Below are positions 1 to 64,000 of a DNA stretch of 64,000 nt, in pieces (within the stretch, counting starts at the first letter, position 1; every line of letters begins with the position of its first letter). The notes beneath the pieces were generated by a model. It did not search any database. It was not told the origin of the DNA and was given only the letters and a program-made list of their open reading frames with translations. This stretch comes from Candidatus Pacearchaeota archaeon (lineage in GTDB: Bacteria > Patescibacteriota > Minisyncoccia > Minisyncoccales > UBA5738), in contig DAOSDI010000002.1 in assembly GCA_035362275.1 (NCBI GenBank), positions 2,232 to 66,231 on the forward strand, read 5' to 3'. Both the position numbers and the translations under genes were made by a program.

Positions 1-719
1 TACAAATCGTTATCAATAAGTCCGAGTGAAAAATCTTCATTCTGGCGCCGACAGAACAAAGCGTCTTGGGCAAATTCCTTATAAACTTTAATATTTGGAA
101 ATTTTTGATTTAAGTCTTCTCGGTCAAGAATAGAAAAATTCCTAATGCCGAAAGATTCCCCCAAACTGCAAAACGGATAATCCAGCGCGAATTGAAACGC
201 TTTATCAAAATTTTTTACCGCTCCCGCGATCCCTCCTTCAAAAAGCTCAAAGGGATTTAAAACTTGGATATAAGCATCAACATATTGCAAGTATTCTTCA
301 GAGCTAATAACTCTTGCCTTATAGGATCCTTGGAAAATTCTACCGGACTCTCCGTATTTGGCATTTGTGTAATTGGTAAATCCAATTCCCAATTTTTGCA
401 TTAACATAGCGATACCACCAGCAATGATTTCTCGTAAAAGCAAATGAAAATGATTAGGCATCAAACAGAATGTTTTAACTTCAACCAACGGTTTGCGCTC
501 AGACCAACTTGGCGGCCATTCAAAATCGTTGCATCGTCCGCTTTTTTTCAAAAAAAATAATTCCTGAAAAACTTTTTCTGTTGATTTTTGATTATTAAAA
601 TAGCGCAAGATATTCATAAGCCGCCAATAATCCTCATTACCATTAAAAATTACCATCTTACGATTTCCCCGATTATAAATGTGGGCATAATCGCCCACTG
701 AAATTTCGTCCTTCCTCAT
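1..719 (-). CDS. IS200/IS605-type HUH Y1 transposase, REP-associated tyrosine transposase (RAYT)-like; C-terminus runs off the left window edge
   Basis: Not in the ORF track because it is open to position 1. My translation from the ATG at 719-717 reads MRKDEISVGDYAHIYNRGNRKMVIF...KTFCLMPNHFHLLLREI...KYGESGRIFQGSYKARVI. LMPNHFHLLL is the HUH motif and GRIFQGSYK the Tyr-bearing segment typical of the Y1 transposase (COG1943) family. Confidence 0.8.
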   Translation of the reverse strand, partial: MRKDEISVGDYAHIYNRGNRKMVIFNGNEDYWRLMNILRYFNNQKSTEKVFQELFFLKKSGRCNDFEWPPSWSERKPLVEVKTFCLMPNHFHLLLREIIAGGIAMLMQKLGIGFTNYTNAKYGESGRIFQGSYKARVISSEEYLQYVDAYIQVLNPFELFEGGIAGAVKNFDKAFQFALDYPFCSLGESFGIRNFSILDREDLNQKFPNIKVYKEFAQDALFCRRQNEDFSLGLIDNDL

Positions 720-736
720 AGATTTTTATTTTTATT

Positions 737-840
737 GTAGCGATATTTCTAGCGATATTAAATATCGCTAAGATTATTTTAGCATAATTTTTGTAGCGAT
801 ATCAAATAGCGATACTTGATAGCGATACTTGATATCGCTA
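737..840. repeat. Cluster of REP-like hairpin half-sites TAGCGATA(T/C)
   Basis: GTAGCGATAT (737-746). Perfect hairpin TAGCGATAT-TAA-ATATCGCTA (750-770). Block GTAGCGATAT-CAA-ATAGCGATA-CTTG-ATAGCGATA-CTTG-ATATCGCTA (793-840). The cluster starts 18 bp upstream of the RAYT start codon. Confidence 0.7.
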
Positions 841-850
841 TGAAAAGAGG

Positions 851-890
851 CAAAACAAGAGCTCTGCCCCGAAGGGAGCAGAGCTCTTTG
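851..890 (-). terminator. Rho-independent terminator after the surface-protein gene
   Basis: 10-bp perfect stem AGAGCTCTGC (858-867) / GCAGAGCTCT (878-887). On the minus strand it is followed by a T-rich run (TTGTTTTGCCTCTTTT). It lies about 40 nt after the stop at 927. Confidence 0.6.
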
Positions 891-926
891 CCGCGCTTCG
901 CCACAAGAGAAGCGACTTGACTCAAA

Positions 927-3005
927 CTAGCGCAAGTAAATCGCCGGGCTGATCCACGCCGCTTCGCCATTCATATAACTTGAAGTTACGCTGGTCGGAG
1001 TGGTAGACAGATGCCCCCAATTAATGGAGTTCACCCGAATATCATAGGTGCCCGCGACACCACCATTACTGGCAGTGGCCTTCACCGCGAACGTCGCCGA
1101 GTTCCCTTCGCTAACCTTATAGGTGCCACCCACCAACACTGTGTTGTCCGGTTGGACATAAGTCACATCATTCAGCGTTGCTTGAACACCACCAACACTG
1201 GATTTGATAACAAACGCATCCGTGCTGGTCGCCGAAATGTAGACATCACCGTTCACCGCTTTCACTTGGATGTTGAAAGTCGCCGACATCGTGGAACTCG
1301 CACCATCAAACGGAGCTTGCGTGTTGTCCGTAGTAATACTGGCCAAAGTGAATTCCGGACCCTCGGCATAGATATACGCCGCGTTGCTGGTCGCAGTTCC
1401 CGTGCTCGTGCCAGTGGTGCCATTGCTCTTGGTGAAACCAACTTTGCCCGTGCCGATCGCAACCGTATAGGTGTCTCCATCATCGGCCGACACACGAGTA
1501 CCGGTATTAGGCGCCGCCAAAGTATCGTCAACTTTGATTGACAGAGTCTTGGTCGTACCTTTGGAAATGGTGTAGTCCAATTCGGTGAAGTCATTGTTTC
1601 CGGCAGTAGCGTTGGGGCTAATCGTGCCGATCACCGTGCCGCCATCGTCAACCACGTAAGCGGTCGCGGGAATCTGGGACGCACCAAAGTCAACATCCAA
1701 AATCTCGTCAATGATCAAATCGTCCTTGCTGGCCTTCAAATCAAAGGTCATCAATGTCGCGCCGCTGATTTCCTGATTGGAATCGGCGACAATATTCCGC
1801 TTCTTGGGGCTGTTGGCATTTAAGCTCAACGCCAAAGTCGCGTTCGCGGCCTGCGATTCGTTGACAGTGAAACTGCGATTTACATCACCATATTCCACGC
1901 CGCCGTATTGGTTCAAACCGGCTTGGTCAACCGCGCGCACTGCAGTTGCAGAAGGCATACCGATGTTGATCGTTTGGCTGGTAGTAGTGGTTTGGAATAA
2001 ACCGCTGGAAATACCGGGCAAAACATCCAACTTCACTGTCAACACTTTGTCGGTATTGACCGGTACAATAACTTTGCTGGTGAATCCCGCCAAAGTGATC
2101 TGATAGTTGGTGCTGGTCACCTTGGAAACCGTGGTGGAATTCAACGCGCTGGAAGCAATTTGCGTGTCGCCGTCATACAAATACACGTTGGTAAAATATG
2201 AGTAAGGCTGGGCGCCAAATTGCAAAGTCACGCGTTGAACATCAACATCGGAGCCAGTGGCTTTCACTTTCAGGCCCATCACCGCCACTTTTTCATCACC
2301 TTCGTAGGTCTTGGTACCGTTGGCCGGGCTGGGGTTCACGGAAACCGTGATGGAACCTTCCTGACCGGTCATGGTCAAGCCAGTGCCGGTGGAAGTGCTC
2401 GTGGACGAGCAGGATTCACCCGTAACCGGGCTGTAACCCGCGGTAGAAGTGCATCCTTCAGGCAAAGTGGTGCCGGTCGTGCCGGTGGTGCCAGTTTCGC
2501 CCGTGGTGCCGGTCGTGCCGCCAACCAACATCGCGTTCAATTTCGCGCGAGTGGAAGCACCCACAAAACCGGTGCCCGCGGTCAAACCGACCGGAGCCAA
2601 AATTTCCGCGGCGTATTTGTTTTGAAACGCCACCACCGCGGCTTTGGTCAAACCGCCAAAATACTGAGATTCATTGCCCGCCGAACCCACGCCGGAAGCC
2701 GCCACTTGCGTCGCCGGATCCTGGTTCAACAAAGCTTGCAAACACTGCACATCGGTTCCTTGCGAACCCAACGTCAAATTCCTCGTGAAGCTGATCCCCG
2801 CGCACGCCGCCGGAGCGGTTGAGGAAGTCGTGCCCGTGGTAGTCGTGGTGGTTCCCAATTGTCCCATCAAAGACGCCAATTGCGCCTGAAGCTGGGCAAT
2901 TTGAGCCGCCAATTCTTCGGCAGTCGCCGCTTGTCCCGCGGACGGAACAATCGCGGCCGCCATCGCCAACGCAATTACGCCGGCGAATAATTTCTTGCTA
3001 TTCAT
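927..3005 (-). CDS. Secreted/cell-surface protein with an N-terminal peptidoglycan-binding-like domain, T/G-rich linkers and a beta-rich repeat region
   Basis: Signal peptide MNSKKLFAGVIALAMAAAIVPSAGQA. The segment GSQGTDVQCLQALLNQ...YFGGLTKAAVVAFQNKY resembles PG_binding_1. TTGTTG linkers and a long Ser/Thr/Gly-rich beta region follow. Confidence 0.55.
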   Translation of the reverse strand: MNSKKLFAGVIALAMAAAIVPSAGQAATAEELAAQIAQLQAQLASLMGQLGTTTTTTGTTSSTAPAACAGISFTRNLTLGSQGTDVQCLQALLNQDPATQVAASGVGSAGNESQYFGGLTKAAVVAFQNKYAAEILAPVGLTAGTGFVGASTRAKLNAMLVGGTTGTTGETGTTGTTGTTLPEGCTSTAGYSPVTGESCSSTSTSTGTGLTMTGQEGSITVSVNPSPANGTKTYEGDEKVAVMGLKVKATGSDVDVQRVTLQFGAQPYSYFTNVYLYDGDTQIASSALNSTTVSKVTSTNYQITLAGFTSKVIVPVNTDKVLTVKLDVLPGISSGLFQTTTTSQTINIGMPSATAVRAVDQAGLNQYGGVEYGDVNRSFTVNESQAANATLALSLNANSPKKRNIVADSNQEISGATLMTFDLKASKDDLIIDEILDVDFGASQIPATAYVVDDGGTVIGTISPNATAGNNDFTELDYTISKGTTKTLSIKVDDTLAAPNTGTRVSADDGDTYTVAIGTGKVGFTKSNGTTGTSTGTATSNAAYIYAEGPEFTLASITTDNTQAPFDGASSTMSATFNIQVKAVNGDVYISATSTDAFVIKSSVGGVQATLNDVTYVQPDNTVLVGGTYKVSEGNSATFAVKATASNGGVAGTYDIRVNSINWGHLSTTPTSVTSSYMNGEAAWISPAIYLR

Positions 3006-3247
3006 TGTTTATTTTTTTTGTTTTACACAGGTTATGGATCAATGCCATAACCTTCTTAACTTTTGTCGCGCCGACCCTTTCTTCGCGAAACCGCGAAATT
3101 CCTCCCCGCCAAAGCTTTAAAGCGGTGAAGATCGCGACTGCTTATTCTCCTTTTGCCCCTCCTTACGTCGGGACGCGGGAGAGATTTGCCGCGCTTCTTT
3201 CAAAGACCGGCAAATCTCTCCCGCAAGCTTTTTTCTGTTTTGATTTT

Positions 3248-4021
3248 CTAATTGTTGAGCGAACTGTTCAAGTAGTAATCAATGGCTTGAGAATAGGTGC
3301 CCGCGGAATATAATTCCCGCACCTTGTTGAGATCAGCCATTTTCTCTTGTGGCAACATTTCCTCTTCGTTTAAATAAACGATCAGCGATTCAATAATCTG
3401 TTTGTCCAAGACCACTTCGGCGCGCGGATCTTCTTCCCCGGCGCCCGGCTCCGCGCCCAGCACGGCATAAACCTGCTTTTCCCTGTCGTCAATTTCTTTC
3501 ATCGCCCGCGCCGCCTGCTTGGCAATCTCGCCGGCCTTCCGGGGATTTTTTTTCACCATCGCGGCCACTTCTTTTTTGGCTTCGGTCTTCGCGGTCTGAT
3601 ACTCGTCCATCGCCGCCGGCAAGTTCCGCGCCAGATTCCGGCGGGAAATAATGTCAATTTCTTCCAGCCGCTTGGCGGCCAGCTGCAGATTCGCCGCGGC
3701 GACATCGCCGCGCCGGACTTGTCCCATCACCATCGCACTTCCTTTTTCCGCGGCTTTTTTCAATCCGTATAGCGGCTCCCCGGGCAACGCATTCTGCGCC
3801 GAAGCCAGCAATCCCCCGCCGGCGCCCGCCGCCAGAATCAATCCGGCCAATGCCGCGCGATATTGAAAAACAAAGCGGCGCAAAAAGATCATCGGCGAGC
3901 TTTTTGCCGCCATCGCTTCCGGCCCCATAATGCGCGTTTTGCACGAAACCACCCAATCGTTATCAGGCGCAATTTCCCGCAAAGTCTTTATTCGGTTGAT
4001 CAATGCTTTTTCGGAGTTCAT
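3248..4021 (-). CDS. Single-pass membrane protein, DUF5667-like; putative anti-sigma partner of the upstream ECF sigma factor
   Basis: TM segment AALAGLILAAGAGGGLLA is followed by LPGEPLYGLKKAAEKG, the motif characteristic of DUF5667. The gene lies directly downstream of the ECF sigma gene. Confidence 0.5.
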   Translation of the reverse strand: MNSEKALINRIKTLREIAPDNDWVVSCKTRIMGPEAMAAKSSPMIFLRRFVFQYRAALAGLILAAGAGGGLLASAQNALPGEPLYGLKKAAEKGSAMVMGQVRRGDVAAANLQLAAKRLEEIDIISRRNLARNLPAAMDEYQTAKTEAKKEVAAMVKKNPRKAGEIAKQAARAMKEIDDREKQVYAVLGAEPGAGEEDPRAEVVLDKQIIESLIVYLNEEEMLPQEKMADLNKVRELYSAGTYSQAIDYYLNSSLNN

Positions 4022-4128
4022 ATTTTTGGGCTCACACTACCGATGACGCAAAATCCGCGAAAATGTTACACTAGACAAAAATTAGCATTAAGGCGCCTAA
4101 GTTTATTCACACTTAAAATTCTTTTGCC

Positions 4129-4167
4129 AGGGTCTAACCCCCGCGATTACACGGGGGATAGACCCTT
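4129..4167. repeat. GGGTCTAACCC-family hairpin (solo copy)
   Basis: AGGGTCTAACCCCCGCG-ATTACA-CGGGGGATAGACCCTT is an imperfect palindrome with the same GGGTCTAACCC / GATAGACCC arms as the elements at 5690 and 60934. Confidence 0.6.
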
Positions 4168-4226
4168 GGAATACAAGAATACGCCACCCCAGCAAGTGGC
4201 TACTTTCCACCTCTTGGCAAAGTTAT

Positions 4227-4739
4227 TCAAGAAAGATAGTTTTTTAATTCTTTCATCGCGCGGTGGAGCAAAACTCGCGTCGCCTCTTCAGAACGGTCCA
4301 GGAGTTGGGACACTTCTTTAATTGATAGGTCATCAAGGTAACGCCAGATAATCGCGTTCTGGTAATCATCGTTGAGATGGGACATCGCCTGCCGAACAGT
4401 GTTCATTTCAGATGCCAACATCGCTTTCTTTTCCAAATCAATTTTTGGGTCCGGCAAAAAATTTTCCACCGTTTCGGGCGGTACGGTCTTGATCTTTCCC
4501 GCGGCACGGTAATGGTCAACCATCAGATTTCGGGCGGTTTTATACAAAAACGCGCGCGGATTTTGGACGGCGCCGGGATCTTTCTTGAATTTTTCCCAGC
4601 ACCGCGCAAACGCTTCCGCGGTCAAATCTTGCGCCACCTCCTTGGAGTTCACCCGCAAAAAAACGAAGCGGTAGACTTTTTTGGCGCAATCATCATAGAG
4701 ACGGCTGAATTTTTCTTGATTTTGATCCATGCCAAACAT
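4227..4739 (-). CDS. ECF-type RNA polymerase sigma-70 family factor
   Basis: Region 2 (YRFVFLRVNSKEVAQDLTAEAF...FLYKTARNLMVDHYR) and region 4 HTH (LSIKEVSQLLDRSEEATRVLLHRAMKELK) are both present. Confidence 0.85.
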   Translation of the reverse strand: MFGMDQNQEKFSRLYDDCAKKVYRFVFLRVNSKEVAQDLTAEAFARCWEKFKKDPGAVQNPRAFLYKTARNLMVDHYRAAGKIKTVPPETVENFLPDPKIDLEKKAMLASEMNTVRQAMSHLNDDYQNAIIWRYLDDLSIKEVSQLLDRSEEATRVLLHRAMKELKNYLS

Positions 4740-4818
4740 CTTGACATCTTATCACATTTTTGTTCTAAAATCAACCAATTCCATGAAAAACTCGCGGGGA
4801 AATTCCGCCCGGACGGTA

Positions 4819-5571
4819 TCAAGACAGATTGATTTTCAGTTTATAGGCGGTGGTGTTGCGCTCGCCGGTTCTTTCAATCAATCCCTGTTCCAGCATTGAA
4901 CGGAAATCGCGCCGGATCGTGCGCTTGCTCACGCGGGGAAAAATGTTTTGTATCTCCCAAACCTGCGCCCGCCCTTTCTCCTTCAAAAATTCCGCGATGC
5001 GGTTTTGCCGCGCAATCTGCGCGGCAGTCAGGCTGATTTGACCGGACCCGCGGTTTTCGCCGTTTCCTCCCCCCTCAGTTTCGTTTTCATCTTCTCCGGC
5101 AACGACAGATTCCCCCGCCGGCGCCAGATCGCGCGGCAAGTTCGGGATCAGGGACGCGGGAGATGCGGACGGCACCAAAACAAAGTTCGGGCCGGCAATG
5201 GGCGCGTCATTTTGCGGCGCCGCCGGCGCTTCACCAAAACAGGACTTATCGGCATATTTCTCTTCCGCGGACGCCGGAATCGTTTCTTTTCGCGCGATAA
5301 ATTCCCGGCTCATTTGCTCAAGGCAATCCCGCAAAGACGCGATTCTCTCCGGCGAAACCCAATTCTGGCCGGCGGCAATTTCAAGCTGAATATCCGCCAA
5401 TTCAAAAAGGCGGCAAAGAGTTTCGGCATAATCGTTTTTTTTCATCACCAACTCGGCGACCGCCTCATCGGCGGTTTGGCGCAAATAATGGCGCAGGGGC
5501 TCTTTTTTGGGAAAAAGAAGCGTGATTTCGTAAATATTTTTTGCGAATTGAACCAGCGTGTTTTTGTCCAT
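4819..5571 (-). CDS. Putative regulator: N-terminal four-helix-bundle (rRNA-IVS-protein-like) domain fused to a C-terminal DeoR-type wHTH
   Basis: N-terminus IYEITLLFPKKEPLRHYLRQTADEA resembles the four-helix-bundle family. C-terminus RIAEFLKEKGRAQVWEIQNIFPRVSKRTIRRDFRSMLEQGLIERTG is DeoR-HTH-like. A low-complexity linker joins them. Confidence 0.5.
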   Translation of the reverse strand: MDKNTLVQFAKNIYEITLLFPKKEPLRHYLRQTADEAVAELVMKKNDYAETLCRLFELADIQLEIAAGQNWVSPERIASLRDCLEQMSREFIARKETIPASAEEKYADKSCFGEAPAAPQNDAPIAGPNFVLVPSASPASLIPNLPRDLAPAGESVVAGEDENETEGGGNGENRGSGQISLTAAQIARQNRIAEFLKEKGRAQVWEIQNIFPRVSKRTIRRDFRSMLEQGLIERTGERNTTAYKLKINLS

Positions 5572-5689
5572 AGTCGTTTTGTCCTCCCGACATCAAAATA
5601 TCCGCTTTAAAAAGCGGCGCCGTCAATTTCTTTATACGCTTTTTTGGCCGAATTGTCCAAAATCTCACCGGTAGCCACTCACCGGGTCT

Positions 5690-5802
5690 AAAATTAAAGG
5701 GGTCTATCCCTCGTTAATGCGAGGGTTGGTCCCTTTTAATTCTGCATTCGGATTCTCTGGGAAGGGTCTAACCCTCGCGAGGACGCGAGGGTTAGACCCT
5801 TA
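5690..5802 (+). repeat. Composite two-hairpin repeat element (GGGTCTAACCC family), full copy
   Basis: Hairpin 1 at 5696-5737, conserved linker TAATTCTGCATTCGGATTCTCTGG, and hairpin 2 GGGTCTAACCCTCGCGAGGACGCGAGGGTTAGACCC at 5761-5802. It is near-identical in architecture to 60934-61045 and, as a partial reverse copy, to 42855-42917. Confidence 0.8.
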
Positions 5803-5821
5803 TCCCCGCGAGTGGTCACCC

Positions 5822-6538
5822 TTACCGATTTTCGGCACGGGGCGTACCGCCGGCAAGCGCCGATGTCTGCCAGCCCAAGTCCGGCCGGCGGAACATTGTT
5901 TTTTTGGAGAGATTGTCGCCGGCCGGCCATTTGGCCGGCGCCATCGCCGCATCGGCCAAGCGGCAGTTATCGTCAAACAAATAAAGCGCTTCGTTTTGAT
6001 TGCCCAAAGCTCCTTTGTAGGTTTTATCGGCGGCAACTTGCGGCACGGAATCATCATCGGTGCGCTCCAATAAATACAACCCTTGCGGCGGCAAAGTTTC
6101 ATCGCCGGTGAAAACGATTTTGATCTTCCGGTTTTTGTTTTGCAATTGCCATCCGGCAAGACCAACCTCTTGGCCGGAAATATTTTTCAACTCAATCCAT
6201 TCATCGCTGTAATTGGCTACCGTGCCCATCCAGGCAACTTCGCTGATGATCGCCGATTTTTGCGGCACGGCCGGCGCGGCGGCAAAATCGCACCAGACTA
6301 CCGGCGCCGTTTTTCCGGTTTTGGCCGGCGTGTTTTCCGTCCCCGCGTCTTCCCGCTCCGGCAAAGCTTCCGTGCGCGGCTTGATTTCCGTCCATCCGTT
6401 CCCGTACCAGGCGCCACCCAAGTTCGCGCTCAAAAAACCGGCGCCGTGTTGGCGCCACAACAACGTTCCTCCGGCCAAAAGCCCAACGAACAGCGCGCCG
6501 ATCACCGCCGCTTGTTTTTTGGACAAATAAAATGGCAT
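5822..6538 (-). CDS. Membrane-anchored lamin-tail-domain (LTD) protein
   Basis: ISEVAWMG...SDEWIELKNISGQEVGLAGWQL...LPPQGLYLLERT is LTD-like. I moved the start to the ATG at 6538 (MPFYLSKKQAAVIGALFVGLL, a TM anchor) because the longer ORF-track start lies inside the repeat element at 6594-6754. Confidence 0.65.
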   Translation of the reverse strand: MPFYLSKKQAAVIGALFVGLLAGGTLLWRQHGAGFLSANLGGAWYGNGWTEIKPRTEALPEREDAGTENTPAKTGKTAPVVWCDFAAAPAVPQKSAIISEVAWMGTVANYSDEWIELKNISGQEVGLAGWQLQNKNRKIKIVFTGDETLPPQGLYLLERTDDDSVPQVAADKTYKGALGNQNEALYLFDDNCRLADAAMAPAKWPAGDNLSKKTMFRRPDLGWQTSALAGGTPRAENR

Positions 6539-6593
6539 ATTAAAACGCAAATATTCGCGCGGCTGGCCTGCTTCCGGAGAGCAGATTCTACAA

Positions 6594-6754
6594 GGGTCTA
6601 TTGCCGAATTGGCTTTGGCTGCAATTTCCATCTTTCGGCTGCGCCAAATTCGTCAATCGTCGGCATACTTTAAGCCAAGTATGCCTCCTCTTTCCTCATT
6701 TGACTCGCGCAAAATCTGAAAATTTCGCTTCAAAGCCAATTCGGCAACAGACCC
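6594..6754 (-). repeat. 161-nt long-hairpin element (copy B), candidate MITE or structured RNA
   Basis: 24-bp terminal inverted repeats GGGTCTATTGCCGAATTGGCTTTG / CAAAGCCAATTCGGCAACAGACCC. The central core is shared with 13853-14014 in the opposite orientation. TACAA flanks both ends (6589-6593 and 6755-6759). Confidence 0.7.
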
Positions 6755-7449
6755 TACAAGTCAGCGGCCTTTTTGATCTTGGCAACCGAAATTACCGCAA
6801 CTTGCCCCGATTCGGCCACTTGGGCGATCCCCAGAAAATTACCCTCAATGTCAAACACCGGCGCGCCCGCGGAAGCGGCGTCTTCATAAATGTTGGTCAC
6901 AATCTTATCGCCGGAAACCGCGCGCACCGTCCCTTCGTTGGCAAAAAATTCACCGGACGCCAACGCGCCGACCAAAAAAATCCGCTCTCCCAGCGGCAAA
7001 TCCTCCTGTTGATAAAATCCCGCGGTGAATAAATCCGCATCATTCAAACGCAAAATCGCCAAATTCGCATCCTTGTCGCGCTTCACCACCTCAAAGCCAA
7101 TCTTTTCGCCGGCGGAAAAAACTTCCGCCGCGGCGCCGGCCGGATAGGCGCTGTTTAACGTTACTGCCAGTCCATCAGAGGTGATCGCCGCGCCGGAAAC
7201 CGTGTGGCCGCCGCCGGTCTTGACGGCGATTGCCATATTTTTCACTTTGGCGATGGCATTCTTCAACGCCTTGTTCTCTTGAATCACCGTTTCGCTCTTT
7301 TCAATTTTTGGCGACGAAAGTGTTGACGACAAATAAAGAGGCGCCAGTTCCACGCATTGATAGAAGGAAATCAATCCCCCCGCGGCACCGCCCGCGACCA
7401 GCAATGCGGCAGTCGCGGCGATTTTCAGAATTTTTTTGAATTTTATCAT
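6754..7449 (-). CDS. Membrane-anchored trypsin-fold (S1C/HtrA-like) protein with a degenerate catalytic triad
   Basis: It aligns by eye to the HtrA paralog in this window, with His replaced by Ser (VTLNSAY vs LTNKHVV), Asp by Asn (ANLAILRL vs NDIAVVKI) and Ser by Ala (ASAGAP vs GNSGGP). The gene starts 5 nt after the clpB stop. Confidence 0.6.
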   Translation of the reverse strand: MIKFKKILKIAATAALLVAGGAAGGLISFYQCVELAPLYLSSTLSSPKIEKSETVIQENKALKNAIAKVKNMAIAVKTGGGHTVSGAAITSDGLAVTLNSAYPAGAAAEVFSAGEKIGFEVVKRDKDANLAILRLNDADLFTAGFYQQEDLPLGERIFLVGALASGEFFANEGTVRAVSGDKIVTNIYEDAASAGAPVFDIEGNFLGIAQVAESGQVAVISVAKIKKAADL

Positions 7450-7453
7450 TGGT

Positions 7454-10162
7454 TTAAACCGCCACTTTCGCCGGCCGGCGCAAAGTTTGGCGCGCGGGCG
7501 CGATCACAGCAATCTCGTCGTTTTTAACCTCCACCGAAACACGATCCCCTTCCCTGACTTCACCGGAAACGATTTTCAGCGCCAGCGCGTCCAACACCAG
7601 CTTCTGGATCACCCGGCGCAACGGCCGGGCGCCCAGATTGGCGTCAAATCCCCGGCGCGCCAGCAATTCTTTGGCCGCGTCGGCCACCGCCAAACGGATA
7701 TTCTTGGCGGCCAAACGCCGGTCCACTTTTTGCAGTTCCAGATCAACGATCTTTTTGATTTCCGCGGATCCCAAATAGTTGAAGATCACAATCTCGTCCA
7801 CGCGGTTCAAAAATTCGGGACGAAAAGACTCTTTCAGCACCGCCATTACTTTTTCCTGGATTTTTTCTTTGCCGTTATCAACTTCCGGCCGCGCGGAAAA
7901 TCCCAGCGCCGCTTCCTTGGCAATCACATCCGAGCCGATATTGGAAGTCATAATCAAAATCGCGTTCTTAAACGACGCCGTGCGGCCCTTGGCATCGGTC
8001 AAACGGCCGTCTTCCAGAATTTGCAACAAAATATTAAAGACTTCCGGATGGGCTTTTTCAATCTCGTCCAGCAATATCACCGAATAGGGGCGGCGGCGAA
8101 TCTTTTCCGTGAGCTGGCCGCCTTCTTCGTAACCGACATAGCCGGGCGGCGAACCCAAAATCCGCGATACGGTGTGCTTTTCCATATACTCGGACATATC
8201 CAGCCGCACCAGCGCGTTTTCGTCGTTAAACAGAAATCCGGCCAGCGCCTTGGCGGTTTCGGTCTTGCCCACGCCGGTGGGCCCCAAGAACATAAACGAA
8301 CCCAGCGGCCGGTTTTCTTCGGCGATGCCCGCGCGGGCGCGCCGGATCGCGTTGGCAATCGCGCCGATCGCCGCTTCCTGCCCGATCACCCGGCGTTTCA
8401 AAATCTCTTCCAAATTTTGCAGTTTGCGCGCCTCTTCCTCCATCAGCCGCGTCACCGGAATGCCGGTCCAGCGCGACACCACGTTGGCGACGTCTTCTTC
8501 GGTAATCTGCTCTTTGAGGATCGGGCGGCTCTTTTGAAACCGCGCCAATTTTTTTTCCGCGGACTTGAGCTCTTTGATCAGTTGGGGAATTTGACCGTAT
8601 TTCAATTCGGCCACTCGTTGAAGATTCGCTTGCGCCTCTTCTTTCTCCACCTCAAAACGGCTCGCTTCAAGTTCTTTTTTCAGATTCTTGATTTTGCCGA
8701 TCGTTTCTTTTTCGGAGCGCCATTTGGCCTCAACTTCCTGCAATTTTTCGCCCAAGTCGGCCATTTGCCGTTCAATGGCTTTGCGGCGGAGAATGATTTC
8801 CTGGCCACGGTCTTTTTTGATCGCTTCGTATTCCACCTGCAAATGCTGAAGCTCTTTGCGCAATTTTTCCACTTCCGCCGGCTCGGATTCAATGTCCAGC
8901 CGCAGGGCGCTCATCGCTTCGTCCATCAAGTCCACCGCCTTGTCCGGCAGGAACCGGTCGGGAATATAGCGCGACGCCAATTCCACGCACGCGGCCAATC
9001 CCCGCTCGTCAATTTTGACGCCGTGATGCATTTCATATTTTTCTTTCAGTCCCAGCAGGATCATTTTGGCATCTTCCATTGAAGGCTCGGCCACAAACAC
9101 CGGCTGGAAACGCCGTTCCAGCGCCGGATCCTTTTCAATGTATTTTTGGTATTCTTTCAATGTGGTGGCGCCGATAGCTTTCATTTCGCCCCGTGCCAGC
9201 GCCGGCTTAAGCAAATTGGACGCGTCAATCGTGCCGTCGGCGGCGCCGGCGCCCACCAACGTGTGCAATTCGTCAATAAAAAAGATGTACCGGCCGGCGG
9301 CGCGCTCCACCTCGCGTAGCAACGCTTTGATGCGGTCCTCAAACTCGCCGCGATATTTTGTACCGGCGATCAGCGCACCCAGATCAAGAGATATAATTTC
9401 TTTGTCGCGCAGGCTTTCGGGCGCATTTCCCGACGCAATGCGCTGAACCAAACCTTCCACGATCGCGGTTTTACCCACGCCCGCTTCGCCGATCAACACC
9501 GGATTGTTCTTGGTGCGGCGGCTTAAAACCTGCATCAGCCGGCGAATTTCGTTTTCCCGGCCGATCACCGGATCCAATTTCCCTTGTCGGGCCATCGTGG
9601 TCAAATTGCGAGTGTATTTTTCAATCACTTGATATTTGGATTCCGGTTCCGGATCGGTCACGCGCTGGCCGCCGCGGATCTTGGCCAATTCTTTCAGCAC
9701 GGTTTCATAATCAAGCGCCCCAATCTCGGGCGCGGCAAACCCGCCGTCCGCGCGGATGAATTCCACTTTGTCCAGCACTTCCCGCGCCTTGGTGGCGGTG
9801 CCCGCCAACGCCAAAAACAGATGTTCCACCGAAATGAACTCGTCGCCGAACTTGGACGCTTCTTCCCGCGCCCGCTCCAGCACTTTGGCCATATCCTGCG
9901 TCAAATAGAACTGGCCGAAAGCCTGCGGCGCGGCGATCACCGGCAGTCGGGAAAGCGCCCCCATTATCCGCTTGCGCAAATTCTGAACGTCAACGCCCAG
10001 ACGTTCCAGTAAATTCAAAATCAGGCTCTTTTCCTGAGACAAAAGCGCCGCCAGCAAGTGCAGGGCGTCCACCTGTTGCTGGCCCTTTTCCCGCCCCAGA
10101 TCTTGCGCGTAGAGAATCGCTTCCTGCGCCTTATGAGTAAAGTTTGGTGGTTGGTTGATCAT
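7454..10162 (-). CDS. clpB: ATP-dependent chaperone/disaggregase ClpB
   Basis: Clp N domain, two AAA+ modules ([14 protein letters not shown] and [14 protein letters not shown]) and a long coiled-coil middle domain. The ORF-track start at 10180 is TTG, so I use the ATG at 10162 ([15 protein letters not shown]). Confidence 0.95.
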
Positions 10163-10207
10163 AATAAATTTAAAATTCAAAAATCAAAAATCAAAATTAA
10201 GGAAAAA

Positions 10208-10236
10208 ATTATATACCCTGAATTACAAAATAGCAA
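10208..10236 (-). promoter_or_regulatory. Sigma-70-like promoter candidate for clpB
   Basis: The minus strand reads TTGCTA (10236-10231), a 17-nt spacer, then TATAAT (10213-10208). It lies 45 nt upstream of the clpB ATG and 10 bp downstream of the 49-bp palindrome. Confidence 0.4.
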
Positions 10237-10332
10237 TATTGATATTGTAGCGGTATTTGATACCGCTAAAATTTAGCGGTATCAAATACCGCTACGATCC
10301 TAAAAATATTTATTTTGTAATTCAGGATATAT
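10211..10332. repeat. Nested palindromic cassette containing a 49-bp perfect double-hairpin (10247-10295)
   Basis: Inner sequence GTAGCGGTATTTGATACCGCTAAAATTTAGCGGTATCAAATACCGCTAC is a perfect palindrome made of two TAGCGGTAT-N3-ATACCGCTA hairpins. The outer 22-nt inverted repeats ATATACCCTGAATTACAAAATA / TATTTTGTAATTCAGGATATAT match 21/22. Confidence 0.85.
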
Positions 10333-10370
10333 TAAAATTTTCCATTTTGATTTTTTAATTTTTAATTTTT

Positions 10371-11651
10371 TTATCTTTCGCCCAGCGTCGCTTCCAATTC
10401 AATTTCGCCGCCGGCGCGCCGGACTTTCAGCTTTACCTTATCACCCGGATTATATTTTGCAATAACCCGCGCCAAGGAATTTTTTTGGTCCAGTTTTTGG
10501 CCGCCGATTTCCAGAATAATGTCCCCGTCCTTCAACCCGGCGGTTTGCGCGGGAGAACCGGCCATCACAGCGGTGCCGGATTCGCCGGCAGCAATCCACG
10601 CGCCGCGATCCGCCGGCAGATTATTTTCTTTTTGGAGGCGCGCGTCAATCATCGTGTAATAAACACCCAAGTAAGGATAGACGATCTTTCCCGAGGTTTT
10701 AGCCTGCGCCAATCCGCGCTTCGCCAAATTGATCGGAATCACAAATCCCACGTTTTGCGCGCCGCTGGCAATCGCGGTGTTAATGCCGATCACCTCGCCT
10801 TTCAAATTTAATAACGGCCCGCCGGAATTTCCCTCGTTGATGGCCGCATCGGTTTGGATCAAATCCTCCAAAACTTCGTCCTCGCCCGCGCCATAGGCAG
10901 TGATTGACCGTTGCATCCCCGAAATCACACCCACCGACACCGTATTGTCAAATTCTCCCAAGGCGTTGCCGATGGCAATCACGCTTTGGCCGATCTGTAA
11001 ATTGTCGGAATCTCCCAAAGCCACCGCGGGAAACCGCCGCCCGCCGCCGTCGGAGATCTTCACCACCGCAATGTCGTTGACCGGATCGGCCGCCGTCACT
11101 TTGGCCGCATAGCGCTCGCCATCGGACATCACCACGGTATATTGCGCCTGATTATCGCTCACCACGTGCTTGTTGGTTAAAATGGTGCCGTCTTCATCCA
11201 CGATGAATCCCGTGCCGGCGCCGATCTGCCGTTCCTCCGTGCCCCGCTGGCGCAATTGCGGCATCTGGAAGTCCCAGAAATCAAAAGGGTCGGTCCCGCG
11301 CGCATAATATCTTTCATAAACCGGCATATCTTTGGTGATGATGATGGACACCACCGCCGGAGAATAATCCTTGACCGCCTTGACGACCGCCTCTTCCTGT
11401 GAAGTTTGCGGCACATATTCAACCGGCATGTCCGCAGACGGCGTCTCAACGATTTGCGGCGCGAATTTTATCGCCGGCAAGTCAAACCGCTCGGCCAAAG
11501 AATCAAAATCTTGCGAAAACGCCAGCGCTCCCAAGGCAAATCCCGCGATCAGCACCAACATCGCCGGCCAAATGTTTTTTTTGCGATCCTTGCCCATTCC
11601 CAAAAAATTGCTTTTTGACTCCTCTTTTGAGGTGAGATCATACATTGACAT
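10371..11651 (-). CDS. htrA: HtrA/DegP-family serine protease with a C-terminal PDZ domain
   Basis: GTGFIVDEDGTILTNKHVV (His), NDIAVVKI (Asp), GNSGGPLLNLKGEVIGINTAI (Ser), a PDZ-like tail and an N-terminal TM anchor. The ORF-track start at 11684 is TTG inside the repeat, so I use the ATG at 11651 (MSMYDL). Confidence 0.9.
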   Translation of the reverse strand: MSMYDLTSKEESKSNFLGMGKDRKKNIWPAMLVLIAGFALGALAFSQDFDSLAERFDLPAIKFAPQIVETPSADMPVEYVPQTSQEEAVVKAVKDYSPAVVSIIITKDMPVYERYYARGTDPFDFWDFQMPQLRQRGTEERQIGAGTGFIVDEDGTILTNKHVVSDNQAQYTVVMSDGERYAAKVTAADPVNDIAVVKISDGGGRRFPAVALGDSDNLQIGQSVIAIGNALGEFDNTVSVGVISGMQRSITAYGAGEDEVLEDLIQTDAAINEGNSGGPLLNLKGEVIGINTAIASGAQNVGFVIPINLAKRGLAQAKTSGKIVYPYLGVYYTMIDARLQKENNLPADRGAWIAAGESGTAVMAGSPAQTAGLKDGDIILEIGGQKLDQKNSLARVIAKYNPGDKVKLKVRRAGGEIELEATLGER

Positions 11652-11665
11652 AGTATTAAATTGCT

Positions 11666-11790
11666 CTGAATTACAAGACAACAAATATTGGTATCGTAGC
11701 GGTATTTGATACCGCTAAAATTTAGCGGTATCAAATACCGCTACTTCCATACCGCTACTTCCCCGGCAATATTTATTTCGTAATTCAAAG
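11666..11790. repeat. Second copy of the palindromic cassette with the identical 49-bp double-hairpin (11696-11744)
   Basis: The 49-nt inner palindrome is identical base for base to 10247-10295. An extra half-site ATACCGCTAC sits at 11749-11758. The outer arms CTGAATTACAAG / CGTAATTCAAAG are related to those of the first copy. Confidence 0.85.
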
Positions 11791-11839
11791 TAAATTAAAA
11801 ATCTGGGATATTCATTGGAAATTGGTAATTGGAAATTGG

Positions 11840-12832
11840 TTATTTGCGAAACAAGGTTTTGGCTTCTTCCCAAAATTCCGGGCGATCCTTTTTTGCCTTC
11901 ATCCAATACCACCATTCGCCGCCCCACAGATAAAATTCATCCAGTCCGGTGTTCCGGGCAAACGCAACGTTCTCGCGGAACCGGTCGATGTCCATCGTTT
12001 CGGCATCGTTGGCGCCGCCGTCGTATTTTTGGCCGATCGCCCACGGTTCGGCCTGCAATTCAACGCAAACCACCCTCTTTTTGAACAGCAAGCCAACCAA
12101 TTCCGCCTTAAACGCGTAAAACGCCGGCGGCAGAAGATAATCAACATAGATCCCCAATTCGGAAAAATAAACCCGGCGGTACATTGTGATGCCCGCAATA
12201 TCGCCGGCGTTCGCGGCGTTAAACCACCACGATCCTTCCCCGCTATCCGATATTACAACAGGCCTTTTGTTCCCGTCAAGGGATTTGACCAGCGCGATCT
12301 CCTTTTGCAGAAATTTTTCGTCCCGCCAGGGACATTCGCCGAAAGGAAACAACGGCTCGTTTTCCACTTGCCAGAACTCCAGCGCCGGATGATCGCGATA
12401 GCGGATCACCGCGGTTTCCAGCATTGCCAAAACCGCCGTTTGTTGGCGTTCTTTGTCCAGAGCCTTCGCCCACTCCGGAAGATGGCATTCGGGCCAGCGC
12501 GGCGTTTTCATTCCGATCACCAACACCGTTTTGGCGCCGGCGCGCGCCGCTTCGTCCATTTGCCGGTCCAGATCGGAAAAATCATACTCCCCCGGACGGG
12601 GCGCCAGCAAATCCCAATGCGCGGCGATCCGGATCTTCTTGGCGCCCAAATCGTTGAGCAACGCCGAATAGACAACCGGCCAATCCAACCCCAACGCCGC
12701 CGCCTGCTTTTGCGAAAATGAAACGCCCCAAACAACATCCTCCGTTTCCGGCGCCCGCCAGCAATAAAAAATCCCCAACGCGCCCGCCAGCAATAAAATT
12801 AATACTCCCAAAATAGCAAATTTCTTTCGCAT
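11840..12832 (-). CDS. Membrane-anchored glycoside hydrolase, TIM-barrel clan GH-A-like
   Basis: N-terminal TM anchor. WQVENEP contains the NEP acid/base Glu motif typical of GH-A families, and IRIAAHWDLLAPRPGEYDFSDLD is typical of GH5/GH42-like barrels. The ORF-track start at 12847 is TTG, so I use the ATG at 12832. Confidence 0.5.
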   Translation of the reverse strand: MRKKFAILGVLILLLAGALGIFYCWRAPETEDVVWGVSFSQKQAAALGLDWPVVYSALLNDLGAKKIRIAAHWDLLAPRPGEYDFSDLDRQMDEAARAGAKTVLVIGMKTPRWPECHLPEWAKALDKERQQTAVLAMLETAVIRYRDHPALEFWQVENEPLFPFGECPWRDEKFLQKEIALVKSLDGNKRPVVISDSGEGSWWFNAANAGDIAGITMYRRVYFSELGIYVDYLLPPAFYAFKAELVGLLFKKRVVCVELQAEPWAIGQKYDGGANDAETMDIDRFRENVAFARNTGLDEFYLWGGEWWYWMKAKKDRPEFWEEAKTLFRK

Positions 12833-12894
12833 AACTTTTAAATTCAAACAATGCCGGACCCGCCGCGCAAATATTTACACGGCGGATCGAATAT

Positions 12895-13809
12895 TCAATT
12901 TGCCGCAAAGATCGCCAGACCGGCGGCAATCAGCAGAATCGCGGCAATTTTTTGCACCAAGTCCGCCGGAGAAAGCCGCGCGCCGAAAATTTCCGGCCAG
13001 CGGCGCGCCAAAAACAGGGAAAAGATAAAAATCAATCCGTATTGCACACCGGCCATGGCATTGATCGCCGGCACGCTCGCCTGCGGTGCCAGCGACACCG
13101 CAAAACTTTGCAATAAAAACGCGCTGGCGCCCAGCGCCTGCCCCAAGAAAAACAAACCGCCGGGCTTCCCTTTTGCGCGCTGGCCGGCACGCCTAAAAGA
13201 AAACACCGTCCGGCGCACCGATTTTGACGCCAAAAAAGTGATCGCCGCGGCAACGGAACCGAACGCCATCAACAGAAATCCGTTCAAAAAGGGCAACTGC
13301 AAATAAACCAGCTTTGCCGCCACGGTATTGGCGGCAAAAAATAGCGGCGCCGCCAGAACAAACAAAATCGCTTCTTTTTTAATTGAAATTCCGCGCGCCA
13401 TTATCATCCAGCCGCCCAGTATCAGCAAAAAAAATCCCGCCATTTCCTTTTGGTCCAAAACCGCCGCGCCGCCGGAAACCGCGGCCGTCAGAAAAAACGC
13501 GCCGATCGGCGTCAGACTGCCGACCACGGGCACCGCGCGGGCGGCTTCCATCCGCTTGAGCGCCGAAAAATAGAAAAAATTGCCGTAAATTTGCGCCGCG
13601 CCGGCCAAAAACGCCCACCCAAAAACCGGCGGCGCGGGCTTGGTCCAAAATCCGAACGGCAAAAGCAGGAGTGCTGCCGAACTCAAAATTCCCACATAAA
13701 AAGCGTATATTCGCGGATCACCGACTTTTCCGGAAAGCAAGAATTTGTCAATCAGCGCCATCGCCGCAAACAAAGAAAAAGCGGCCAGCGCCACGAAAAT
13801 CCACACCAT
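12895..13809 (-). CDS. EamA/DMT-superfamily transporter-like polytopic membrane protein
   Basis: About 10 predicted TM helices in two halves. The N-terminus has an EamA-like pattern (FAAMALIDKFLL...YAFYVGILSS). Confidence 0.55.
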   Translation of the reverse strand: MVWIFVALAAFSLFAAMALIDKFLLSGKVGDPRIYAFYVGILSSAALLLLPFGFWTKPAPPVFGWAFLAGAAQIYGNFFYFSALKRMEAARAVPVVGSLTPIGAFFLTAAVSGGAAVLDQKEMAGFFLLILGGWMIMARGISIKKEAILFVLAAPLFFAANTVAAKLVYLQLPFLNGFLLMAFGSVAAAITFLASKSVRRTVFSFRRAGQRAKGKPGGLFFLGQALGASAFLLQSFAVSLAPQASVPAINAMAGVQYGLIFIFSLFLARRWPEIFGARLSPADLVQKIAAILLIAAGLAIFAAN

Positions 13810-13852
13810 GTTTCAAATTTAAAATTTAAAAATCAAAATGAAAAATGACAAT

Positions 13853-14014
13853 GAGATGGTTTCAAAACCCTATTCGTTACGAAATCGTTTTATTCCGAGC
13901 GAGCCGAATGAAGAACGAGGAGGCATACTTGAAGCTAAGGTCTGCCGACGAGTGATGAATTCGGCGTAGCCGGAATAAAACGATTGCAGTAGGATAGGGT
14001 TTTGAAACCATCTC
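13853..14014 (+). repeat. 162-nt long-hairpin element (copy A), candidate structured RNA
   Basis: 21-bp perfect outer stem GAGATGGTTTCAAAACCCTAT / ATAGGGTTTTGAAACCATCTC and a 15-bp second stem AATCGTTTTATTCCG / CGGAATAAAACGATT. The central core GCGAGCCGAATGAAGAACGAGGAGGCATACTTG...TGCCGACGAGTGATGAATTCGGCGTAGCCG is shared with the reverse complement of 6594-6754. Confidence 0.7.
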
Positions 14015-14091
14015 CATGTAAAATTAAAAATTATTAAATCAAAATTACGTCAAGAATTTTACCTTAATTTTACATTTTGATTTTTACATTT

Positions 14092-15420
14092 TTAATTAGA
14101 GCTTTCACCGAAGATAAGGTTTCGGATATTAGCCACGCCCATCCTTTCCCCCTCAATGAATCCTTCCATTGCCGCCTCGGCCAGATAGCCGTTTTCCCGC
14201 CAGTCATCAAGCCATTGGCCGATACAGCGCAAGTCTTCCTGCTCCAAACCGAATCCTGATTTTAACAGCCAGCTTTTGTTGAAATCTTCCTGCGAACCGA
14301 TCGGCGGCGCGATCACAATGGGAATTCCCAGTGCGGCATAGAACGAAAGTTCGCTGGGTTTGGTCCAAAGAATATCGGTGGCGCGCAATGTTTTATTGAA
14401 GCGGTCAAAATATTTCGCGATCGTCGTTTCAAACAGAATTTCCAATCCCGGGGTTTCCTCCGCGTCCAGTCCCGCGGCCAGCACGCCCCGCTCATAAAAA
14501 TACTTGACCCTTTCGTTAATGCCCGCCGACAAAATCAATTTCAATTTGCCGGCGACAATCCGGTCTTTTAGCTGGCGCGCCAGCGCCAATCCGATTTCGC
14601 CCTGCGCGCCGGCGCCGCCGGCGGAAAACATTATCGTGAGCGGATGCCGCGTTTTTAAAGTCGGTGCACACAAAGAATTGTTCACCAGCTGGCAATATTT
14701 TGAAAGATAGACATTGTTGGGATCCAAATTCGCCAGCCGTTGCGCCAAATCTTCTTTAAGAATACCGCCCTCGTCCCCGATGTTTTCCTCGGGCAAAGGA
14801 TAACCGGTCAGAAAAATTCTTTTTTTGGGCACCCCGTAGAGCTTTAACCGTTCCACCACGCGCGGCGTGGGCGCGCAATAATTGATGCGGCTGGAGATCG
14901 GATGTTTGGGCGCCCATTGGCGGCTGATATCGGCATCGCAAACCACCAGGTAAATTTCTTCGGAATAATTGAATTCTTCGGCCATAAACGCCGTGATGAA
15001 AAAAGTGGTCACCAGCGGCCGCGGGTCTTTTTCCAACTGCGCCACAAAATGCCTTCCCCAGCCTTTTTTGATTAGTCCGTAAGTGCGGTTCGTCAAAAAC
15101 GGCGCCCGCGACAGATCCTTCATCGGATAAAAATCAACGATCCGCTGAAAAAGCCGGTCATAGGCCGCAAACACCGCATGGCCGACCATCGGAATGCGTT
15201 TGAACTTTGAGATCGCTTCGTAAAAGCGGCGGCTTTCCTGCCAGATTTTCCGGTCGCGCGGCGGAATTCCCGGGTAATCGTTGGCATTGATCACTTCGCC
15301 GCCGGACAGCGACCGGAGCGTGTGCGCGGTGCGCTGATGGCCGTAACCCATATTCACGCCCACCACCCACGCTTTCCGCGCGCGGCGATTTTTGGTTTCC
15401 GTTTCCGTTTTCATCTTCAA
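14092..15420 (-). CDS. Putative GT-B glycosyltransferase (MGDG-synthase/MurG-like)
   Basis: N-terminal VVGVNMGYGHQRTAHTLRSL resembles the G-x-G-H-x-R-A motif of MGDG-synthase/GT28-type enzymes. The C-terminal half IMFSAGGAGAQGEIG is GT-B-like. This is a weak call without a profile search. Confidence 0.4.
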   Translation of the reverse strand: MKMKTETETKNRRARKAWVVGVNMGYGHQRTAHTLRSLSGGEVINANDYPGIPPRDRKIWQESRRFYEAISKFKRIPMVGHAVFAAYDRLFQRIVDFYPMKDLSRAPFLTNRTYGLIKKGWGRHFVAQLEKDPRPLVTTFFITAFMAEEFNYSEEIYLVVCDADISRQWAPKHPISSRINYCAPTPRVVERLKLYGVPKKRIFLTGYPLPEENIGDEGGILKEDLAQRLANLDPNNVYLSKYCQLVNNSLCAPTLKTRHPLTIMFSAGGAGAQGEIGLALARQLKDRIVAGKLKLILSAGINERVKYFYERGVLAAGLDAEETPGLEILFETTIAKYFDRFNKTLRATDILWTKPSELSFYAALGIPIVIAPPIGSQEDFNKSWLLKSGFGLEQEDLRCIGQWLDDWRENGYLAEAAMEGFIEGERMGVANIRNLIFGESSN

Positions 15421-15486
15421 AGAAAATCTTTTTTATTAAACTGCCGTTCTTACATCATACCAAAAAAAATTTTATTGCGCCAAAAT

Positions 15487-15509
15487 TTACAGGGGTTCAA
15501 CCCCTGTAA
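15487..15509. repeat. Solo copy of the CAGGGGTTSAACCCCTG palindrome family
   Basis: TTACAGGGGTTCAACCCCTGTAA lies in an intergenic region. The same palindrome occurs as dimers inside nrdG (21640-21688) and tsaD (53988-54039). Confidence 0.8.
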
Positions 15510-15550
15510 TTTGCATTTGCTTTGTGACGGCAAATAATTATTCGCCCTGA

Positions 15551-15589
15551 AATTAAAAAGAGAGAGTATGGCTAACCTTTGCCATACTC
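15551..15589 (-). terminator. Rho-independent terminator overlapping the stop codon of the 126-aa gene
   Basis: The minus strand reads GAGTATGGC-AAAGGTTA-GCCATACTC followed by TCTCTTTTTAATTT. Confidence 0.55.
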
Positions 15590-15952
15590 TTTGAAAAACA
15601 TCGTCTGATTCGACCCCAACTTACACACGACGACGCGATAGACGTCGACAAAATGAAACCTAAGAAGGAAGCTCCCCCCGGGAGCTTCCTTCTCGCGGCT
15701 GGTCTCCACCTCGGTGGTGGTGTACAAGGCGACATAATAGTCGCCCATTATGGTCTCGTTCTCGAGATGCCAATCTGGCATCTCGGCACTTAGTTCAGAA
15801 GCTATCTGATGCTTCTGAATCTCAATGCTTCTTTCCGTAGGCTCTTCTATGAAAGAGCCCTCTTTGCTACTCGCTACGGCTGGCGTAATTGCCAGCGTCA
15901 TTGCCAGAATTACACTGGCGACCACCACTATGATGGCCAGATTCAACTTCAT
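15572..15952 (-). CDS. Hypothetical small secreted/anchored protein
   Basis: N-terminal hydrophobic signal/anchor MKLNLAIIVVVASVILAMTLAITPAVA. I recognise no other motif. Confidence 0.45.
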   Translation of the reverse strand: MKLNLAIIVVVASVILAMTLAITPAVASSKEGSFIEEPTERSIEIQKHQIASELSAEMPDWHLENETIMGDYYVALYTTTEVETSREKEAPGGSFLLRFHFVDVYRVVVCKLGSNQTMFFKEYGKG

Positions 15953-16167
15953 ACCCTAACATTAAAGCATATATATTTAATTTTGTCAAGACCACCGCGA
16001 AAGTTGCGGGGTATTCCGATGCTCCGCTGTGCCGCACGATTGGATTTAAAAAAATCACGGATAATTTTATTTTTACGGCTCTCTCAAAACATACACACAA
16101 TTTTGCCTGAAAATATCGTTATAACATCAATTATATGCCTAAAAATTGGCATGTCAGGCTCATGACC

Positions 16168-16203
16168 GCAAAACGCAAAAGGACGATCACACAGAATCGT
16201 CCC
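16168..16203 (-). terminator. Rho-independent terminator
   Basis: The minus strand reads GGACGAT-TCTGTGTG-ATCGTCC followed by TTTTGCGTTTTGCGG, about 25 nt after the stop at 16228. Confidence 0.55.
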
Positions 16204-16227
16204 CGTTAAATATAAAAACGCAACGGC

Positions 16228-16602
16228 CTACTCAATCTCAGCCAGAATTTTGGCAATTTCGGCTTTTTGGCTGTCATCCCCGCGAGTTTTGAGATAAGCG
16301 ATATGCTCGTCGTTTACTTTTTTCATTTCCGCCTGCATCCGAACCTTGAAATTTTCATCGCCGGCGTGCGCTTTGGCAATTTGTTCCATTATTGCCTTTT
16401 TCTCCTCACTACTCTTCTGCGCCGCGTCATTGATTGCTTTAATTTCTTCCGGAGTCAAAACTCCCAGAAATGCCGTTGACACCGCAATTTGTTGAATCTT
16501 GGCTAACTCTTTCAACGTGGCGTCAATATCATCGAATGTAAATTCCAATATTTCGTAAATACGGGCCAGGCAATCTTTAATTTTTGGCGTAGCTTGAACC
16601 AT
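16228..16602 (-). CDS. Hypothetical helical protein
   Basis: Intact ORF, predicted all-helical and charged. The ORF-track start at 16632 is TTG, so I use the ATG at 16602 (MVQATPKIKD). No recognisable domain. Confidence 0.45.
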   Translation of the reverse strand: MVQATPKIKDCLARIYEILEFTFDDIDATLKELAKIQQIAVSTAFLGVLTPEEIKAINDAAQKSSEEKKAIMEQIAKAHAGDENFKVRMQAEMKKVNDEHIAYLKTRGDDSQKAEIAKILAEIE

Positions 16603-16673
16603 GGTTTTATGAATTAGTATTTTTCGCCGCAACCTTCTTGCTTTACTCCAAGAAAACTTTGGCTTTAAAAAAA

Positions 16674-17834
16674 TTAGGACCCTTTAATTTTCTTCAAAAG
16701 CTTTCCCACGTAAGCCATTTTCTCATGATCCCCGCTATCGGGATTTTGGCCCAATGGCACTGTTTCCGGTTTTTCTTGATTTCCCAATCCCACTGTTTTC
16801 AGTTGCTTGTCATTGCCCAATGGCACAGCTTCCGGATTATGACCCTTAACAACATTGCCTATTTCTACTTCTTTTGGAGTTTCGCCTTGGACAACTTTAC
16901 CTATTTTTATAGCTTTCGATTCGCCATCGCGGCTAACTGAGCTCGCATCTACTATCTTTGAATTCTCTCCTTCGCCAACCTTGTCCAGTCCCGTGGGGTC
17001 TTGCCTCTCACTTTCCGGGAGACCTATTCCTCCTTTTGGAGCAACATAGGTTTTAAAACTGGTTTCTTGGGTACCGTCGGCTTTAAAACTGGTTTCTTGG
17101 GTACCGTCGGCTTTAAAACTGGTATCCGCCTTGCCAACTCCAATACCTCCTCCTTTATTGAGATCTCCAATGTTGCCACCACCGCCGCCACCCTCCACAG
17201 CCTCCTTGATTTTATTTTCATCCGGAAAATCCGGATAAGACCCGGAAAATGGCTCTTTACCTCCAGGCGGGTTTTCCATTAGGTTTTTGCCCCCCTTACT
17301 TAACCACTCAACGGCTTGCTTCTGATCGGAATCAACAGGAGTTTTTTCCAAACCGGTACCTATTGGGTTTGGTTGTTGCGTCTCACCGGCTGAAGGATCT
17401 GCCGGCCACCTGTCTTCGTAACCGGGATTATCCCACCAACTCTTATCATAAAAAACTTTGTCCGGGTCAATGTCAACGGCTTCCGGAACAACTCCTTGCT
17501 GGCTAACTGCCTCCCCAAAACTCTCAACCATTTCGTCCAATCCCACCATTCCCCCCGTAAGCAAATCAAAATCCGGCGTACCAACGATCATGATCCTTGT
17601 CGCCATCAAGGTGCCGACCATCGCCAATTGCCGCCCGCTCGGATGCGTAATACCCAAAGCCCCAACTTTACCGATAAATCCCCGCGTGCGATCCTTAAGC
17701 ATTCCCGCCAAATTTTCAATAACGCCTTGCTTTTCAGGAGATTCAATTTTTTCCGGCTCCAAAGTTTCAATTCCCATAATTTTTACGAAAAAATAGTTTT
17801 CGTGATTTTGATATATTTTAAACCTTTTTGACAT
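16674..17834 (-). CDS. Hypothetical low-complexity protein with internal tandem repeats
   Basis: Repeats SFKADGTQET x2.3 and (V/L)G(N/Q)..PE.V motifs, plus Gly-rich tracts. The start is uncertain: ATG at 17834 or 17777, and the ORF-track start at 17855 is TTG. Confidence 0.45.
   Translation of the reverse strand: MSKRFKIYQNHENYFFVKIMGIETLEPEKIESPEKQGVIENLAGMLKDRTRGFIGKVGALGITHPSGRQLAMVGTLMATRIMIVGTPDFDLLTGGMVGLDEMVESFGEAVSQQGVVPEAVDIDPDKVFYDKSWWDNPGYEDRWPADPSAGETQQPNPIGTGLEKTPVDSDQKQAVEWLSKGGKNLMENPPGGKEPFSGSYPDFPDENKIKEAVEGGGGGGNIGDLNKGGGIGVGKADTSFKADGTQETSFKADGTQETSFKTYVAPKGGIGLPESERQDPTGLDKVGEGENSKIVDASSVSRDGESKAIKIGKVVQGETPKEVEIGNVVKGHNPEAVPLGNDKQLKTVGLGNQEKPETVPLGQNPDSGDHEKMAYVGKLLKKIKGS
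17051..17123. repeat. 30-bp tandem repeat (about 2.4 copies) inside a CDS
   Basis: (C/T)TTTAAAACTGGTTTCTTGGGTACCGTCGG at 17051-17080 and 17081-17110, with a partial third copy to 17123. It encodes the SFKADGTQET repeat on the minus strand. Confidence 0.85.
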
Positions 17835-18169
17835 ATTACAATATGCCGCTTCCAAGTGTCAATAAACTTCACCGAGGCAAAGCCCCGAGGCATTCTGGCG
17901 AGTAAATAAATAAAAACAGAGGCCAAACCTCTACGAAATTCGCATTTGAAAAAGAAAAAAGAATCAGGCGGTGCACAATTGCATATCACCATAATGATTA
18001 CGGTGCAATTTGTACAATTTGTACAAGCCTGATTCCCACACGCTGGAGATGCTTCCCCAGCCTCATTTTCCACTACGTCGCAGTCGCATGGCGGAATATC
18101 TATGTCCGCCATCCCGAGCCCCATTAATCCAATCACAAGGATTAATGAGACGATTATTCCTTTTTTCAT
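17783..18169 (-). CDS. Hypothetical Cys-rich small protein with a signal peptide; the C-terminal third reads through a repeat element
   Basis: MKKGIIVSLILVIGLMGLGMA then PPCDCDVV...ACGNQACTNCTNCTVIIMVICNC. Residues YLLARMPRGFASV are the translation of the repeat at 17870-17917, so the true 3' end is doubtful. Confidence 0.3.
   Translation of the reverse strand: MKKGIIVSLILVIGLMGLGMADIDIPPCDCDVVENEAGEASPACGNQACTNCTNCTVIIMVICNCAPPDSFFFFKCEFRRGLASVFIYLLARMPRGFASVKFIDTWKRHIVICQKGLKYIKITKTIFS
17870..17917 (+). repeat. CCCCGRGGYATTCTGGCRR-TAAATAAA family repeat (solo unit)
   Basis: CACCGAGGCAAAGCCCCGAGGCATTCTGGCGAGTAAATAAATAAAAAC. Related copies lie at 19686-19748 (-), 34872-34916 (-), 43575-43672 (+) and 49174-49371 (+). 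Confidence 0.7.
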
Positions 18170-18224
18170 CTAGGGATTTCCTCCGTTTTTGATTATACAT
18201 CTTTTTCTGATTTTGTCAAGGGTT

Positions 18225-19685
18225 TTAAAATTTAATAAGCTCTTCTTTTTCTCGTTTCCTGATTTTGTGCGCGGCCGCCGCCAAAACGGCGTAGGCAAGC
18301 GCCAGCCAGAAAAAGCCGATTTCAAATTCCATTTTGGCGCCGGGCAAACCGGCAAAGAAATCATTCACCGCCAGCAAATAGGACAGCGCCAGCCAGATCG
18401 GAAAAAATAAAATCCATCCCAGCACCGGGCTGATCGCCCCGCAAATCGCCAGCACAAATCCATAAATCGTGATAAACGACACCAGCGGCTCCACCAGAAC
18501 ATTGGCAATCAGCCCGTAAGACGAAACATAGCCGAAATTATAAACTACCAGCGGCAGGGTAAAAATCTGCGCCGCCAGCGCCACCGATAACGCTTGGCGC
18601 GCGAATTTCGGGCGGACAAATCCGATTTTCTTTTCAATCGGCCGCGCAAAAAACACCATTCCCAGCACCGCCAAAAACGACAATTGAAACCCGATATCAA
18701 AACGCAAGATAAGCGGATTTTGCCACACCATCGCGGTAGCGGCGATGGCGATAATCCGCAAAGTGTCGCCGGGGCGGCCGATAATTTTGGCAAACATCGC
18801 CAAACTACCCATCACCGCGGCGCGCACCGCCGACGCGGGCAGGCCGATCATCGCCACGAACAGCCACACAAAAACAATTGTCGCCCAAAGGGCCTTTTGC
18901 CGCCACCATCCCAGCGCAATCAAAAACGGCACGATTACCTGCGCCATAATTGCCACGTGGGCGCCGGAAACCGCCGACAAGTGGCGCAGTCCGGAAATGT
19001 TCAGTTTTTCTTTCAATGCTTGCCCCAATCCGCTTTGATCGCCCAGTAAAATCGCGGTCAACAGCGAATTTTGCGGCGCCGGCAGGCTCTCTCCCGCCCC
19101 CCGCTTAAGCTGATGTTTCATCCACAGCAAACCGGCGTAGACCGGATTGCCGTTGCTCTCCGACGCCAACTCAATCTCGGGCCATCGCGCCATCGCGTAA
19201 ACCCCGTCTTTGGCCAGATAATTTTTATAATCAAAATCCGAAAAATTTTGCGGCGCTTCCAGCCGGGCGACAAATCGGATTTTATCGCCGTAAACATACT
19301 CCGGATAACGGCGCGCCAACACCATAATGTTGCCTTCAATTCCGTCAGGGCGCAAAATAATTTGCTGGCTTGAATCTTTCAAAACCGGATCGCGGACAAC
19401 CGTTCCGACAACCTCAACCGTTTGGCCGTTTAGTTTTGTCAAGTCATTGTCAACCGTTTTTTGCCAGGCCGCATCAAACCGCCAAAAACCAAAGATGAAT
19501 CCAAATAATAAAATTCCGGCCAGCGCGATTTTATGCCGGCGCGCGGCAATGCCGCTGCCAAACAAAAAAACGGCGCCCGCCGCCAAAAGCCAAAACAAAA
19601 AACGCGAAATTGACACCATTGACGCCGCCCCCACCCCGGCCATTGTTGCCAAACACCCGTATAAAAACACCTGCGGATAAGGCAT
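18225..19685 (-). CDS. comEC: ComEC/Rec2-family DNA uptake channel (DUF4131 plus Competence domain, no beta-lactamase-like domain)
   Basis: Polytopic membrane protein with LTAILLGDQSGLGQALKEKLNISGLRHLSAVSGAHVAIM, the ComEC signature region. Confidence 0.85.
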   Translation of the reverse strand: MPYPQVFLYGCLATMAGVGAASMVSISRFLFWLLAAGAVFLFGSGIAARRHKIALAGILLFGFIFGFWRFDAAWQKTVDNDLTKLNGQTVEVVGTVVRDPVLKDSSQQIILRPDGIEGNIMVLARRYPEYVYGDKIRFVARLEAPQNFSDFDYKNYLAKDGVYAMARWPEIELASESNGNPVYAGLLWMKHQLKRGAGESLPAPQNSLLTAILLGDQSGLGQALKEKLNISGLRHLSAVSGAHVAIMAQVIVPFLIALGWWRQKALWATIVFVWLFVAMIGLPASAVRAAVMGSLAMFAKIIGRPGDTLRIIAIAATAMVWQNPLILRFDIGFQLSFLAVLGMVFFARPIEKKIGFVRPKFARQALSVALAAQIFTLPLVVYNFGYVSSYGLIANVLVEPLVSFITIYGFVLAICGAISPVLGWILFFPIWLALSYLLAVNDFFAGLPGAKMEFEIGFFWLALAYAVLAAAAHKIRKREKEELIKF

Positions 19686-19748
19686 TTATTTACTCATCCG
19701 CCAGAATACCCCGGGGCTTTGCCCCGGCGATGTTTGGCAGGGGAATAA
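19686..19748 (-). repeat. CCCCGRGGYATTCTGGCRR-TAAATAAA family repeat abutting the comEC start codon
   Basis: The minus strand reads CCTGCCAAACATCGCCGGGGCAAAGCCCCGGGGTATTCTGGCGGATGAGTAAATAA, immediately followed by the comEC ATG. Confidence 0.7.
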
Positions 19749-19807
19749 AATGATTTCAATGATTCCCTTCACCGGTGCGGGTTTATCGCGTGATGCAAAC
19801 AGCAAAA

Positions 19808-20089
19808 TCATTTTCGCGCCCGCACGCCTTCGTAGTGGATATTTTTATTGCCATTACCCCATTTTTTCCAAAAGTTTTTGGGAATCCCGGATTTGTGAAT
19901 GATTGATTCAAGAGTTTTTGGCGGTATGCTTTTCCCTCGGTGCCACGGGACGAACGTTAATCTTTCTTGGCCATCCACACATCCGCGATAATAAAAATGG
20001 GATCCTTCCGTGTTAACATGCTTAAAATAGTGCTTCCTCAGAAAACGCTCAACATCTTTAAAATTCCAATTGAGCAGTCCGTTAGGCAT
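19808..20089 (-). CDS. hicA: HicA-family toxin (mRNA interferase)
   Basis: FKDVERFLRKHYFKHVNTEGSHFYYRG...RLTFVPWHRGKSIPPKTLESIIHKSGI matches the HicA pattern (GSH...P.H...I..GTL..IlkqaGi). Confidence 0.7.
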   Translation of the reverse strand: MPNGLLNWNFKDVERFLRKHYFKHVNTEGSHFYYRGCVDGQERLTFVPWHRGKSIPPKTLESIIHKSGIPKNFWKKWGNGNKNIHYEGVRARK

Positions 20090-20426
20090 AACAATAATTT
20101 TTGAGATTATTGAGGCTCACACAGCATTCATCGATGCTTTTTATCGCGGATTTTAGCGGTTTTTCTTCTTTTGCCGATTTTAGAAACGCCTCGTATAAAT
20201 CAAAATATTTTTTTTCCGCTTGATTGTTGAGCAAATCTTCGCTTAATTTCTCTTTTTTCACGGTTTTTAAATAACCCAGCGAAACCACGCTTAGCTCATT
20301 CTTAACTTCATCTATCGTTTTTCCCTGAATCACCATTCCAAAATCCAAACACACGCCGGTAAAAAGTTTATCGCCTTTCTTTTTGAAAATAAGAAATTTT
20401 ATTTGTCCGCGCGTTATTTTGTTCAT
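20082..20426 (-). CDS. hicB: Putative HicB-like antitoxin
   Basis: It overlaps the hicA start by 8 nt. IKFLIFKKKGDKLFTGVCLDFGMVIQGKTIDEVKNEL resembles the HicB N-terminal fold. I placed the start at the internal ATG at 20426 (MNKITRG) to avoid overlapping the SWIM gene. Confidence 0.5.
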   Translation of the reverse strand: MNKITRGQIKFLIFKKKGDKLFTGVCLDFGMVIQGKTIDEVKNELSVVSLGYLKTVKKEKLSEDLLNNQAEKKYFDLYEAFLKSAKEEKPLKSAIKSIDECCVSLNNLKNYCYA

Positions 20427-20488
20427 ATTTTTACCGCTATTGTTTTTATAGTAAAGCATAACGCAAACTAACACAAATACCGTCAAAG

Positions 20489-21220
20489 TCAATTTGATAT
20501 TTTGGCAATCAGGGGTTCTTCCCAATCAAAACAGGTCTGAACTCCCGCCAATTTTTTGAATTCTTTGCCGCAATTTTTATCGGCTTGGACAAACTCCAAC
20601 AATAAAGCCACGCAACCTTCAATAAATCCGCCCACGGCGCCGTCGGAGTCGTCCACCCCGCCGGTGCATAGTTTTTTATCCAGCCGCAGAAGCAAATTAA
20701 CAATCAATTTGACGGTTTGCGGACTGGCCGGCAATCCACTGATGATGGCAGACAAGCGATTACCGCCTTCGGATAAAGAATTTTGATAGGCAAACCATTT
20801 TTTTGACGGCCCGCGCCAGGCCTTGATGTATTTTTGCGCCTCGCGAATTTTTTCTTTAACTTGCACCGATTCTTTATCATCCAAATCGCCGGTTCTACCG
20901 CAAAATGACACCTTGTTTTTTTGTTTTTTATCCTCATCGGACAGCGGCGCGCCGTGCCGCACCGCCCAAATCGCCAGCGCCACCATATGCTTGCAAAGAA
21001 TATCCTGCCGGCCCACGAAACAATTGCAATGGCCGCGATCATAATGCGTTTCGGAAACCGCCACGTCATAGGACTGGGTGCCTGAAACCCGCGCGGTAAA
21101 TCCGATATAGGACTCCTCCACCTCGCTCACTTTGCCGGCCTCATACAACCCCACCGCCCGCACCCAAGTTTTTTGGTCCACTCCAAACTTAATTTTTTCC
21201 AAATCATATTGAGGAATCAT
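20489..21220 (-). CDS. SWIM zinc-finger domain protein
   Basis: CNCFVGRQDILCKHMVALAIW is a C-x-C-x(n)-C-x-H SWIM signature. Confidence 0.75.
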   Translation of the reverse strand: MIPQYDLEKIKFGVDQKTWVRAVGLYEAGKVSEVEESYIGFTARVSGTQSYDVAVSETHYDRGHCNCFVGRQDILCKHMVALAIWAVRHGAPLSDEDKKQKNKVSFCGRTGDLDDKESVQVKEKIREAQKYIKAWRGPSKKWFAYQNSLSEGGNRLSAIISGLPASPQTVKLIVNLLLRLDKKLCTGGVDDSDGAVGGFIEGCVALLLEFVQADKNCGKEFKKLAGVQTCFDWEEPLIAKISN

Positions 21221-21237
21221 ATCATCATATAACCGCT

Positions 21238-21260
21238 AAAAGGGTCCGACCCTTTTAATT
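21238..21260 (-). terminator. Short hairpin (minimal GGGTC..GACCC family unit), possible nrdG terminator
   Basis: AAAAGGGT-CCG-ACCCTTTT followed by AATT, matching the CCCTTTTAATT end of the composite repeat family. It lies about 80 nt downstream of the nrdG stop. Confidence 0.35.
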
Positions 21261-21338
21261 AAAACATTCAAACATTCCAACATTCTCAAGAATGTTGGAA
21301 TGTCCGCTAATTATCAATCATCAATTATTGATTATTGT

Positions 21339-22103
21339 TTAAAAGTCGCGAACGCGGACAAACGGCACATAGGGTTTGATCTTGGCCAGCGCCGCAGTGA
21401 AAAATTCGTCGTCAAAGGGTTTTAATTTTTCAAATTCGGGATCAATGTTGCGCCCGGGTTTGAAATTCTGCAAAAAATATTTGGGAGACCGCCCGGGAAT
21501 ATCCTGCCCGATCCACTTGGCCATCCGGCCGAGATCGTCGGGCGTATGAACCCCGGGCGCAACCGTAGTTCTGAATTCAAAATCAATCCCCCCGTTTTTC
21601 AAAATCTTTAGGCTTTTCTCAACATCATCCACTCTTATCGACAGGGGTCCAACCCCTGTCAAATCTGCAGGGGTCCAACCCCTGTCAGCCCCGGCAAAAA
21701 GCGTCGCGTATCTTTCTTTGGGCAGTTTGATGTCCATGGCCACATAGTCAATCAATTTTTTATCAATCAGTTCTTTTATCATTTGAGGATTTGATCCGTT
21801 GGAATCCAGCTTGATCAAAAATCCCAAATCCTTTATTTTTCGGCAAAATTGGGGCAAGTCCGGATGCAATGTCGGCTCTCCCCCGCAAATGACCACCCCT
21901 TCCAGCAATCCTTGTTTTTCTTTCAAAAATTCCAAAACCTCCGTTTCCGGAATTTGGGGCTGTCGGGCAATCAACTCCGGCAGAACCAACTCCTTGGAAT
22001 AACACCACGGACACCGGAAATTGCACCCGGCCAAAAACACCGTGGCCGCCACATGCCCCGGATAATCAATCAACGTTGTTTTTTGCAGTCCGCAAATCTT
22101 CAT
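21339..22103 (-). CDS. nrdG: Anaerobic ribonucleoside-triphosphate reductase activating protein (radical SAM)
   Basis: MKICGLQKTTLIDYPGHVAATVFLAGCNFRCPWCYS carries the CX3CX2C cluster motif, in an operon context with nrdD. The ORF-track start at 22139 is TTG, so I use the ATG at 22103. Confidence 0.85.
   Translation of the reverse strand: MKICGLQKTTLIDYPGHVAATVFLAGCNFRCPWCYSKELVLPELIARQPQIPETEVLEFLKEKQGLLEGVVICGGEPTLHPDLPQFCRKIKDLGFLIKLDSNGSNPQMIKELIDKKLIDYVAMDIKLPKERYATLFAGADRGWTPADLTGVGPLSIRVDDVEKSLKILKNGGIDFEFRTTVAPGVHTPDDLGRMAKWIGQDIPGRSPKYFLQNFKPGRNIDPEFEKLKPFDDEFFTAALAKIKPYVPFVRVRDF
21640..21688. repeat. Dimer of the CAGGGGTYSRACCCCTG palindrome inserted in frame in nrdG
   Basis: GACAGGGGTCCAACCCCTGTC (21640-21660) and CTGCAGGGGTCCAACCCCTGTCAG (21665-21688), 26 nt apart. 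On the minus strand it is translated as DRGWTPADLTGVGPLS. Confidence 0.85.
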
Positions 22104-22224
22104 AATGGTTTGTTCCAAATAATTTCTCGCGATTGTCAATTATAACTCCGCCCGCCGATTTAACCAAGAACCATTTTTGCGACCGCAAAATTTGTCAGAT
22201 AATGCGCCAATAGGAACGCAAAGC

Positions 22225-23370
22225 TCATCGTTTAAGAGGCAAGCGCCATAGGGATTTTTCGTCTTCGGGCCAGGCGGCGCGAGCAACGATGTTGTTGCAG
22301 GACAGATCCGTGGTTTCCACGGCCGGACACCGGGCACATAATTTAAGCGCGCAATGTTTGGCACAGCCGTCACAAACATATTGCTCCCAAAAATGCTCGC
22401 AGGAATTTTTGATCACATTACGGTCATGCCGCCGGTCAAAAACCTGACTTTTCTTTTCAATCGCCCGATCGATTATCTCTTCAAAAGTGAACTTCTTCAA
22501 TTCAAAAAGCTGGCCTTTGGCGGCAAACCCCTCTTTTTGCTTGGCAATATATTCGTCCGGATTGGCAATGTCGGTAAAACGCAGTGCATTTAAAATTTCC
22601 ACGATTCTTTTTTGCAACGCCAATTTTCCGCCGGCTTTCTTTTCCATCAACGCCAGCGAATATAATCCAAGCGACGCGCCCCATGGCAGATCGCCGGCCT
22701 CCATTTTTTGCTTCATTGACGCGAAATGCGCCGCCCGCCACCAGTGCGGCATATAGATCGAATTTATTTTCCCTTCGGCCAGAAATTTTATCAGCCGCAT
22801 CCATCCCAGATTGCTGGGCATAAACCGGCCCTTTTCATAACGGAAATGTGCCGCCTTGGCATTTAAAAATCCCACCCCTTCCCTGAGATCGCGGAGGCAT
22901 TCTTTGGTGGTCCAAAGGATCCACTGGCCGGCGCTGGGCGCCAAAATCGATTCATTGATAGTCAAATCGGCATCGCACAAAATTTTACGCAAGGCATATT
23001 CGCCGATCTCCCCCTTTACCGGTTCGGCATCTTCGCTTTTCAGTTCAATTCCTTGAGCGTTAAGATTTTGCCGGATGCGCAAAAATTTTTCCGCCAAAAA
23101 ATCCTTGCTCTTGGGTAAGGTGCCTTTGTGGAAAATAATAATATCAACATCGTTTATCCGGCGCTCAACAGCTTGCCGTTCTTGATCGAAAAACCCATCA
23201 TTGGCAAACGCCAGCGCCTCAATGCAACAAAGGCGGGCAAGCCCGCCTTTTATCACTATATCTTGCTCCGGCGCCAGTGAATCAAGCGCGTATTCCACAA
23301 ACGGCGGAAATTTGGCAATCACCCGCTTGGCCAATTCCACCTGCACGAATTTTCTCTGCGGTTTTATCAT
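22225..23370 (-). CDS. Divergent Pol-beta-superfamily nucleotidyltransferase (CCA-adding-enzyme/poly(A)-polymerase head-like) with a C-terminal Cys cluster
   Basis: IKGGLARL ... NDVDIIIF ... CDADLTINESIL parallels the GGxVRD / DxD / RDFTINA motifs of the PolyA_pol head domain. The C-terminus has 9 Cys (CEHFWEQYVCDGCAKHCALKLCARCP...C). I could run no profile search. Confidence 0.4.
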   Translation of the reverse strand: MIKPQRKFVQVELAKRVIAKFPPFVEYALDSLAPEQDIVIKGGLARLCCIEALAFANDGFFDQERQAVERRINDVDIIIFHKGTLPKSKDFLAEKFLRIRQNLNAQGIELKSEDAEPVKGEIGEYALRKILCDADLTINESILAPSAGQWILWTTKECLRDLREGVGFLNAKAAHFRYEKGRFMPSNLGWMRLIKFLAEGKINSIYMPHWWRAAHFASMKQKMEAGDLPWGASLGLYSLALMEKKAGGKLALQKRIVEILNALRFTDIANPDEYIAKQKEGFAAKGQLFELKKFTFEEIIDRAIEKKSQVFDRRHDRNVIKNSCEHFWEQYVCDGCAKHCALKLCARCPAVETTDLSCNNIVARAAWPEDEKSLWRLPLKR

Positions 23371-23391
23371 AAAAGATTTGGCAATCGGCGA

Positions 23392-25512
23392 CTAATTCGC
23401 CAAGGTTTCTTTTTTCACGCGGTATTCTTTGCGGTCTTTGTATTCCTGCTGTTTGCCGGTGTTGAATTGCGTCACCGGCCGCAAATAGCCCACCACGCGG
23501 GTGTAGACTTCGCAGGGCTGTTCAATGGCGCATTTGGGACATTTGAAATGCTCGCCGGCAATGTAGCCATGCGTGGGGCAGATGGAAAACGTCGGCGTGA
23601 GCGTAATGTAGGGCAATCGGAATTTTTCAAAAATCTTCTTCACCAGCGCCTTGACGCTCTGCGTATCGGACAATCTCTCCCCCAAAAAAAGATGCTGGAC
23701 CGTGCCGCCGTTATAGCGGCATTGGATCTCGTCTTGAAGCTTCAACGCCTCAAACACATCATCGGTAAAATTAACCGGCAACTGCGACGAATTGGTATAA
23801 TAGGGACTCTTTTTTGTGCCCGCCGCGGCAATGTCGGGATATTTTGCTTTGTCTTTCAAGCACAGGCGGTAAGCGGTGGATTCACCCGGCGTCGCTTCCA
23901 AATTATAAATGTTGCCGGTTTCTTTTTGATAGGCCACCATCCGCTCGCGCATAAAATCCATCACTTCCAGGGCGAATGCTCTCCCCTTTTTGGAGGCGAT
24001 ATTTTCGTCCAAAAAGTTAACCAGCATCTCGTTCATCCCCACCAATCCGATGGTGGAAAAATGATTGCCGTAATATTGGCCGCGGGATTTTTTGATGTTG
24101 GACAAATAATGGCGGGAATAGGGATACAGCCCTTTTTCAATGTAGTTTTCAATCACCTTGCGCTTCAACTCCAAGCTCTCTTTGGCCAGATCCATCAATC
24201 GTTCCAGCCGCTGGAAAAATTCTTTTTTCGTCTTTGACAGATAGCCCAGCCGCGGCATATTGATGGTCACCACGCCGATGGACCCGGTAAGCGCGCCACT
24301 GCCAAACAGCCCGCCGCCGCCGCGATTGTGCAGTTCGGTGAGGTCAAGGCGCAGGCGGCAACACATTGAGCGCACATCTTCGGGGCTGATGTCGGAATTG
24401 ATGTAATTGGTGAAATAATTGACGCCATATTTGGCCGTGGCCTCCCACATCGGCTCCAGCGCCGGATTGTCCCAGTCAAAATTTTTGGTGATGCTTACCG
24501 TCGGAATGGGAAAAGTGAATACCCGCTGATTTTTGTCTCCCTCCAGCATCACCTCGTAAAAGGCGCGGTTGAGCATATTCATTTCTTCCTGAAACTCGCC
24601 ATAGGTTTTATCCTGCGGCACGCCGCCGATGATCACCGGCTGTTTGGCAAACGACGGCGCCGGCGTCAAATCCAGCGTCACGTTGGAAAACGGACACTGA
24701 AATCCCACCCGCGTGGGCGTGGCCATGTTGAACAAAAACTCCTGCATCGCCTGCTTGACTTGGTGATAATTCAAATTGTCATAATAAATGAACGGCGCGA
24801 TCAATGTGTCAAAATTGGAAAAGCTCACCGCGCCGGCCACTTCTCCGGCCAGAGTGTAGATGAAATTCACGGCCTGTCCCAAAACCGTGCGCAAATGCTT
24901 GGGCGGTTTTGATTCCAATTTTCCCGGCGTGCCGCCAAAGCCGCGGCGCAGAAAATCATAGAGATCCCAGCCGGAGCAGTAAGGCGCCAAAGTGTCCAAA
25001 TTATGCAAATGGAAATCGCCCGATTCGTTGGCCTCGCGAATTTCCTTGGGATAAATTTTATTGAGCCAGTATTTCTTCACGATGTAGGACACCGCGTAGT
25101 GATTGAGTCCCTGCAAAGAAAAAGCCATATTGGCATTTTCTTGGACTTCCCAATCCATCTTTTCCAAATATTGATCCACCCGGTCCATCGCCTCATCGCT
25201 GGCCACCGCCGCCTCGCGGATTCGCCGCCTCTGCTCGCGGTAGAGAATGTAGGATTTGGCGGTTTCCACCAGCCCCTCCATAATCAACACCTCTTCAATA
25301 ATGTCTTGAATTTGCTCCACGCCGGGCACGCCGCCGTTTTTAAAACGGCGGATAAACAACTTGCGCGCCTGCTCGGCCATCTTTCTGGCTCTGGTTTCAT
25401 CGCCCTGTCCGGTCGCGGTAATCGCCTTGAAAATCGCGTTGACAATCCGGTCAAAGTCAAAGTCAACAATCCGGCCGTCCCTTTTTTGCACTTTGGTGAT
25501 TTTATTTTCCAT
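23392..25512 (-). CDS. nrdD: Anaerobic (class III) ribonucleoside-triphosphate reductase with an N-terminal ATP-cone
   Basis: ATP-cone KVQKRDGRIVDFDFDRIVNAI. C-terminal Zn ribbon CPTHGYIAGEHFKCPKC and glycyl-radical motif TRVVGYLRP. Confidence 0.95.
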   Translation of the reverse strand: MENKITKVQKRDGRIVDFDFDRIVNAIFKAITATGQGDETRARKMAEQARKLFIRRFKNGGVPGVEQIQDIIEEVLIMEGLVETAKSYILYREQRRRIREAAVASDEAMDRVDQYLEKMDWEVQENANMAFSLQGLNHYAVSYIVKKYWLNKIYPKEIREANESGDFHLHNLDTLAPYCSGWDLYDFLRRGFGGTPGKLESKPPKHLRTVLGQAVNFIYTLAGEVAGAVSFSNFDTLIAPFIYYDNLNYHQVKQAMQEFLFNMATPTRVGFQCPFSNVTLDLTPAPSFAKQPVIIGGVPQDKTYGEFQEEMNMLNRAFYEVMLEGDKNQRVFTFPIPTVSITKNFDWDNPALEPMWEATAKYGVNYFTNYINSDISPEDVRSMCCRLRLDLTELHNRGGGGLFGSGALTGSIGVVTINMPRLGYLSKTKKEFFQRLERLMDLAKESLELKRKVIENYIEKGLYPYSRHYLSNIKKSRGQYYGNHFSTIGLVGMNEMLVNFLDENIASKKGRAFALEVMDFMRERMVAYQKETGNIYNLEATPGESTAYRLCLKDKAKYPDIAAAGTKKSPYYTNSSQLPVNFTDDVFEALKLQDEIQCRYNGGTVQHLFLGERLSDTQSVKALVKKIFEKFRLPYITLTPTFSICPTHGYIAGEHFKCPKCAIEQPCEVYTRVVGYLRPVTQFNTGKQQEYKDRKEYRVKKETLAN

Positions 25513-25617
25513 GGCTTTTTATTCTTCCGCGTTTATCGGCAAATTGAAACGATTTTAAAATCGGCTCATATTCGTTTATAAACCGGCGATCAGAGATTTT
25601 AACAAAGACAATACCCC

Positions 25618-25645
25618 ATTTTAGCCCGCCCAAAAAATCCGTCAA
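25618..25645 (-). promoter_or_regulatory. Sigma-70-like promoter candidate for nrdD
   Basis: The minus strand reads TTGACG (25645-25640), a 16-nt spacer, then TAAAAT (25623-25618), about 105 nt upstream of the nrdD ATG. Confidence 0.35.
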
Positions 25646-25772
25646 ATCCCCCTTAAAAAATTCTAAACCCTAATTTCTAAACCCTAAACAAATCTAAAAT
25701 TCAAATTTAAAAAAATAATTTTTTTGTTTTGATTTTTAAATTCTGAATTTATTTAGAATTTGAAATTTAGTT

Positions 25773-26702
25773 TCAGAAGCCGGTGGCCACCACCGTGATT
25801 TTAATCTCCCCCTTAGGCAAGGTTTGATCATGCACCGCGCCAAAAATCACGCGCGCCCGCGCATTGATCTCGGAAGTGATAATCTTGGCGGCTTCTTCAA
25901 CCTCGGACAAACTGATATCCAATCCTCCGGAAACATTGAACAGCAAACCCTTGGCGCCGCGCGCCGGCGCGTCAAACAGCGGTGATTCCATCGCCGCCCG
26001 CGCCGCGATTTCCGCGCGCTTTTCTCCCCGCGCCCGGCCAATGCCGAAAATCGCCCGCCCGGAATCTTTTAATATGGAACGCACGTCGGCAAAATCAACA
26101 TTAATGATCCCCGGCGACAACACCAAGTCGGAAATACTCTGCACCGCCTGCCGCAACACTTCGTCGCAAAGCCAAAAGGCGTTGGCCAAAGTCGTGTCGG
26201 GATTCAGCGCCGCCAGCAATTTGTCGTTGGAAATGGAAATCAGCGAATCCACCTTGCCCTTGATGATGTCCAAACTTTCCTGCGCCACGCGCTGGCGGTA
26301 AGCACCTTCAAAGGAAAACGGCCGCGTCACCACCGCCACGGTGAGCGCGCCGGCGTTTCTGGCAATCTCGGCCACCACCGGCGCCGCGCCCGAACCCGTA
26401 CCTCCCCCCATCCCGCAGGCAACAAACACCATCCCGGCGCCGGCCAGCGCTTTTTGGATGTCTTCTTTTTGTTCTTCGGCGGCCTTGCGGCCCATTTCCG
26501 GATTCATCCCCGTCCCCAATCCCTGAGTGAGCTTTTTACCGATCTGGATTTTGACATCCGCCTTGACTTTTTTCAAGTCTTGATAATCCGAATTGAGCGC
26601 AATCAACTCCACTCCCCGGATCCGGTCTTTTTCCATACGGGAAATCGCATTGCACCCCGATCCCCCCACTCCCGCCACTTTGATATTGATTGGATTGAAC
26701 AT
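25773..26702 (-). CDS. ftsZ: Cell division GTPase FtsZ (core only, no C-terminal linker or tail)
   Basis: GVGGSGCNAISRM and the tubulin signature GMGGGTGSGAAPVVAEIA. The protein ends at ...KITVVATGF-stop. The ORF-track start at 26711 is TTG, so I use the ATG at 26702. Confidence 0.9.
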   Translation of the reverse strand: MFNPINIKVAGVGGSGCNAISRMEKDRIRGVELIALNSDYQDLKKVKADVKIQIGKKLTQGLGTGMNPEMGRKAAEEQKEDIQKALAGAGMVFVACGMGGGTGSGAAPVVAEIARNAGALTVAVVTRPFSFEGAYRQRVAQESLDIIKGKVDSLISISNDKLLAALNPDTTLANAFWLCDEVLRQAVQSISDLVLSPGIINVDFADVRSILKDSGRAIFGIGRARGEKRAEIAARAAMESPLFDAPARGAKGLLFNVSGGLDISLSEVEEAAKIITSEINARARVIFGAVHDQTLPKGEIKITVVATGF

Positions 26703-26814
26703 CTGAAACAATTTTCAATTTACAAACAAAACATAAATCCACGGTTTTCGTTTGATTCGTTGGAAATTGAAAATTCATTAAAAACTGATAATTGATAATT
26801 GATAACTGATATCA

Positions 26815-28035
26815 TTAGGGGACGAATATTTTGAAAAATCGCTTGATTTTCCCCAATCCCCCCGCCGAAAATCGCGAAGAGCCGGCAGACTCTTCTTCTT
26901 TTTCTTTCCATCCCGCCCGCGCCAGCCCGCAAACCGCCGCCAGCGACGGGTCGTCTTCAATATTGGAAAAATTCCGGAGTGCGCCAACCGCGCAGGTGAG
27001 TTGGAAAACTTTTTTGGCAACCTCATCGGCTCCCGGAACTTTGACGCCGCCGCCGACAAGAACGATGCCTCCGGGAAGTTTTTTCTCGCGGCCGATTTTT
27101 TTTAATTCTTTGTTGGCGAGTTCAAAAATTTCCGCCACGCGTTCCTGAATGATGCGGGAAACCAATCTTTGAGAAAATATCGCTCCCGCCGCTTTATCGT
27201 TTTCGCCGGCCAATTTGATTTTTTTATCCGCGCCCTTGAAGGCGCACATCCCCTTTTCCACTTTCAATCTTTCGGCGGTTTCCACGTCAACTTTCAGGCC
27301 GATGGCAATATCGTGCGTGATGTTGGCCGATCCGATCGGCAGAATCGCGATATGCGACAAATCCCCCTCTTCATAAACCGCTAATCCGGCGGTGCCCGCA
27401 CCGACATCCAACACCGCGGCGCCCAATTCTTTTTGTTGTTCGGACAACGCCGCGCCCGCGGCGGCGATCACCGCCGGCGCGCGATTGGCCACCTCCAAAC
27501 CGGCGCGCAACACCGCTTGATCCGAATTTTTCAAGTAAGGGGTAAATCCTGCCACGATCAGCACTTCGGCTTCCAGGCGGACCCCTTTCATTCCCACGGC
27601 GTCCTTGACGCCGGACTCCCCGTCCACCGCAAATTCCCGCGGATAAATGTCAACGATCTCTTTATTGGAAGACAGAGAGATCGTTCTGGCAGCCTGCAAA
27701 ACGCGGTCAACATCTTCGGCGGAAATACTGCCGTCGGCGCGGGAAACCGAAACCAATCCGTGCGACCGGGTACAAAAAATATGGCCGCCGTTAACGCTGA
27801 TGTGGACCTCCTCCAAATCATGCCCCACCGCCAACTGGGCGGCCTTGAGCGCTTCGCCGATGCATTTGGCGGCGGCTTCCGCGTCCACCACCACTCCCCG
27901 CCGCACCCCTCGCGACGGCTGGCCGGCGGCATAAGTAATTTCCAAATTTTCTTCTTCAGGGCGCTTTTGCGCCACCGCGATCTTTATTGAACTAGTGCCA
28001 ATGTCCAACCCGGTGATCAATGATGATTTCGCCAT
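26815..28035 (-). CDS. ftsA: Cell division protein FtsA (actin-like ATPase)
   Basis: LITGLDIGTSSIKIAV phosphate-1 motif, VLDVGAGTAGLAVY and GGIVLVGGGVKVPG, plus a C-terminal amphipathic helix LGKIKRFFKIF. I use the ATG at 28035 because the ORF-track start at 28056 is TTG. Confidence 0.9.
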   Translation of the reverse strand: MAKSSLITGLDIGTSSIKIAVAQKRPEEENLEITYAAGQPSRGVRRGVVVDAEAAAKCIGEALKAAQLAVGHDLEEVHISVNGGHIFCTRSHGLVSVSRADGSISAEDVDRVLQAARTISLSSNKEIVDIYPREFAVDGESGVKDAVGMKGVRLEAEVLIVAGFTPYLKNSDQAVLRAGLEVANRAPAVIAAAGAALSEQQKELGAAVLDVGAGTAGLAVYEEGDLSHIAILPIGSANITHDIAIGLKVDVETAERLKVEKGMCAFKGADKKIKLAGENDKAAGAIFSQRLVSRIIQERVAEIFELANKELKKIGREKKLPGGIVLVGGGVKVPGADEVAKKVFQLTCAVGALRNFSNIEDDPSLAAVCGLARAGWKEKEEESAGSSRFSAGGLGKIKRFFKIFVP

Positions 28036-28045
28036 GCAAAATTTT

Positions 28046-28495
28046 TTAAAAGTCAACTCTCAATTTTGAAAGATATTCTTCTTCCTTTTTGCGCATTGAA
28101 CGCGCCGCGGCCTCGTTTTTTTCGTGGTCATATCCCAGCAAATGCAACGTTCCGTGAATCGCCACCCACGCCGCTTGACAATCAAAAGCGCGCCTCGCCT
28201 GCTTGGCGTCTTGAGCGACAACTTCGGGACAAATCACCAACTCTCCCAAAATTCTCCCGCCGACAAGCTCTTTGCCTTCGCAATGCGCGAAAGATAGGAC
28301 ATCAGTGGCGCAATCCACCATACGATATTTTTTATTGAGCGCTCTGATCCTGTTTTTTCCGACAAAAACCAGCGACAGTTCGCCGCGCGATTTTGACTCC
28401 CCCTCCATTACGGCCGCCGCCGCTTTTTTAATCAGCGGCGCGTTGATTTTTCGGCCAGTTAAATTGTTAATTTCAATAATCGGTTCCATCTTCAT
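28046..28495 (-). CDS. ybeY: rRNA maturation endoribonuclease YbeY
   Basis: HGTLHLLGYDH zinc-binding motif. I use the ATG at 28495 because the ORF-track start at 28531 is TTG. Confidence 0.85.
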   Translation of the reverse strand: MKMEPIIEINNLTGRKINAPLIKKAAAAVMEGESKSRGELSLVFVGKNRIRALNKKYRMVDCATDVLSFAHCEGKELVGGRILGELVICPEVVAQDAKQARRAFDCQAAWVAIHGTLHLLGYDHEKNEAAARSMRKKEEEYLSKLRVDF

Positions 28496-28543
28496 TTTAC
28501 CAGACAAAAAGCCCGAACGCAAATCAATCAACGCGGCGCCGCG

Positions 28544-29182
28544 TCATTCCGCAAATTTCAATGTCGCAATGGCCGATTGGTAAAGCCGTTCGTCATAATC
28601 GTCCGCCCCGCCGCATTTTTCCGCCGCTTCTTTAGCCAGCATACCAAACTCAAACACCCGCCCGGCGTTCTCAACAAACACCGAACTGCCGTACAGGCCG
28701 GCCTTCGGAGTTTGGTAACTGGTTTTCACCGCCGGCCGGCCGGCGGCATTGATGTTTTCCCGCGATTCAACTTCCATCCCCTGCAACTGCCGCGCCATAA
28801 AATCTTCCAATGTTTCATTTTCGCTCCCCGCAAAAAAATAGAAATCATCCAATGAAAATCCGTCCTCGGTCTTTTGGGGCGACGGACAACGCGCATCGCC
28901 GGCAACCGTCGGATAGCGCAATTCCAGACCCCAGCGATCATCGCGATAAACCGCTAACGCAAACCCGCCTTCGGGTGCGGGCGCGCCCTCTTCGGCAGTT
29001 TGTTCGGGCGGCAGTGCGGATTCGGTTTCGGGATTGTCGGCAACTTCAATGATATCAACTTTTTCCTGCGGATAGCGGTAGACGTTGAAATAAAAATCCA
29101 AGGCAATCCACGCGAAAACCCCGACCGCCAGCCCCGCGACTATCCAATTGAAATTATAATTTCCTTTTTTCCTCCTCGCCAT
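28544..29182 (-). CDS. Membrane-anchored hypothetical protein, distant member of the anchored W/Y-R-x-x-x-G-(F/L)-E-x-x-Y-P paralog family
   Basis: N-terminal TM anchor and the motif LAVYRDDRWGLELRYPTV. Confidence 0.5.
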   Translation of the reverse strand: MARRKKGNYNFNWIVAGLAVGVFAWIALDFYFNVYRYPQEKVDIIEVADNPETESALPPEQTAEEGAPAPEGGFALAVYRDDRWGLELRYPTVAGDARCPSPQKTEDGFSLDDFYFFAGSENETLEDFMARQLQGMEVESRENINAAGRPAVKTSYQTPKAGLYGSSVFVENAGRVFEFGMLAKEAAEKCGGADDYDERLYQSAIATLKFAE

Positions 29183-29357
29183 GATTTTTTAATTATTAAT
29201 GTTCGCTAATTGACTTGAATATAGAATATGCCTGATTTAGCTTTATTTTCAGACTTGTTGATATTCAAGCTATTATGCGATAGTTAATAGTTGTTTTATT
29301 CCAACACGATATGCCAAAACAAAAACTCGTTCAAACAAGCATTGCATCCGGCATCGT

Positions 29358-30569
29358 TCAATCAAATTTTAAGGTGGAAATAATCGGAAATAAAATTTCA
29401 TCCCTCATTGTTTCATCAAAAGATTTTTCCGGCTCCTTGTCGCACAAATCATCCCTTCCATAGGAACTCCTAATAAGTAATCCCATAGTTATTTTATAAC
29501 AAAATCCATTATGCAATGTCTTGTAAGTATAATCCATATTCACCTCGCCGCCCATCGCGTGATCGTCGCTATAATCCCGATAAAAAGTAAGGCCATTGAC
29601 TTCTTTTGTTTCTGGCCAGCCGCTTTGCGTTAACTCCCAGGAACGCTGATTTATATAATTCTGGTTCGTTGTCGGCTGATATATAATGCTTTTTTGACAA
29701 TCAGGATCATCACCCTTGCTAAAATCAACCCACATGTGTTCGCACATCAGACAAGGGTCATCGCTTTGGCATTTAAAAATAATCCTATTATTGGCGCGAT
29801 CAAATGATTCATGCCACTTGATCGGATAATTGACATTTATTCCTATATTTTGATTCCGATATATTCCTGGCACAATATTATCGGCAGAATCGAACAATTC
29901 AACAAATTTGAATGTGGAAAGCATTTGGTTAAAAAATTCATTTGGTTCAATATTATCGTTTGGAGATAGTCTTATAAAAAAATCAGCATTGTCATTAAAA
30001 ATTATAACTATTGTTGAACCAAAATCGCCCAATTCACCAATAGAATCGCCGCCCGAGGATAAAAGGTAAAACTTAACCCAATATTCTGCAACCTTACCAT
30101 CCGCGACCAAATTGGCCTTCCGAATAATATTATTTTTTACAGCATTATCAAGTTTTTGAACATAAATTGATCTGTGGGAATTGTTAATTTCGTAAATAAA
30201 TTGAATGTTTTTTGAATGTCGCTCGTCGCGCGTGCTATCACGATTATTGATCGTAAATTTATAATCATTGATTTGGGGAAAATTTATCTCAAAACCGTAT
30301 TCCTCATTGCGGTAAGTTTGCCAATCGGAAGTGTCAACCGCTTCGCCTTGCGCCAAAGTTGGCGCGGCGGCCTGTCCCGGCTCAATCGCCGTCGTCGTGG
30401 CGGCAGCCGGTTCCGACGGTATATCTTTCAAAATATTTTCATCCGCCGGCGCGGGGTTAGTTCGGGCGGTTTGATTGAAATAAAGATACGCGCCCGCGCC
30501 GATCGCGGCCAGCGACAGCACAATCAAAACAACAACCAGCGTCGCAAACTCTTTTTGATTTGGATCCAT
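29358..30569 (-). CDS. Membrane-anchored extracytoplasmic protein, paralog family (403 aa)
   Basis: N-terminus MDPNQKEFATLVVVLIVLSLAAIGAGAYLY, a Pro/Ala-rich linker, then WQTYRNEEYGFEINFPQ. Confidence 0.6.
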   Translation of the reverse strand: MDPNQKEFATLVVVLIVLSLAAIGAGAYLYFNQTARTNPAPADENILKDIPSEPAAATTTAIEPGQAAAPTLAQGEAVDTSDWQTYRNEEYGFEINFPQINDYKFTINNRDSTRDERHSKNIQFIYEINNSHRSIYVQKLDNAVKNNIIRKANLVADGKVAEYWVKFYLLSSGGDSIGELGDFGSTIVIIFNDNADFFIRLSPNDNIEPNEFFNQMLSTFKFVELFDSADNIVPGIYRNQNIGINVNYPIKWHESFDRANNRIIFKCQSDDPCLMCEHMWVDFSKGDDPDCQKSIIYQPTTNQNYINQRSWELTQSGWPETKEVNGLTFYRDYSDDHAMGGEVNMDYTYKTLHNGFCYKITMGLLIRSSYGRDDLCDKEPEKSFDETMRDEILFPIISTLKFD

Positions 30570-30583
30570 AAGTTTGTTTGTTT

Positions 30584-32014
30584 TTATCGCATTAAAAGAA
30601 AATACTTTAATGGAATCTTTATCGCATTATTTTCTTTCGAATATTCCAATTCGTCATTAGAAACAATAATGCTGTATTCGGGCTTTATTTTTTGCGCCGT
30701 CGCAATTGCCTGCCGATATCCTTTTTTGCCCGCGCCGATTTCCATCACAATCCTGCGCTTGCCCAAGGTAATAATAAAATCGGCGCCGCCCTCGGAAACA
30801 TCGTAAGTCAACGAACAATCGCCAAACTGCGGTAAAATTCCGTTCAAATACATTCCCGCCAAATCTTCAAACAAACTTCCCTGATAATTTTCGAATACAT
30901 CCGCGCTCTCTCTGGCCGCCAAATATGAAAATCGGAGCGCCGGCGTTGCAAAAAGATATTTTGACGGTTTTTTAACCTGTCGAAAATGGGCGCCGAAAGG
31001 CGCAACCCGCGAAACCAGACCGGAACTTTCAAGAGATTTCAAAATGAGACGCAAAGTGTCGGGCTTCATTTCCATCGTTTGGCTCAACTTTGTCACGCTC
31101 ACCCCCAATGTTTCGGAAATCAAATACAATATCTTATCAATCCGGTTTAATGTTTCGGTTTCAAATTTGTAAAACTGCGGAATATCGGAATAGATTATCT
31201 TGTTGATAATCTGCGCAATAAAACTTGCCGCCATCCCCTCATTGTCCATTTTCAGCGCAAACGGAAATGTCCCGAATTTTACATACCGGCTTATTTCCAG
31301 CAAATCAATATCCAGCCAGTATTTTTTTATTCCGGCACTTTCTTTTTGCAATTTTTCAAACGCGTCTTGGGCGCTTTGCGAACGCAAAATCGCGCCTTCA
31401 ACCGCCCGCATTACCTCATCTGCCGGCGGCTTGCCGTATTTAAAAAGCAAATACTCGGAAAAACCGACTGGATTGACATCAACAAAAAAAACCCGGCGAG
31501 CAATATCGGCGCCAACTTGTTCGCGCAACAACAACGCCGCCGATCCGGTGCAAAAAATCATTACTTTTTTTGATTTGTCATACATTGACTTCAAAAAAAA
31601 CGCCCACTTCTCGTCGTAATGGATTTCGTCCAAAAAAAGAATCAGCGGCGCGTCAATTTCTTCCAAACGCTTGCCGACCAATTCTTCATAGTTCTCAAAA
31701 ATGTCCCACAAACCGATGCCAAATCTTTTTATCGTTTCGTCGGCCGAAAGATAAAATTTGCCGACATTTCCATCCAATGACAAAAAAAGCTGGGCCAATA
31801 AAGTGGTCTTGCCGGTGCCGCGCAATCCGGGCATAACGATTATCCGCGGTTCACCGCCTTTAGCCAAAAAATCAAGCATGTAACGGCGCAACTCAAAAAA
31901 CACGCTCCGCTTGAAAAGCGGCTTTCCTTGGACATCGTTGGCCATGCTTCGCAACCGCTTGGGTGCCGAAACGATCTGTGCCCGGATATATTCTTGAAAT
32001 TCTTTATTTGCCAT
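30584..32014 (-). CDS. AAA+ ATPase (COG1373-like) with a C-terminal nuclease-like module
   Basis: Walker A GLRGTGKTTLLAQL and Walker B ILFLDEIHY. The C-terminus has GGADFIITLGKRRIVMEIGAGKK. Confidence 0.65.
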   Translation of the reverse strand: MANKEFQEYIRAQIVSAPKRLRSMANDVQGKPLFKRSVFFELRRYMLDFLAKGGEPRIIVMPGLRGTGKTTLLAQLFLSLDGNVGKFYLSADETIKRFGIGLWDIFENYEELVGKRLEEIDAPLILFLDEIHYDEKWAFFLKSMYDKSKKVMIFCTGSAALLLREQVGADIARRVFFVDVNPVGFSEYLLFKYGKPPADEVMRAVEGAILRSQSAQDAFEKLQKESAGIKKYWLDIDLLEISRYVKFGTFPFALKMDNEGMAASFIAQIINKIIYSDIPQFYKFETETLNRIDKILYLISETLGVSVTKLSQTMEMKPDTLRLILKSLESSGLVSRVAPFGAHFRQVKKPSKYLFATPALRFSYLAARESADVFENYQGSLFEDLAGMYLNGILPQFGDCSLTYDVSEGGADFIITLGKRRIVMEIGAGKKGYRQAIATAQKIKPEYSIIVSNDELEYSKENNAIKIPLKYFLLMR

Positions 32015-32188
32015 AATACTAACCTATCATAAGGGGTTAGCAAATGTCAACACTAACCCTTTACAAAGGGTTAGTAATCATCACCGAGGCCGAAACTGCG
32101 GCGATCATGCCACCAGCAACCCCATCAGCAAAACCACTCTGGCTTGGTTTTGATTTTTTAAATTGAAATATTTTTATTAACCCAGCGG

Positions 32189-33433
32189 TTAGTTATATTT
32201 TATGGTTTTTTCTTCTTTCTTAATCAACTTTCCGTTTTCCAATTTGTAAATTTCTTCAACTGTCCTGCTAGTCATATTTTGACGATCGAAATCAGTATCC
32301 CTGGTAATCTTTATAAAACCACCATCAAATAAAACCGATTTTATTTCCAAACCATATCCATCTAAAAGAATAGTATTCTCTTTACCGGGGCAAATCCATT
32401 TTTCATTTTGTTTTTCCAAAATCTGCATATATTTCGGATATATATGGCTTAATTTATCAAATTCCGTAATAAACACAACCGATTCGTTATTTCCGTCATT
32501 GTCAACATCGGCAACCAAAAATTTTTCCACATCCAAGGTCGCAACATAATCGACCGGCTCTTCATTTTCAAAAAAATTATATTCATAACCGGCCTCGCCG
32601 TCCGCTAAATCCAAATTTGACCGCGGATAAGGTTGCGATATGCAAACCGAAGCATTATATAATTCATTCATTTGCTTATCCGCTTGCGTTTCGGAAATCT
32701 TATTAACCTTAAAAGAAGACATAATCAACGAAATAAGATCTTTTTCATCCGGATCCAGTTCCCATCCATGTATAAACGTCTCAAAATCAACAATAAATAC
32801 ATTATATTTGTGTTTTTGCGACGAAGCATGGATTGTCACCGGCAACTTAAAATAATAATACAATGCGCCACCATCATCATTTTTTGATTCAATTACTGCC
32901 ACCGGCAAACCGTTTATTTCTTTTTTTTCGATATTTTCTATATTTGAATTCCCTATTTTTTTGCTTTTTATTTTTTCATCCAAAAATAAATCAAAATTTT
33001 CAATAAATGATGCTGCGATGTTTATCTGGTTATCCCTTATATCATTGTAGTAAGAATATTCGGTTCCCGACCAATCGACAGGCAATTTAATTTCGTATCC
33101 GAATTTTTCACTTCGCCGAACGTTCCAATCTTTTGAATCATAATTTTCTATTGTTTTTTTAAGATATTCATGCCATGCGATTTCTTTTTCGGTTAAAATT
33201 TCATCTTGGATTGCGATCTCAGTCTTAACCGGCTCTTCCGATTCTTCAACTTCGGTTTTAACTTCTTTTTCGCCAACAACCGACTGGTTTTCGGTTTTTT
33301 GGACCGCAGGCGCAGGTTTTGGCGTGGCAACCTGAGTTTGATAGACCCAAACGCCGGCGCCGGCCAAAAGCGCCGCCGTAATAACCAGCGCGACGACAAT
33401 TGCCGCAAATCCTTTTTGGTTTATTTCCTCCAT
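32189..33433 (-). CDS. Membrane-anchored extracytoplasmic protein, paralog family (414 aa)
   Basis: N-terminus MEEINQKGFAAIVVALVITAALLAGAGVWVYQTQ, a linker, then WNVRRSEKFGYEIKLPVDW, with an FG-GAP-like DVDNDGNNE later. The gene starts 3 nt after the upstream ATPase stop. Confidence 0.6.
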   Translation of the reverse strand: MEEINQKGFAAIVVALVITAALLAGAGVWVYQTQVATPKPAPAVQKTENQSVVGEKEVKTEVEESEEPVKTEIAIQDEILTEKEIAWHEYLKKTIENYDSKDWNVRRSEKFGYEIKLPVDWSGTEYSYYNDIRDNQINIAASFIENFDLFLDEKIKSKKIGNSNIENIEKKEINGLPVAVIESKNDDGGALYYYFKLPVTIHASSQKHKYNVFIVDFETFIHGWELDPDEKDLISLIMSSFKVNKISETQADKQMNELYNASVCISQPYPRSNLDLADGEAGYEYNFFENEEPVDYVATLDVEKFLVADVDNDGNNESVVFITEFDKLSHIYPKYMQILEKQNEKWICPGKENTILLDGYGLEIKSVLFDGGFIKITRDTDFDRQNMTSRTVEEIYKLENGKLIKKEEKTIKYN

Positions 33434-33436
33434 AAT

Positions 33437-34735
33437 TTATTTTTTATAATCGATTAAAAGCCACTTCCACAAAGGAATTTTTATCACTTTTTTGCCGTCA
33501 ATTTTTTCTACCCCTTCTTCATCGTCCGTAATAATCAATAAATTATCGCATTTCAATTCATCAGAAGCCAAAACAAGCGCTTTTATTTCCCTTTCTTTTG
33601 GTCCCATGGCGTCTAATTTATGGCAAACTTGAATAAGTTGCGTTATTTTGTTTTTATTTTTTACGGCAAAATCAACCTCCTTGCCGGAATAATCGCTCCA
33701 ATAAAATATTTTTGATTTTTCTTGCCAATAATTCTTCCGCCTTCTAAGATCAATCGCCACCGCGTTTTCCATGATCCGACCGAAATTATCCGAAAAATTA
33801 ACCGCAACTTCGTTGATCATTCCCGTATCAATCGCGTAAACTTTTTTGGAGGTGATATACCTTTGTTTCAATTTATACGAAAATTTTTCAAAAACAAAAA
33901 TTAAAAAAACCGAACTCAAATAATCAATGTAGTTTTTAACCGTATGCACGTCCTTGATGGAAAAAACATGCCCCAACTTGCGATAGTTCAAGCCACCGGC
34001 AAAATTGGAAACAACATAATTGGCCATTTCGCGAAAAGTTTTTTTATTTTTCACGCCATAACGCAATAAAATATCCTTGATAATAACATCTTCATAAATC
34101 CTACCGGCAATCGCCGCGCCAAATTTAAACGTTTCAGGAAATCCTCCACAGTTAAGGTATTCAGTTAAATTTTTCTTTATTCGTGAAATTTTTTTTGTTG
34201 AATAAAAATCATTTTTTTCAATCACAATACCTCTAAAATCCAAAAATTCGCGAAAAGAAAACGGGTATAAGACAAATTCAAAATAACGTCCGGTAAGATG
34301 CGTCGCCAATTCTTCCGACAACAGATTAGCATTTGAACCGGTAATAATTATTTTCTTGGTTCGCCGCAAGCGATTGGCAAACAACTCCCATCCGGAAATA
34401 TTTTGTATCTCATCAAAAATAAAATGCTCAATATCTTGCCCGTAAAGTTCGTAAAACGCCCGCAATGCAACGTCAAAATCATCAGCGCAAAATCCAGCCA
34501 GCCGTTCGTCGTCAAAATTCAGATAACCGGCTCTCTTGTCCCTCAAAATAAACGTAGCCAATGTTGATTTTCCGCTTCTCCTTGGCCCGGTGATCAAAAG
34601 AATATTGGGCTTGGCCAAAAAATTTTGCAATCGCGTAAAATCTATTTCCCGCTTTATTATTTTTTCGCGCCGATAAATTTCTTCTATTTCTTCTTTTTGA
34701 TCGACGATTATCTTTTTAATTTTCTCAATATCCAT
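33437..34735 (-). CDS. AAA+ ATPase, COG1373 family (AAA_14 plus DUF4143-like)
   Basis: Walker A GPRRSGKSTLATF and Walker B FIFDEIQN. The C-terminus has GKEVDFAV...LIQVC. I prefer the ATG at 34735 (MDIEKIKK) because a perfect palindrome lies just upstream; the alternative ATG is at 34783. Confidence 0.75.
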   Translation of the reverse strand: MDIEKIKKIIVDQKEEIEEIYRREKIIKREIDFTRLQNFLAKPNILLITGPRRSGKSTLATFILRDKRAGYLNFDDERLAGFCADDFDVALRAFYELYGQDIEHFIFDEIQNISGWELFANRLRRTKKIIITGSNANLLSEELATHLTGRYFEFVLYPFSFREFLDFRGIVIEKNDFYSTKKISRIKKNLTEYLNCGGFPETFKFGAAIAGRIYEDVIIKDILLRYGVKNKKTFREMANYVVSNFAGGLNYRKLGHVFSIKDVHTVKNYIDYLSSVFLIFVFEKFSYKLKQRYITSKKVYAIDTGMINEVAVNFSDNFGRIMENAVAIDLRRRKNYWQEKSKIFYWSDYSGKEVDFAVKNKNKITQLIQVCHKLDAMGPKEREIKALVLASDELKCDNLLIITDDEEGVEKIDGKKVIKIPLWKWLLIDYKK

Positions 34736-34743
34736 ATTCGTAT

Positions 34744-34770
34744 TCACATATTTTATATTAAAATATGTGA
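34744..34770. promoter_or_regulatory. Perfect 12-3-12 palindrome upstream of the AAA ATPase gene (operator candidate)
   Basis: TCACATATTTTA-TAT-TAAAATATGTGA lies 9 nt upstream of the ATG at 34735. Confidence 0.35.
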
Positions 34771-34871
34771 TTACTAACAACATATTTTAAACTATCACGG
34801 ACGGCCACGAATTGTCAACATCAATCCTTAAACCTGTTAGAAACAGGTTCATTATTTTTATAAATGATTTT

Positions 34872-34916
34872 TATTCATCCGCCGGAATATCCCGGAAATT
34901 TGCTCCGGCGTGGTTT
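34872..34916 (-). repeat. Degenerate copy of the CCCCGRGGYATTCTGGCRR family
   Basis: The minus strand reads CCGGAGCAAATTTCCGGGATATTCCGGCGGATGAATAAAAATC. Compare CCGGGGCAAAGCCCCGGGGTATTCTGGCGGATGAGTAAATAAATG at comEC. Confidence 0.5.
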
Positions 34917-34989
34917 ATTTTTTTTCGCCAAACGCCAACGGCAAAAAACGGAAGGGTTTTGCTTCCGCCGCGCAGGAGACGCGTGCCAG

Positions 34990-35625
34990 TCACGCGCCGC
35001 CAATTCGGATTGAATTGATAATTTCACGGATTTTGTCGTTTTCGCCACTGGCGGAATCGCCATAGCCGGCAAAAACATAAACAAAATAGTCGCCCGCCTC
35101 AAACAGGTAGAGCGGACCGGCGCAGGCGCCGGTTAACGCCAATGTGGGACCGCCGTGATCCACTTGGAAAACTTTCTTGGAACCCGAATCAATTTCGGCC
35201 ACCAGCGGAGAAACGGAAAAATCGCGCACCATCATAAAATCCTCGTAAAGCTGAACCACCAAACCGTCTCCCCGGCCGTCAAGCGGTTTTTCCGCCGCCA
35301 GTATCCGCAAGTCAATGCATTCGGAATCGCACTTTCCGGGCGCGCCGGCGCATTTTTTGTTGTCCATTTCCGCGGAAAAGATGCCCGGAGCGTAATGATC
35401 GTAATCCGCAACCAAATTCCAACTTGACGGATAAGCAAAAGAAATTCCGAGAGTATTTTCGCGGAAATCTTTCCATTCCGCACCGAAAAACGGCTGGCTT
35501 TGCGCTTGCCTGACCAACAGAAAAATCGCGGCGGCCACCAACACCAAAAACACGGCACCGGCGGCAATCGTTTTTTTGCGGCAATCACACCCTAAACATT
35601 CTTTTTTTGAATCGCAATCTTTCAT
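34990..35625 (-). CDS. Membrane-anchored hypothetical protein with a Cys-rich cytoplasmic N-terminus, distant paralog-family member
   Basis: MKDCDSKKECLGCDCRKK, then a TM anchor, then WKDFRENTLGISFAYPSSW. Confidence 0.5.
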   Translation of the reverse strand: MKDCDSKKECLGCDCRKKTIAAGAVFLVLVAAAIFLLVRQAQSQPFFGAEWKDFRENTLGISFAYPSSWNLVADYDHYAPGIFSAEMDNKKCAGAPGKCDSECIDLRILAAEKPLDGRGDGLVVQLYEDFMMVRDFSVSPLVAEIDSGSKKVFQVDHGGPTLALTGACAGPLYLFEAGDYFVYVFAGYGDSASGENDKIREIINSIRIGGA

Positions 35626-35700
35626 TCCTGCATTTTAACATATCGCCGCTTTGAATCAATTCTTGCCAAATTCATTGTTTGTTGTGCCGCTCGGATCAGA

Positions 35701-37071
35701 TCAACGGCTTGAATCCATTTTGTTTTTCAAATAATCTTTGAAAATCTTATTTTGTTCGTTTCTCAAATTATTTGAAAAACAAACAAAATGATAAGGTGCC
35801 TTTCCGCAACCTATATCATCGGCGGCAACTTGCAAATTATCGCAAAACTCCACCTTCAAGTCAGGCGAAGAATAATTTCCCCATCCCTCCCTTTCGCTGA
35901 CGCAAAAATGCTCATTTTTCACCGGGGAATATAAACACAGTTCGTCAATTCGCCCGGTGCAAGTTCCTCCATAATTATAACCGCCGTACGCAAACTCTTT
36001 AGCGCCGTCGCCATCAATATCTTTTGTCTCGGCGACGCTGACGCCTCTCCATCTGTCCTTGTCAAGCCGCCAGATCGTTGAAGTATCGCCGCGTCCGTCA
36101 GTCGATAATATTGACAATGCCGACCCCGCCATTCCTTCAATTATGCAACCGCCATAAGAAATTTTTGCGCCGGCAACATCATAATTGCTGTCTTCATTGA
36201 ATATTTTCCCTTGCCCCCCGCCGCAAAAATCAAAAGATTCAGGCAAAAGCTTGTACGGAGAGACAATCGGTTCCTGCCCTGAACTCACCTCGGTAAATTT
36301 GAAGGTGGAAATAATTTTATCCATAATCAGCTTGTCCTCATTGTTCGCGCCAATCGTCATTCCGGCCGCATAAAGATTCGGCGCTTGATCAATATAATAA
36401 TTCGTTTTATCGCAATCTTTTACCCTATCAACATATTTTAAAGCCGCACGCCCTCCGAAAATCATCGGCTCCAAAACGGGCATTGTTTCCGGCGCCGTGC
36501 CCCTTTCCGGGTTTTTAATGATGAAATTTACAAATTCCTTAAAATTTAAACCGCTATGTGATTGTCCCGTGCCGTCAACCCGCTTAATGCCGATTTGAAA
36601 CATTCCCGCCGCATATCCCGGCTGACATATGCTTTGCGATTCGTCCTCCGGCCCTTTCGCGCCATTTGAAAAATTAATTTGGATGGATGAACGGTTTTGG
36701 GAAGGAACATAATCGCCAAACGACCCGTCATCAAAAATCCACGATTGAGGATATTTGAATTCAAACCCATATTCCTCGTTGCGGTAGGTTTTCCAGCCGG
36801 CGGTATTAATGGATTCGGCTTGGCCGGATGCGATTTCGGCAGGTTCGGTTCCCGGCAATTTTTCCGATTCGGCGGCTTCGATCCCTGCCTCATCCGCGTT
36901 TGCCGCCGGCTCGTCCGCCGTGGTTTCGGTTTCTTGGACCGCGGGAACGGCTGGCGACGTTGGCTTGCCGATTTGCGTTTGGTAAAAATAAACCCCCGCG
37001 CCGGCCAAAACCGCCGCCGCGACTATCAGGGCAACCGCTACTGCCGCAAATCCGTTTTGATTTGATTTCAT
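35701..37071 (-). CDS. Membrane-anchored extracytoplasmic protein, paralog family (456 aa)
   Basis: N-terminus MKSNQNGFAAVAVALIVAAAVLAGAGVYFYQTQ, then WKTYRNEEYGFEFKYPQSW. The C-terminal part has the FG-GAP-like DIDGDGAKEF. Confidence 0.6.
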   Translation of the reverse strand: MKSNQNGFAAVAVALIVAAAVLAGAGVYFYQTQIGKPTSPAVPAVQETETTADEPAANADEAGIEAAESEKLPGTEPAEIASGQAESINTAGWKTYRNEEYGFEFKYPQSWIFDDGSFGDYVPSQNRSSIQINFSNGAKGPEDESQSICQPGYAAGMFQIGIKRVDGTGQSHSGLNFKEFVNFIIKNPERGTAPETMPVLEPMIFGGRAALKYVDRVKDCDKTNYYIDQAPNLYAAGMTIGANNEDKLIMDKIISTFKFTEVSSGQEPIVSPYKLLPESFDFCGGGQGKIFNEDSNYDVAGAKISYGGCIIEGMAGSALSILSTDGRGDTSTIWRLDKDRWRGVSVAETKDIDGDGAKEFAYGGYNYGGTCTGRIDELCLYSPVKNEHFCVSEREGWGNYSSPDLKVEFCDNLQVAADDIGCGKAPYHFVCFSNNLRNEQNKIFKDYLKNKMDSSR

Positions 37072-37133
37072 AGTTTTTTGGAAGATTGGATAATTGACAA
37101 ATCTTATCGCAATTTCGCCATATTTTACAAAAA

Positions 37134-38882
37134 TTATAAAGACAGAATTCGGTTTTTATCCGAGCATGCCGAATATTTGCTGTCAGCTACTGCATCTTCG
37201 GCACAAAATCCCAGAAGATCGGCATAAACTTGAGAATTTTGCAAATCGATTTTATAGCCGATAACGGCGCGATAACCCGTACCGCAAGCGCGGCAACCGG
37301 TGGTGATATCAAAAGTGAAAACCAGTTCACTGTTTTTATTCAATCCGATCCATTCGCCGTTGGAAAACGAAATTTCCCGGCCGGCCGGAAATTCTTTCGC
37401 CAAGCGGCCGCTGTCGCCAATTTTTGAAAAATCAGTCGCCATCAAATACCAGATATTTTCACCGGCATCATATAAAGCGAACTGATGATTGCTGTTCGCC
37501 GCCAGCGGGTTCAAAACATCAAGGACGGCATAATATCCGCTTTGATAATCGCCGTAGCCGATATAATTTGCCATCAATCCCCAATCGGATTGGCGCCAAA
37601 ATTCAATCGCGCCTTCGCCGGCGCCAAGTTTTTTCAACGCCGCGGCTTGACAGTCGGCGCCGCCGTCGGAACATCCTTGGATCTCGGCCCGCTGGCCGGC
37701 ATCCCAAGCAATATCAAAAATCGCCTCTGAACTGAAAACGCGTGAAAATTTTTTCGGAACGATTGCCGTTTCTTGCCGTTCTGCCGAATCGTTTTTTCCG
37801 GACGGCGGGGCTTCGATTTCGGACTGGTTCTGCGCCGCAGATTCGGTTTGCTCCGGCGCAGACACCATATCATATCTTATATCCGGCTCAATAAACTTGA
37901 ATGTGGCAACAATTTGATCCAAAAAAAACCCTCTCTTATCGTTTGACCCACCGGCAACGCTAAAATTAATCAATCTATCACCCCGCAAAAAATAAATTGA
38001 TTTGTATTTTCCAGCCATTCCGTTTTCTTCAATCTCAACCCCCCAAATATTATTTCCTTCAATTTTTTTCATATCACCGCCCGCAACCGCTTGTCCGTTA
38101 AGATAATCTGCAAAACTCATTCCTTGAAGTCTTTCCTCGGCGGATGAAAAATAAACTAGAGGAGAAATTCCTCCCTCAACTTGCGAACAAAACATTTTTT
38201 CTTTCTCGCTAACCAAATTCTGACAATCCATAAGATCGTCGGTGGAAAATCGAATACCATTATCAATTTCTTCAAGATGATAATACCCATCCGGATATTT
38301 AAACTCAAACCCCCATTCTTCATTGCGGTAGGTTTTCCAATCCGAAGTATTAACGGATTTATTTTCTTCAAGCTTGATCGTGGCGATGATCGGCTCAAAT
38401 ATTTTTAAAATTTCCTCGCTCCCGCTGTCCGTGTAAATAAAGTCTGAAATCAAAGAATTAAATTGGCATTTTGAATGGTTTTCGGAAGAATCGCAACTTA
38501 TTTGGTGGCCGCCAATCCCAATAAAATCAATCTCCTTTTTTGAAATATCGGGAAATATTTTTAAACTGATATTTTCGGAGACGCTTTCTTGCGCTTGCAA
38601 AGCCGCAGATTGGTAATATGTTTTTTCAACAATCCAATTTGCCGGATATTGGAATTCAAATCCTTTCCAACGATATATTTCCCAATTGGAAACATTGACG
38701 GTTTCAATTTGATCAGATGCAGTTTTGGTTTCCGTCTCTTGGGCTATCGGCGCCGGCACGGACGCAAATTTTTGCCCAACAATTTGCGTTTGCCAAACCC
38801 AAACTCCGGCGCCGGCCAAAACCGCCGCCGCGACTATCAGAACAACCGCTACTGCCGCAAATCCGTTTTGATTTTTTCTCAT
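37134..38882 (-). CDS. Membrane-anchored extracytoplasmic protein, paralog family (582 aa, motif duplicated)
   Basis: N-terminus MRKNQNGFAAVAVVLIVAAAVLAGAGVWVWQTQ. Two motif copies: WEIYRWKGFEFQYPANW and WKTYRNEEWGFEFKYPDGY. Confidence 0.6.
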   Translation of the reverse strand: MRKNQNGFAAVAVVLIVAAAVLAGAGVWVWQTQIVGQKFASVPAPIAQETETKTASDQIETVNVSNWEIYRWKGFEFQYPANWIVEKTYYQSAALQAQESVSENISLKIFPDISKKEIDFIGIGGHQISCDSSENHSKCQFNSLISDFIYTDSGSEEILKIFEPIIATIKLEENKSVNTSDWKTYRNEEWGFEFKYPDGYYHLEEIDNGIRFSTDDLMDCQNLVSEKEKMFCSQVEGGISPLVYFSSAEERLQGMSFADYLNGQAVAGGDMKKIEGNNIWGVEIEENGMAGKYKSIYFLRGDRLINFSVAGGSNDKRGFFLDQIVATFKFIEPDIRYDMVSAPEQTESAAQNQSEIEAPPSGKNDSAERQETAIVPKKFSRVFSSEAIFDIAWDAGQRAEIQGCSDGGADCQAAALKKLGAGEGAIEFWRQSDWGLMANYIGYGDYQSGYYAVLDVLNPLAANSNHQFALYDAGENIWYLMATDFSKIGDSGRLAKEFPAGREISFSNGEWIGLNKNSELVFTFDITTGCRACGTGYRAVIGYKIDLQNSQVYADLLGFCAEDAVADSKYSACSDKNRILSL

Positions 38883-39006
38883 TGATATTTTTAATTTAAA
38901 TTAGTTCATTCTAACAAATCAATGCCAAAAAAAACAGAGCTTCCCCTGTTTTCCATTCCCGTGCTTTCATGATTAAATGCTTGGCAAGGCGTATGGTTAT
39001 ATGGTT

Positions 39007-39483
39007 TTACGAAAGCGCCTCTTTCACCAGCTTTCCGACCAGGCCGCTGTCGGCTTTGCCCTTTATTTCGGGCATCAAAATTCCCATCACCTTACCCATG
39101 TCCTTGATCGTGGCCGCGCCGGCCTGCGCGACGGCGTCGGCGACAAGTTTTTTAATTTCATCCTCGCCAAGCTGGGCGGGCAGATAACGCATCAGGACTT
39201 CAATCTCTCCCTTGTTTTGCGCAACCAGATCGGCGCGGCCTCCCTGCTCAAACAGCGCGATGGCATCGCGAAGTTTTTTAACTTCGGTGGAGATCACGGC
39301 GATGATATCATCATCGGCAAGCGCCGCTTGAGCAATATCTTCGCCCGCCTTGCCGGCTTGGAATTGCTTTTCTTTTTCTTTGTTAAGAAGAGCGGCTTTA
39401 AGGTTCTTCAAAACCGCAAGCTCGCTTTTCCTCTTTTCCTTGAACGCCGCTTTGAAGTCTTCGTTGATTTTATCTTTTAGCAT
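39007..39483 (-). CDS. yqeY: GatB/YqeY domain protein
   Basis: MLKDKINEDFKAAFKEKRKSELAVLKNLKAALLNKE... is typical of the YqeY family. I use the ATG at 39483. Confidence 0.8.
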   Translation of the reverse strand: MLKDKINEDFKAAFKEKRKSELAVLKNLKAALLNKEKEKQFQAGKAGEDIAQAALADDDIIAVISTEVKKLRDAIALFEQGGRADLVAQNKGEIEVLMRYLPAQLGEDEIKKLVADAVAQAGAATIKDMGKVMGILMPEIKGKADSGLVGKLVKEALS

Positions 39484-39506
39484 TGTCAAAAGCAAAAAAT
39501 GCGCCG

Positions 39507-39722
39507 TTAAGCTTTGCGCATTTTTTTGATTAAATCGTATTTTTTCTTGGTTTCAATTTTGCGCAGGGCGGATTTTTTCTGCATATTGTCCGATTTTGTC
39601 CGCTTGGCAAACTGCCGCCGGCGCTTTTCCAGTAAAATGCCGCTTTGTTGCACCGCTTTTTGGAACCGGCGCATCATCGCTTGCGCGTTTTCGCGCTGTT
39701 TTCTTCTGATTTCCAAAGCCAT
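39507..39722 (-). CDS. rpsU: 30S ribosomal protein bS21
   Basis: 71-aa basic protein MALEIRRKQRENAQAMMRRFQKAVQQSGILLEKRRRQFAKRTK with the bS21 pattern. Confidence 0.85.
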   Translation of the reverse strand: MALEIRRKQRENAQAMMRRFQKAVQQSGILLEKRRRQFAKRTKSDNMQKKSALRKIETKKKYDLIKKMRKA

Positions 39723-39757
39723 AAGATTTATTAATTATAAGTTATAAATTATCAACT

Positions 39758-40099
39758 CTAGCCGGTGGCAAACGGCAATTCCTCGCCGCCCACCAAGTGA
39801 ACGTGCAGATGATCCACCGATTGGCCGGAATCTTTGCCGCAATTGATAATCAAGCGATAACCGGTTTTGTCCACGCCTTTGATCTTGGCAATCTCGGGAA
39901 CCGCCAGTAAAATCTGCAACAAACACTCCCCGTCCGGCGCTTCCGCCTCTTGAATGCTGGCAATGTGTTTCTTGGGAATGATTAACACGTGCACCGGATG
40001 CACCGGCTTGATATTTTCAAACGCCAGCACCCGGTCGTTTTCCCAAACCGTTGTTGCCGGAATCTTTTTGTTGATAATGTCGCAAAACACGCACTCCAT
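39758..40099 (-). CDS. HIT-family (histidine triad) nucleotide hydrolase
   Basis: CVFCDII... at the N-terminus and the histidine triad HLHVHLVGG. Confidence 0.9.
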   Translation of the reverse strand: MECVFCDIINKKIPATTVWENDRVLAFENIKPVHPVHVLIIPKKHIASIQEAEAPDGECLLQILLAVPEIAKIKGVDKTGYRLIINCGKDSGQSVDHLHVHLVGGEELPFATG

Positions 40100-40131
40100 A
40101 TATTTACCTCAATTTCAATTATTCGTCAACC

Positions 40132-41409
40132 TCACTTCCGCAGGCGTTTTTTCACCTCCGCCACCGCGGCGTCAAAATTCAAAATTTCTTGTTTGCCCGA
40201 TTCCATATCGCGCAGGATCACGGTGTTTTCAAGCGCCTCTTTCTGGCCCAAAAGCAACGCATACCGGGCGCCGTATTTGTCGGCGACCCTCAATTGGGAC
40301 TTCAACGAATCGCGGTCAAACGCCTCGCCGGTCGGAATTTGGGCGCGGCGCAATTCTTCAAAAAGCTTCAGCGATTTTTTCTTGCCCAGTCCGCCCAGTT
40401 GCGCCAGAAAAACCTTCACTTTCTTGTCCTTGCCAATTTCAACGTCCGCGGCTTTCATCGCCAAAACGACGCGGTCAACTCCCAAGCCGCCGCCAACCGC
40501 GAAAGTTTCCTTGCCGCCCATCATTTTAACCAGCGCGTCATAGCGGCCGCCGCCGGCCAACGCCACCGGCGCTTTTTCCCCCTCTCCTTCCCGGAACATT
40601 TCAAAGACCGTCCGCGTATAATAATCCAAACCGCGCACCAAATAAGGATTCAGACGATAGGGCAAGCCAAGCTCTTCCAGATACTCCAGAACTTCCTGGC
40701 AGTGCTTCTTGCATTCCTCGCAAAGATGATCCACCGCCTGTGGCGCCTGTGCTCTGACCGACTGACATTTCTCTTCTTTGCAGTCAAGCACTCTCAGCGG
40801 ATTTTCTTTCGCCCGGCGCCGGCAATCGGCGCAAAGAGAGTTCTGGCGGTTCCTCAGATAACCGGCCAGTGCCCGCCGATATTGCGGCCGGCAAACCGCG
40901 TCGCCGATGCTGTTGATTTCAATGGTGATGTCCTTTAAACCCAACTCGCGCAACAAATTGAAATATATTTGAATGATTTGCGCGTCAATGATCGCTCCCC
41001 CCTGGCCGATCGCTTCAAAACCCAATTGCCAAAACTGGCGGTAACGGCCGGCTTGAGGTTTTTCATAACGGAAAAACGGCCCCCAATACCAAAGCTTGAC
41101 CGGCGGCGGCCAATTGGCCATCCCGTGTTGCAAATAAGCGCGGACGACCGCCGGCGTCCCCTCGGGGCGTAACGCCACGTTGTCGTTCCCCTTGGTCTTG
41201 AAAACAAACATCTGTTTTTGCACAATCTCCGTGGTCGCGCCCGTGCCCCTGATGAAAAGATCGCTGTTTTCCAAAATCGGCGTTTCTATCCGCGAGAAAC
41301 CGTAAAAATCCGCGATCTCTTTGGCGGTTTCATAGATTTTTTCGTAATATTTCTGATCGTCGGGCAAAATATCATGCATGCCGGCGACGCTTTGGATTTT
41401 CGGTTTCAT
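40132..41409 (-). CDS. hisS: Histidine--tRNA ligase
   Basis: GMHDILPDDQ, class II motifs (FRYEKPQAGRYRQFWQLGFE and GGGRYDALV) and a C-terminal anticodon-binding domain. Confidence 0.95.
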   Translation of the reverse strand: MKPKIQSVAGMHDILPDDQKYYEKIYETAKEIADFYGFSRIETPILENSDLFIRGTGATTEIVQKQMFVFKTKGNDNVALRPEGTPAVVRAYLQHGMANWPPPVKLWYWGPFFRYEKPQAGRYRQFWQLGFEAIGQGGAIIDAQIIQIYFNLLRELGLKDITIEINSIGDAVCRPQYRRALAGYLRNRQNSLCADCRRRAKENPLRVLDCKEEKCQSVRAQAPQAVDHLCEECKKHCQEVLEYLEELGLPYRLNPYLVRGLDYYTRTVFEMFREGEGEKAPVALAGGGRYDALVKMMGGKETFAVGGGLGVDRVVLAMKAADVEIGKDKKVKVFLAQLGGLGKKKSLKLFEELRRAQIPTGEAFDRDSLKSQLRVADKYGARYALLLGQKEALENTVILRDMESGKQEILNFDAAVAEVKKRLRK

Positions 41410-41420
41410 AACAAAACAAA

Positions 41421-41996
41421 TTAGTAGCTGGGCGTCTGAATCCGCGTGATGCTATTGGGCGGCCAGAGGCGGACTTCCACCCGGCCGATGATGTTTCTTT
41501 GCGGCAACTCTCCCCAATCCTGCGAATCGGAAGAATAAGGCCGGTTATCCCCCAGCACAAAATACTCGCCGGATGACAAGGTTGCCGGCGGCATATCCGG
41601 CGCCTTTGATCCGGCCGGGATATAGGCCTCATCCAGCGTCCAACTTTTTTCCCCGGCGGTGATAATCACTTGTCCGCCGTTAATCTCCACCGTTTCTCCC
41701 GGCAAACCGATAATCCTTTTGATAAAACGCTTGGAAGCGTCCAGCGGATATTTGAAGACCACCACTTCCCCTCTTTCCGGTTCGCGAAAGCGATAGGAAA
41801 GCTCGTCAACGATCAGATAATCCGCCTCGTAAAAATTCGGCTCCATTGACGAACCCTGGATGACGAACGGCTGGAACAAAAAATAACGGATTGGCAACAC
41901 GATCGCCAGCGCCAAAATCACGATTTTGGCCACTTCCCAGATAAACTCACCCGCGTTTTGCAATGCTGAAGACATGCGATTTTTGGTTAATTTCAA
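41421..41996 (-). CDS. lepB: Signal peptidase I
   Basis: GSSMEPNF (catalytic Ser), RGEVVVFKYP, KRIIGLPGE (Lys box) and GDNRPYSSDS. Confidence 0.9.
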   Translation of the reverse strand: MKLTKNRMSSALQNAGEFIWEVAKIVILALAIVLPIRYFLFQPFVIQGSSMEPNFYEADYLIVDELSYRFREPERGEVVVFKYPLDASKRFIKRIIGLPGETVEINGGQVIITAGEKSWTLDEAYIPAGSKAPDMPPATLSSGEYFVLGDNRPYSSDSQDWGELPQRNIIGRVEVRLWPPNSITRIQTPSY

Positions 41997-42221
41997 TTGA
42001 TTTTAAACGAAAACATCTTTCATTATACCACAAAAATCCCCCTCCGCAAGAGCAAAATTGCATAGGTGTCACCTATGCAATTTACTCAAACGCTTCCCTG
42101 CTGCGCCACCCGCCCTCCGCAAAACTTCGCATTTTACTTCTATTTACTATTTAATTTTCTTTATGCCACCCCCCCCACAAAAAACGCCCCGCGTCAATCA
42201 AAGTTATTCGCGGATAATTTT

Positions 42222-42542
42222 TTATAAACTGAGCATTTTAAATAATTTGGCATTGGCTTTTGCCAGAATATCTTTCTCCAGTTTGCCGATTTTACCCAAA
42301 ATCAATGTTTGATCAAGTGTAACAATTTTATTTAACTTCAATATTGAGTCCGTTTTCAGCCCGTTTTCCTCGCTTTTGGGAATCGGCATATCGCAATCGC
42401 CGGCATTTTTGACGATTGAAGAAATAAAAATCACGATCAAATCATCGCGATAAACATGAAACACCAACGCCGGCCTTAATTTGGCACCACTCAAATCGGT
42501 GAACGGAAACGGAATTAAAACAATATCGCCCTTATTGAACAT
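42222..42542 (-). CDS. PemK/MazF-family toxin endoribonuclease
   Basis: MFNKGDIVLIPFPFTDLSGAKLRPALVF is the hallmark N-terminus of the PemK/MazF fold. I use the ATG at 42542. Confidence 0.75.
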   Translation of the reverse strand: MFNKGDIVLIPFPFTDLSGAKLRPALVFHVYRDDLIVIFISSIVKNAGDCDMPIPKSEENGLKTDSILKLNKIVTLDQTLILGKIGKLEKDILAKANAKLFKMLSL

Positions 42543-42756
42543 CTTTTGTTGAATAAACATCCGGCTCACAAACCAAAAAATCAAATGCTTTCGTTTTTTC
42601 CGCTAATCGGGAGATACCCCGATTCAAATTTTCCCTCTCATTCTTTGCCACCAAAAAATCAACAAAACCCAAAACTTCCGTCAAACTTTTTTTGTCCAGT
42701 TTGCGGCCTCTTTCCGTTATAATTTGGATCAATTCGTCAATCGCTTGAGTATTCAT
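42532..42756 (-). CDS. Putative antitoxin of the MazF-like toxin
   Basis: 74-aa ORF overlapping the toxin start by 11 nt. This is a positional inference only. Confidence 0.45.
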   Translation of the reverse strand: MNTQAIDELIQIITERGRKLDKKSLTEVLGFVDFLVAKNERENLNRGISRLAEKTKAFDFLVCEPDVYSTKDVQ

Positions 42757-42854
42757 TGCTTTAATCCATTATCACTTGATTATACCACAAAAATCCCCCT
42801 CCGCAAGAGCAAAAAATTGTAACCGCTCTGGGTATTTGTATTTTAAAGGATTTT

Positions 42855-42917
42855 AAAGGTCTGACCCTCGCGTCCTCGCGAGGGTCAGACCTTTCCCAGA
42901 GAATCCGAATTTCAGCC
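42855..42917 (-). repeat. Partial reverse copy of the composite GGGTCTAACCC-family element (linker plus hairpin 2)
   Basis: The minus strand reads GGCTGAAATTCGGATTCTCTGGGAAAGGTCTGACCCTCGCGAGGACGCGAGGGTCAGACCTTT. Confidence 0.75.
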
Positions 42918-42938
42918 GGTATAATCGGCGGGAAAATG

Positions 42939-42947
42939 TGTTATAAT
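42939..42947 (+). promoter_or_regulatory. Extended -10 promoter candidate for pth
   Basis: TGTTATAAT (TG-n-TATAAT) lies 10 nt upstream of the ATG at 42957. Confidence 0.35.
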
Positions 42948-42956
42948 AGCCTAATT

Positions 42957-43571
42957 ATGGAAAAGAAAACGATGGAAAAACCGCCGGCTATTCTCATTGC
43001 CGGGCTGGGAAACCCGGGAGATAAATACCAAAACACGCCGCACAATGCGGGGTTTCTTGCGGTTGACGAATTCGCGCGGCGGTTTGAATTTCCGGAATTT
43101 AAGATGGCGCCCGACGGCATTTTGGCGGCGCGCAAAGAAATTTTCGGCAAAACCGTGATTTTGGCAAAGCCGCAGATGCTGATGAACAATTCCGGCAAAG
43201 CGCTGGCAAAATTGTTCAATCATTTAAAAATCCGGCCGAAAAAATCCCGCCCCGATCTTTGGGTGATAAACGACGATCTGGATATTCCCCTTGGCAAAAT
43301 CAAAATCTCCCGGAACCGCGGCGCGGCGGGCCACAAAGGCGCGCAGTCAATCATTGACCAACTGAAAACCAAAAACTTCGTCCGTTTCCGTTTGGGTATC
43401 GCCCCGCTGGCCGCCCAAGCAAAAAAAATCCCCGCCGATAAATACGTGCTCAAAAAAATCACGCCCGCCGAGCGCGTCTTTCTTGACCAAGCGATTGATT
43501 CCGCCGTCTCAGCCCTTGCCCTTGCTCTTTCCGGCGGCATTGAAAAATCAATGACCGAATTCAATCAATAA
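42957..43571 (+). CDS. pth: Peptidyl-tRNA hydrolase
   Basis: LIAGLGNPGDKYQNTPHNAGF is the Pth signature. The start is uncertain: ATG at 42936, 42957 or 42972. I prefer 42957 because 42936 overlaps the TATAAT box. Confidence 0.9.
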   Translation: MEKKTMEKPPAILIAGLGNPGDKYQNTPHNAGFLAVDEFARRFEFPEFKMAPDGILAARKEIFGKTVILAKPQMLMNNSGKALAKLFNHLKIRPKKSRPDLWVINDDLDIPLGKIKISRNRGAAGHKGAQSIIDQLKTKNFVRFRLGIAPLAAQAKKIPADKYVLKKITPAERVFLDQAIDSAVSALALALSGGIEKSMTEFNQ

Positions 43572-43574
43572 GCT

Positions 43575-43672
43575 ACCCCGCCTTAAGGGGCGAGGCATTT
43601 CCTTCGGGACAAGCTTGCTTGGTTGCCAAACATCGCCGATACAAGCAGGGAGGTATTTGGCAGGTAAATAAA
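43575..43672 (+). repeat. Full-length member of the CCCCGRGGYATT family (two end units flanking a structured centre)
   Basis: It starts 3 nt after the pth stop. Left end CTACCCCGCCTTAAGGGGCGAGGCATTTCCTTC, right end GCCAAACATCGCCGATACAAGCAGGGAGGTATTTGGCAGGTAAATAAAAAA. Confidence 0.65.
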
Positions 43673-43707
43673 AAAGGCGGCTAACGATTCATTTCGCTTT
43701 GCCGCAC

Positions 43708-44130
43708 TTAAAGTTTAGATATTAAGCCCATATCTACTAATGCCGGGAGCAAAAGTTCGTCATTGTCCAGCTCCCAAAGCTCGTCATATATCGCCCCCAC
43801 CAAAACCGGCGCGAACAATTCATATATCTTTTTTTGGGCGGTTTTAATGCTCCCAAAGATTTTTTGAACATCAATCTTTGCCTCCAACCTTATATCGCGC
43901 GGATGGCGCACGATGATCATAATTTTAGATCCGCATGGATTAAAAAAACATCCATTATCGGTCGCTATCGCCACCGCAATCAACAAAAATTTTTCTTCAT
44001 CTATGCGCGCAGAGCAAACCGCTTCGCGCAAATCATTGAGACTAACGCACAGAATCGGTGCATGCATTTCCATCCTTACGGGATTATCCCTGATAAATCC
44101 TTCCACGATCGCCTTTTCCAACTCATTCAT
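43708..44130 (-). CDS. Hypothetical protein
   Basis: Intact 140-aa ORF preceded by a strong SD (GGGAGGAG). I recognise no motif. Confidence 0.45.
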   Translation of the reverse strand: MNELEKAIVEGFIRDNPVRMEMHAPILCVSLNDLREAVCSARIDEEKFLLIAVAIATDNGCFFNPCGSKIMIIVRHPRDIRLEAKIDVQKIFGSIKTAQKKIYELFAPVLVGAIYDELWELDNDELLLPALVDMGLISKL

Positions 44131-44301
44131 CTTCCATCTCCTCCCGTTTTCTTTTTTCTATCCTTTAAGTTTTTCAAATATTTTTTGGTCAATCCGTTTC
44201 TTCCTTTTCGCGCTCTTCTTGGGTCTCCTTTTGCCATATAATATACCAACTTTTGAATGATGCTGATTGCGTTTTACCTCATTTTTGATTTTTGGCAAGG
44301 G

Positions 44302-45195
44302 ATGAAAAAATGGTATAGTGGAAAAGTGGAAAACGACCAAATCAAAAAAATAAGCGAGGGCAACATTGAATTTCCCAATTGCCTGCGCGCCATTCCTTCG
44401 CGGCCGAAGCAAATTTATTATCGCGGTAACATCAACATTACCGCGCCGTGCGCGGCAATCGTGGGCGCGCGCGTTCCCTCAACCTACGGTAAACAGGCCG
44501 CGCACGACATCGCCGCGGGGTTGGCGCGCGCCGGCGTTTGCATTGTTTCGGGAATGGCCCCGGGCATTGACACCATCGCGCACCTTGCCGCCCTTGAATG
44601 CGGCGGTTTGACCTGCGGCGTGATCGGCGCCGGTCTTGACAAAGAATCGTTTTTCCCGCAAACAAATCTTGGACTGGCAGAAAAGGTGCTTGACGCCGGC
44701 GGATGTTTGGTGAGTGAATACGCGCCGGGGTTTAAATCCGTCTACTATTCCTTCCCCCAGCGAAACCGCATCATCGCCGGCTTGTCGCTGGCGGTGATCG
44801 TCATTGAAGCCAAAGAAAAATCCGGCTCGCTGATCACCGCCGAATGGGGCAGAAAACAGCACAAACCGGTCTTTGCCGTTCCGGGGTCAATCTATTCAAC
44901 CTCTTCGGCCGGATGCCACCGTCTGTTGAAAAACGGCGCGGCCGCTTGCACCGGCGCCGAAGACATTTTAGACTTTCTGGGACTGGCCGGTGCCGGAACA
45001 AAAACCGCGGCCAAAAGCAAAAATCCCGACGAGCAAAAAATCTTGGATGCCCTGCGTCAGGGAGCGCTTGACGCCGACAAGATCATCCGCGCCGCCGCAC
45101 TGCCCGCGCCCGCGGTAATGAGCTTGCTTCCCGTAATGGAGATCAACGGCGCAATCCGCAATTTGGGCAACGGAGAATACTGCCTCAATAACTAA
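44302..45195 (+). CDS. dprA: DNA processing protein DprA (Smf)
   Basis: AIVGARVPSTYGKQAAHDIAAGLARAGVCIVSGMAPGIDTIAHLAAL and FPQRNRIIAGLSLAVIVIEAKEKSGSLITA. The start is uncertain: the longest ORF begins at the ATG at 44257, but I prefer 44302 (MKKWY). Confidence 0.9.
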   Translation: MKKWYSGKVENDQIKKISEGNIEFPNCLRAIPSRPKQIYYRGNINITAPCAAIVGARVPSTYGKQAAHDIAAGLARAGVCIVSGMAPGIDTIAHLAALECGGLTCGVIGAGLDKESFFPQTNLGLAEKVLDAGGCLVSEYAPGFKSVYYSFPQRNRIIAGLSLAVIVIEAKEKSGSLITAEWGRKQHKPVFAVPGSIYSTSSAGCHRLLKNGAAACTGAEDILDFLGLAGAGTKTAAKSKNPDEQKILDALRQGALDADKIIRAAALPAPAVMSLLPVMEINGAIRNLGNGEYCLNN

Positions 45196-45340
45196 TTTTC
45201 AATTTTCAATTCGAGCGAAGCAAAATCAAGCTTTGCTTATGATTCAATTTTCAAACGAAATACGAATTTGCATTTTGTTTGAAAATTGCGGCATTGTAAC
45301 ATTTATTGGAAATTGAAAATTATTAATTGAAAATTATTTT

Positions 45341-47455
45341 ATGGATTTAATTATCGTTGAATCCCCCACCAAAGCCCGGACCCTGCAAGGGTTTTTGGGG
45401 TCGGGCTACAAAATACTCTCGTCGTTCGGGCATGTGCGCGACCTGCCCAAGGGCGATTTTGGCGTTGATGTTGATAAAGATTTTGAACCGAAATATGTCA
45501 TCCCGACGAAAGCAAGGAAAAATTTGACTTTGCTGAAAAAAGCGGTTAAAGACGCCGGGTTGATTTTGATTTCAACCGATCCGGACCGCGAAGGCGAAGC
45601 CATCGCTTGGCATTTGGTGGAGGCGTTGAAACTGGACAAACCCAAAACCGAAAAAATCGAAGGCAAGCCCTACCAACGGATTGAATTCCACGAAATCACC
45701 AAAACCGCAATTGAAAACGCGCTCAAAAATCCGCGCGAAATCAACTTTGATCTGGTCAACGCCCAGCAGGCGCGCCGGATTTTGGACCGCCTTGTGGGCT
45801 ATAAGTTGTCGCCGTTCCTTTGGAAAAAGATCGCCAAGGGATTGTCGGCCGGGCGGGTGCAATCGGTGGCGGTGCGCCTGATTGCCGAACGCGAGCGCGA
45901 AATTGAAGCCTTCAAGCCCGAAGAATATTGGGAGATCGCCGCGATTTTGAAAAACATCAAGAATGATCCCAAAAAAGAATTTGCGGCGCGACTTAACAAA
46001 ATCAACGGCCGGCCGCTGGACAAGCTGGAAATAAAAGACGAACCGCAAGCCATCGCCATTGAAAAAAATCTGGCCGGCGCGGCTTATTCAATTGAAAAAA
46101 TTGAGAGAAAAGAAACGCGCAAGAATCCAAACGCGCCGTTCACCACTTCAACGATGCAACAGGCCGCCTGGCAAAGATTCAAGATGACCGCCAAGGCCGC
46201 AATGATAACCGCCCAGCAATTGTATGAAATGGGGCTGATCACCTATCACCGCACCGACTCGCTGAATTTATCCGCCCAATCGCTGGCCGCGGCCAAAAGC
46301 TTCATTGAAAAAACCTACGGCAAGAATTATCATCCGGGACATTTTAACACCTACAAAACCAAATCAAAGGGCGCGCAAGAAGCCCACGAAGCCATCCGCC
46401 CCGCCTATCCCGACCAAACTCCGGAAATGGCGCTGGCCGACAAAGATCTTTCGCGCCCGCAAGCCAAATTATACGAACTTATTTGGCAAAGGTTTGTCGC
46501 CAGCCAAATGGCGCCCGCGGTTTTTGACAGCGTGAGCGTTGATATTGCCGCCGCCGGGAATTCGGGAACAAATTACGGTTTCAAATCCAACGGCCAAACC
46601 TTAAAATTTGACGGCTATCTGAAGGTCTATCCGTCAAAGTTTGAACAAGTGGAATTGCCGGCGATGGAAACCGGCGCGCCGCTGGAATTCATCAAGCTCA
46701 ATGTGGATCAGCATTTTACCAAGCCGCCGGCCAGATATAACGAAGCCACCCTCATCAAAGCGCTGGAAGAACAAGGCATCGGCCGGCCGTCAACCTACGC
46801 GCCGACCATCTCCACCATCCAAACCCGCAATTACATTGAAAAAGACGAAAAAAAATCATTGAAACCCACCGAAATCGGCCTGATGGTCAACGATTTGCTG
46901 GTGGCACATTTTCCGCAGATCGTGGATATCGGCTTCACCGCCAAGATGGAAGAAGAGTTTGACGAAATCGCCGAAGGGCGCGCCGAGTGGATGAAAGTTT
47001 TGCGCGAATTCTATGATCCGTTTATCAAAAATCTGGAAGAAAAGTATCAAGAAGTGGAAAAGAAAAACAAAACGCCGGAAACCACCAACAAGCTCTGCCC
47101 CAAATGCGGCGCCAATCTGGTGATTAAAATGGGGCGGTTCGGCAAATTCTTGGCCTGCCCCAAATTTCCCGAATGCAAGCACGCCGAACCGCTGGCGCCG
47201 GAAAAGCCGGCGTTTGCGGTGGAAATCCCCTGCCCCAAATGCGGCGCCGGCCACATCGTGGAAAAGCGCACCAAAAAACACAAAATATTCTACGGCTGTT
47301 CGGCCTATCCCGCCTGCGACTTCGCCCTCTGGGACAAACCCACCGGCGCCAAATGCGAAAAATGCGGCAGCCTGATGATTGAAACCAAACGCAAGCAAGT
47401 AAAGTGTTCCAACAAAGAATGCAAACAAACATTAAACATTGACAAAAACTCGTAG
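45341..47455 (+). CDS. topA: DNA topoisomerase I with three C-terminal zinc ribbons
   Basis: TOPRIM LIIVESPTKA and DPDREGEAIAWH, active-site region YHRTDS, and C-terminal CPKCG...C..C motifs x3. Confidence 0.95.
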   Translation: MDLIIVESPTKARTLQGFLGSGYKILSSFGHVRDLPKGDFGVDVDKDFEPKYVIPTKARKNLTLLKKAVKDAGLILISTDPDREGEAIAWHLVEALKLDKPKTEKIEGKPYQRIEFHEITKTAIENALKNPREINFDLVNAQQARRILDRLVGYKLSPFLWKKIAKGLSAGRVQSVAVRLIAEREREIEAFKPEEYWEIAAILKNIKNDPKKEFAARLNKINGRPLDKLEIKDEPQAIAIEKNLAGAAYSIEKIERKETRKNPNAPFTTSTMQQAAWQRFKMTAKAAMITAQQLYEMGLITYHRTDSLNLSAQSLAAAKSFIEKTYGKNYHPGHFNTYKTKSKGAQEAHEAIRPAYPDQTPEMALADKDLSRPQAKLYELIWQRFVASQMAPAVFDSVSVDIAAAGNSGTNYGFKSNGQTLKFDGYLKVYPSKFEQVELPAMETGAPLEFIKLNVDQHFTKPPARYNEATLIKALEEQGIGRPSTYAPTISTIQTRNYIEKDEKKSLKPTEIGLMVNDLLVAHFPQIVDIGFTAKMEEEFDEIAEGRAEWMKVLREFYDPFIKNLEEKYQEVEKKNKTPETTNKLCPKCGANLVIKMGRFGKFLACPKFPECKHAEPLAPEKPAFAVEIPCPKCGAGHIVEKRTKKHKIFYGCSAYPACDFALWDKPTGAKCEKCGSLMIETKRKQVKCSNKECKQTLNIDKNS

Positions 47456-47541
47456 GGGCAACCCTTGCTTCGCCTCGCCGTAGTTATTGAAGGCGGGTGG
47501 TTGCCCCGATAAATACGGGCGGGCATAAAGCCCGCCCCTAC
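47452..47541 (+). repeat. 90-nt GTAG...CTAC-bounded structured repeat (copy 1)
   Basis: GTAGGGGCAACCCTTGCTTCGCC...GGTGGTTGCCCCGATAAATACGGGCGGGCATAAAGCCCGCCCCTAC overlaps the topA stop codon. A second copy lies at 59773-59862. Confidence 0.75.
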
Positions 47542-47623
47542 AAATGCAAAAAATCCCACAAACATCCCTTGCTTTTTCCCCAATTTCGCGCTAACTTATT
47601 AACAGTAAAATTGATGATTCTTT

Positions 47624-47707
47624 GCCGAAGTGGTGAAATTGGCATACACGCAGCACTCAAAATGCTGTGAGGGCAACCTCGTGTGGGTTCAACTCCCACC
47701 TTCGGCA
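47624..47707 (+). tRNA. tRNA-Leu (anticodon CAA), class II with a long variable arm
   Basis: Acceptor stem GCCGAAG/CTTCGGC, anticodon stem CAGCA/TGCTG with loop CTCAAAA, variable arm GAGG-GCAA-CCTC, T-arm GTGGG-TTCAACT-CCCAC, discriminator A. No encoded CCA. Confidence 0.9.
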
Positions 47708-47711
47708 CTTC

Positions 47712-47746
47712 AAAAAATCCGCCCTCACTAGGGGGCGGATTTTTGT
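47712..47746 (+). terminator. Rho-independent terminator after tRNA-Leu
   Basis: AAATCCGCCC-TCACTAGG-GGGCGGATTT followed by TTTGTT. Confidence 0.7.
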
Positions 47747-47880
47747 TAATAGTTGGTAGTTTGTTGCTTATCGTTAATACGGAGCAGAATTGCCAAAACT
47801 ATGCTAAAAACATTGTTTTTAGCGCACCGCACTTGACTAATTTATATGTTTTTCATATAGTGAGCATATAAAAACAAAAT

Positions 47881-49047
47881 ATGAAACCAAGAAAAATTGT
47901 TCCTCAATTAGAAGATGAAATTGCCAATCCTTCCAAAAAAATCATTTTTTTATGGGGGCCGCGACAAACCGGCAAAAGCACTCTTTTAAATCACTTGCGC
48001 CAAAAACACGGCGGCGCGTATTTTAATTTTGATGATCTAAACGACCAAAAATTGTTCGTCCCCGAATTGGAAAAATTAAAATCAGTGATCGCGCAAAAAA
48101 ATGGCGGGAAAGATTCGCGCATTATTTTTATTGATGAAATCCAAAATTCGCCGGAAAGCACCCAATCGCTGAAATTGCTTGCCGACCGCTCCGATTATAT
48201 TATTTTTGCCACCGGCTCATCGGAATTACGCGCCAAAACCCGGCAATTTGACACTCTCGCCGGGCGTTATAAAGAGTTTCTCCTATTCCCTCTCACAATT
48301 GACGAGATCGCGATTTTTCACGAAGACAAAATCAGTTTTGAAAAATCGCTCTCATTTGCCAACCGCGACTTGCTATCACGCCACCTGGAAAAAAATATGA
48401 TTTATGGCGGCTATCCGGCGGTGGTTTTGGCTGATAACAAAATTGAGGAGATTAAAAATATCACTCAAAACAGCGTGGTTAAAGACATTGTCAACATTTA
48501 TGATTTAAAAAACACCGACTTGATTTATAATCTTTTGCGGGTTTTGGCAATGCAAATCGGAAATCTGATCAACATCGCCGAGCTGGCTTCCTCGTTGAAA
48601 ACCACCGCCACCACCATTGATAATTATTTGAGCATTCTGGCAAAAAACCGCATCATTTATTTATTGGAACCGTATCGCACCAATAAGCGGCGCGGCTATT
48701 TGGGGCGCAAAAAAGTTTTTTTCCATGATCTGGGAATCCGTAATGCCTTAATTGATGATTTCCGCGCGCTCAATTTGCGTCCGGATTTGGGCGCGGTTTT
48801 TGAAAACTTGGTCATAATGGGCGTTTTGCGCCAAAATATTTACGAAAGAAACAATAACAAAATATATTACTTCCGTGAAATTTCCGGCAGTCAAAAAGAA
48901 ATTGATTTGATCATTGAAACGCCGCAAGGATCCAAAACCGGCTATGAAATAAAATTACATGGCGGCAAGCCAAACATCTTTCCCGAACTGCAAATCGCCG
49001 AATATGGCACAATCTCCAAAGAAAACGCCCCTGATTTTTTAATTTAA
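47881..49047 (+). CDS. AAA+ ATPase, COG1373 family (AAA_14 plus DUF4143-like)
   Basis: Walker A GPRQTGKSTLLNHL and Walker B IIFIDEIQN. The C-terminus has the PD-(D/E)xK-like QKEIDLIIE...GYEIK. Confidence 0.75.
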   Translation: MKPRKIVPQLEDEIANPSKKIIFLWGPRQTGKSTLLNHLRQKHGGAYFNFDDLNDQKLFVPELEKLKSVIAQKNGGKDSRIIFIDEIQNSPESTQSLKLLADRSDYIIFATGSSELRAKTRQFDTLAGRYKEFLLFPLTIDEIAIFHEDKISFEKSLSFANRDLLSRHLEKNMIYGGYPAVVLADNKIEEIKNITQNSVVKDIVNIYDLKNTDLIYNLLRVLAMQIGNLINIAELASSLKTTATTIDNYLSILAKNRIIYLLEPYRTNKRRGYLGRKKVFFHDLGIRNALIDDFRALNLRPDLGAVFENLVIMGVLRQNIYERNNNKIYYFREISGSQKEIDLIIETPQGSKTGYEIKLHGGKPNIFPELQIAEYGTISKENAPDFLI

Positions 49048-49049
49048 AA

Positions 49050-49172
49050 CCTACCGCAACGCCCAACTTTCTGGCAAAGATTAAAGGCAATTTTGTTAAA
49101 AAACCGAGCGTTCAGATGATCGCCAAAATCGCCAAAGCGTTAGACATACCAGCCAATAAGTTAATTGAATAA
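49050..49172 (+). pseudogene. Remnant of an XRE-family HTH gene (C-terminal half only)
   Basis: The frame ending at TAA 49170-49172 reads ...PNFLAKIKGNFVKKPSVQMIAKIAKALDIPANKLIE, like the end of an HTH_3 domain. There is no upstream start or N-terminal half, and the frame overlaps the end of the ATPase gene. Confidence 0.4.
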
Positions 49173-49173
49173 A

Positions 49174-49371
49174 CTACCCCGGGGCAGAGCCCCGAGGTAT
49201 TCCTTCCGCTCCGCCTTCGCCCGTTGAAGCGGACTTCGGCGGACAAGTCCGCGAAAACGGGTTCGCTACGCGGTAGGAAAAGTTTGTTTATAGCCTCCGC
49301 TCCGCTTCGCTACGGGCAGCAATTCATCCCTGCGGCAAAGCCGACGGGGTATTCTGGCAGATAAATAAAAA
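49174..49371 (+). repeat. Largest member of the CCCCGRGGYATT family, ending 4 nt before the next start codon
   Basis: Left end CTACCCCGGGGCAGAGCCCCGAGGTATTCCTTCC, a long imperfect internal stem (TTCCTTCCGC...GCGGTAGGAA), and right end CGGCAAAGCCGACGGGGTATTCTGGCAGATAAATAAAAAT. Confidence 0.65.
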
Positions 49372-49375
49372 TATA

Positions 49376-50095
49376 ATGACAAAACAAGAGATTATTAACT
49401 CCATACAACAAGCGGCAAAAATAAATAATGGCATTCCCCTTGGCAAGGGAAGGTTTGAAAAAGAAACAGGTATAAAAGAACACGAATGGAATAAATATTG
49501 GGCTCGGCTCAGCGATGCACAAAAAGAAGCGGGTTTTATACCAAATCAGAAGCAAGGCGCTTACACAGAAGAATTTCTTATCAAGAAATTAATTATCCTT
49601 ATGCGGAAATTGAGTAAGTTTCCAACTTATAGAGAGATAAATGTGGAAAAAAATATTAATGATTCAAAATTTCCAGATAAAGTAACCTTTGGACGGCTAG
49701 GAAGCAAAAAACAGCTTGCCGAGAAAGTAATGGATTATTGCGTGGAAAAAACTGGTTATGATGATATTGTCAAATTATGCCAACCGATCGTTGGAGGGTT
49801 AGATAATGAAAAAAATAACGACAATACCAGCATTAATATTGGAGAGGTATATCTCTTTAAATCCGGCCGTTTTTATAAAATTGGAAAAACAAATGACACC
49901 GTACGACGCGGAAGTGAAATTAGAATCCAATTGCCCGAAAGGATGGACTTAATTCACTCTATCAAAACTGATGACCCAACCGGCATTGAAACTTATTGGC
50001 ACAAACGATTTGAAGCAAAAAGAATGAACGGAGAATGGTTTGACCTAAATTCTTCCGATATTAAGGTGTTTAAACGTTGGAGGCGCATTGTTTAA
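49376..50095 (+). CDS. Homing-endonuclease-associated-repeat protein with a C-terminal T5orf172/MUG113 (GIY-YIG-like) domain
   Basis: The C-terminus VYLFKSGRFYKIGKTNDTVRRGSEIRIQLPERMDLIHSIKTDDPTGIETYWHKRFEAKRMNGEWFDL matches the T5orf172 pattern. The N-terminus carries two repeats of the type ...FP(T/D)...FG(R/S)... Confidence 0.7.
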   Translation: MTKQEIINSIQQAAKINNGIPLGKGRFEKETGIKEHEWNKYWARLSDAQKEAGFIPNQKQGAYTEEFLIKKLIILMRKLSKFPTYREINVEKNINDSKFPDKVTFGRLGSKKQLAEKVMDYCVEKTGYDDIVKLCQPIVGGLDNEKNNDNTSINIGEVYLFKSGRFYKIGKTNDTVRRGSEIRIQLPERMDLIHSIKTDDPTGIETYWHKRFEAKRMNGEWFDLNSSDIKVFKRWRRIV

Positions 50096-50142
50096 AAATC
50101 TTTCGCCAAAAAATCTTCGGCTCGAACCTGTATTTGTCCGCC

Positions 50143-50173
50143 AAAAAAATCCGCGCGTAAGCGCGAATTTTTC
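50143..50173. terminator. Bidirectional terminator hairpin between convergent genes
   Basis: AAAAAAATCCGCGC-GTAA-GCGCGAATTTTT, with an A-run before and a T-run after. It sits between the + gene ending at 50095 and the - gene ending at 50196. Confidence 0.55.
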
Positions 50174-50195
50174 GTTAATAGTCAATGGTCAAAGT

Positions 50196-50483
50196 TCAAT
50201 GTTTGTTATTCTGTTCTATCCTGATCGCTTTGCCGTTGATGAGGGCATCGGCAGTTTTTTGGTTGGCCGAGGCTAAAATGCGGGCAAAAGTGCTTTGCGA
50301 GGTGTTCATTTTTTGCGCCGCTTCGGTCTGTTCCAGCCCCTCCAAATTTTTCAACCGCAACGCTTCCATTTCTTCCAGCGACATTTGGACCACTTCCAAG
50401 CACCGCACAGGAATTCCCTGCGGCTTGAAATAGGTAACTTCCGGATTAAATCTCACCTTCCGGCACAATCTTGGTCTTGTCAT
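50196..50483 (-). CDS. DUF134 (UPF0251) family predicted DNA-binding protein
   Basis: MTRPRLCRKVRFNPEVTYFKPQGIP...LEEMEALRLKNLEGLEQTEAAQKMNTSQSTFARIL is the DUF134 pattern with a sigma-70 region-4-like HTH. I use the ATG at 50483. Confidence 0.75.
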   Translation of the reverse strand: MTRPRLCRKVRFNPEVTYFKPQGIPVRCLEVVQMSLEEMEALRLKNLEGLEQTEAAQKMNTSQSTFARILASANQKTADALINGKAIRIEQNNKH

Positions 50484-50490
50484 ATAAAAT

Positions 50491-51231
50491 CTATTCGCCG
50501 ATAAACTTGGCCGCAAACATTATCGCGATCCCCGTCAGGAACACCAAAAACGCGCCCACGGATTTTTTCAAAACTCTTTCTTTGCGGATTTCAGGCATCA
50601 AATCCGAGGCGGCGATATAAATAAATCCGCCGGCGGCAAACGGCAAAAGATAAGGAATGATGTTTTCCACCGCAAAAGACAAAACATATCCTGCCACCCC
50701 GCCGGCGACCACCATCAGCGCGATGGCGTAATTTGTCGCCAATGCCTTAATTCTGCCAAAACCCGCATGAATCAACACTCCGAAATCGCCGATCTCTTGC
50801 GGAATTTCGTGCAGAGCGATTGCCAGAGTCGTGGCCGCGCCCAAACCGGGGTTAACCAAAAACGCGGCGGCGATCACCATGCCGTCAATGAAATTGTGCA
50901 CCGAATCGCCGATCAAGTTCATATAGCCGAAAGTGTGGATCGCGCAATTTTCTTTATGGCAATGGCGCCAAAACAGCAATTTTTCCATAAAGAAAAAAAA
51001 CACGAATGCTCCCAGCACGATGAGATAGAGCTTGTCGGCCGGAATCTCTTCGGCCGCTTCGGGCAATAAATGCAAAAATGCGCCGCCGGTGAGCGCGCCC
51101 GCGGAAAGCGACACCAAAAATATCGTAATTTTATCCAGCGTCTCTTTTTTGAAACACAAAAACAGCACCGCCGCCCAGACGCACAAACTGATGGAAAAGG
51201 TCGCCAAAATAATCGCCAGCAATATCGCCAT
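50491..51231 (-). CDS. zupT: ZIP-family divalent metal (zinc) transporter
   Basis: HNFIDGMVIAAAF and HEIPQEIGDFGVLI motifs, about 8 TM segments. Confidence 0.85.
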   Translation of the reverse strand: MAILLAIILATFSISLCVWAAVLFLCFKKETLDKITIFLVSLSAGALTGGAFLHLLPEAAEEIPADKLYLIVLGAFVFFFFMEKLLFWRHCHKENCAIHTFGYMNLIGDSVHNFIDGMVIAAAFLVNPGLGAATTLAIALHEIPQEIGDFGVLIHAGFGRIKALATNYAIALMVVAGGVAGYVLSFAVENIIPYLLPFAAGGFIYIAASDLMPEIRKERVLKKSVGAFLVFLTGIAIMFAAKFIGE

Positions 51232-51332
51232 AATGCAATTTGTAATTGATGATTATAAAATACCCCCAAAATTCATTTTTATCAACACAACGCCCCCTTG
51301 AAAACAAAGGGGCGTTATTCCACCGGTCGCAA

Positions 51333-51581
51333 TCATTTTTCTTTTTTCAAGGCGGCAATTTCCTCTTTCACCGCTTTCAATTCTTCTTCCAGCATTTCCG
51401 CTTCGTCTTCCAACGCCGCCATTTCGTTTCTGGGAGAAATGAATCTCCGGCGGCCAAATCCCATCATTCCGCATCCGAATCCATAACCGCCGCCCCATCC
51501 CATTCCCCCGCCGCAAGGACCCATTCCCCTGCCGGTGCGCGCGCCTTGGCCCATCGGGCCGGTTTGGTCAAATCTCGGCAT
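51333..51581 (-). CDS. DUF5320 family protein
   Basis: MPRFDQTGPMGQGARTGRGMGPCGGG..., then a Gly-rich stretch, then a C-terminal coiled coil LEDEAEMLEEELKAVKEEIAALKKEK. Confidence 0.7.
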   Translation of the reverse strand: MPRFDQTGPMGQGARTGRGMGPCGGGMGWGGGYGFGCGMMGFGRRRFISPRNEMAALEDEAEMLEEELKAVKEEIAALKKEK

Positions 51582-51754
51582 AATTTTTAATTTGAATTTT
51601 TTTTGGAAATTTCAAATTGATTAGCGTTTCACGCTCCGACCTTTGTTTTATCCTCCTGTTTTGAATATATATTCATAACAACATCTTGTCAAGCTCTCGC
51701 GTCTTCATTCGCAAAAGCAAAATATCCCACCGCTCCGGCCGCAAATAATAGCAA

Positions 51755-52585
51755 TCATTTTCTTGCTCCGATTTTAAATGATTCCACGCCTTTCAAGTAT
51801 TTTGCGAACATATAAAAATGGGGCAAGATAATGCTTAGATAAAAAATTGTCACAACCGCAATATCAGCATCGTAACTTTTAAATATCAACATTCCCAATA
51901 ACGTAAGCAGCATTCCATAACCAATTCTAATAATGATATTTATCGCAACCAATTGCGACAATCCATCATTATTGTTTGCCAGCCGCAAAATGATTAACAG
52001 GATCATTAATGGATAAATAATCAAACCAACGACGAATAATGGTTCGTCAAAAAAATTAACAAATAGCAATGCCAAGCCAAACACCAGCAAAATTAAACTT
52101 GCCTGATAATTTTTATTTTTGTTTTTTTCAAAAAAATCTTTCACGCCGGTTTTAGCCAGAAAAAAGGCAGCCAGCGTTAAAATCATAATAAAATCATCGG
52201 CTTTTATTCCCCGAAAAACTGCTAATGCTCCGATTAAATAAGGAATTATCACGTAATTTGCCGTCAAATAAAACGGGGCGATATTACTTGAAGATAATTT
52301 CAATTGCGGCAACGCATAAGCGATATTCATAATAAATATTAAAAAAAGAAGTGCCCCAATTCCTTTTCCCAAAAAAAATCCCATGGTAGCTCCCATCAAA
52401 AACAATAGAATTGATAGCGGGTATTTTCTATTTTTTACGCCCAACGCAATAATTTCCGCACAAAGAAAAATCGTCGCCAAACAAAAAAACGGCGGCCTTA
52501 TCAGATTGTCGCCATTGCCAATCGCGCCAAAAAGCATGAATAAAGCCGAAATCAACGCAGACTGAATTCTTCCTGCCGTCCTCAT
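51755..52585 (-). CDS. Hypothetical polytopic membrane protein
   Basis: About 8 hydrophobic segments in an AT-rich gene. I recognise no signature motif. Confidence 0.45.
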   Translation of the reverse strand: MRTAGRIQSALISALFMLFGAIGNGDNLIRPPFFCLATIFLCAEIIALGVKNRKYPLSILLFLMGATMGFFLGKGIGALLFLIFIMNIAYALPQLKLSSSNIAPFYLTANYVIIPYLIGALAVFRGIKADDFIMILTLAAFFLAKTGVKDFFEKNKNKNYQASLILLVFGLALLFVNFFDEPLFVVGLIIYPLMILLIILRLANNNDGLSQLVAINIIIRIGYGMLLTLLGMLIFKSYDADIAVVTIFYLSIILPHFYMFAKYLKGVESFKIGARK

Positions 52586-53481
52586 TTAACTGTCTTAAAT
52601 GTCCAAATGCTTGCAAGGGTATTGATATAAACAACCCAAATCACGTTATAGGCAACCGCCAAACAAACCATGATCCAGAAAAAACTTGCCAACAAAGAAG
52701 CATTTTTTAAATTAATTGCTTCCCTTTTGATTTCATGGAACGTCGCAATGCAAACTATAAGGGCGGCCGCGATAAAGATTGCAAACCACTCCACCAAATT
52801 AGAGCCAACATTAAAAATATCAAAAAGATATATGTGAAAAAAGAAGACTGGTAAAAGGGCGTGGTAAAAAATATCACGAATATCTGTTAAAAACGCATAA
52901 TGAATATCAAGGTATCCGGCCAACACAATGCCATAAAATAATAAAATTCCCAGCGGAAGGGCAAAAACTCTGATTAAATTTTCAACTTTTGCGCCAAATT
53001 TTAGATTTGATATCGACTTAATCTCAAGTTTATGAGCTGAATAAATAGCGCTCAAAATGAATATGGTAAAAATAATCGCGCCAGCGGCAACAAACAAATT
53101 TTCCGGACCGTTATTTGGATCAAAACCGACCAAACCGGTGTGTATCTCTTGAAAATATAAAAGATATGGGGATAATATAAATTTTGCCAGCAAAAAAAAT
53201 GAAATAAAGGCTAGCGTCAAAGCCAGCTTGATTTCATCTAATTTTATCATTCGGCCAACATATTTAAGAAAAAGAAAAGTGATGAAAATCAAAAACAGCC
53301 CCGTGATGGATAGTTGCAAAATTGTTGGCTTGCTTCCCTCCGCTAATTTTTCCGCTATATGTGGAAAAATAACCGCGGACGTTATACCAACAAACATGAA
53401 AATTCCCAATGCCAACCATAAAGTTGCCGCAATTGGAATTTTAATTTTAGGATGTATGTTTATGATTTTCATAGGTTTCAA
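52582..53481 (-). CDS. Hypothetical polytopic membrane protein
   Basis: About 8-9 hydrophobic segments. It overlaps the downstream gene by 4 nt (ATGA-type coupling) and is AT-rich. Confidence 0.45.
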   Translation of the reverse strand: MKPMKIINIHPKIKIPIAATLWLALGIFMFVGITSAVIFPHIAEKLAEGSKPTILQLSITGLFLIFITFLFLKYVGRMIKLDEIKLALTLAFISFFLLAKFILSPYLLYFQEIHTGLVGFDPNNGPENLFVAAGAIIFTIFILSAIYSAHKLEIKSISNLKFGAKVENLIRVFALPLGILLFYGIVLAGYLDIHYAFLTDIRDIFYHALLPVFFFHIYLFDIFNVGSNLVEWFAIFIAAALIVCIATFHEIKREAINLKNASLLASFFWIMVCLAVAYNVIWVVYINTLASIWTFKTVK

Positions 53482-53554
53482 GCGCTATTAGCTTTTCGAT
53501 CAGTTGATTGCGCATTATGCCTGTAATGAATTAATTTTAATTTAACATTAAAAT

Positions 53555-54652
53555 TCAAATACTTAAATTTGGTTTAGAAATTAAATCTTGCGGAGTAACA
53601 ACCGCTTGATCGCGGCGAAAAGCAAAATACCCCGCCACTCCGGCCATGGCCGCGTTATCCACCGACAGATCAACCGCCGGCGACAAAAATCTGATTTCCA
53701 ATTCATCGGCCGCTTTTTGCATCGCCTGGCGCAACACCAGATTCGCGCTCACCCCCCCGCCGATAATGATTGACCTGGCGGCAAATTCTTTTGCCGCGCG
53801 GGCGGTTTTGGAAACCAAAACTTCCGCAATCGCCTGCTGGATTTCATAACTCATCGCTTGCAAATATTCCGGCATTTTCTTGGTTTTTTCGGTTTGCTTT
53901 TGGTGAAAATACAAAATTGCGGTTTTCAACCCCGAAAAACTGAAATTATAATTCTTTTGCCCCATCATCGGCCGCGGAAGCTTAACCGTCAGGGGTTCAA
54001 CCCCTGTAAGTTTAACAGGGGTTGAACCCCTGTAAGTTTGGGCGAGTTTGGCGATTTCCGGGCCGCCCGGATAGCCCAGCCCCAAAATCCGGGCCGCTTT
54101 GTCAAAGCACTCGCCCGCCGCATCGTCAACGGTCTGACCCAGCAGTTTATAGTCGCCGATCCCCGTTGCTAAAAACAACAGCGTGTGCCCGCCCGAAACC
54201 ACCAGGCAAATTGCCGGCAGGTAATTTTTCGCGAATTCATCCTCACCAATTCCCAAGGTGAGTAAATTCGCCAAAAAATGCGCTTCCAGATGATTGACGC
54301 CCGCCAGTGGCAGGTTATATTTTTTTGCCAATTTTTGGGCAAAATTTATGCCCGTCCACAAGCAAGGGTCCAATCCCGGACCCTTGGTCACGCCAATGAA
54401 TTTGATTTTGGCAACATCGATTTTTTTTATCGCCTGCTCAAAAACCACCGGCAGATTTTTTTGATGCTCCCGCTTGGCCAAGAACGGATAAACTCCGCCA
54501 TAGCCGGCGTGCAATTCCGTTTGCGAAGAAACGACATTTGATAGCGCCTCGATTTTTTTCAACCTGCCCTTGCCGTCCTCCTTTGCGCGCAAAACGCTCA
54601 CCGAGGTGTCGTCGCAGGAAGTCTCAACGGCAAGAAAATATGTTTCATTCAT
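53555..54652 (-). CDS. tsaD: tRNA N6-adenosine threonylcarbamoyltransferase TsaD
   Basis: LAVETSCDDTSVSVL, GVNHLEAHF, FSFSGLKTA and IIGGGVSANLVLRQ. I use the ATG at 54652 (MNETYFLAVETS). Confidence 0.9.
   Translation of the reverse strand: MNETYFLAVETSCDDTSVSVLRAKEDGKGRLKKIEALSNVVSSQTELHAGYGGVYPFLAKREHQKNLPVVFEQAIKKIDVAKIKFIGVTKGPGLDPCLWTGINFAQKLAKKYNLPLAGVNHLEAHFLANLLTLGIGEDEFAKNYLPAICLVVSGGHTLLFLATGIGDYKLLGQTVDDAAGECFDKAARILGLGYPGGPEIAKLAQTYRGSTPVKLTGVEPLTVKLPRPMMGQKNYNFSFSGLKTAILYFHQKQTEKTKKMPEYLQAMSYEIQQAIAEVLVSKTARAAKEFAARSIIIGGGVSANLVLRQAMQKAADELEIRFLSPAVDLSVDNAAMAGVAGYFAFRRDQAVVTPQDLISKPNLSI
53988..54039. repeat. Dimer of the CAGGGGTTSAACCCCTG palindrome inserted in frame in tsaD
   Basis: GTCAGGGGTTCAACCCCTGTAAGTTT followed by AACAGGGGTTGAACCCCTGTAAGTTT (26-nt period, loop flipped TTCAA/TTGAA). 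On the minus strand it is translated as YRGSTPVKLTGVEPLTVK. Confidence 0.85.
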
Positions 54653-54787
54653 AAATGTCAAAATCAAAATGACAAATAACAAATAAAATCCAGAATCCAA
54701 ATGTCAAATATCAAAACGGGATACGGGAATTCGATTTGATCTTTGAGCTTTGGATTTGATTTGAAATTTGAGCTTTGACATTTTGAT

Positions 54788-55735
54788 TTATTTTACCACC
54801 TCAATCGCGAGTTTCACTGCCCCGACAACCGGATCGGCGGCAAACACAAAATCAAATTTATTCGGATAGCGCCGTTCAATCTCATTGGCCGCGGCATCGG
54901 CCACCCAGCGCGACTTGTAGACTCCGCCCACCAGCACCAGCGGCACCTGCCCGTCAAAATCAAGCCTTTGCGCCGCCGCGATTACCGCCCGCGCAATTTC
55001 AATTCCGGCGGCAATCAAAATTTCTTGCGCAATTTTGTCTTTTCGGCTGGCCGCGCGATCGCATATCGGCGCCAATCCGGGCAAATCAACCGGCGAATCC
55101 ATATAAAGAAATTTTAATAAATTGTTTATTTCTTTAAATTTGTATTTTTTAAACACCAAATCCGATAAAATCGTTTTTTGCCCTCTGCCATCCAAATCTT
55201 CCGCTACCGCCTCCATCACTTTATTGCCGATCCATATCGCCGATCCCTTACTCACCCAACCCTGATTATTAACCAAAGCCTCTTTTTTGCCGTTCCAGCC
55301 GTGAACGGCGCTTCCGGTGCCGCAAATGGCCACGATACCGTCTTTAGCATAACTGCCCGCGCGAAACGCCACCGACTGGTCCGACCCGATGGCAACTTTG
55401 CCCTTAAAAATTTGAGCGATTTTTTTATGTTTTTTCAGCTCGCGGATTATCGCCGGCTTTTTATTCTTATATTCCTCTTCCGTCGCCGGCAAGCCGATAA
55501 AAACAGAAGCGATTTTAATGTTTTTCCGCCGCTTTATCAGATCGTATATCGCCTTTACAACATTTTCCGCCGCCAATTCTATGCCAAAATCGCGCACGCT
55601 TGACCCGCCCGAAACCGCCCGCGCCACAATCTTGCCGTCCAAATCCGCCAAAGCCGCGGCAGTCTTGGTTCCTCCCCCGTCAACTCCGATCACGAAATTC
55701 CCAACATTGAGCCTTGAACTTTGAACTTTAACCAT
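54788..55735 (-). CDS. BadF/BadG/BcrA/BcrD-type ATPase, N-acetylglucosamine kinase-like
   Basis: VIGVDGGGTKTAAALADLDGKIVA phosphate-1 motif, AICGTGSAVHG and LVLVGGV. Confidence 0.65.
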   Translation of the reverse strand: MVKVQSSRLNVGNFVIGVDGGGTKTAAALADLDGKIVARAVSGGSSVRDFGIELAAENVVKAIYDLIKRRKNIKIASVFIGLPATEEEYKNKKPAIIRELKKHKKIAQIFKGKVAIGSDQSVAFRAGSYAKDGIVAICGTGSAVHGWNGKKEALVNNQGWVSKGSAIWIGNKVMEAVAEDLDGRGQKTILSDLVFKKYKFKEINNLLKFLYMDSPVDLPGLAPICDRAASRKDKIAQEILIAAGIEIARAVIAAAQRLDFDGQVPLVLVGGVYKSRWVADAAANEIERRYPNKFDFVFAADPVVGAVKLAIEVVK

Positions 55736-55848
55736 TTTATCATTTTTATAATTGATAATTTATCATTGATAATTGAATTTACTATCATTCTACCACACCT
55801 CACCTCCGCATAAAAAAAGAAGGCGCAATGCAAAACAATGGCCATACT

Positions 55849-55992
55849 TTAACGAACCAATATGATGGTCGCTATCTCTTGAGTTTCCGAAAGAACTATC
55901 AGCGTTGCCACGAGGCTACATCCAGAGAAAATTTGATCGCTAAGCATTTCTACATCTTCCTGTGGACATATCGCACTTAAAATATCTATCAT
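55849..55992 (-). CDS. Candidate small ORF (47 aa)
   Basis: Not in the ORF track (<60 aa). MIDILSAICPQEDVEMLSDQIFSGCSLVATLIVLSETQEIATIILVR is preceded by an AGGGAGAAAG SD-like sequence and follows a terminator hairpin. Support is weak. Confidence 0.25.
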   Translation of the reverse strand: MIDILSAICPQEDVEMLSDQIFSGCSLVATLIVLSETQEIATIILVR

Positions 55993-56007
55993 TTTCACTT
56001 TCTCCCT

Positions 56008-56042
56008 AAAACAAAACACAACGCACGGATTATCTCCGTGGT
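56008..56042 (-). terminator. Rho-independent terminator after the GlmU-like gene
   Basis: The minus strand reads CACGGA-GATAA-TCCGTG followed by CGTTGTGTTTTGTTTT. Confidence 0.55.
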
Positions 56043-56088
56043 TTGATTTTGTTTGACATTATTTGCGTAGCATATTCTGACCCAAAAG

Positions 56089-57369
56089 TCAAATTTTTTG
56101 GTTGTCGTCAAGGTTGTGCGAGATTGTCTCGCCGGCGGCAATTTGGCAGTTTTTGCCGATGAAACGGGCCGGCAGAATGGTGACGCGTGCGCCGATTTTT
56201 GAGTTTTGGCCCGCGATTGTTCCCAAGGCCTTTAAACCGGTGTCCACTTTGGCCAAGACTTTGACGCCGTCTTTTTCTTTTTTCACCCGCGCGGATATTT
56301 GCCCCCGATCCAGCCGCACATTGGCCGTGATCGCGCCCGCGCCGACCCGCACTCCCCGATCCAGAATTGAATCGCCGATATATCCCGAATGGATATGGAC
56401 ATCGGGCTGGAAAATCGTGCGCGCCGCCTCGCAGAGCGCGCCCACCATCGCGCCCGCTTCCAAATTGCAATTGTCGCGCACCACGCTGTTATTGCCGATA
56501 ACGGAATTGTCGCCGATATAGCAAGGCCCCTTGATAACCGCGCCTTCGTAAATTTTGCAATTTTCGCCGATATGAACATTGCCTTCAATCACCGCGTTTT
56601 TGGCAATTCGCGCGGATTTGGCAATCTGTTTTTTTTCCAGATACTTATCAAAAAGATATTTTTGCGCGTCAAACAAATGCCATGGATATTTCAACGACAC
56701 GCTTTGATAATCGCTGTCCAAAATCACGATGCGCGCATCGTTTTCTTTGGCATAATGCGACATTGCCACTTCAAATTCTTCGTTTTGGTTGGCGCTCCCC
56801 AAAACTTTTCCAATATATCCAAAAATTTTATTGTCCAGCAAATAAACTCCCGTCACTTTGATTTTTGACGGTTCCTTGCCTTCGGCCGGTTTTTCCATCA
56901 CTTCCAAAACCTTGTCGCCGTCCAATCGCGCAATGCCATAAAGCCAGGTTTTATCGGTCTCTTGTCCGGCCAGCACCATTTTGGCGCCGGTTTGCCGGCT
57001 TTTGTCCAGCATTCCGGCCGCGATTTCCTGGCAATCAATCCGACCGGCGTTCAACACGAAAAATTGGCCGGCAATATGATCTTTGGCGCTCATTATCGCG
57101 TCGCCCATGCCTTTGGGTTCTTGCTGGATCGCGTATTTGATGTCTTTTAGATTAAATTCCTTCAATCCCTCTTCAACATTCCGGCTCGCCCCCTGCACCA
57201 CCACAATATCTTTCACGCCAATCCGGCGCAAACCGTCGATCGTATACCAAATCAGCGGCTTGCCCATAATTTGCAACAAACTTTTGTGCTTTGAATTCAG
57301 CGGCCAAAACCGCGACGATTCCCCCGCGGCCAAAATCACGGCCTGCAATTGATTGTTTTTATCTGCCAT
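56089..57369 (-). CDS. Bifunctional sugar-1-phosphate nucleotidyltransferase / left-handed beta-helix acyltransferase (GlmU-like)
   Basis: AVILAAGESSRFWPLNSKHKSLLQIMGKPLI (NTP_transferase) plus C-terminal hexapeptide repeats. The ORF-track start at 57387 is GTG, so I use the ATG at 57369. Confidence 0.75.
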   Translation of the reverse strand: MADKNNQLQAVILAAGESSRFWPLNSKHKSLLQIMGKPLIWYTIDGLRRIGVKDIVVVQGASRNVEEGLKEFNLKDIKYAIQQEPKGMGDAIMSAKDHIAGQFFVLNAGRIDCQEIAAGMLDKSRQTGAKMVLAGQETDKTWLYGIARLDGDKVLEVMEKPAEGKEPSKIKVTGVYLLDNKIFGYIGKVLGSANQNEEFEVAMSHYAKENDARIVILDSDYQSVSLKYPWHLFDAQKYLFDKYLEKKQIAKSARIAKNAVIEGNVHIGENCKIYEGAVIKGPCYIGDNSVIGNNSVVRDNCNLEAGAMVGALCEAARTIFQPDVHIHSGYIGDSILDRGVRVGAGAITANVRLDRGQISARVKKEKDGVKVLAKVDTGLKALGTIAGQNSKIGARVTILPARFIGKNCQIAAGETISHNLDDNQKI

Positions 57370-57397
57370 TTGTCGTTTATTATTCACCGCTTATCAT

Positions 57398-58387
57398 TTA
57401 CCGCTTATAGTTGATGAGTTTAAAAATTTCCCGGACGACTTTTTTGGGATCATAGGCAAATTCATCTTTCTTCAGAATATCGGCGCCGATAAATTTATCT
57501 TTGGATAAGTCGTTATCTATTTTTATCGGTTCACAAATCATCGATTCTTTTTTTTCATATTCAGCCAGCATATCCTCATCAACCGGCTTGTTGTGATACA
57601 AAATATAATCCAAATCCGATCTCATGTATTTTTCCACTTCGGCGGCAAAAGTTCCAATAGAAAATCCGTGAGTTTCGCCTTTGCGCGAAACCGAATTGCT
57701 GATCAATATCTTTTTACCTTTGGCCTTTTTGAAAGCGGCCGGCGCGTCTTTAGGCAAAAAACACGGAACCGTGCTGGAATACAAATCTCCCGGACCAATC
57801 AAAATAAGATCCGCTTCCGAGATCGCTTTTTTCGCTTCGGGGAAAATTTTACCCCCCGGTTTTTGGAAAATTTTTTTGATTTTCAAATTCGCGTCATGAT
57901 TGCCCGCCAGTTCTATTTCCTGTTCGCCTTCAATAACGCTGCCATCCTCCAATTCGGCAATAATATTTGTTTTATCAACGGTCATGGGCAACGCGCGGTT
58001 GTTTTTGAGTTCCATAAATTCCGAAACGATCGCCATGGCTTTTTTATGGCTTTTTAGATTCCATTCCAAACCGGCAATGAACGCATTGCCAAATGATTGC
58101 CCCTTATGCCAAGCGCCGTAAAATTCATCGCCAAAACGAAATTGCCACAAATCCTTTTTCCATTTGGGCGCGTTGGAAAGCGCCAGAACATGGCGGCGAA
58201 TATCTCCCGGCGACAATACATCAAATTGCCGGCGAAACACGCTGGCCGCGCCGCCGCTATCCACCATGGAAGTGATACCGGTCAATAAAACCGGATAAGA
58301 TTTTAGCGGCTCCAGCAAAACTTTGGGCACCAGATTACCTCCGCCCAAGCAAACGATCTTGAGTTTTTTGTTTTTTTGGGCGGCCAT
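57398..58387 (-). CDS. YvcK/CofD-family (UPF0052, gluconeogenesis factor-like) protein
   Basis: KIVCLGGGNLVPKVL...ITSMVDSGGAASVFRRQFDVLSPGDIRRHVLAL and LILIGPGDLYSS. I use the ATG at 58387 because the ORF-track start at 58393 is TTG. Confidence 0.65.
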   Translation of the reverse strand: MAAQKNKKLKIVCLGGGNLVPKVLLEPLKSYPVLLTGITSMVDSGGAASVFRRQFDVLSPGDIRRHVLALSNAPKWKKDLWQFRFGDEFYGAWHKGQSFGNAFIAGLEWNLKSHKKAMAIVSEFMELKNNRALPMTVDKTNIIAELEDGSVIEGEQEIELAGNHDANLKIKKIFQKPGGKIFPEAKKAISEADLILIGPGDLYSSTVPCFLPKDAPAAFKKAKGKKILISNSVSRKGETHGFSIGTFAAEVEKYMRSDLDYILYHNKPVDEDMLAEYEKKESMICEPIKIDNDLSKDKFIGADILKKDEFAYDPKKVVREIFKLINYKR

Positions 58388-58450
58388 AGACAAAATCAGA
58401 GTTATTCCTTAGAATGTATGATACTCTAAAAATACCTTAAATTCAATCTC

Positions 58451-59716
58451 ATGCCACAAAAATTTTTAGTCAAAGGCGGCAATCCGCTCAAAGGCCAAGT
58501 AATGATTTCCGGTTATAAAAACAGCGCCGGCCCGGTTTTGGCGGCCGCGCTGTTATCCGAAGAACCATCCACCATTTCCAATTTACCGCTGGTCACCGAT
58601 GTCCTCAACCAAATTGAAATAATGGAACAGATCGGTTGCGAGGTTGAATGGCTGGACGACCACACCGTCAAAATCAATGCTAAAAATCTTGACCCGCAAA
58701 AAATACCGTTTGGCGTGTTCCAAAAAATGCGGGTCTCGGTTTTGCTCATCGGCCCCCTGCTGGCGCGTTTCCGAAGTTTCCGGGTTCCCCATCCGGGCGG
58801 CGATAAGATCGGCTTGCGGTCAATTTCCACTCACCTTGACGCTTTTGAACAATTCGGCATCAAGGTCTGGCGGGAAAACGATTCCTATTGCTTTGAAGCG
58901 CCCAAAGAACTGAAACCCGCGCATATTATTCTGAAAGAATTTTCCGTCACCGCCACCGAAAACGCGATGATGCTCGCCGCCGGCATTGAAGGCAAATCAG
59001 TCATTGAGATCGCCGCCGCCGAGCCGCAAGTCCAAGACTTGATAACCATGCTGGAAAGCATGGGCGCAAAAATCCGCTGGAGCCAGCCCCATACTCTGGA
59101 AATCCAAGGTTCAACGAAATTATCCGGCGCCGGCCACTCTGTTTGTCCCGATCCGCTGGAAACCGGCACTTTTATGATCGCGCTGGCCGCCACCGGCGGC
59201 CAGGGTAAAATAACCAATACCAACCCCAAGGTTCTCACTTTTTTCTTGGAAAAAATGAAAGAGATCGGCGTAAATTTCACCGCCACCGACGATTCAATCA
59301 CCGTCAATCCGTCGGGCAATTTCAAAGCCGCGCGCGTGCAAGTAATGATTTACCCGGGATTCCCCACCGACCTTCAGCCGCAAATTTCGGTTTTACTCAC
59401 GCAAGCCACCGGAAAAGCCGTCATCAACGAACCGCTCTATGAAAATCGCCTGCGCCACTTTGAAGAATTGCGCAAAATGGGCGGCGACATTGAAATCACC
59501 GACCCGCACCGGGCGCTGATCTTCGGCAAAACCGAACTGTTCGGAACCACCGTGGACGCTTCCGACATCCGCTCCGGCACCGCCCTCACCCTGGCCGCAA
59601 TCATCGCCAAAGGCCAAACGATTGTGGAAAACATCGCCAACCTTGAACGCGGCTCGGAAAAATTTGACGAAAAACTCCGCTCGCTGGGCGCCGACATTGA
59701 AAAGATCGGCGAATAA
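58451..59716 (+). CDS. murA: UDP-N-acetylglucosamine 1-carboxyvinyltransferase MurA (Asp at the active-site Cys position)
   Basis: KGGNPLKGQVMISGYKNSAGPVLAAALL at the N-terminus, VPHPGGDKIGLRSISTHL loop and YPGFPTDLQPQ. Confidence 0.95.
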   Translation: MPQKFLVKGGNPLKGQVMISGYKNSAGPVLAAALLSEEPSTISNLPLVTDVLNQIEIMEQIGCEVEWLDDHTVKINAKNLDPQKIPFGVFQKMRVSVLLIGPLLARFRSFRVPHPGGDKIGLRSISTHLDAFEQFGIKVWRENDSYCFEAPKELKPAHIILKEFSVTATENAMMLAAGIEGKSVIEIAAAEPQVQDLITMLESMGAKIRWSQPHTLEIQGSTKLSGAGHSVCPDPLETGTFMIALAATGGQGKITNTNPKVLTFFLEKMKEIGVNFTATDDSITVNPSGNFKAARVQVMIYPGFPTDLQPQISVLLTQATGKAVINEPLYENRLRHFEELRKMGGDIEITDPHRALIFGKTELFGTTVDASDIRSGTALTLAAIIAKGQTIVENIANLERGSEKFDEKLRSLGADIEKIGE

Positions 59717-59734
59717 ATTCCAAGATTCAAGATC

Positions 59735-59762
59735 AAAAATCCGGCGAGTGCCGGATTTTTTA
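59735..59762 (+). terminator. Rho-independent terminator after murA
   Basis: AAAAATCCGGC-GAGT-GCCGGATTTTTT, 19 nt after the stop codon. Confidence 0.75.
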
Positions 59763-59772
59763 ATTTTGCATT

Positions 59773-59862
59773 GTAGGGCAACCCTTGCTTGTCTCGCAGT
59801 AGCTTTAGCGAAGGCGGATGGTTGCCCGAATTGAAAAGGGCGGGCACAAGGCCCGCCCCTAC
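59773..59862 (+). repeat. 90-nt GTAG...CTAC-bounded structured repeat (copy 2)
   Basis: GTAGGGCAACCCTTGCTTGTCTCGCAGTAGCTTTAGCGAAGGCGGATGGTTGCCCGAATTGAAAAGGGCGGGCACAAGGCCCGCCCCTAC is colinear with 47452-47541. Confidence 0.75.
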
Positions 59863-59867
59863 AAGAT

Positions 59868-60503
59868 TTACAACTCTGTAAATTTTTTCGCTAATTCCCA
59901 CGCTTTCACATTCACATCCAGATGCTTGGGCGCCACCGATGACTTGATCGCTTCCAGCATGGTCTCGGGCACCAGCGGGATCATTTTCTTGAATGCCGCC
60001 ACGCACAGCAGATAAACTCCCGATACCGCGGCCGTTCCCAATTCTTTTTGGCAAATGCCGGCGGCGTCAATCACTTCAATTTTTTTGGTGAATTTTTTCA
60101 AGTTGCCGATTATTTCCTCCTCGGCCAGCAACGGCTTGCCCGGGATAGCCACTTCAGTCTTATTTATGAGGTACTGCGTTTGCGGTCCGCTAAAATACGC
60201 CGCCTTTAAGCATTCCTGCATTTCCAGCCCCACGATCAAATCCGCCTTCTTTGCTTCCACCAGCGGCGAAAAAACCTTCTTGCCGAATTTGATGTGCACC
60301 TCCACCGATCCGCCCCGCTGGGACAGCCCGTGCAATTCCGAAGTCTTGGCATCCAGCCCGTTTTTCAGCGCCGCGTCCGACAAAATTTCCAGCAAAGTGA
60401 TCAGCCCCTGCCCGCCCGTGCCCACAATGACGCAATTAAACACTTTGTTATTTTTTTTTGTTTTAATTTCTTTTTTTGATTTGATATTTTTTTTGTTTGC
60501 CAT
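59868..60503 (-). CDS. iorB: Indolepyruvate/2-oxoacid:ferredoxin oxidoreductase beta (gamma-domain) subunit
   Basis: NCVIVGTGGQGLITLLEILSDAALKNGLDAKTSELHGLSQRGGSVEVHIKFG. Confidence 0.8.
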   Translation of the reverse strand: MANKKNIKSKKEIKTKKNNKVFNCVIVGTGGQGLITLLEILSDAALKNGLDAKTSELHGLSQRGGSVEVHIKFGKKVFSPLVEAKKADLIVGLEMQECLKAAYFSGPQTQYLINKTEVAIPGKPLLAEEEIIGNLKKFTKKIEVIDAAGICQKELGTAAVSGVYLLCVAAFKKMIPLVPETMLEAIKSSVAPKHLDVNVKAWELAKKFTEL

Positions 60504-60523
60504 AGCTTTTAAATTGATACTTC

Positions 60524-60552
60524 ATTCTATTAAAAATTATCAGATTTATCAA
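60524..60552 (-). promoter_or_regulatory. Sigma-70-like promoter candidate for iorB
   Basis: The minus strand reads TTGATA (60552-60547), a 17-nt spacer, then TAGAAT (60529-60524), 21 nt upstream of the iorB ATG. It follows a hairpin AGCACTGA-AAAAA-TCAGTGCT (60566-60586). Confidence 0.4.
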
Positions 60553-60598
60553 ATAAAAAAGTTAAAGCACTGAAAAAATCAGTGCTATTTAAAAAATA

Positions 60599-60727
60599 TT
60601 ATGTTGGATTGCCGTAGCATTCATCAATTGCTAAATCTTGCTTCTGCTTTTCTGAAAGTTGTGTTTCGTCAATTTCCAATCCGTTCCATATCCCTCCGCC
60701 AACAAATTGCAAAAGATTTTCCGCCAT
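60599..60727 (-). CDS. Candidate small ORF (42 aa) between iorA and iorB
   Basis: Not in the ORF track. MAENLLQFVGGGIWNGLEIDETQLSEKQKQDLAIDECYGNPT, with an AAGAGGT SD 7 nt upstream and a terminator-like hairpin downstream. Confidence 0.3.
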   Translation of the reverse strand: MAENLLQFVGGGIWNGLEIDETQLSEKQKQDLAIDECYGNPT

Positions 60728-60933
60728 TACATTACCTCTTATTTATTTTAAGAACTATTTCTTATTTCTTACCGTTGTTTCGGCGCTGTTCCCTGCCCGC
60801 TCCGAGCGGGTGTTGCCTTTCCTTGGCCGGCGGACGCTCTCCGGCTAAAACTCTCTTTTTTCGCTCCATACTTTTTAATATAATTTTATTGAAAAAATGT
60901 AAAGAGATAAAAGGGTAACTACTCGCTGGTCCC

Positions 60934-61045
60934 AAAATTAAAAGGGTCTAACCCTCGCATTAACGAGGGATAGACCCTTTTAATTTTGAATTCGGATTCT
61001 CTGGAAGGGTCTAACCCTTTTGATTACAAAAGGGTTAGACCCTTA
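60934..61045 (+). repeat. Composite two-hairpin repeat element (GGGTCTAACCC family), full copy
   Basis: AAAATTAAAAGGGTCTAACCCTCGCATTAACGAGGGATAGACCCTTTTAATTTTGAATTCGGATTCTCTGGAAGGGTCTAACCCTTTTGATTACAAAAGGGTTAGACCCTTAA. Hairpin 1 is the reverse complement of hairpin 1 at 5696-5737. Confidence 0.8.
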
Positions 61046-61065
61046 ACACAAACACGGATGCGAAG

Positions 61066-62736
61066 CTATTCCTTTTTGGCCACAAATTTGCACGGGCGGC
61101 GGGCGATGATCACGCTCACTTCGGGCTTGTCAACAAATTCGCGCACCGCAGCGATGAACTCTTCGGATTGGCCCTGGTCAATGATTTTCATATTTTCCGG
61201 CTTGACCCCGCAGGCCAGCACCATATTTTCAATCGGAATCGGATGAACCGCGCCGACAGAATCCGGATGCGGCTGATGGCCGGTCATCGCGGTGATGTCA
61301 TTATTCATAATGATGATCAAAGGGTTGGAGCCGTTATAAACCGCGTTGAGCAATCCCTCAATTCCCGAATGGAAAAATGTGGCATCGCCGATGAAGGCAA
61401 TCACTTTTTGGTCCGCGGCGGCTTTTTTAATCCCGTGAGCGATGCCGATTGACGACCCCATGCAAAACATATAATCATAGAGCTCGTGCGGCGGCAGGGC
61501 GCCGATCATATAACAGCCGATATCGCCGCCAAAAACCACCTTGCTGGCATCCACCGCCTTTTTCACCGCGGCAAACACCAGCCAATACGGGCATCCCGGG
61601 CACAATTGCGGCGGTCGCGCCGGCAGTTCAAATTTGGGCGCGAATTTGGGCAGAGTGTATTTTTTGCCCGTGAATTTGGCAACCATTTCGGCCGCGATCT
61701 CCGGCTTCATCTCGCCGATCTGCGTGCGCCAATCAACCCCGCGGATCTCCAATTTGCAATTGGCATCCTTGGCCAGCATCTGGATCCTCTTTTCCAAATA
61801 GGGTTCCATTTCTTCCAGCACCAAAACCTTTTTCAATCCCTTGATGAAATCACGGATCTTTTTTTCCGGCAGAGGATGGAACATCCCCAATTTCAGCACC
61901 GGCAAAACAACGCCCAATTCTTCCATCGCCTCCTGCGCGTGCAAATAAGCGATACCGGAAGTGATTATTCCCAACGGCTGATTTTTACCTTTAATAACGC
62001 CTTCAACGCGGTTTAATTTGCTTTTTTCAAAATACTGCGCCAATTTTTCTTCGCGGGCCAGCATTTCTTTTTTCATTCCGTTCAGGCGCGGCATCATGGT
62101 CACATATTTGCGCTTGTCTTTGATAAATTCGCCTTTCAGGTTGACATTGCGGTCGGGAGCCAATTCGCCCAAAGCCACCAAGGCCCGCTGGTGCGCGGTG
62201 CGCGTGGTGATGCGCACGATTACCGGCGTCCCGAATTTTTCCGAAATGGCAAACGCCTCAATCGTGAAATCTTTGCACTCCTGCGCGTCGCTTGGCTCCA
62301 GCATCGGCAGATGCCCCAACACCGAAAACGGCCGGGTGTTTTCCTCACTTTGCGCCGAACTGTGGCACCCCGGGTCATCCGCCACGAAAATCACCATCGG
62401 GGCGCGCGTGCCGGTATAGGCCAGCGGTAAGAGCGGTTCCAGAGCAACATTTAAGCCGAAATTTTTCATCGCCACCAAGGTTTTTAATCCCGAAAAATTC
62501 GCGCCGATGGCCGCTTCCATCGCGGTTTTTTCATTGGTGGAAAATTCAAACAAAAACTTGGGATCGCCCTTCAACTCTTTTTGCAAGGCGAAAAAATTGT
62601 TGCCGATCTCCGAAGCGGGCGTTCCCGGATAGGTGGAAACGAATTGCACCCCGGATTCCAGCGCCCCGCGAATAATCGCCTCGTTCCCCAAAAACATCGC
62701 TCTCTTCCCCTTTGAATCTTCAAGTAATTTATTCAT
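61066..62736 (-). CDS. iorA: Indolepyruvate:ferredoxin oxidoreductase alpha subunit (TPP-binding), lacking a C-terminal ferredoxin domain
   Basis: FVSTYPGTPASEI, GDIGCYMIG and IAFIGDATFFHSG (TPP motif). The protein ends ...ARRPCKFVAKKE with no CxxCxxCxxxC cluster motifs. Confidence 0.75.
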   Translation of the reverse strand: MNKLLEDSKGKRAMFLGNEAIIRGALESGVQFVSTYPGTPASEIGNNFFALQKELKGDPKFLFEFSTNEKTAMEAAIGANFSGLKTLVAMKNFGLNVALEPLLPLAYTGTRAPMVIFVADDPGCHSSAQSEENTRPFSVLGHLPMLEPSDAQECKDFTIEAFAISEKFGTPVIVRITTRTAHQRALVALGELAPDRNVNLKGEFIKDKRKYVTMMPRLNGMKKEMLAREEKLAQYFEKSKLNRVEGVIKGKNQPLGIITSGIAYLHAQEAMEELGVVLPVLKLGMFHPLPEKKIRDFIKGLKKVLVLEEMEPYLEKRIQMLAKDANCKLEIRGVDWRTQIGEMKPEIAAEMVAKFTGKKYTLPKFAPKFELPARPPQLCPGCPYWLVFAAVKKAVDASKVVFGGDIGCYMIGALPPHELYDYMFCMGSSIGIAHGIKKAAADQKVIAFIGDATFFHSGIEGLLNAVYNGSNPLIIIMNNDITAMTGHQPHPDSVGAVHPIPIENMVLACGVKPENMKIIDQGQSEEFIAAVREFVDKPEVSVIIARRPCKFVAKKE

Positions 62737-62789
62737 ATTGAAAAATTTAAAGTTTAAATATCAAAAATCAAAATGACAATGTAAAATTT

Positions 62790-62829
62790 AAAATGACAGT
62801 TCAATTTTAACATTTTGAACTGCCATTTT
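62790..62829 (-). terminator. Terminator hairpin after hicA
   Basis: The minus strand reads AAAATGGCAGTTCAA-AATGTTAAAA-TTGAACTGTCATTTT followed by AAATTTT. The stem is 15 bp with one mismatch. Confidence 0.5.
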
Positions 62830-62846
62830 CCATAAAATATTATAAA

Positions 62847-63074
62847 TCAAAGATATTTGACGAATTCATCCACGGTCATGTCAAGCTGCCTGACGATAGC
62901 GCGCAAAGTGCCTTTGGCTAAATCTTTATGATGCAACGGAATCACCGGCTGGTGTATCGCGTCGCCATCGCGCACCATAATCAAATGGCTGCCTCTTTGA
63001 TGATGCTTTCTAAATCCCAATTTCTCCAAAACCGCCACAACCTCTTTTGGTTTTAAAACCGGAAGTTGCGTCAT
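62847..63074 (-). CDS. hicA: HicA-family toxin (mRNA interferase)
   Basis: LKPKEVVAVLEKLGFRKHHQRGSHLIMVRDG...VIPLHHKDLAKGTLRAIVRQLDM. Confidence 0.85.
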   Translation of the reverse strand: MTQLPVLKPKEVVAVLEKLGFRKHHQRGSHLIMVRDGDAIHQPVIPLHHKDLAKGTLRAIVRQLDMTVDEFVKYL

Positions 63075-63077
63075 ATT

Positions 63078-63350
63078 TTAAGCCGGGCAATAATTTACTT
63101 CTACGCTCACTTTGCTTTTTAAAAAATTGGGATCGACATCTTCCGGAAAAGCGATTTTTCTCTCGGCCAAAGTTTCCAAATATAATTCTATCGCTTCGCG
63201 CGCGTTCTTTTTGGCCTCGGCCAAATTTTTGCCCTGGGTAACGCAACCCGGTAATGCCGGAACCTCAATCACAAAATCGCCAGTTTCCTCATCGGGAGTA
63301 AATAGAACAGTATATTCCATTATGTGCTTTTTTTTCAGTTGTTTCGTCAT
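63078..63350 (-). CDS. hicB: HicB-family antitoxin
   Basis: MEYTVLFTPDEETGDFVIEVPALPGCVTQGKNLAEAKKNAREAIELYLE. The start is either the ATG at 63350 or the ATG at 63320. Confidence 0.8.
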   Translation of the reverse strand: MTKQLKKKHIMEYTVLFTPDEETGDFVIEVPALPGCVTQGKNLAEAKKNAREAIELYLETLAERKIAFPEDVDPNFLKSKVSVEVNYCPA

Positions 63351-63412
63351 GGTTTTATAATACTTTCGATACTTGATTTGTCAAATTTTTTGTGTTATTC
63401 CATCGCTGAACG

Positions 63413-64000
63413 CTAACCATTCTTTTTCATAAAATAATCAACCAAACTGCCAAAAGAATCACAGGTTCTTGGATTGCCTTTGGGCTTTCCAAAGCCATAA
63501 GAAACATAAATAAAATCCATTCCCGCCAACCGCACCGCTTCCTCATCGGATGCCGTATCGCCGACATAGACCGGATTTTTCAAATAAAAATTCTTTTCCA
63601 TCTTTGCCAGCATTTCATTCTTTGGCAATCCCGACATGCCGTTGCAGTCAAATCCCGCAACAAACGGCCTTAAACCGGAAAAATCCAAGAAAAGATCCAA
63701 ATACCATCTGGCGCAATTGCTGACAATAAATACTTTATATGACTTTGCCAGATTCTTTATGCCTTCAATAACACCATCATAAAAAATCCCGCCGTTAATC
63801 TTAATAGCTTCATTTTCGCAAGCATCAAGAACTTCAAATAAATTAGGATGGGTTTCCTGCAATCCGGGTAAAATAATTTCTATACATTTTTTGTAAGGGT
63901 TTCCCGCCACGCTTTCCAAATCATGGAAAGTAACCACTCTCTTAATGCCTATTTTCTTTAGTCCGTAATTCCAACCACTGGCACTAGCTAAACAAGCATT
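63413..64000 (-). CDS. HAD-superfamily hydrolase (phosphoglycolate-phosphatase-like), N-terminus beyond the right window edge
   Basis: VYVGDTASDEEAVRLAGMDFIYVSYGFG (HAD motifs III/IV) and IVSNCAR (motif II). The ORF-track start at 63937 is GTG, and the frame stays open to position 64000 (...NACLASASGWNYGLKKIGIKRVVTFHD), so the DxDGT motif is probably off-window. Confidence 0.7.
   Translation of the reverse strand, partial: NACLASASGWNYGLKKIGIKRVVTFHDLESVAGNPYKKCIEIILPGLQETHPNLFEVLDACENEAIKINGGIFYDGVIEGIKNLAKSYKVFIVSNCARWYLDLFLDFSGLRPFVAGFDCNGMSGLPKNEMLAKMEKNFYLKNPVYVGDTASDEEAVRLAGMDFIYVSYGFGKPKGNPRTCDSFGSLVDYFMKKNG

Follow-up and report, generated by a model that had tools for sequence, protein, structure and literature searches.

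A probable REP/REPIN-like palindromic doublet in frame within tsaD, and palindrome turnover at the same linker in Patescibacteria

The tsaD gene analyzed here carries in frame a 45-nt segment which is probably a mobile doublet of REP/REPIN type that the protein tolerates in a permissive loop, and which belongs to a family dispersed in several Patescibacteria lineages. The segment was analyzed within the window, which is the whole 64-kb stretch of DNA under study, along with related loci of other assemblies. The insert is not a one-off; by sequence comparison the tsaD linker is a hot spot of several palindrome families with rapid turnover. As this loop holds different palindrome families in related species, small repeat elements would repeatedly add short peptides to housekeeping proteins in these small genomes. 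Intragenic REPs are already known from other phyla, and the recurrent turnover at a hot spot is the more interesting part of the finding.

The tsaD doublet, of the family called here family (a), lies at 53989..54033 on the minus strand and is translated YRGSTPVKLTGVEPL. It has two palindromes of 19 nt, of the form ACAGGGGTT[C/G]AACCCCTGT, which are 7 nt apart: the core at 53989-54007 is TCAGGGGTTCAACCCCTGT, the core at 54015-54033 is ACAGGGGTTGAACCCCTGT and the spacer occupies 54008-54014, giving 45 nt for core, spacer and core together. An earlier note on this DNA had described a two-unit palindromic repeat at 53988-54039, and the sequence is exactly as described there, with a span that takes in the flanks of the doublet. 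The tandem units of 26 nt proposed in that note hold good as a spacing but not as the natural insertion unit, which is 19+7+19 = 45 nt (15 codons), as shown by a gain of 15 codons in nrdG. The central base is C in one unit and G in the other, as the earlier note had also seen in the flipped central loop, and the two units are therefore mutual reverse complements. The pair folds as a single 18-bp hairpin with a 7-nt loop, having a free energy of -39.6 kcal/mol as RNA (z = -7.95 against shuffles) and a z of about -7 to -8 as DNA.

The host gene tsaD occupies 53555..54700 on the minus strand. Its ORF of 381 aa is intact and contains the doublet in frame, and its true start is probably Met17 at 54652. 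The ORF was identified as TsaD by NCBIfam TIGR03723, where it scores 329 bits and the cutoff is 296, and the AlphaFold model and ortholog lengths were also used for the assignment. The clade-invariant residues of TsaD are all retained in this protein, which is itself the reference sequence of the alignment (A1). The doublet is read in the translation as ...AQTYRGSTPVKLTGVEPLTVK-LPRPM...FSFSGLKTA, in frame and just before this region.

The search of the window with CAGGGGTTSAACCCCTG, allowing up to 2 mismatches, gave 5 matches against 0.00 in 100 shuffles: the tsaD pair, a pair in nrdG (21642-21658 and 21668-21684) and a solo intergenic copy (15490-15506), so that the solo copy and the second in-frame dimer reported previously were both recovered and two of the three family (a) loci are inside genes. 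The second doublet is located at 21641..21685 on the minus strand (cores 21641-21659 and 21667-21685; translated DRGWTPADLTGVGPL) within nrdG, the gene of the anaerobic ribonucleotide reductase activase (21339..22139, minus strand; NCBIfam TIGR02495, 197 bits), whose ORF is intact around the doublet and whose true start is probably Met13 at 22103. Both nrdG cores have a CCA loop in the same orientation, and therefore the inverted arrangement of doublets is not universal. Most NrdG orthologs have 236 aa and are without the segment. The empty nrdG site (L134) differs from the filled ones (L019 and the window) by exactly 15 codons (45 nt = 19+7+19), the empty site being read at DNA level in one case only; this single empty site already has GACAG, which matches the left edge of the element, and no clear target-site duplication was found in the one empty/filled comparison.

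The solo copy, TTACAGGGGTTCAACCCCTGTAA, lies at 15487..15509 between two minus-strand genes, and its orthologs in four other loci (L003, L043, L045 and L134) have different loop bases. Considered as a terminator, it is terminator-like on the plus strand only, and the upstream minus-strand gene has a terminator-like hairpin of its own (15590-15563). No palindrome was matched in Rfam, where the sole match was a tRNA.

The insertion in tsaD, as judged from the alignments, is not clean, unlike that in nrdG. The linker had been estimated in the earlier note to be about 10 residues longer than in homologs, which agrees with the sequence of the T. maritima TsaD structure (6n9a_D), having a 9-residue gap opposite the insert, but is too much for the palindrome-free close CPR orthologs, whose linker is 5-8 residues shorter. 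The ortholog alignment, which had been suggested for delimiting the insertion, thus does find a difference of length at this position. As the net gain is only 5-8 residues and not 15, the pair would have replaced part of an older linker. The length of the linker is variable across all TsaD proteins.

Among the close TsaD orthologs, 36 out of 56 have a linker insert, classified by peptide motif into at least five families (a to e), and palindromic DNA was confirmed in every tsaD ortholog that was read at DNA level. The palindrome families are mutually unrelated and are interleaved on the TsaD tree with each other and with palindrome-free orthologs; for example, P0001 (family a) is the sister of P0003 (family b). 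The TsaD proteins of L129 and L001 are 99% identical outside the linker and different inside it. In L126 the family (b) allele ends in the 3′ arm of family (a), GAACCCCTGTTGGTTAAG, and the junction of the two falls at the hairpin centre. Several of the tsaD copies are decaying (L129, L130 and L131), and in the palindrome-free linker of L128 no remnant of family (a) was found, the Arg there being encoded by CGC. In the loci examined, all copies of family (b) lie within tsaD, and therefore its dispersed nature is unproven. A metagenome scan for TsaD relatives gave, among the matches listed, mostly distant TsaDs of 40-55% identity, and these were used in a phylum-wide survey of hairpins. Perfect stems of 7 bp or more occur in 24 of 59 Patescibacteria tsaD linkers in this sample of mostly distant TsaDs among the matches listed, and hairpins with a stem of at least 9 bp concentrate in tsaD at the linker (at least 21 matches) and at a few other sites.

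Family (a), whose consensus core is ACAGGGGT-NNN-ACCCCTGT, was tracked in other genomes. The identical tsaD DNA is present in the MAG UBA6102 (L017), diverged forms of the pair occur in tsaD of at least 7 other assemblies (NCBI, ENA, JGI, Logan), and eight species-level variants of family (a) in tsaD were distinguished; most orthologs are without the core. Several Patescibacteria MAGs have more than one copy, and these are frequently paired at a spacing of 26 nt; they are intergenic in L028 and L033 and within genes in others. In-frame copies were found in nrdG (L019), uvrC (L027), atpA (L031) and leuS (L020), the last gene being assigned from sequence motifs only. The feet of the family are TTAC...GTAA, without a GTAG or CGTC tag, and one Sungbacteria copy of the core ends in GTAG. 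In about 246 kb of related loci only 3 intergenic copies and a few diverged matches were present besides the tsaD/nrdG pairs, and current activity of family (a) is therefore unproven. The 19-mer scan of the genome collection has an expectation of about 13 chance loci in 596 Gb under uniform base composition, and for this reason singletons in Streptomyces, Methanomethylophilaceae and similar taxa were discounted; the identical 19-mer is also present in distant Patescibacteria lineages. Multi-copy families of Ignavibacteria and Azotimanducaceae, which have the same core with other flanks, were treated as separate families.

Genes of Y1 transposases were found beside both types of palindromes. 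In three other Patescibacteria loci (L006, L039 and L034) the family (a) core or a close variant abuts both sides of a Y1_Tnp gene, within a few bases of the start and stop codons, and these three genes are independent; the L006 transposase gene itself holds an inserted copy. The window has a RAYT-like Y1 (HUH) transposase gene at 3..719 on the minus strand (239 aa, Pfam PF01797), whose stop codon is just past the window edge, and immediately upstream of it a cluster of GTAG-type AT-rich palindromes (TAGCGATAT..ATATCGCTA) at 737..841. The gene is flanked by this GTAG-tagged family, GTAGCGATAT, and not by family (a), and the 64-kb window holds no RAYT-like gene with family (a) at its flanks. 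In the full-length locus L136 the GTAG-type family overlaps the stop codon of the RAYT-like gene. The window gene and its palindromes form, on sequence grounds, a REP-plus-transposase arrangement with a different palindrome family. Several contigs end just past the repeat cluster beside the RAYT-like gene.

The window protein has 30% identity with the family (a)-flanked protein of L006. Both of the proteins scored pass Pfam Y1_Tnp (27.4 bits, and 27.6 bits for the window protein, against a gathering score of 23), and both fall below the cutoff of 80 of the curated RAYT family NF047646 (REP_Tyr_transpos) in NCBIfam, with 23.5 bits for the window protein and 25.9 for the other. In the window protein, His90, His92 and Tyr150 are residues that do not vary among 35 homologs. 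A sequence search of solved structures with the single protein gave no match, and with a profile of the 35 sequences none of the solved RAYT or IS200 structures matched significantly, the best being ISDra2 TnpA with E = 0.13, a marginal match which spans the HUH motif.

These observations may be put together in the following mechanism. A RAYT-like Y1/HUH tyrosine transposase would copy the element and would recognise its hairpin on single-stranded DNA, by analogy with REP/REPIN and IS200/IS605. ORFs cover about 87% of the window by a rough gene map, and with such tight packing many insertions would land in genes. The surviving insertions would be those which leave the reading frame undisturbed (19+7+19 = 45 nt), do not bring in the TAA of the canonical GTAA flank and fall in a permissive surface loop. 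Where a hairpin already exists, other families may then readily replace it or insert within it, leading to a cassette-like turnover. Candidate landing sites are seen at TsaD residues about 94, 147, 224-237 and 334-341 and at two sites in NrdG. It is a tentative extension, which we hold to be somewhat doubtful, that several co-resident REP-like families use a few permissive loops of essential genes as long-term landing sites across Patescibacteria, with cassette-like mutual replacement and with stems actively maintained at the DNA level.

It is also conceivable, and in our judgement unlikely, that the palindromes spread or were replaced without a dedicated transposase, the RAYT-like genes being bystanders or targets. 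The routes for this would be hairpin-stimulated template switching or slippage, short-patch gene conversion, or homologous recombination swapping linker alleles between strains, and mobile GC clusters in yeast mitochondria are comparable. The few copies of family (a) in this lineage, the lack of a cognate transposase in the 64-kb window, the mixing of alleles across the TsaD tree, which recombination would produce, the (b)/(a) junction at the hairpin centre in L126 and the inserted copy within the L006 transposase gene are all in favour of such a route. It is opposed by the abutment of the core on three independent Y1_Tnp genes, which is a hallmark of the REP-RAYT arrangement, by the 19-mer shared identically among distant lineages and by the nrdG gain of exactly one doublet.

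The stem of the doublet is constrained at DNA level. Its four-fold sites are invariant in 7 out of 7 codons across 8 tsaD orthologs, against 10 out of 62 (16%) in the rest of tsaD (P about 3e-6), which could be read either as selection on a functional hairpin or as element turnover. In the protein, the AlphaFold model of TsaD has a mean pLDDT of 86 and is confident outside the insert, matches solved TsaD structures with a target-normalised TM-score of 0.88 and, in Foldseek, matches TsaD-TsaB structures with E = 2e-28. The insert falls in a hypervariable low-confidence coil, after the helix 212-221 and before the conserved LPRPM motif, where pLDDT is about 62 for residues 221-240 and drops under 50 at 227-231. 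The modelling proposed in the earlier note for the insert thus gives a predicted loop within a TsaD fold that is otherwise confidently modelled, and according to the model the insert sits in a permissive loop compatible with this fold. It lies 15-20 residues upstream of the FSFSGLKT motif, whose counterparts in T. maritima TsaD, Ser208, Gly211 and Lys213, are in contact with the D-stem of the tRNA (PMC13276492). Six named linker-region residues, which were sought as tRNA contacts, are absent from the text of the same TsaBD-tRNA paper (PMC13276492). The protein probably just tolerates the encoded peptide, which would be a passenger and not a functional module.

The frozen stem sites, the very stable mRNA hairpin and the closeness of the insert to the D-stem contact motif are the points which would fit a co-opted hairpin kept by selection, whether as an mRNA structure that could slow translation between the TsaD subdomains or set mRNA stability, as a protein-binding DNA site, or through a peptide altering the TsaD surface near that motif. 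We consider this improbable, as at this position many close orthologs either lack a palindrome or have one of an unrelated family, copies are decaying in L129, L130 and L131, the same element is found within unrelated proteins, and the six linker residues are not among the contacts named in that text. Very little credit can be given to the idea of a native linker, specific to this lineage of TsaD and shaped by ordinary selection on the protein, in which palindromy is incidental: variation of length at this position in all TsaD proteins agrees with it, but the dispersed copies of the 19-nt core in nrdG, uvrC, leuS, atpA and intergenic DNA already contradict it, as do the frozen synonymous stem sites and the perfect 18-bp hairpin far beyond shuffled sequences. 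An assembly or chimera artefact is very unlikely because independent assemblies carry the doublet; palindromes and repeats can mislead assemblers and several contigs stop just after the repeat cluster by the RAYT-like gene, but the sequence is identical in UBA6102, diverged homologous doublets are found in tsaD and nrdG of many assemblies from different pipelines, the reading frame is intact and the protein clusters have up to 37 member sequences.

A mobile REP/REPIN-like doublet, which is the reading we prefer, would make Patescibacteria a new host for a known system of REP-like elements and RAYT-like transposases, with elements persisting inside essential genes of compact genomes. The tsaD and nrdG loops provide a natural experiment on short insertions tolerated by a conserved enzyme, and the contrast of frozen synonymous stem sites with fast linker turnover can be used to separate selection on DNA or RNA structure from continual re-insertion. 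The inserts can distort marker-gene alignments, ortholog lengths and phylogenies of CPR, and the repeat clusters appear to break assemblies. If the use of loops as long-term landing sites is true, hairpin elements would be a systematic source of lineage-specific insertions in CPR proteins and would provide, within indispensable genes, a polymorphic marker of how active the elements are.

Several known systems were compared with the tsaD element. A MITE (70-300 bp, terminal inverted repeats, target-site duplication) was rejected, the element being 45 nt long with no separate terminal repeats and no clear duplication. The mobile GC clusters of yeast mitochondria are likewise short GC-rich palindromes in a compact genome, in frame in e.g. 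var1, but they belong to an organelle, have no known mechanism and are unrelated in sequence. IS200/IS605 elements (IS608, ISDra2) also have a Y1/HUH transposase recognising a hairpin, and TTAC, the target tetranucleotide of IS608, is the foot of family (a); however, family (a) encodes no protein of its own and its left and right ends are not distinct, and the likeness in target site rests on one empty nrdG site (GACAG).

The earlier note had drawn a parallel with the Rickettsia palindromic elements (RPEs), which stands for the outcome and not for the family. As in RPEs, the host is a reduced genome whose housekeeping genes, here tsaD and nrdG, take up the palindromes in frame with the ORF kept, and a peptide segment is added where the fold allows. 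RPEs are roughly 100-150 bp in size and to our knowledge are confined to Rickettsia with no known transposase, whereas family (a) has a unit of 19 nt, a doublet of 45 nt, a Patescibacteria host and Y1_Tnp genes flanked by its core; the sequences are described as unrelated, and it is by description that RPEs are set apart.

REPs inside the coding regions of several species were described by Di Nocera et al. 2013, where RPEs are also mentioned (PMC3733652); more than half of these intragenic REPs are dimers or groups encoding 20-30 residues, and their hosts include excinuclease ABC and tRNA synthetase genes (PMC3733652). The hosts of family (a), i.e. uvrC, leuS, tsaD, nrdG and atpA, are similar, and the differences here are another phylum, untagged repeats, several unrelated families at the same codon position in close relatives and stems frozen at synonymous sites. 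In the literature searched no description of REP/RAYT was found for Patescibacteria. The tsaD element is most like REP/REPIN with RAYT-type Y1 transposases, and not RPEs. Differences from REP/REPIN are that the family (a) core is only 19 nt and nearly perfectly self-complementary, its feet are TTAC/GTAA and not GTAG or CGTC, its copy number is low, its intragenic share is large where REPs are mainly extragenic, and the Patescibacteria transposases, which do not reach the NCBIfam cutoff, are far removed from curated RAYTs. The shared features are short GC-rich palindromes dispersed in the genome, frequent doublets folding into one long hairpin, as the tsaD pair does, a Y1/HUH gene flanked by repeats (family (a) in L006, L039 and L034, the GTAG-type in the window) and several families side by side in one genome.

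The sequence at 53988-54039, read directly in the window as GTCAGGGGTTCAACCCCTGTAAGTTT AACAGGGGTTGAACCCCTGTAAGTTT, lies as the earlier note described inside tsaD, a minus-strand ORF of 381 aa (53555-54700) scoring 329 bits against the curated NCBIfam equivalog model for TsaD (cutoff 296). It holds two 19-nt palindromic cores with a CAGGGGT arm (family (a); 53989-54007 and 54015-54033) around a 7-nt spacer, 45 nt in total, and it is translated in frame as YRGSTPVKLTGVEPL immediately ahead of LPRPM...FSFSGLKTA, again as noted. The flipped loop between the units was also borne out, as the units are reverse complements of each other and the pair folds to an 18-bp hairpin (as RNA -39.6 kcal/mol, z = -7.95; DNA similar). 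For both tsaD and nrdG the listed TTG start (54700 and 22139, respectively) probably lies too far upstream; ortholog lengths and low N-terminal pLDDT favour Met17 (54652) and Met13 (22103). A 9-bp hairpin CAAGGGTCCAATCCCGGACCCTTG at 54363-54386, on the invariant TsaD motif TKGPGLDPC, has a stem similar to that of another palindrome family, (c), and may reflect chance codon choice.

An assembly artefact is very unlikely, because identical tsaD DNA is present in MAG UBA6102 (L017) and diverged tsaD pairs are present in different assemblies (L001, L023, L040 and L129-L132). The length of the insertion was delimited by alignment with orthologs. TsaD homologs had been said to be about 10 residues shorter at this position; T. 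maritima TsaD (6n9a_D) does have a 9-residue gap there, but relatives that lack a palindrome are shorter by only 5-8 residues net, and therefore part of the older linker was replaced. Most of the 120 NrdG homologs are 236 aa long without the inserted segment, and at the DNA level an empty nrdG site (L134) and the filled ones (L019 and the window) are exactly 15 codons apart, which equals 19+7+19 nt. The empty site already has GACAG, which forms the element's left edge (a single observation).

The motif CAGGGGTTSAACCCCTG, allowing at most 2 mismatches, gave 5 matches in the window vs 0 in 100 shuffles. They comprise both tsaD units, a pair in minus-strand nrdG (cores 21641-21659 and 21667-21685) and a solo intergenic copy (15487-15509), so both the solo copy and the second in-frame dimer of the earlier note were found. 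Scanned across 185,579 species genomes, ACAGGGGTYSAACCCCTGT matched 45 loci; since about 13 are expected by chance, as calculated for uniform base composition, singletons outside Patescibacteria were disregarded. Several Patescibacteria MAGs carry multiple copies, both genic and intergenic, typically flanked by AATTTAC...GTAAATT and often paired at 26-nt spacing. In-frame copies occur in tsaD, nrdG, uvrC, leuS and atpA, the uvrC pair being in the opposite order. Genic copies are confined to two of the three possible frames, RG[S/W]TP and TGV[E/Q/G]PL. In the latter a TAA stop would arise from the canonical GTAA flank, and all genic copies read in this frame have an altered flank. The family is sparse across about 246 kb of related loci, which, tsaD and nrdG apart, yielded 3 intergenic copies and a few more diverged matches. 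Multi-copy palindromes with the CAGGGGTTSAACCCCTG core were also seen in Ignavibacteria MAGs (L004, L007-L009, L012, L014, L024, L032, L035, L036) and Azotimanducaceae (L013, L029, L038); their flanks differ (GGGACAGGGG...CCCCTGTCCC or TGACAGGGG...CCCCTGTCA), and these appear to be REP-like families of their own in other phyla.

The same loops of essential genes are repeatedly occupied by multiple palindrome families, and the stems are frozen at synonymous sites, which makes this system noteworthy. When 120 TsaD homologs are aligned, the region from EIAKxA to LPRPM is hypervariable. Judged from their peptide motifs, 36 of the 56 closest orthologs have a linker insert, and these inserts fall into five families or more: (a) CAGGGGT..., (b) AGTGGAGGT-ttg-ACTTCCACT, (c) AAAAGGGTC-NN-ACCCTTTT, (d) GGCAAAAAATTGGC... 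and (e) GCGCGGGTC-N-GACCCGCGC. The linker DNA is palindromic in all orthologs whose sequence was read. These families are interleaved on a neighbour-joining TsaD tree built with the linker left out, where the sister of the window protein (family a) is a family (b) protein. Outside the linker L129 and L001 share 99% protein identity and 91% four-fold-site identity, their differences being concentrated in the linker. In L126 the family (b) allele retains a family (a) 3' arm at its end, and this suggests that insertion at the hairpin was nested or that one unit replaced another there. The nrdG site behaves likewise, with other families in P0124/L135, P0127, P0133 and P0137. Families (c) and (e) are also dispersed outside tsaD, the window copies of (c) being intergenic only.

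Among more distant Patescibacteria, perfect stems of 7 bp or longer are present in 24 of 59 tsaD linkers. In 92 Patescibacteria tsaD genes, hairpins whose stems reach 9 bp or more cluster in the linker (residues 224-237 of window TsaD; 21 matches), and smaller clusters of perfect ones near residues 40-44, 94, 147 and 334-341 are candidate further insertion hot spots. Intergenic copies of a AAAGGGTC..ACCCTTT family, mostly doublets with 18-bp stems, lie at 4129-4167, 5690-5744, 5762-5801, 21237-21257, 42855-42894, 60933-60987 and 61005-61044, and in relatives (L127, L047, P0013-P0019) it fills the linker of tsaD. L127, whose tsaD carries family (c), has CofD and NTP_transferase genes (6145-8597) that are each split into two ORFs, near a Y2_Tnp gene; frameshifts, insertions or sequencing errors could be the reason. 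A second NrdG insertion site, after DIKAP, holds AT-rich repeat-like peptides (e.g. QFSISNFQ) in P0177, P0183 and P0192, and similar peptides of the KFKIxNxKFKI type fill many distant TsaD linkers.

The eight family (a) TsaD orthologs, most pairs of which share 73-86% protein identity, are invariant at 7 of 7 four-fold codon positions in the stems vs 10 of 62 comparable columns in the rest of tsaD (P ~3e-6); the mean pairwise four-fold identity outside the stems is 57%. Loops and spacers vary (TCA, TGA, CCA, TGG), and some tsaD copies (L129, L130, L131) have hairpin-breaking changes. This pattern is compatible both with selection acting on the hairpin and with its constant renewal through re-insertion or gene conversion.

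The AlphaFold model of TsaD (mean pLDDT 86, pTM 0.83) agrees with solved structures of TsaD-TsaB (target-normalised TM-score 0.88, E = 2e-28). In it the proposed surface loop is predicted as a low-pLDDT coil following helix 212-221 (about 62 across residues 221-240, below 50 at 227-231). The window protein, used as alignment reference, has all clade-invariant residues. The insert lies 15-20 residues upstream of FSFSGLKT, whose equivalents in T. maritima (Ser208, Gly211, Lys213) contact the tRNA D-stem (PMC13276492); six linker residues were sought in the text of that paper and none is mentioned.

A 231-aa protein of a Sungbacteria locus (L006) matches Pfam Y1_Tnp (27.4 bits vs 23), and its sole NCBIfam match is the REP-associated tyrosine transposase (RAYT), under the family cutoff. 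The palindrome ACAGGGGTTGAACCCCTGT adjoins this gene 23 nt ahead of the start codon and 2 nt past the stop codon, and the layout is the same in L039 and L034. An in-frame copy of the flanking palindrome (TTGVQPL) lies within the L006 gene (6795-6811). A homologous RAYT-like gene is at 3-719 on the minus strand of the window (Pfam 27.6 bits), with His90, His92 and Tyr150 invariant in 35 relatives. It has GTAG-type AT-rich palindromes on either side (GTAGCGATAT...ATATCGCTA; GTAGCGATATCAAATATCGCTA), a family other than (a). Gene and palindromes make up a complete REP-plus-transposase unit at the edge of the window (3-719 and 737-841; L136 5880-6752), and several assemblies are interrupted about 220 nt beyond the gene. 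Identical 49-nt doublets of the same family (GTAGCGGTATTTGATACCGCTAAAATTTAGCGGTATCAAATACCGCTAC; 10247-10295 and 11696-11744) bracket an htrA/DegP-like gene (10371-11684). As the genes of L006, L039, L034 and the window are palindrome-flanked, REP-plus-RAYT-like arrangements exist in Patescibacteria and in this genome. No family (a) transposase for this genome was seen in the 64-kb window, and copying of family (a) by single-strand hairpin transposition is therefore an inferred model.

Elsewhere in the window, 51-nt inverted arms (82% complementary; 17864-17914 and 19685-19735) bracket a comEC-like gene (18225-19685). AT-rich direct repeats of type AAAATCAAAAATCAAAAT (10155-10209, 13797-13851, 14003-14060, 25679-25755, 54653-54714, 62732-62792) recur at the edges of genes, one of them surrounding the annotated start of tsaD, and may be promoter-associated. 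A minus-strand 126-aa ORF with no family match (15572-15952) contains perfect hairpins (15663-15693, 15763-15785, 15794-15819) and may be no real gene, or another hairpin-rich region. The sole Rfam match in the window is a tRNA gene (47624-47707), and no Rfam family matches the palindromes.

In the literature searched, neither REP/RAYT elements nor in-frame palindromes were found described for Patescibacteria. Intragenic REPs are known, often as dimers coding 20-30 residues, with excinuclease and tRNA synthetase genes among the hosts (PMC3733652). The interpretation of the earlier note is thus supported with refinements: the outcome resembles that of the Rickettsia palindromic elements, taken by description, but size, sequence and host differ, and the closest known kind to family (a) is REP/REPIN-RAYT.
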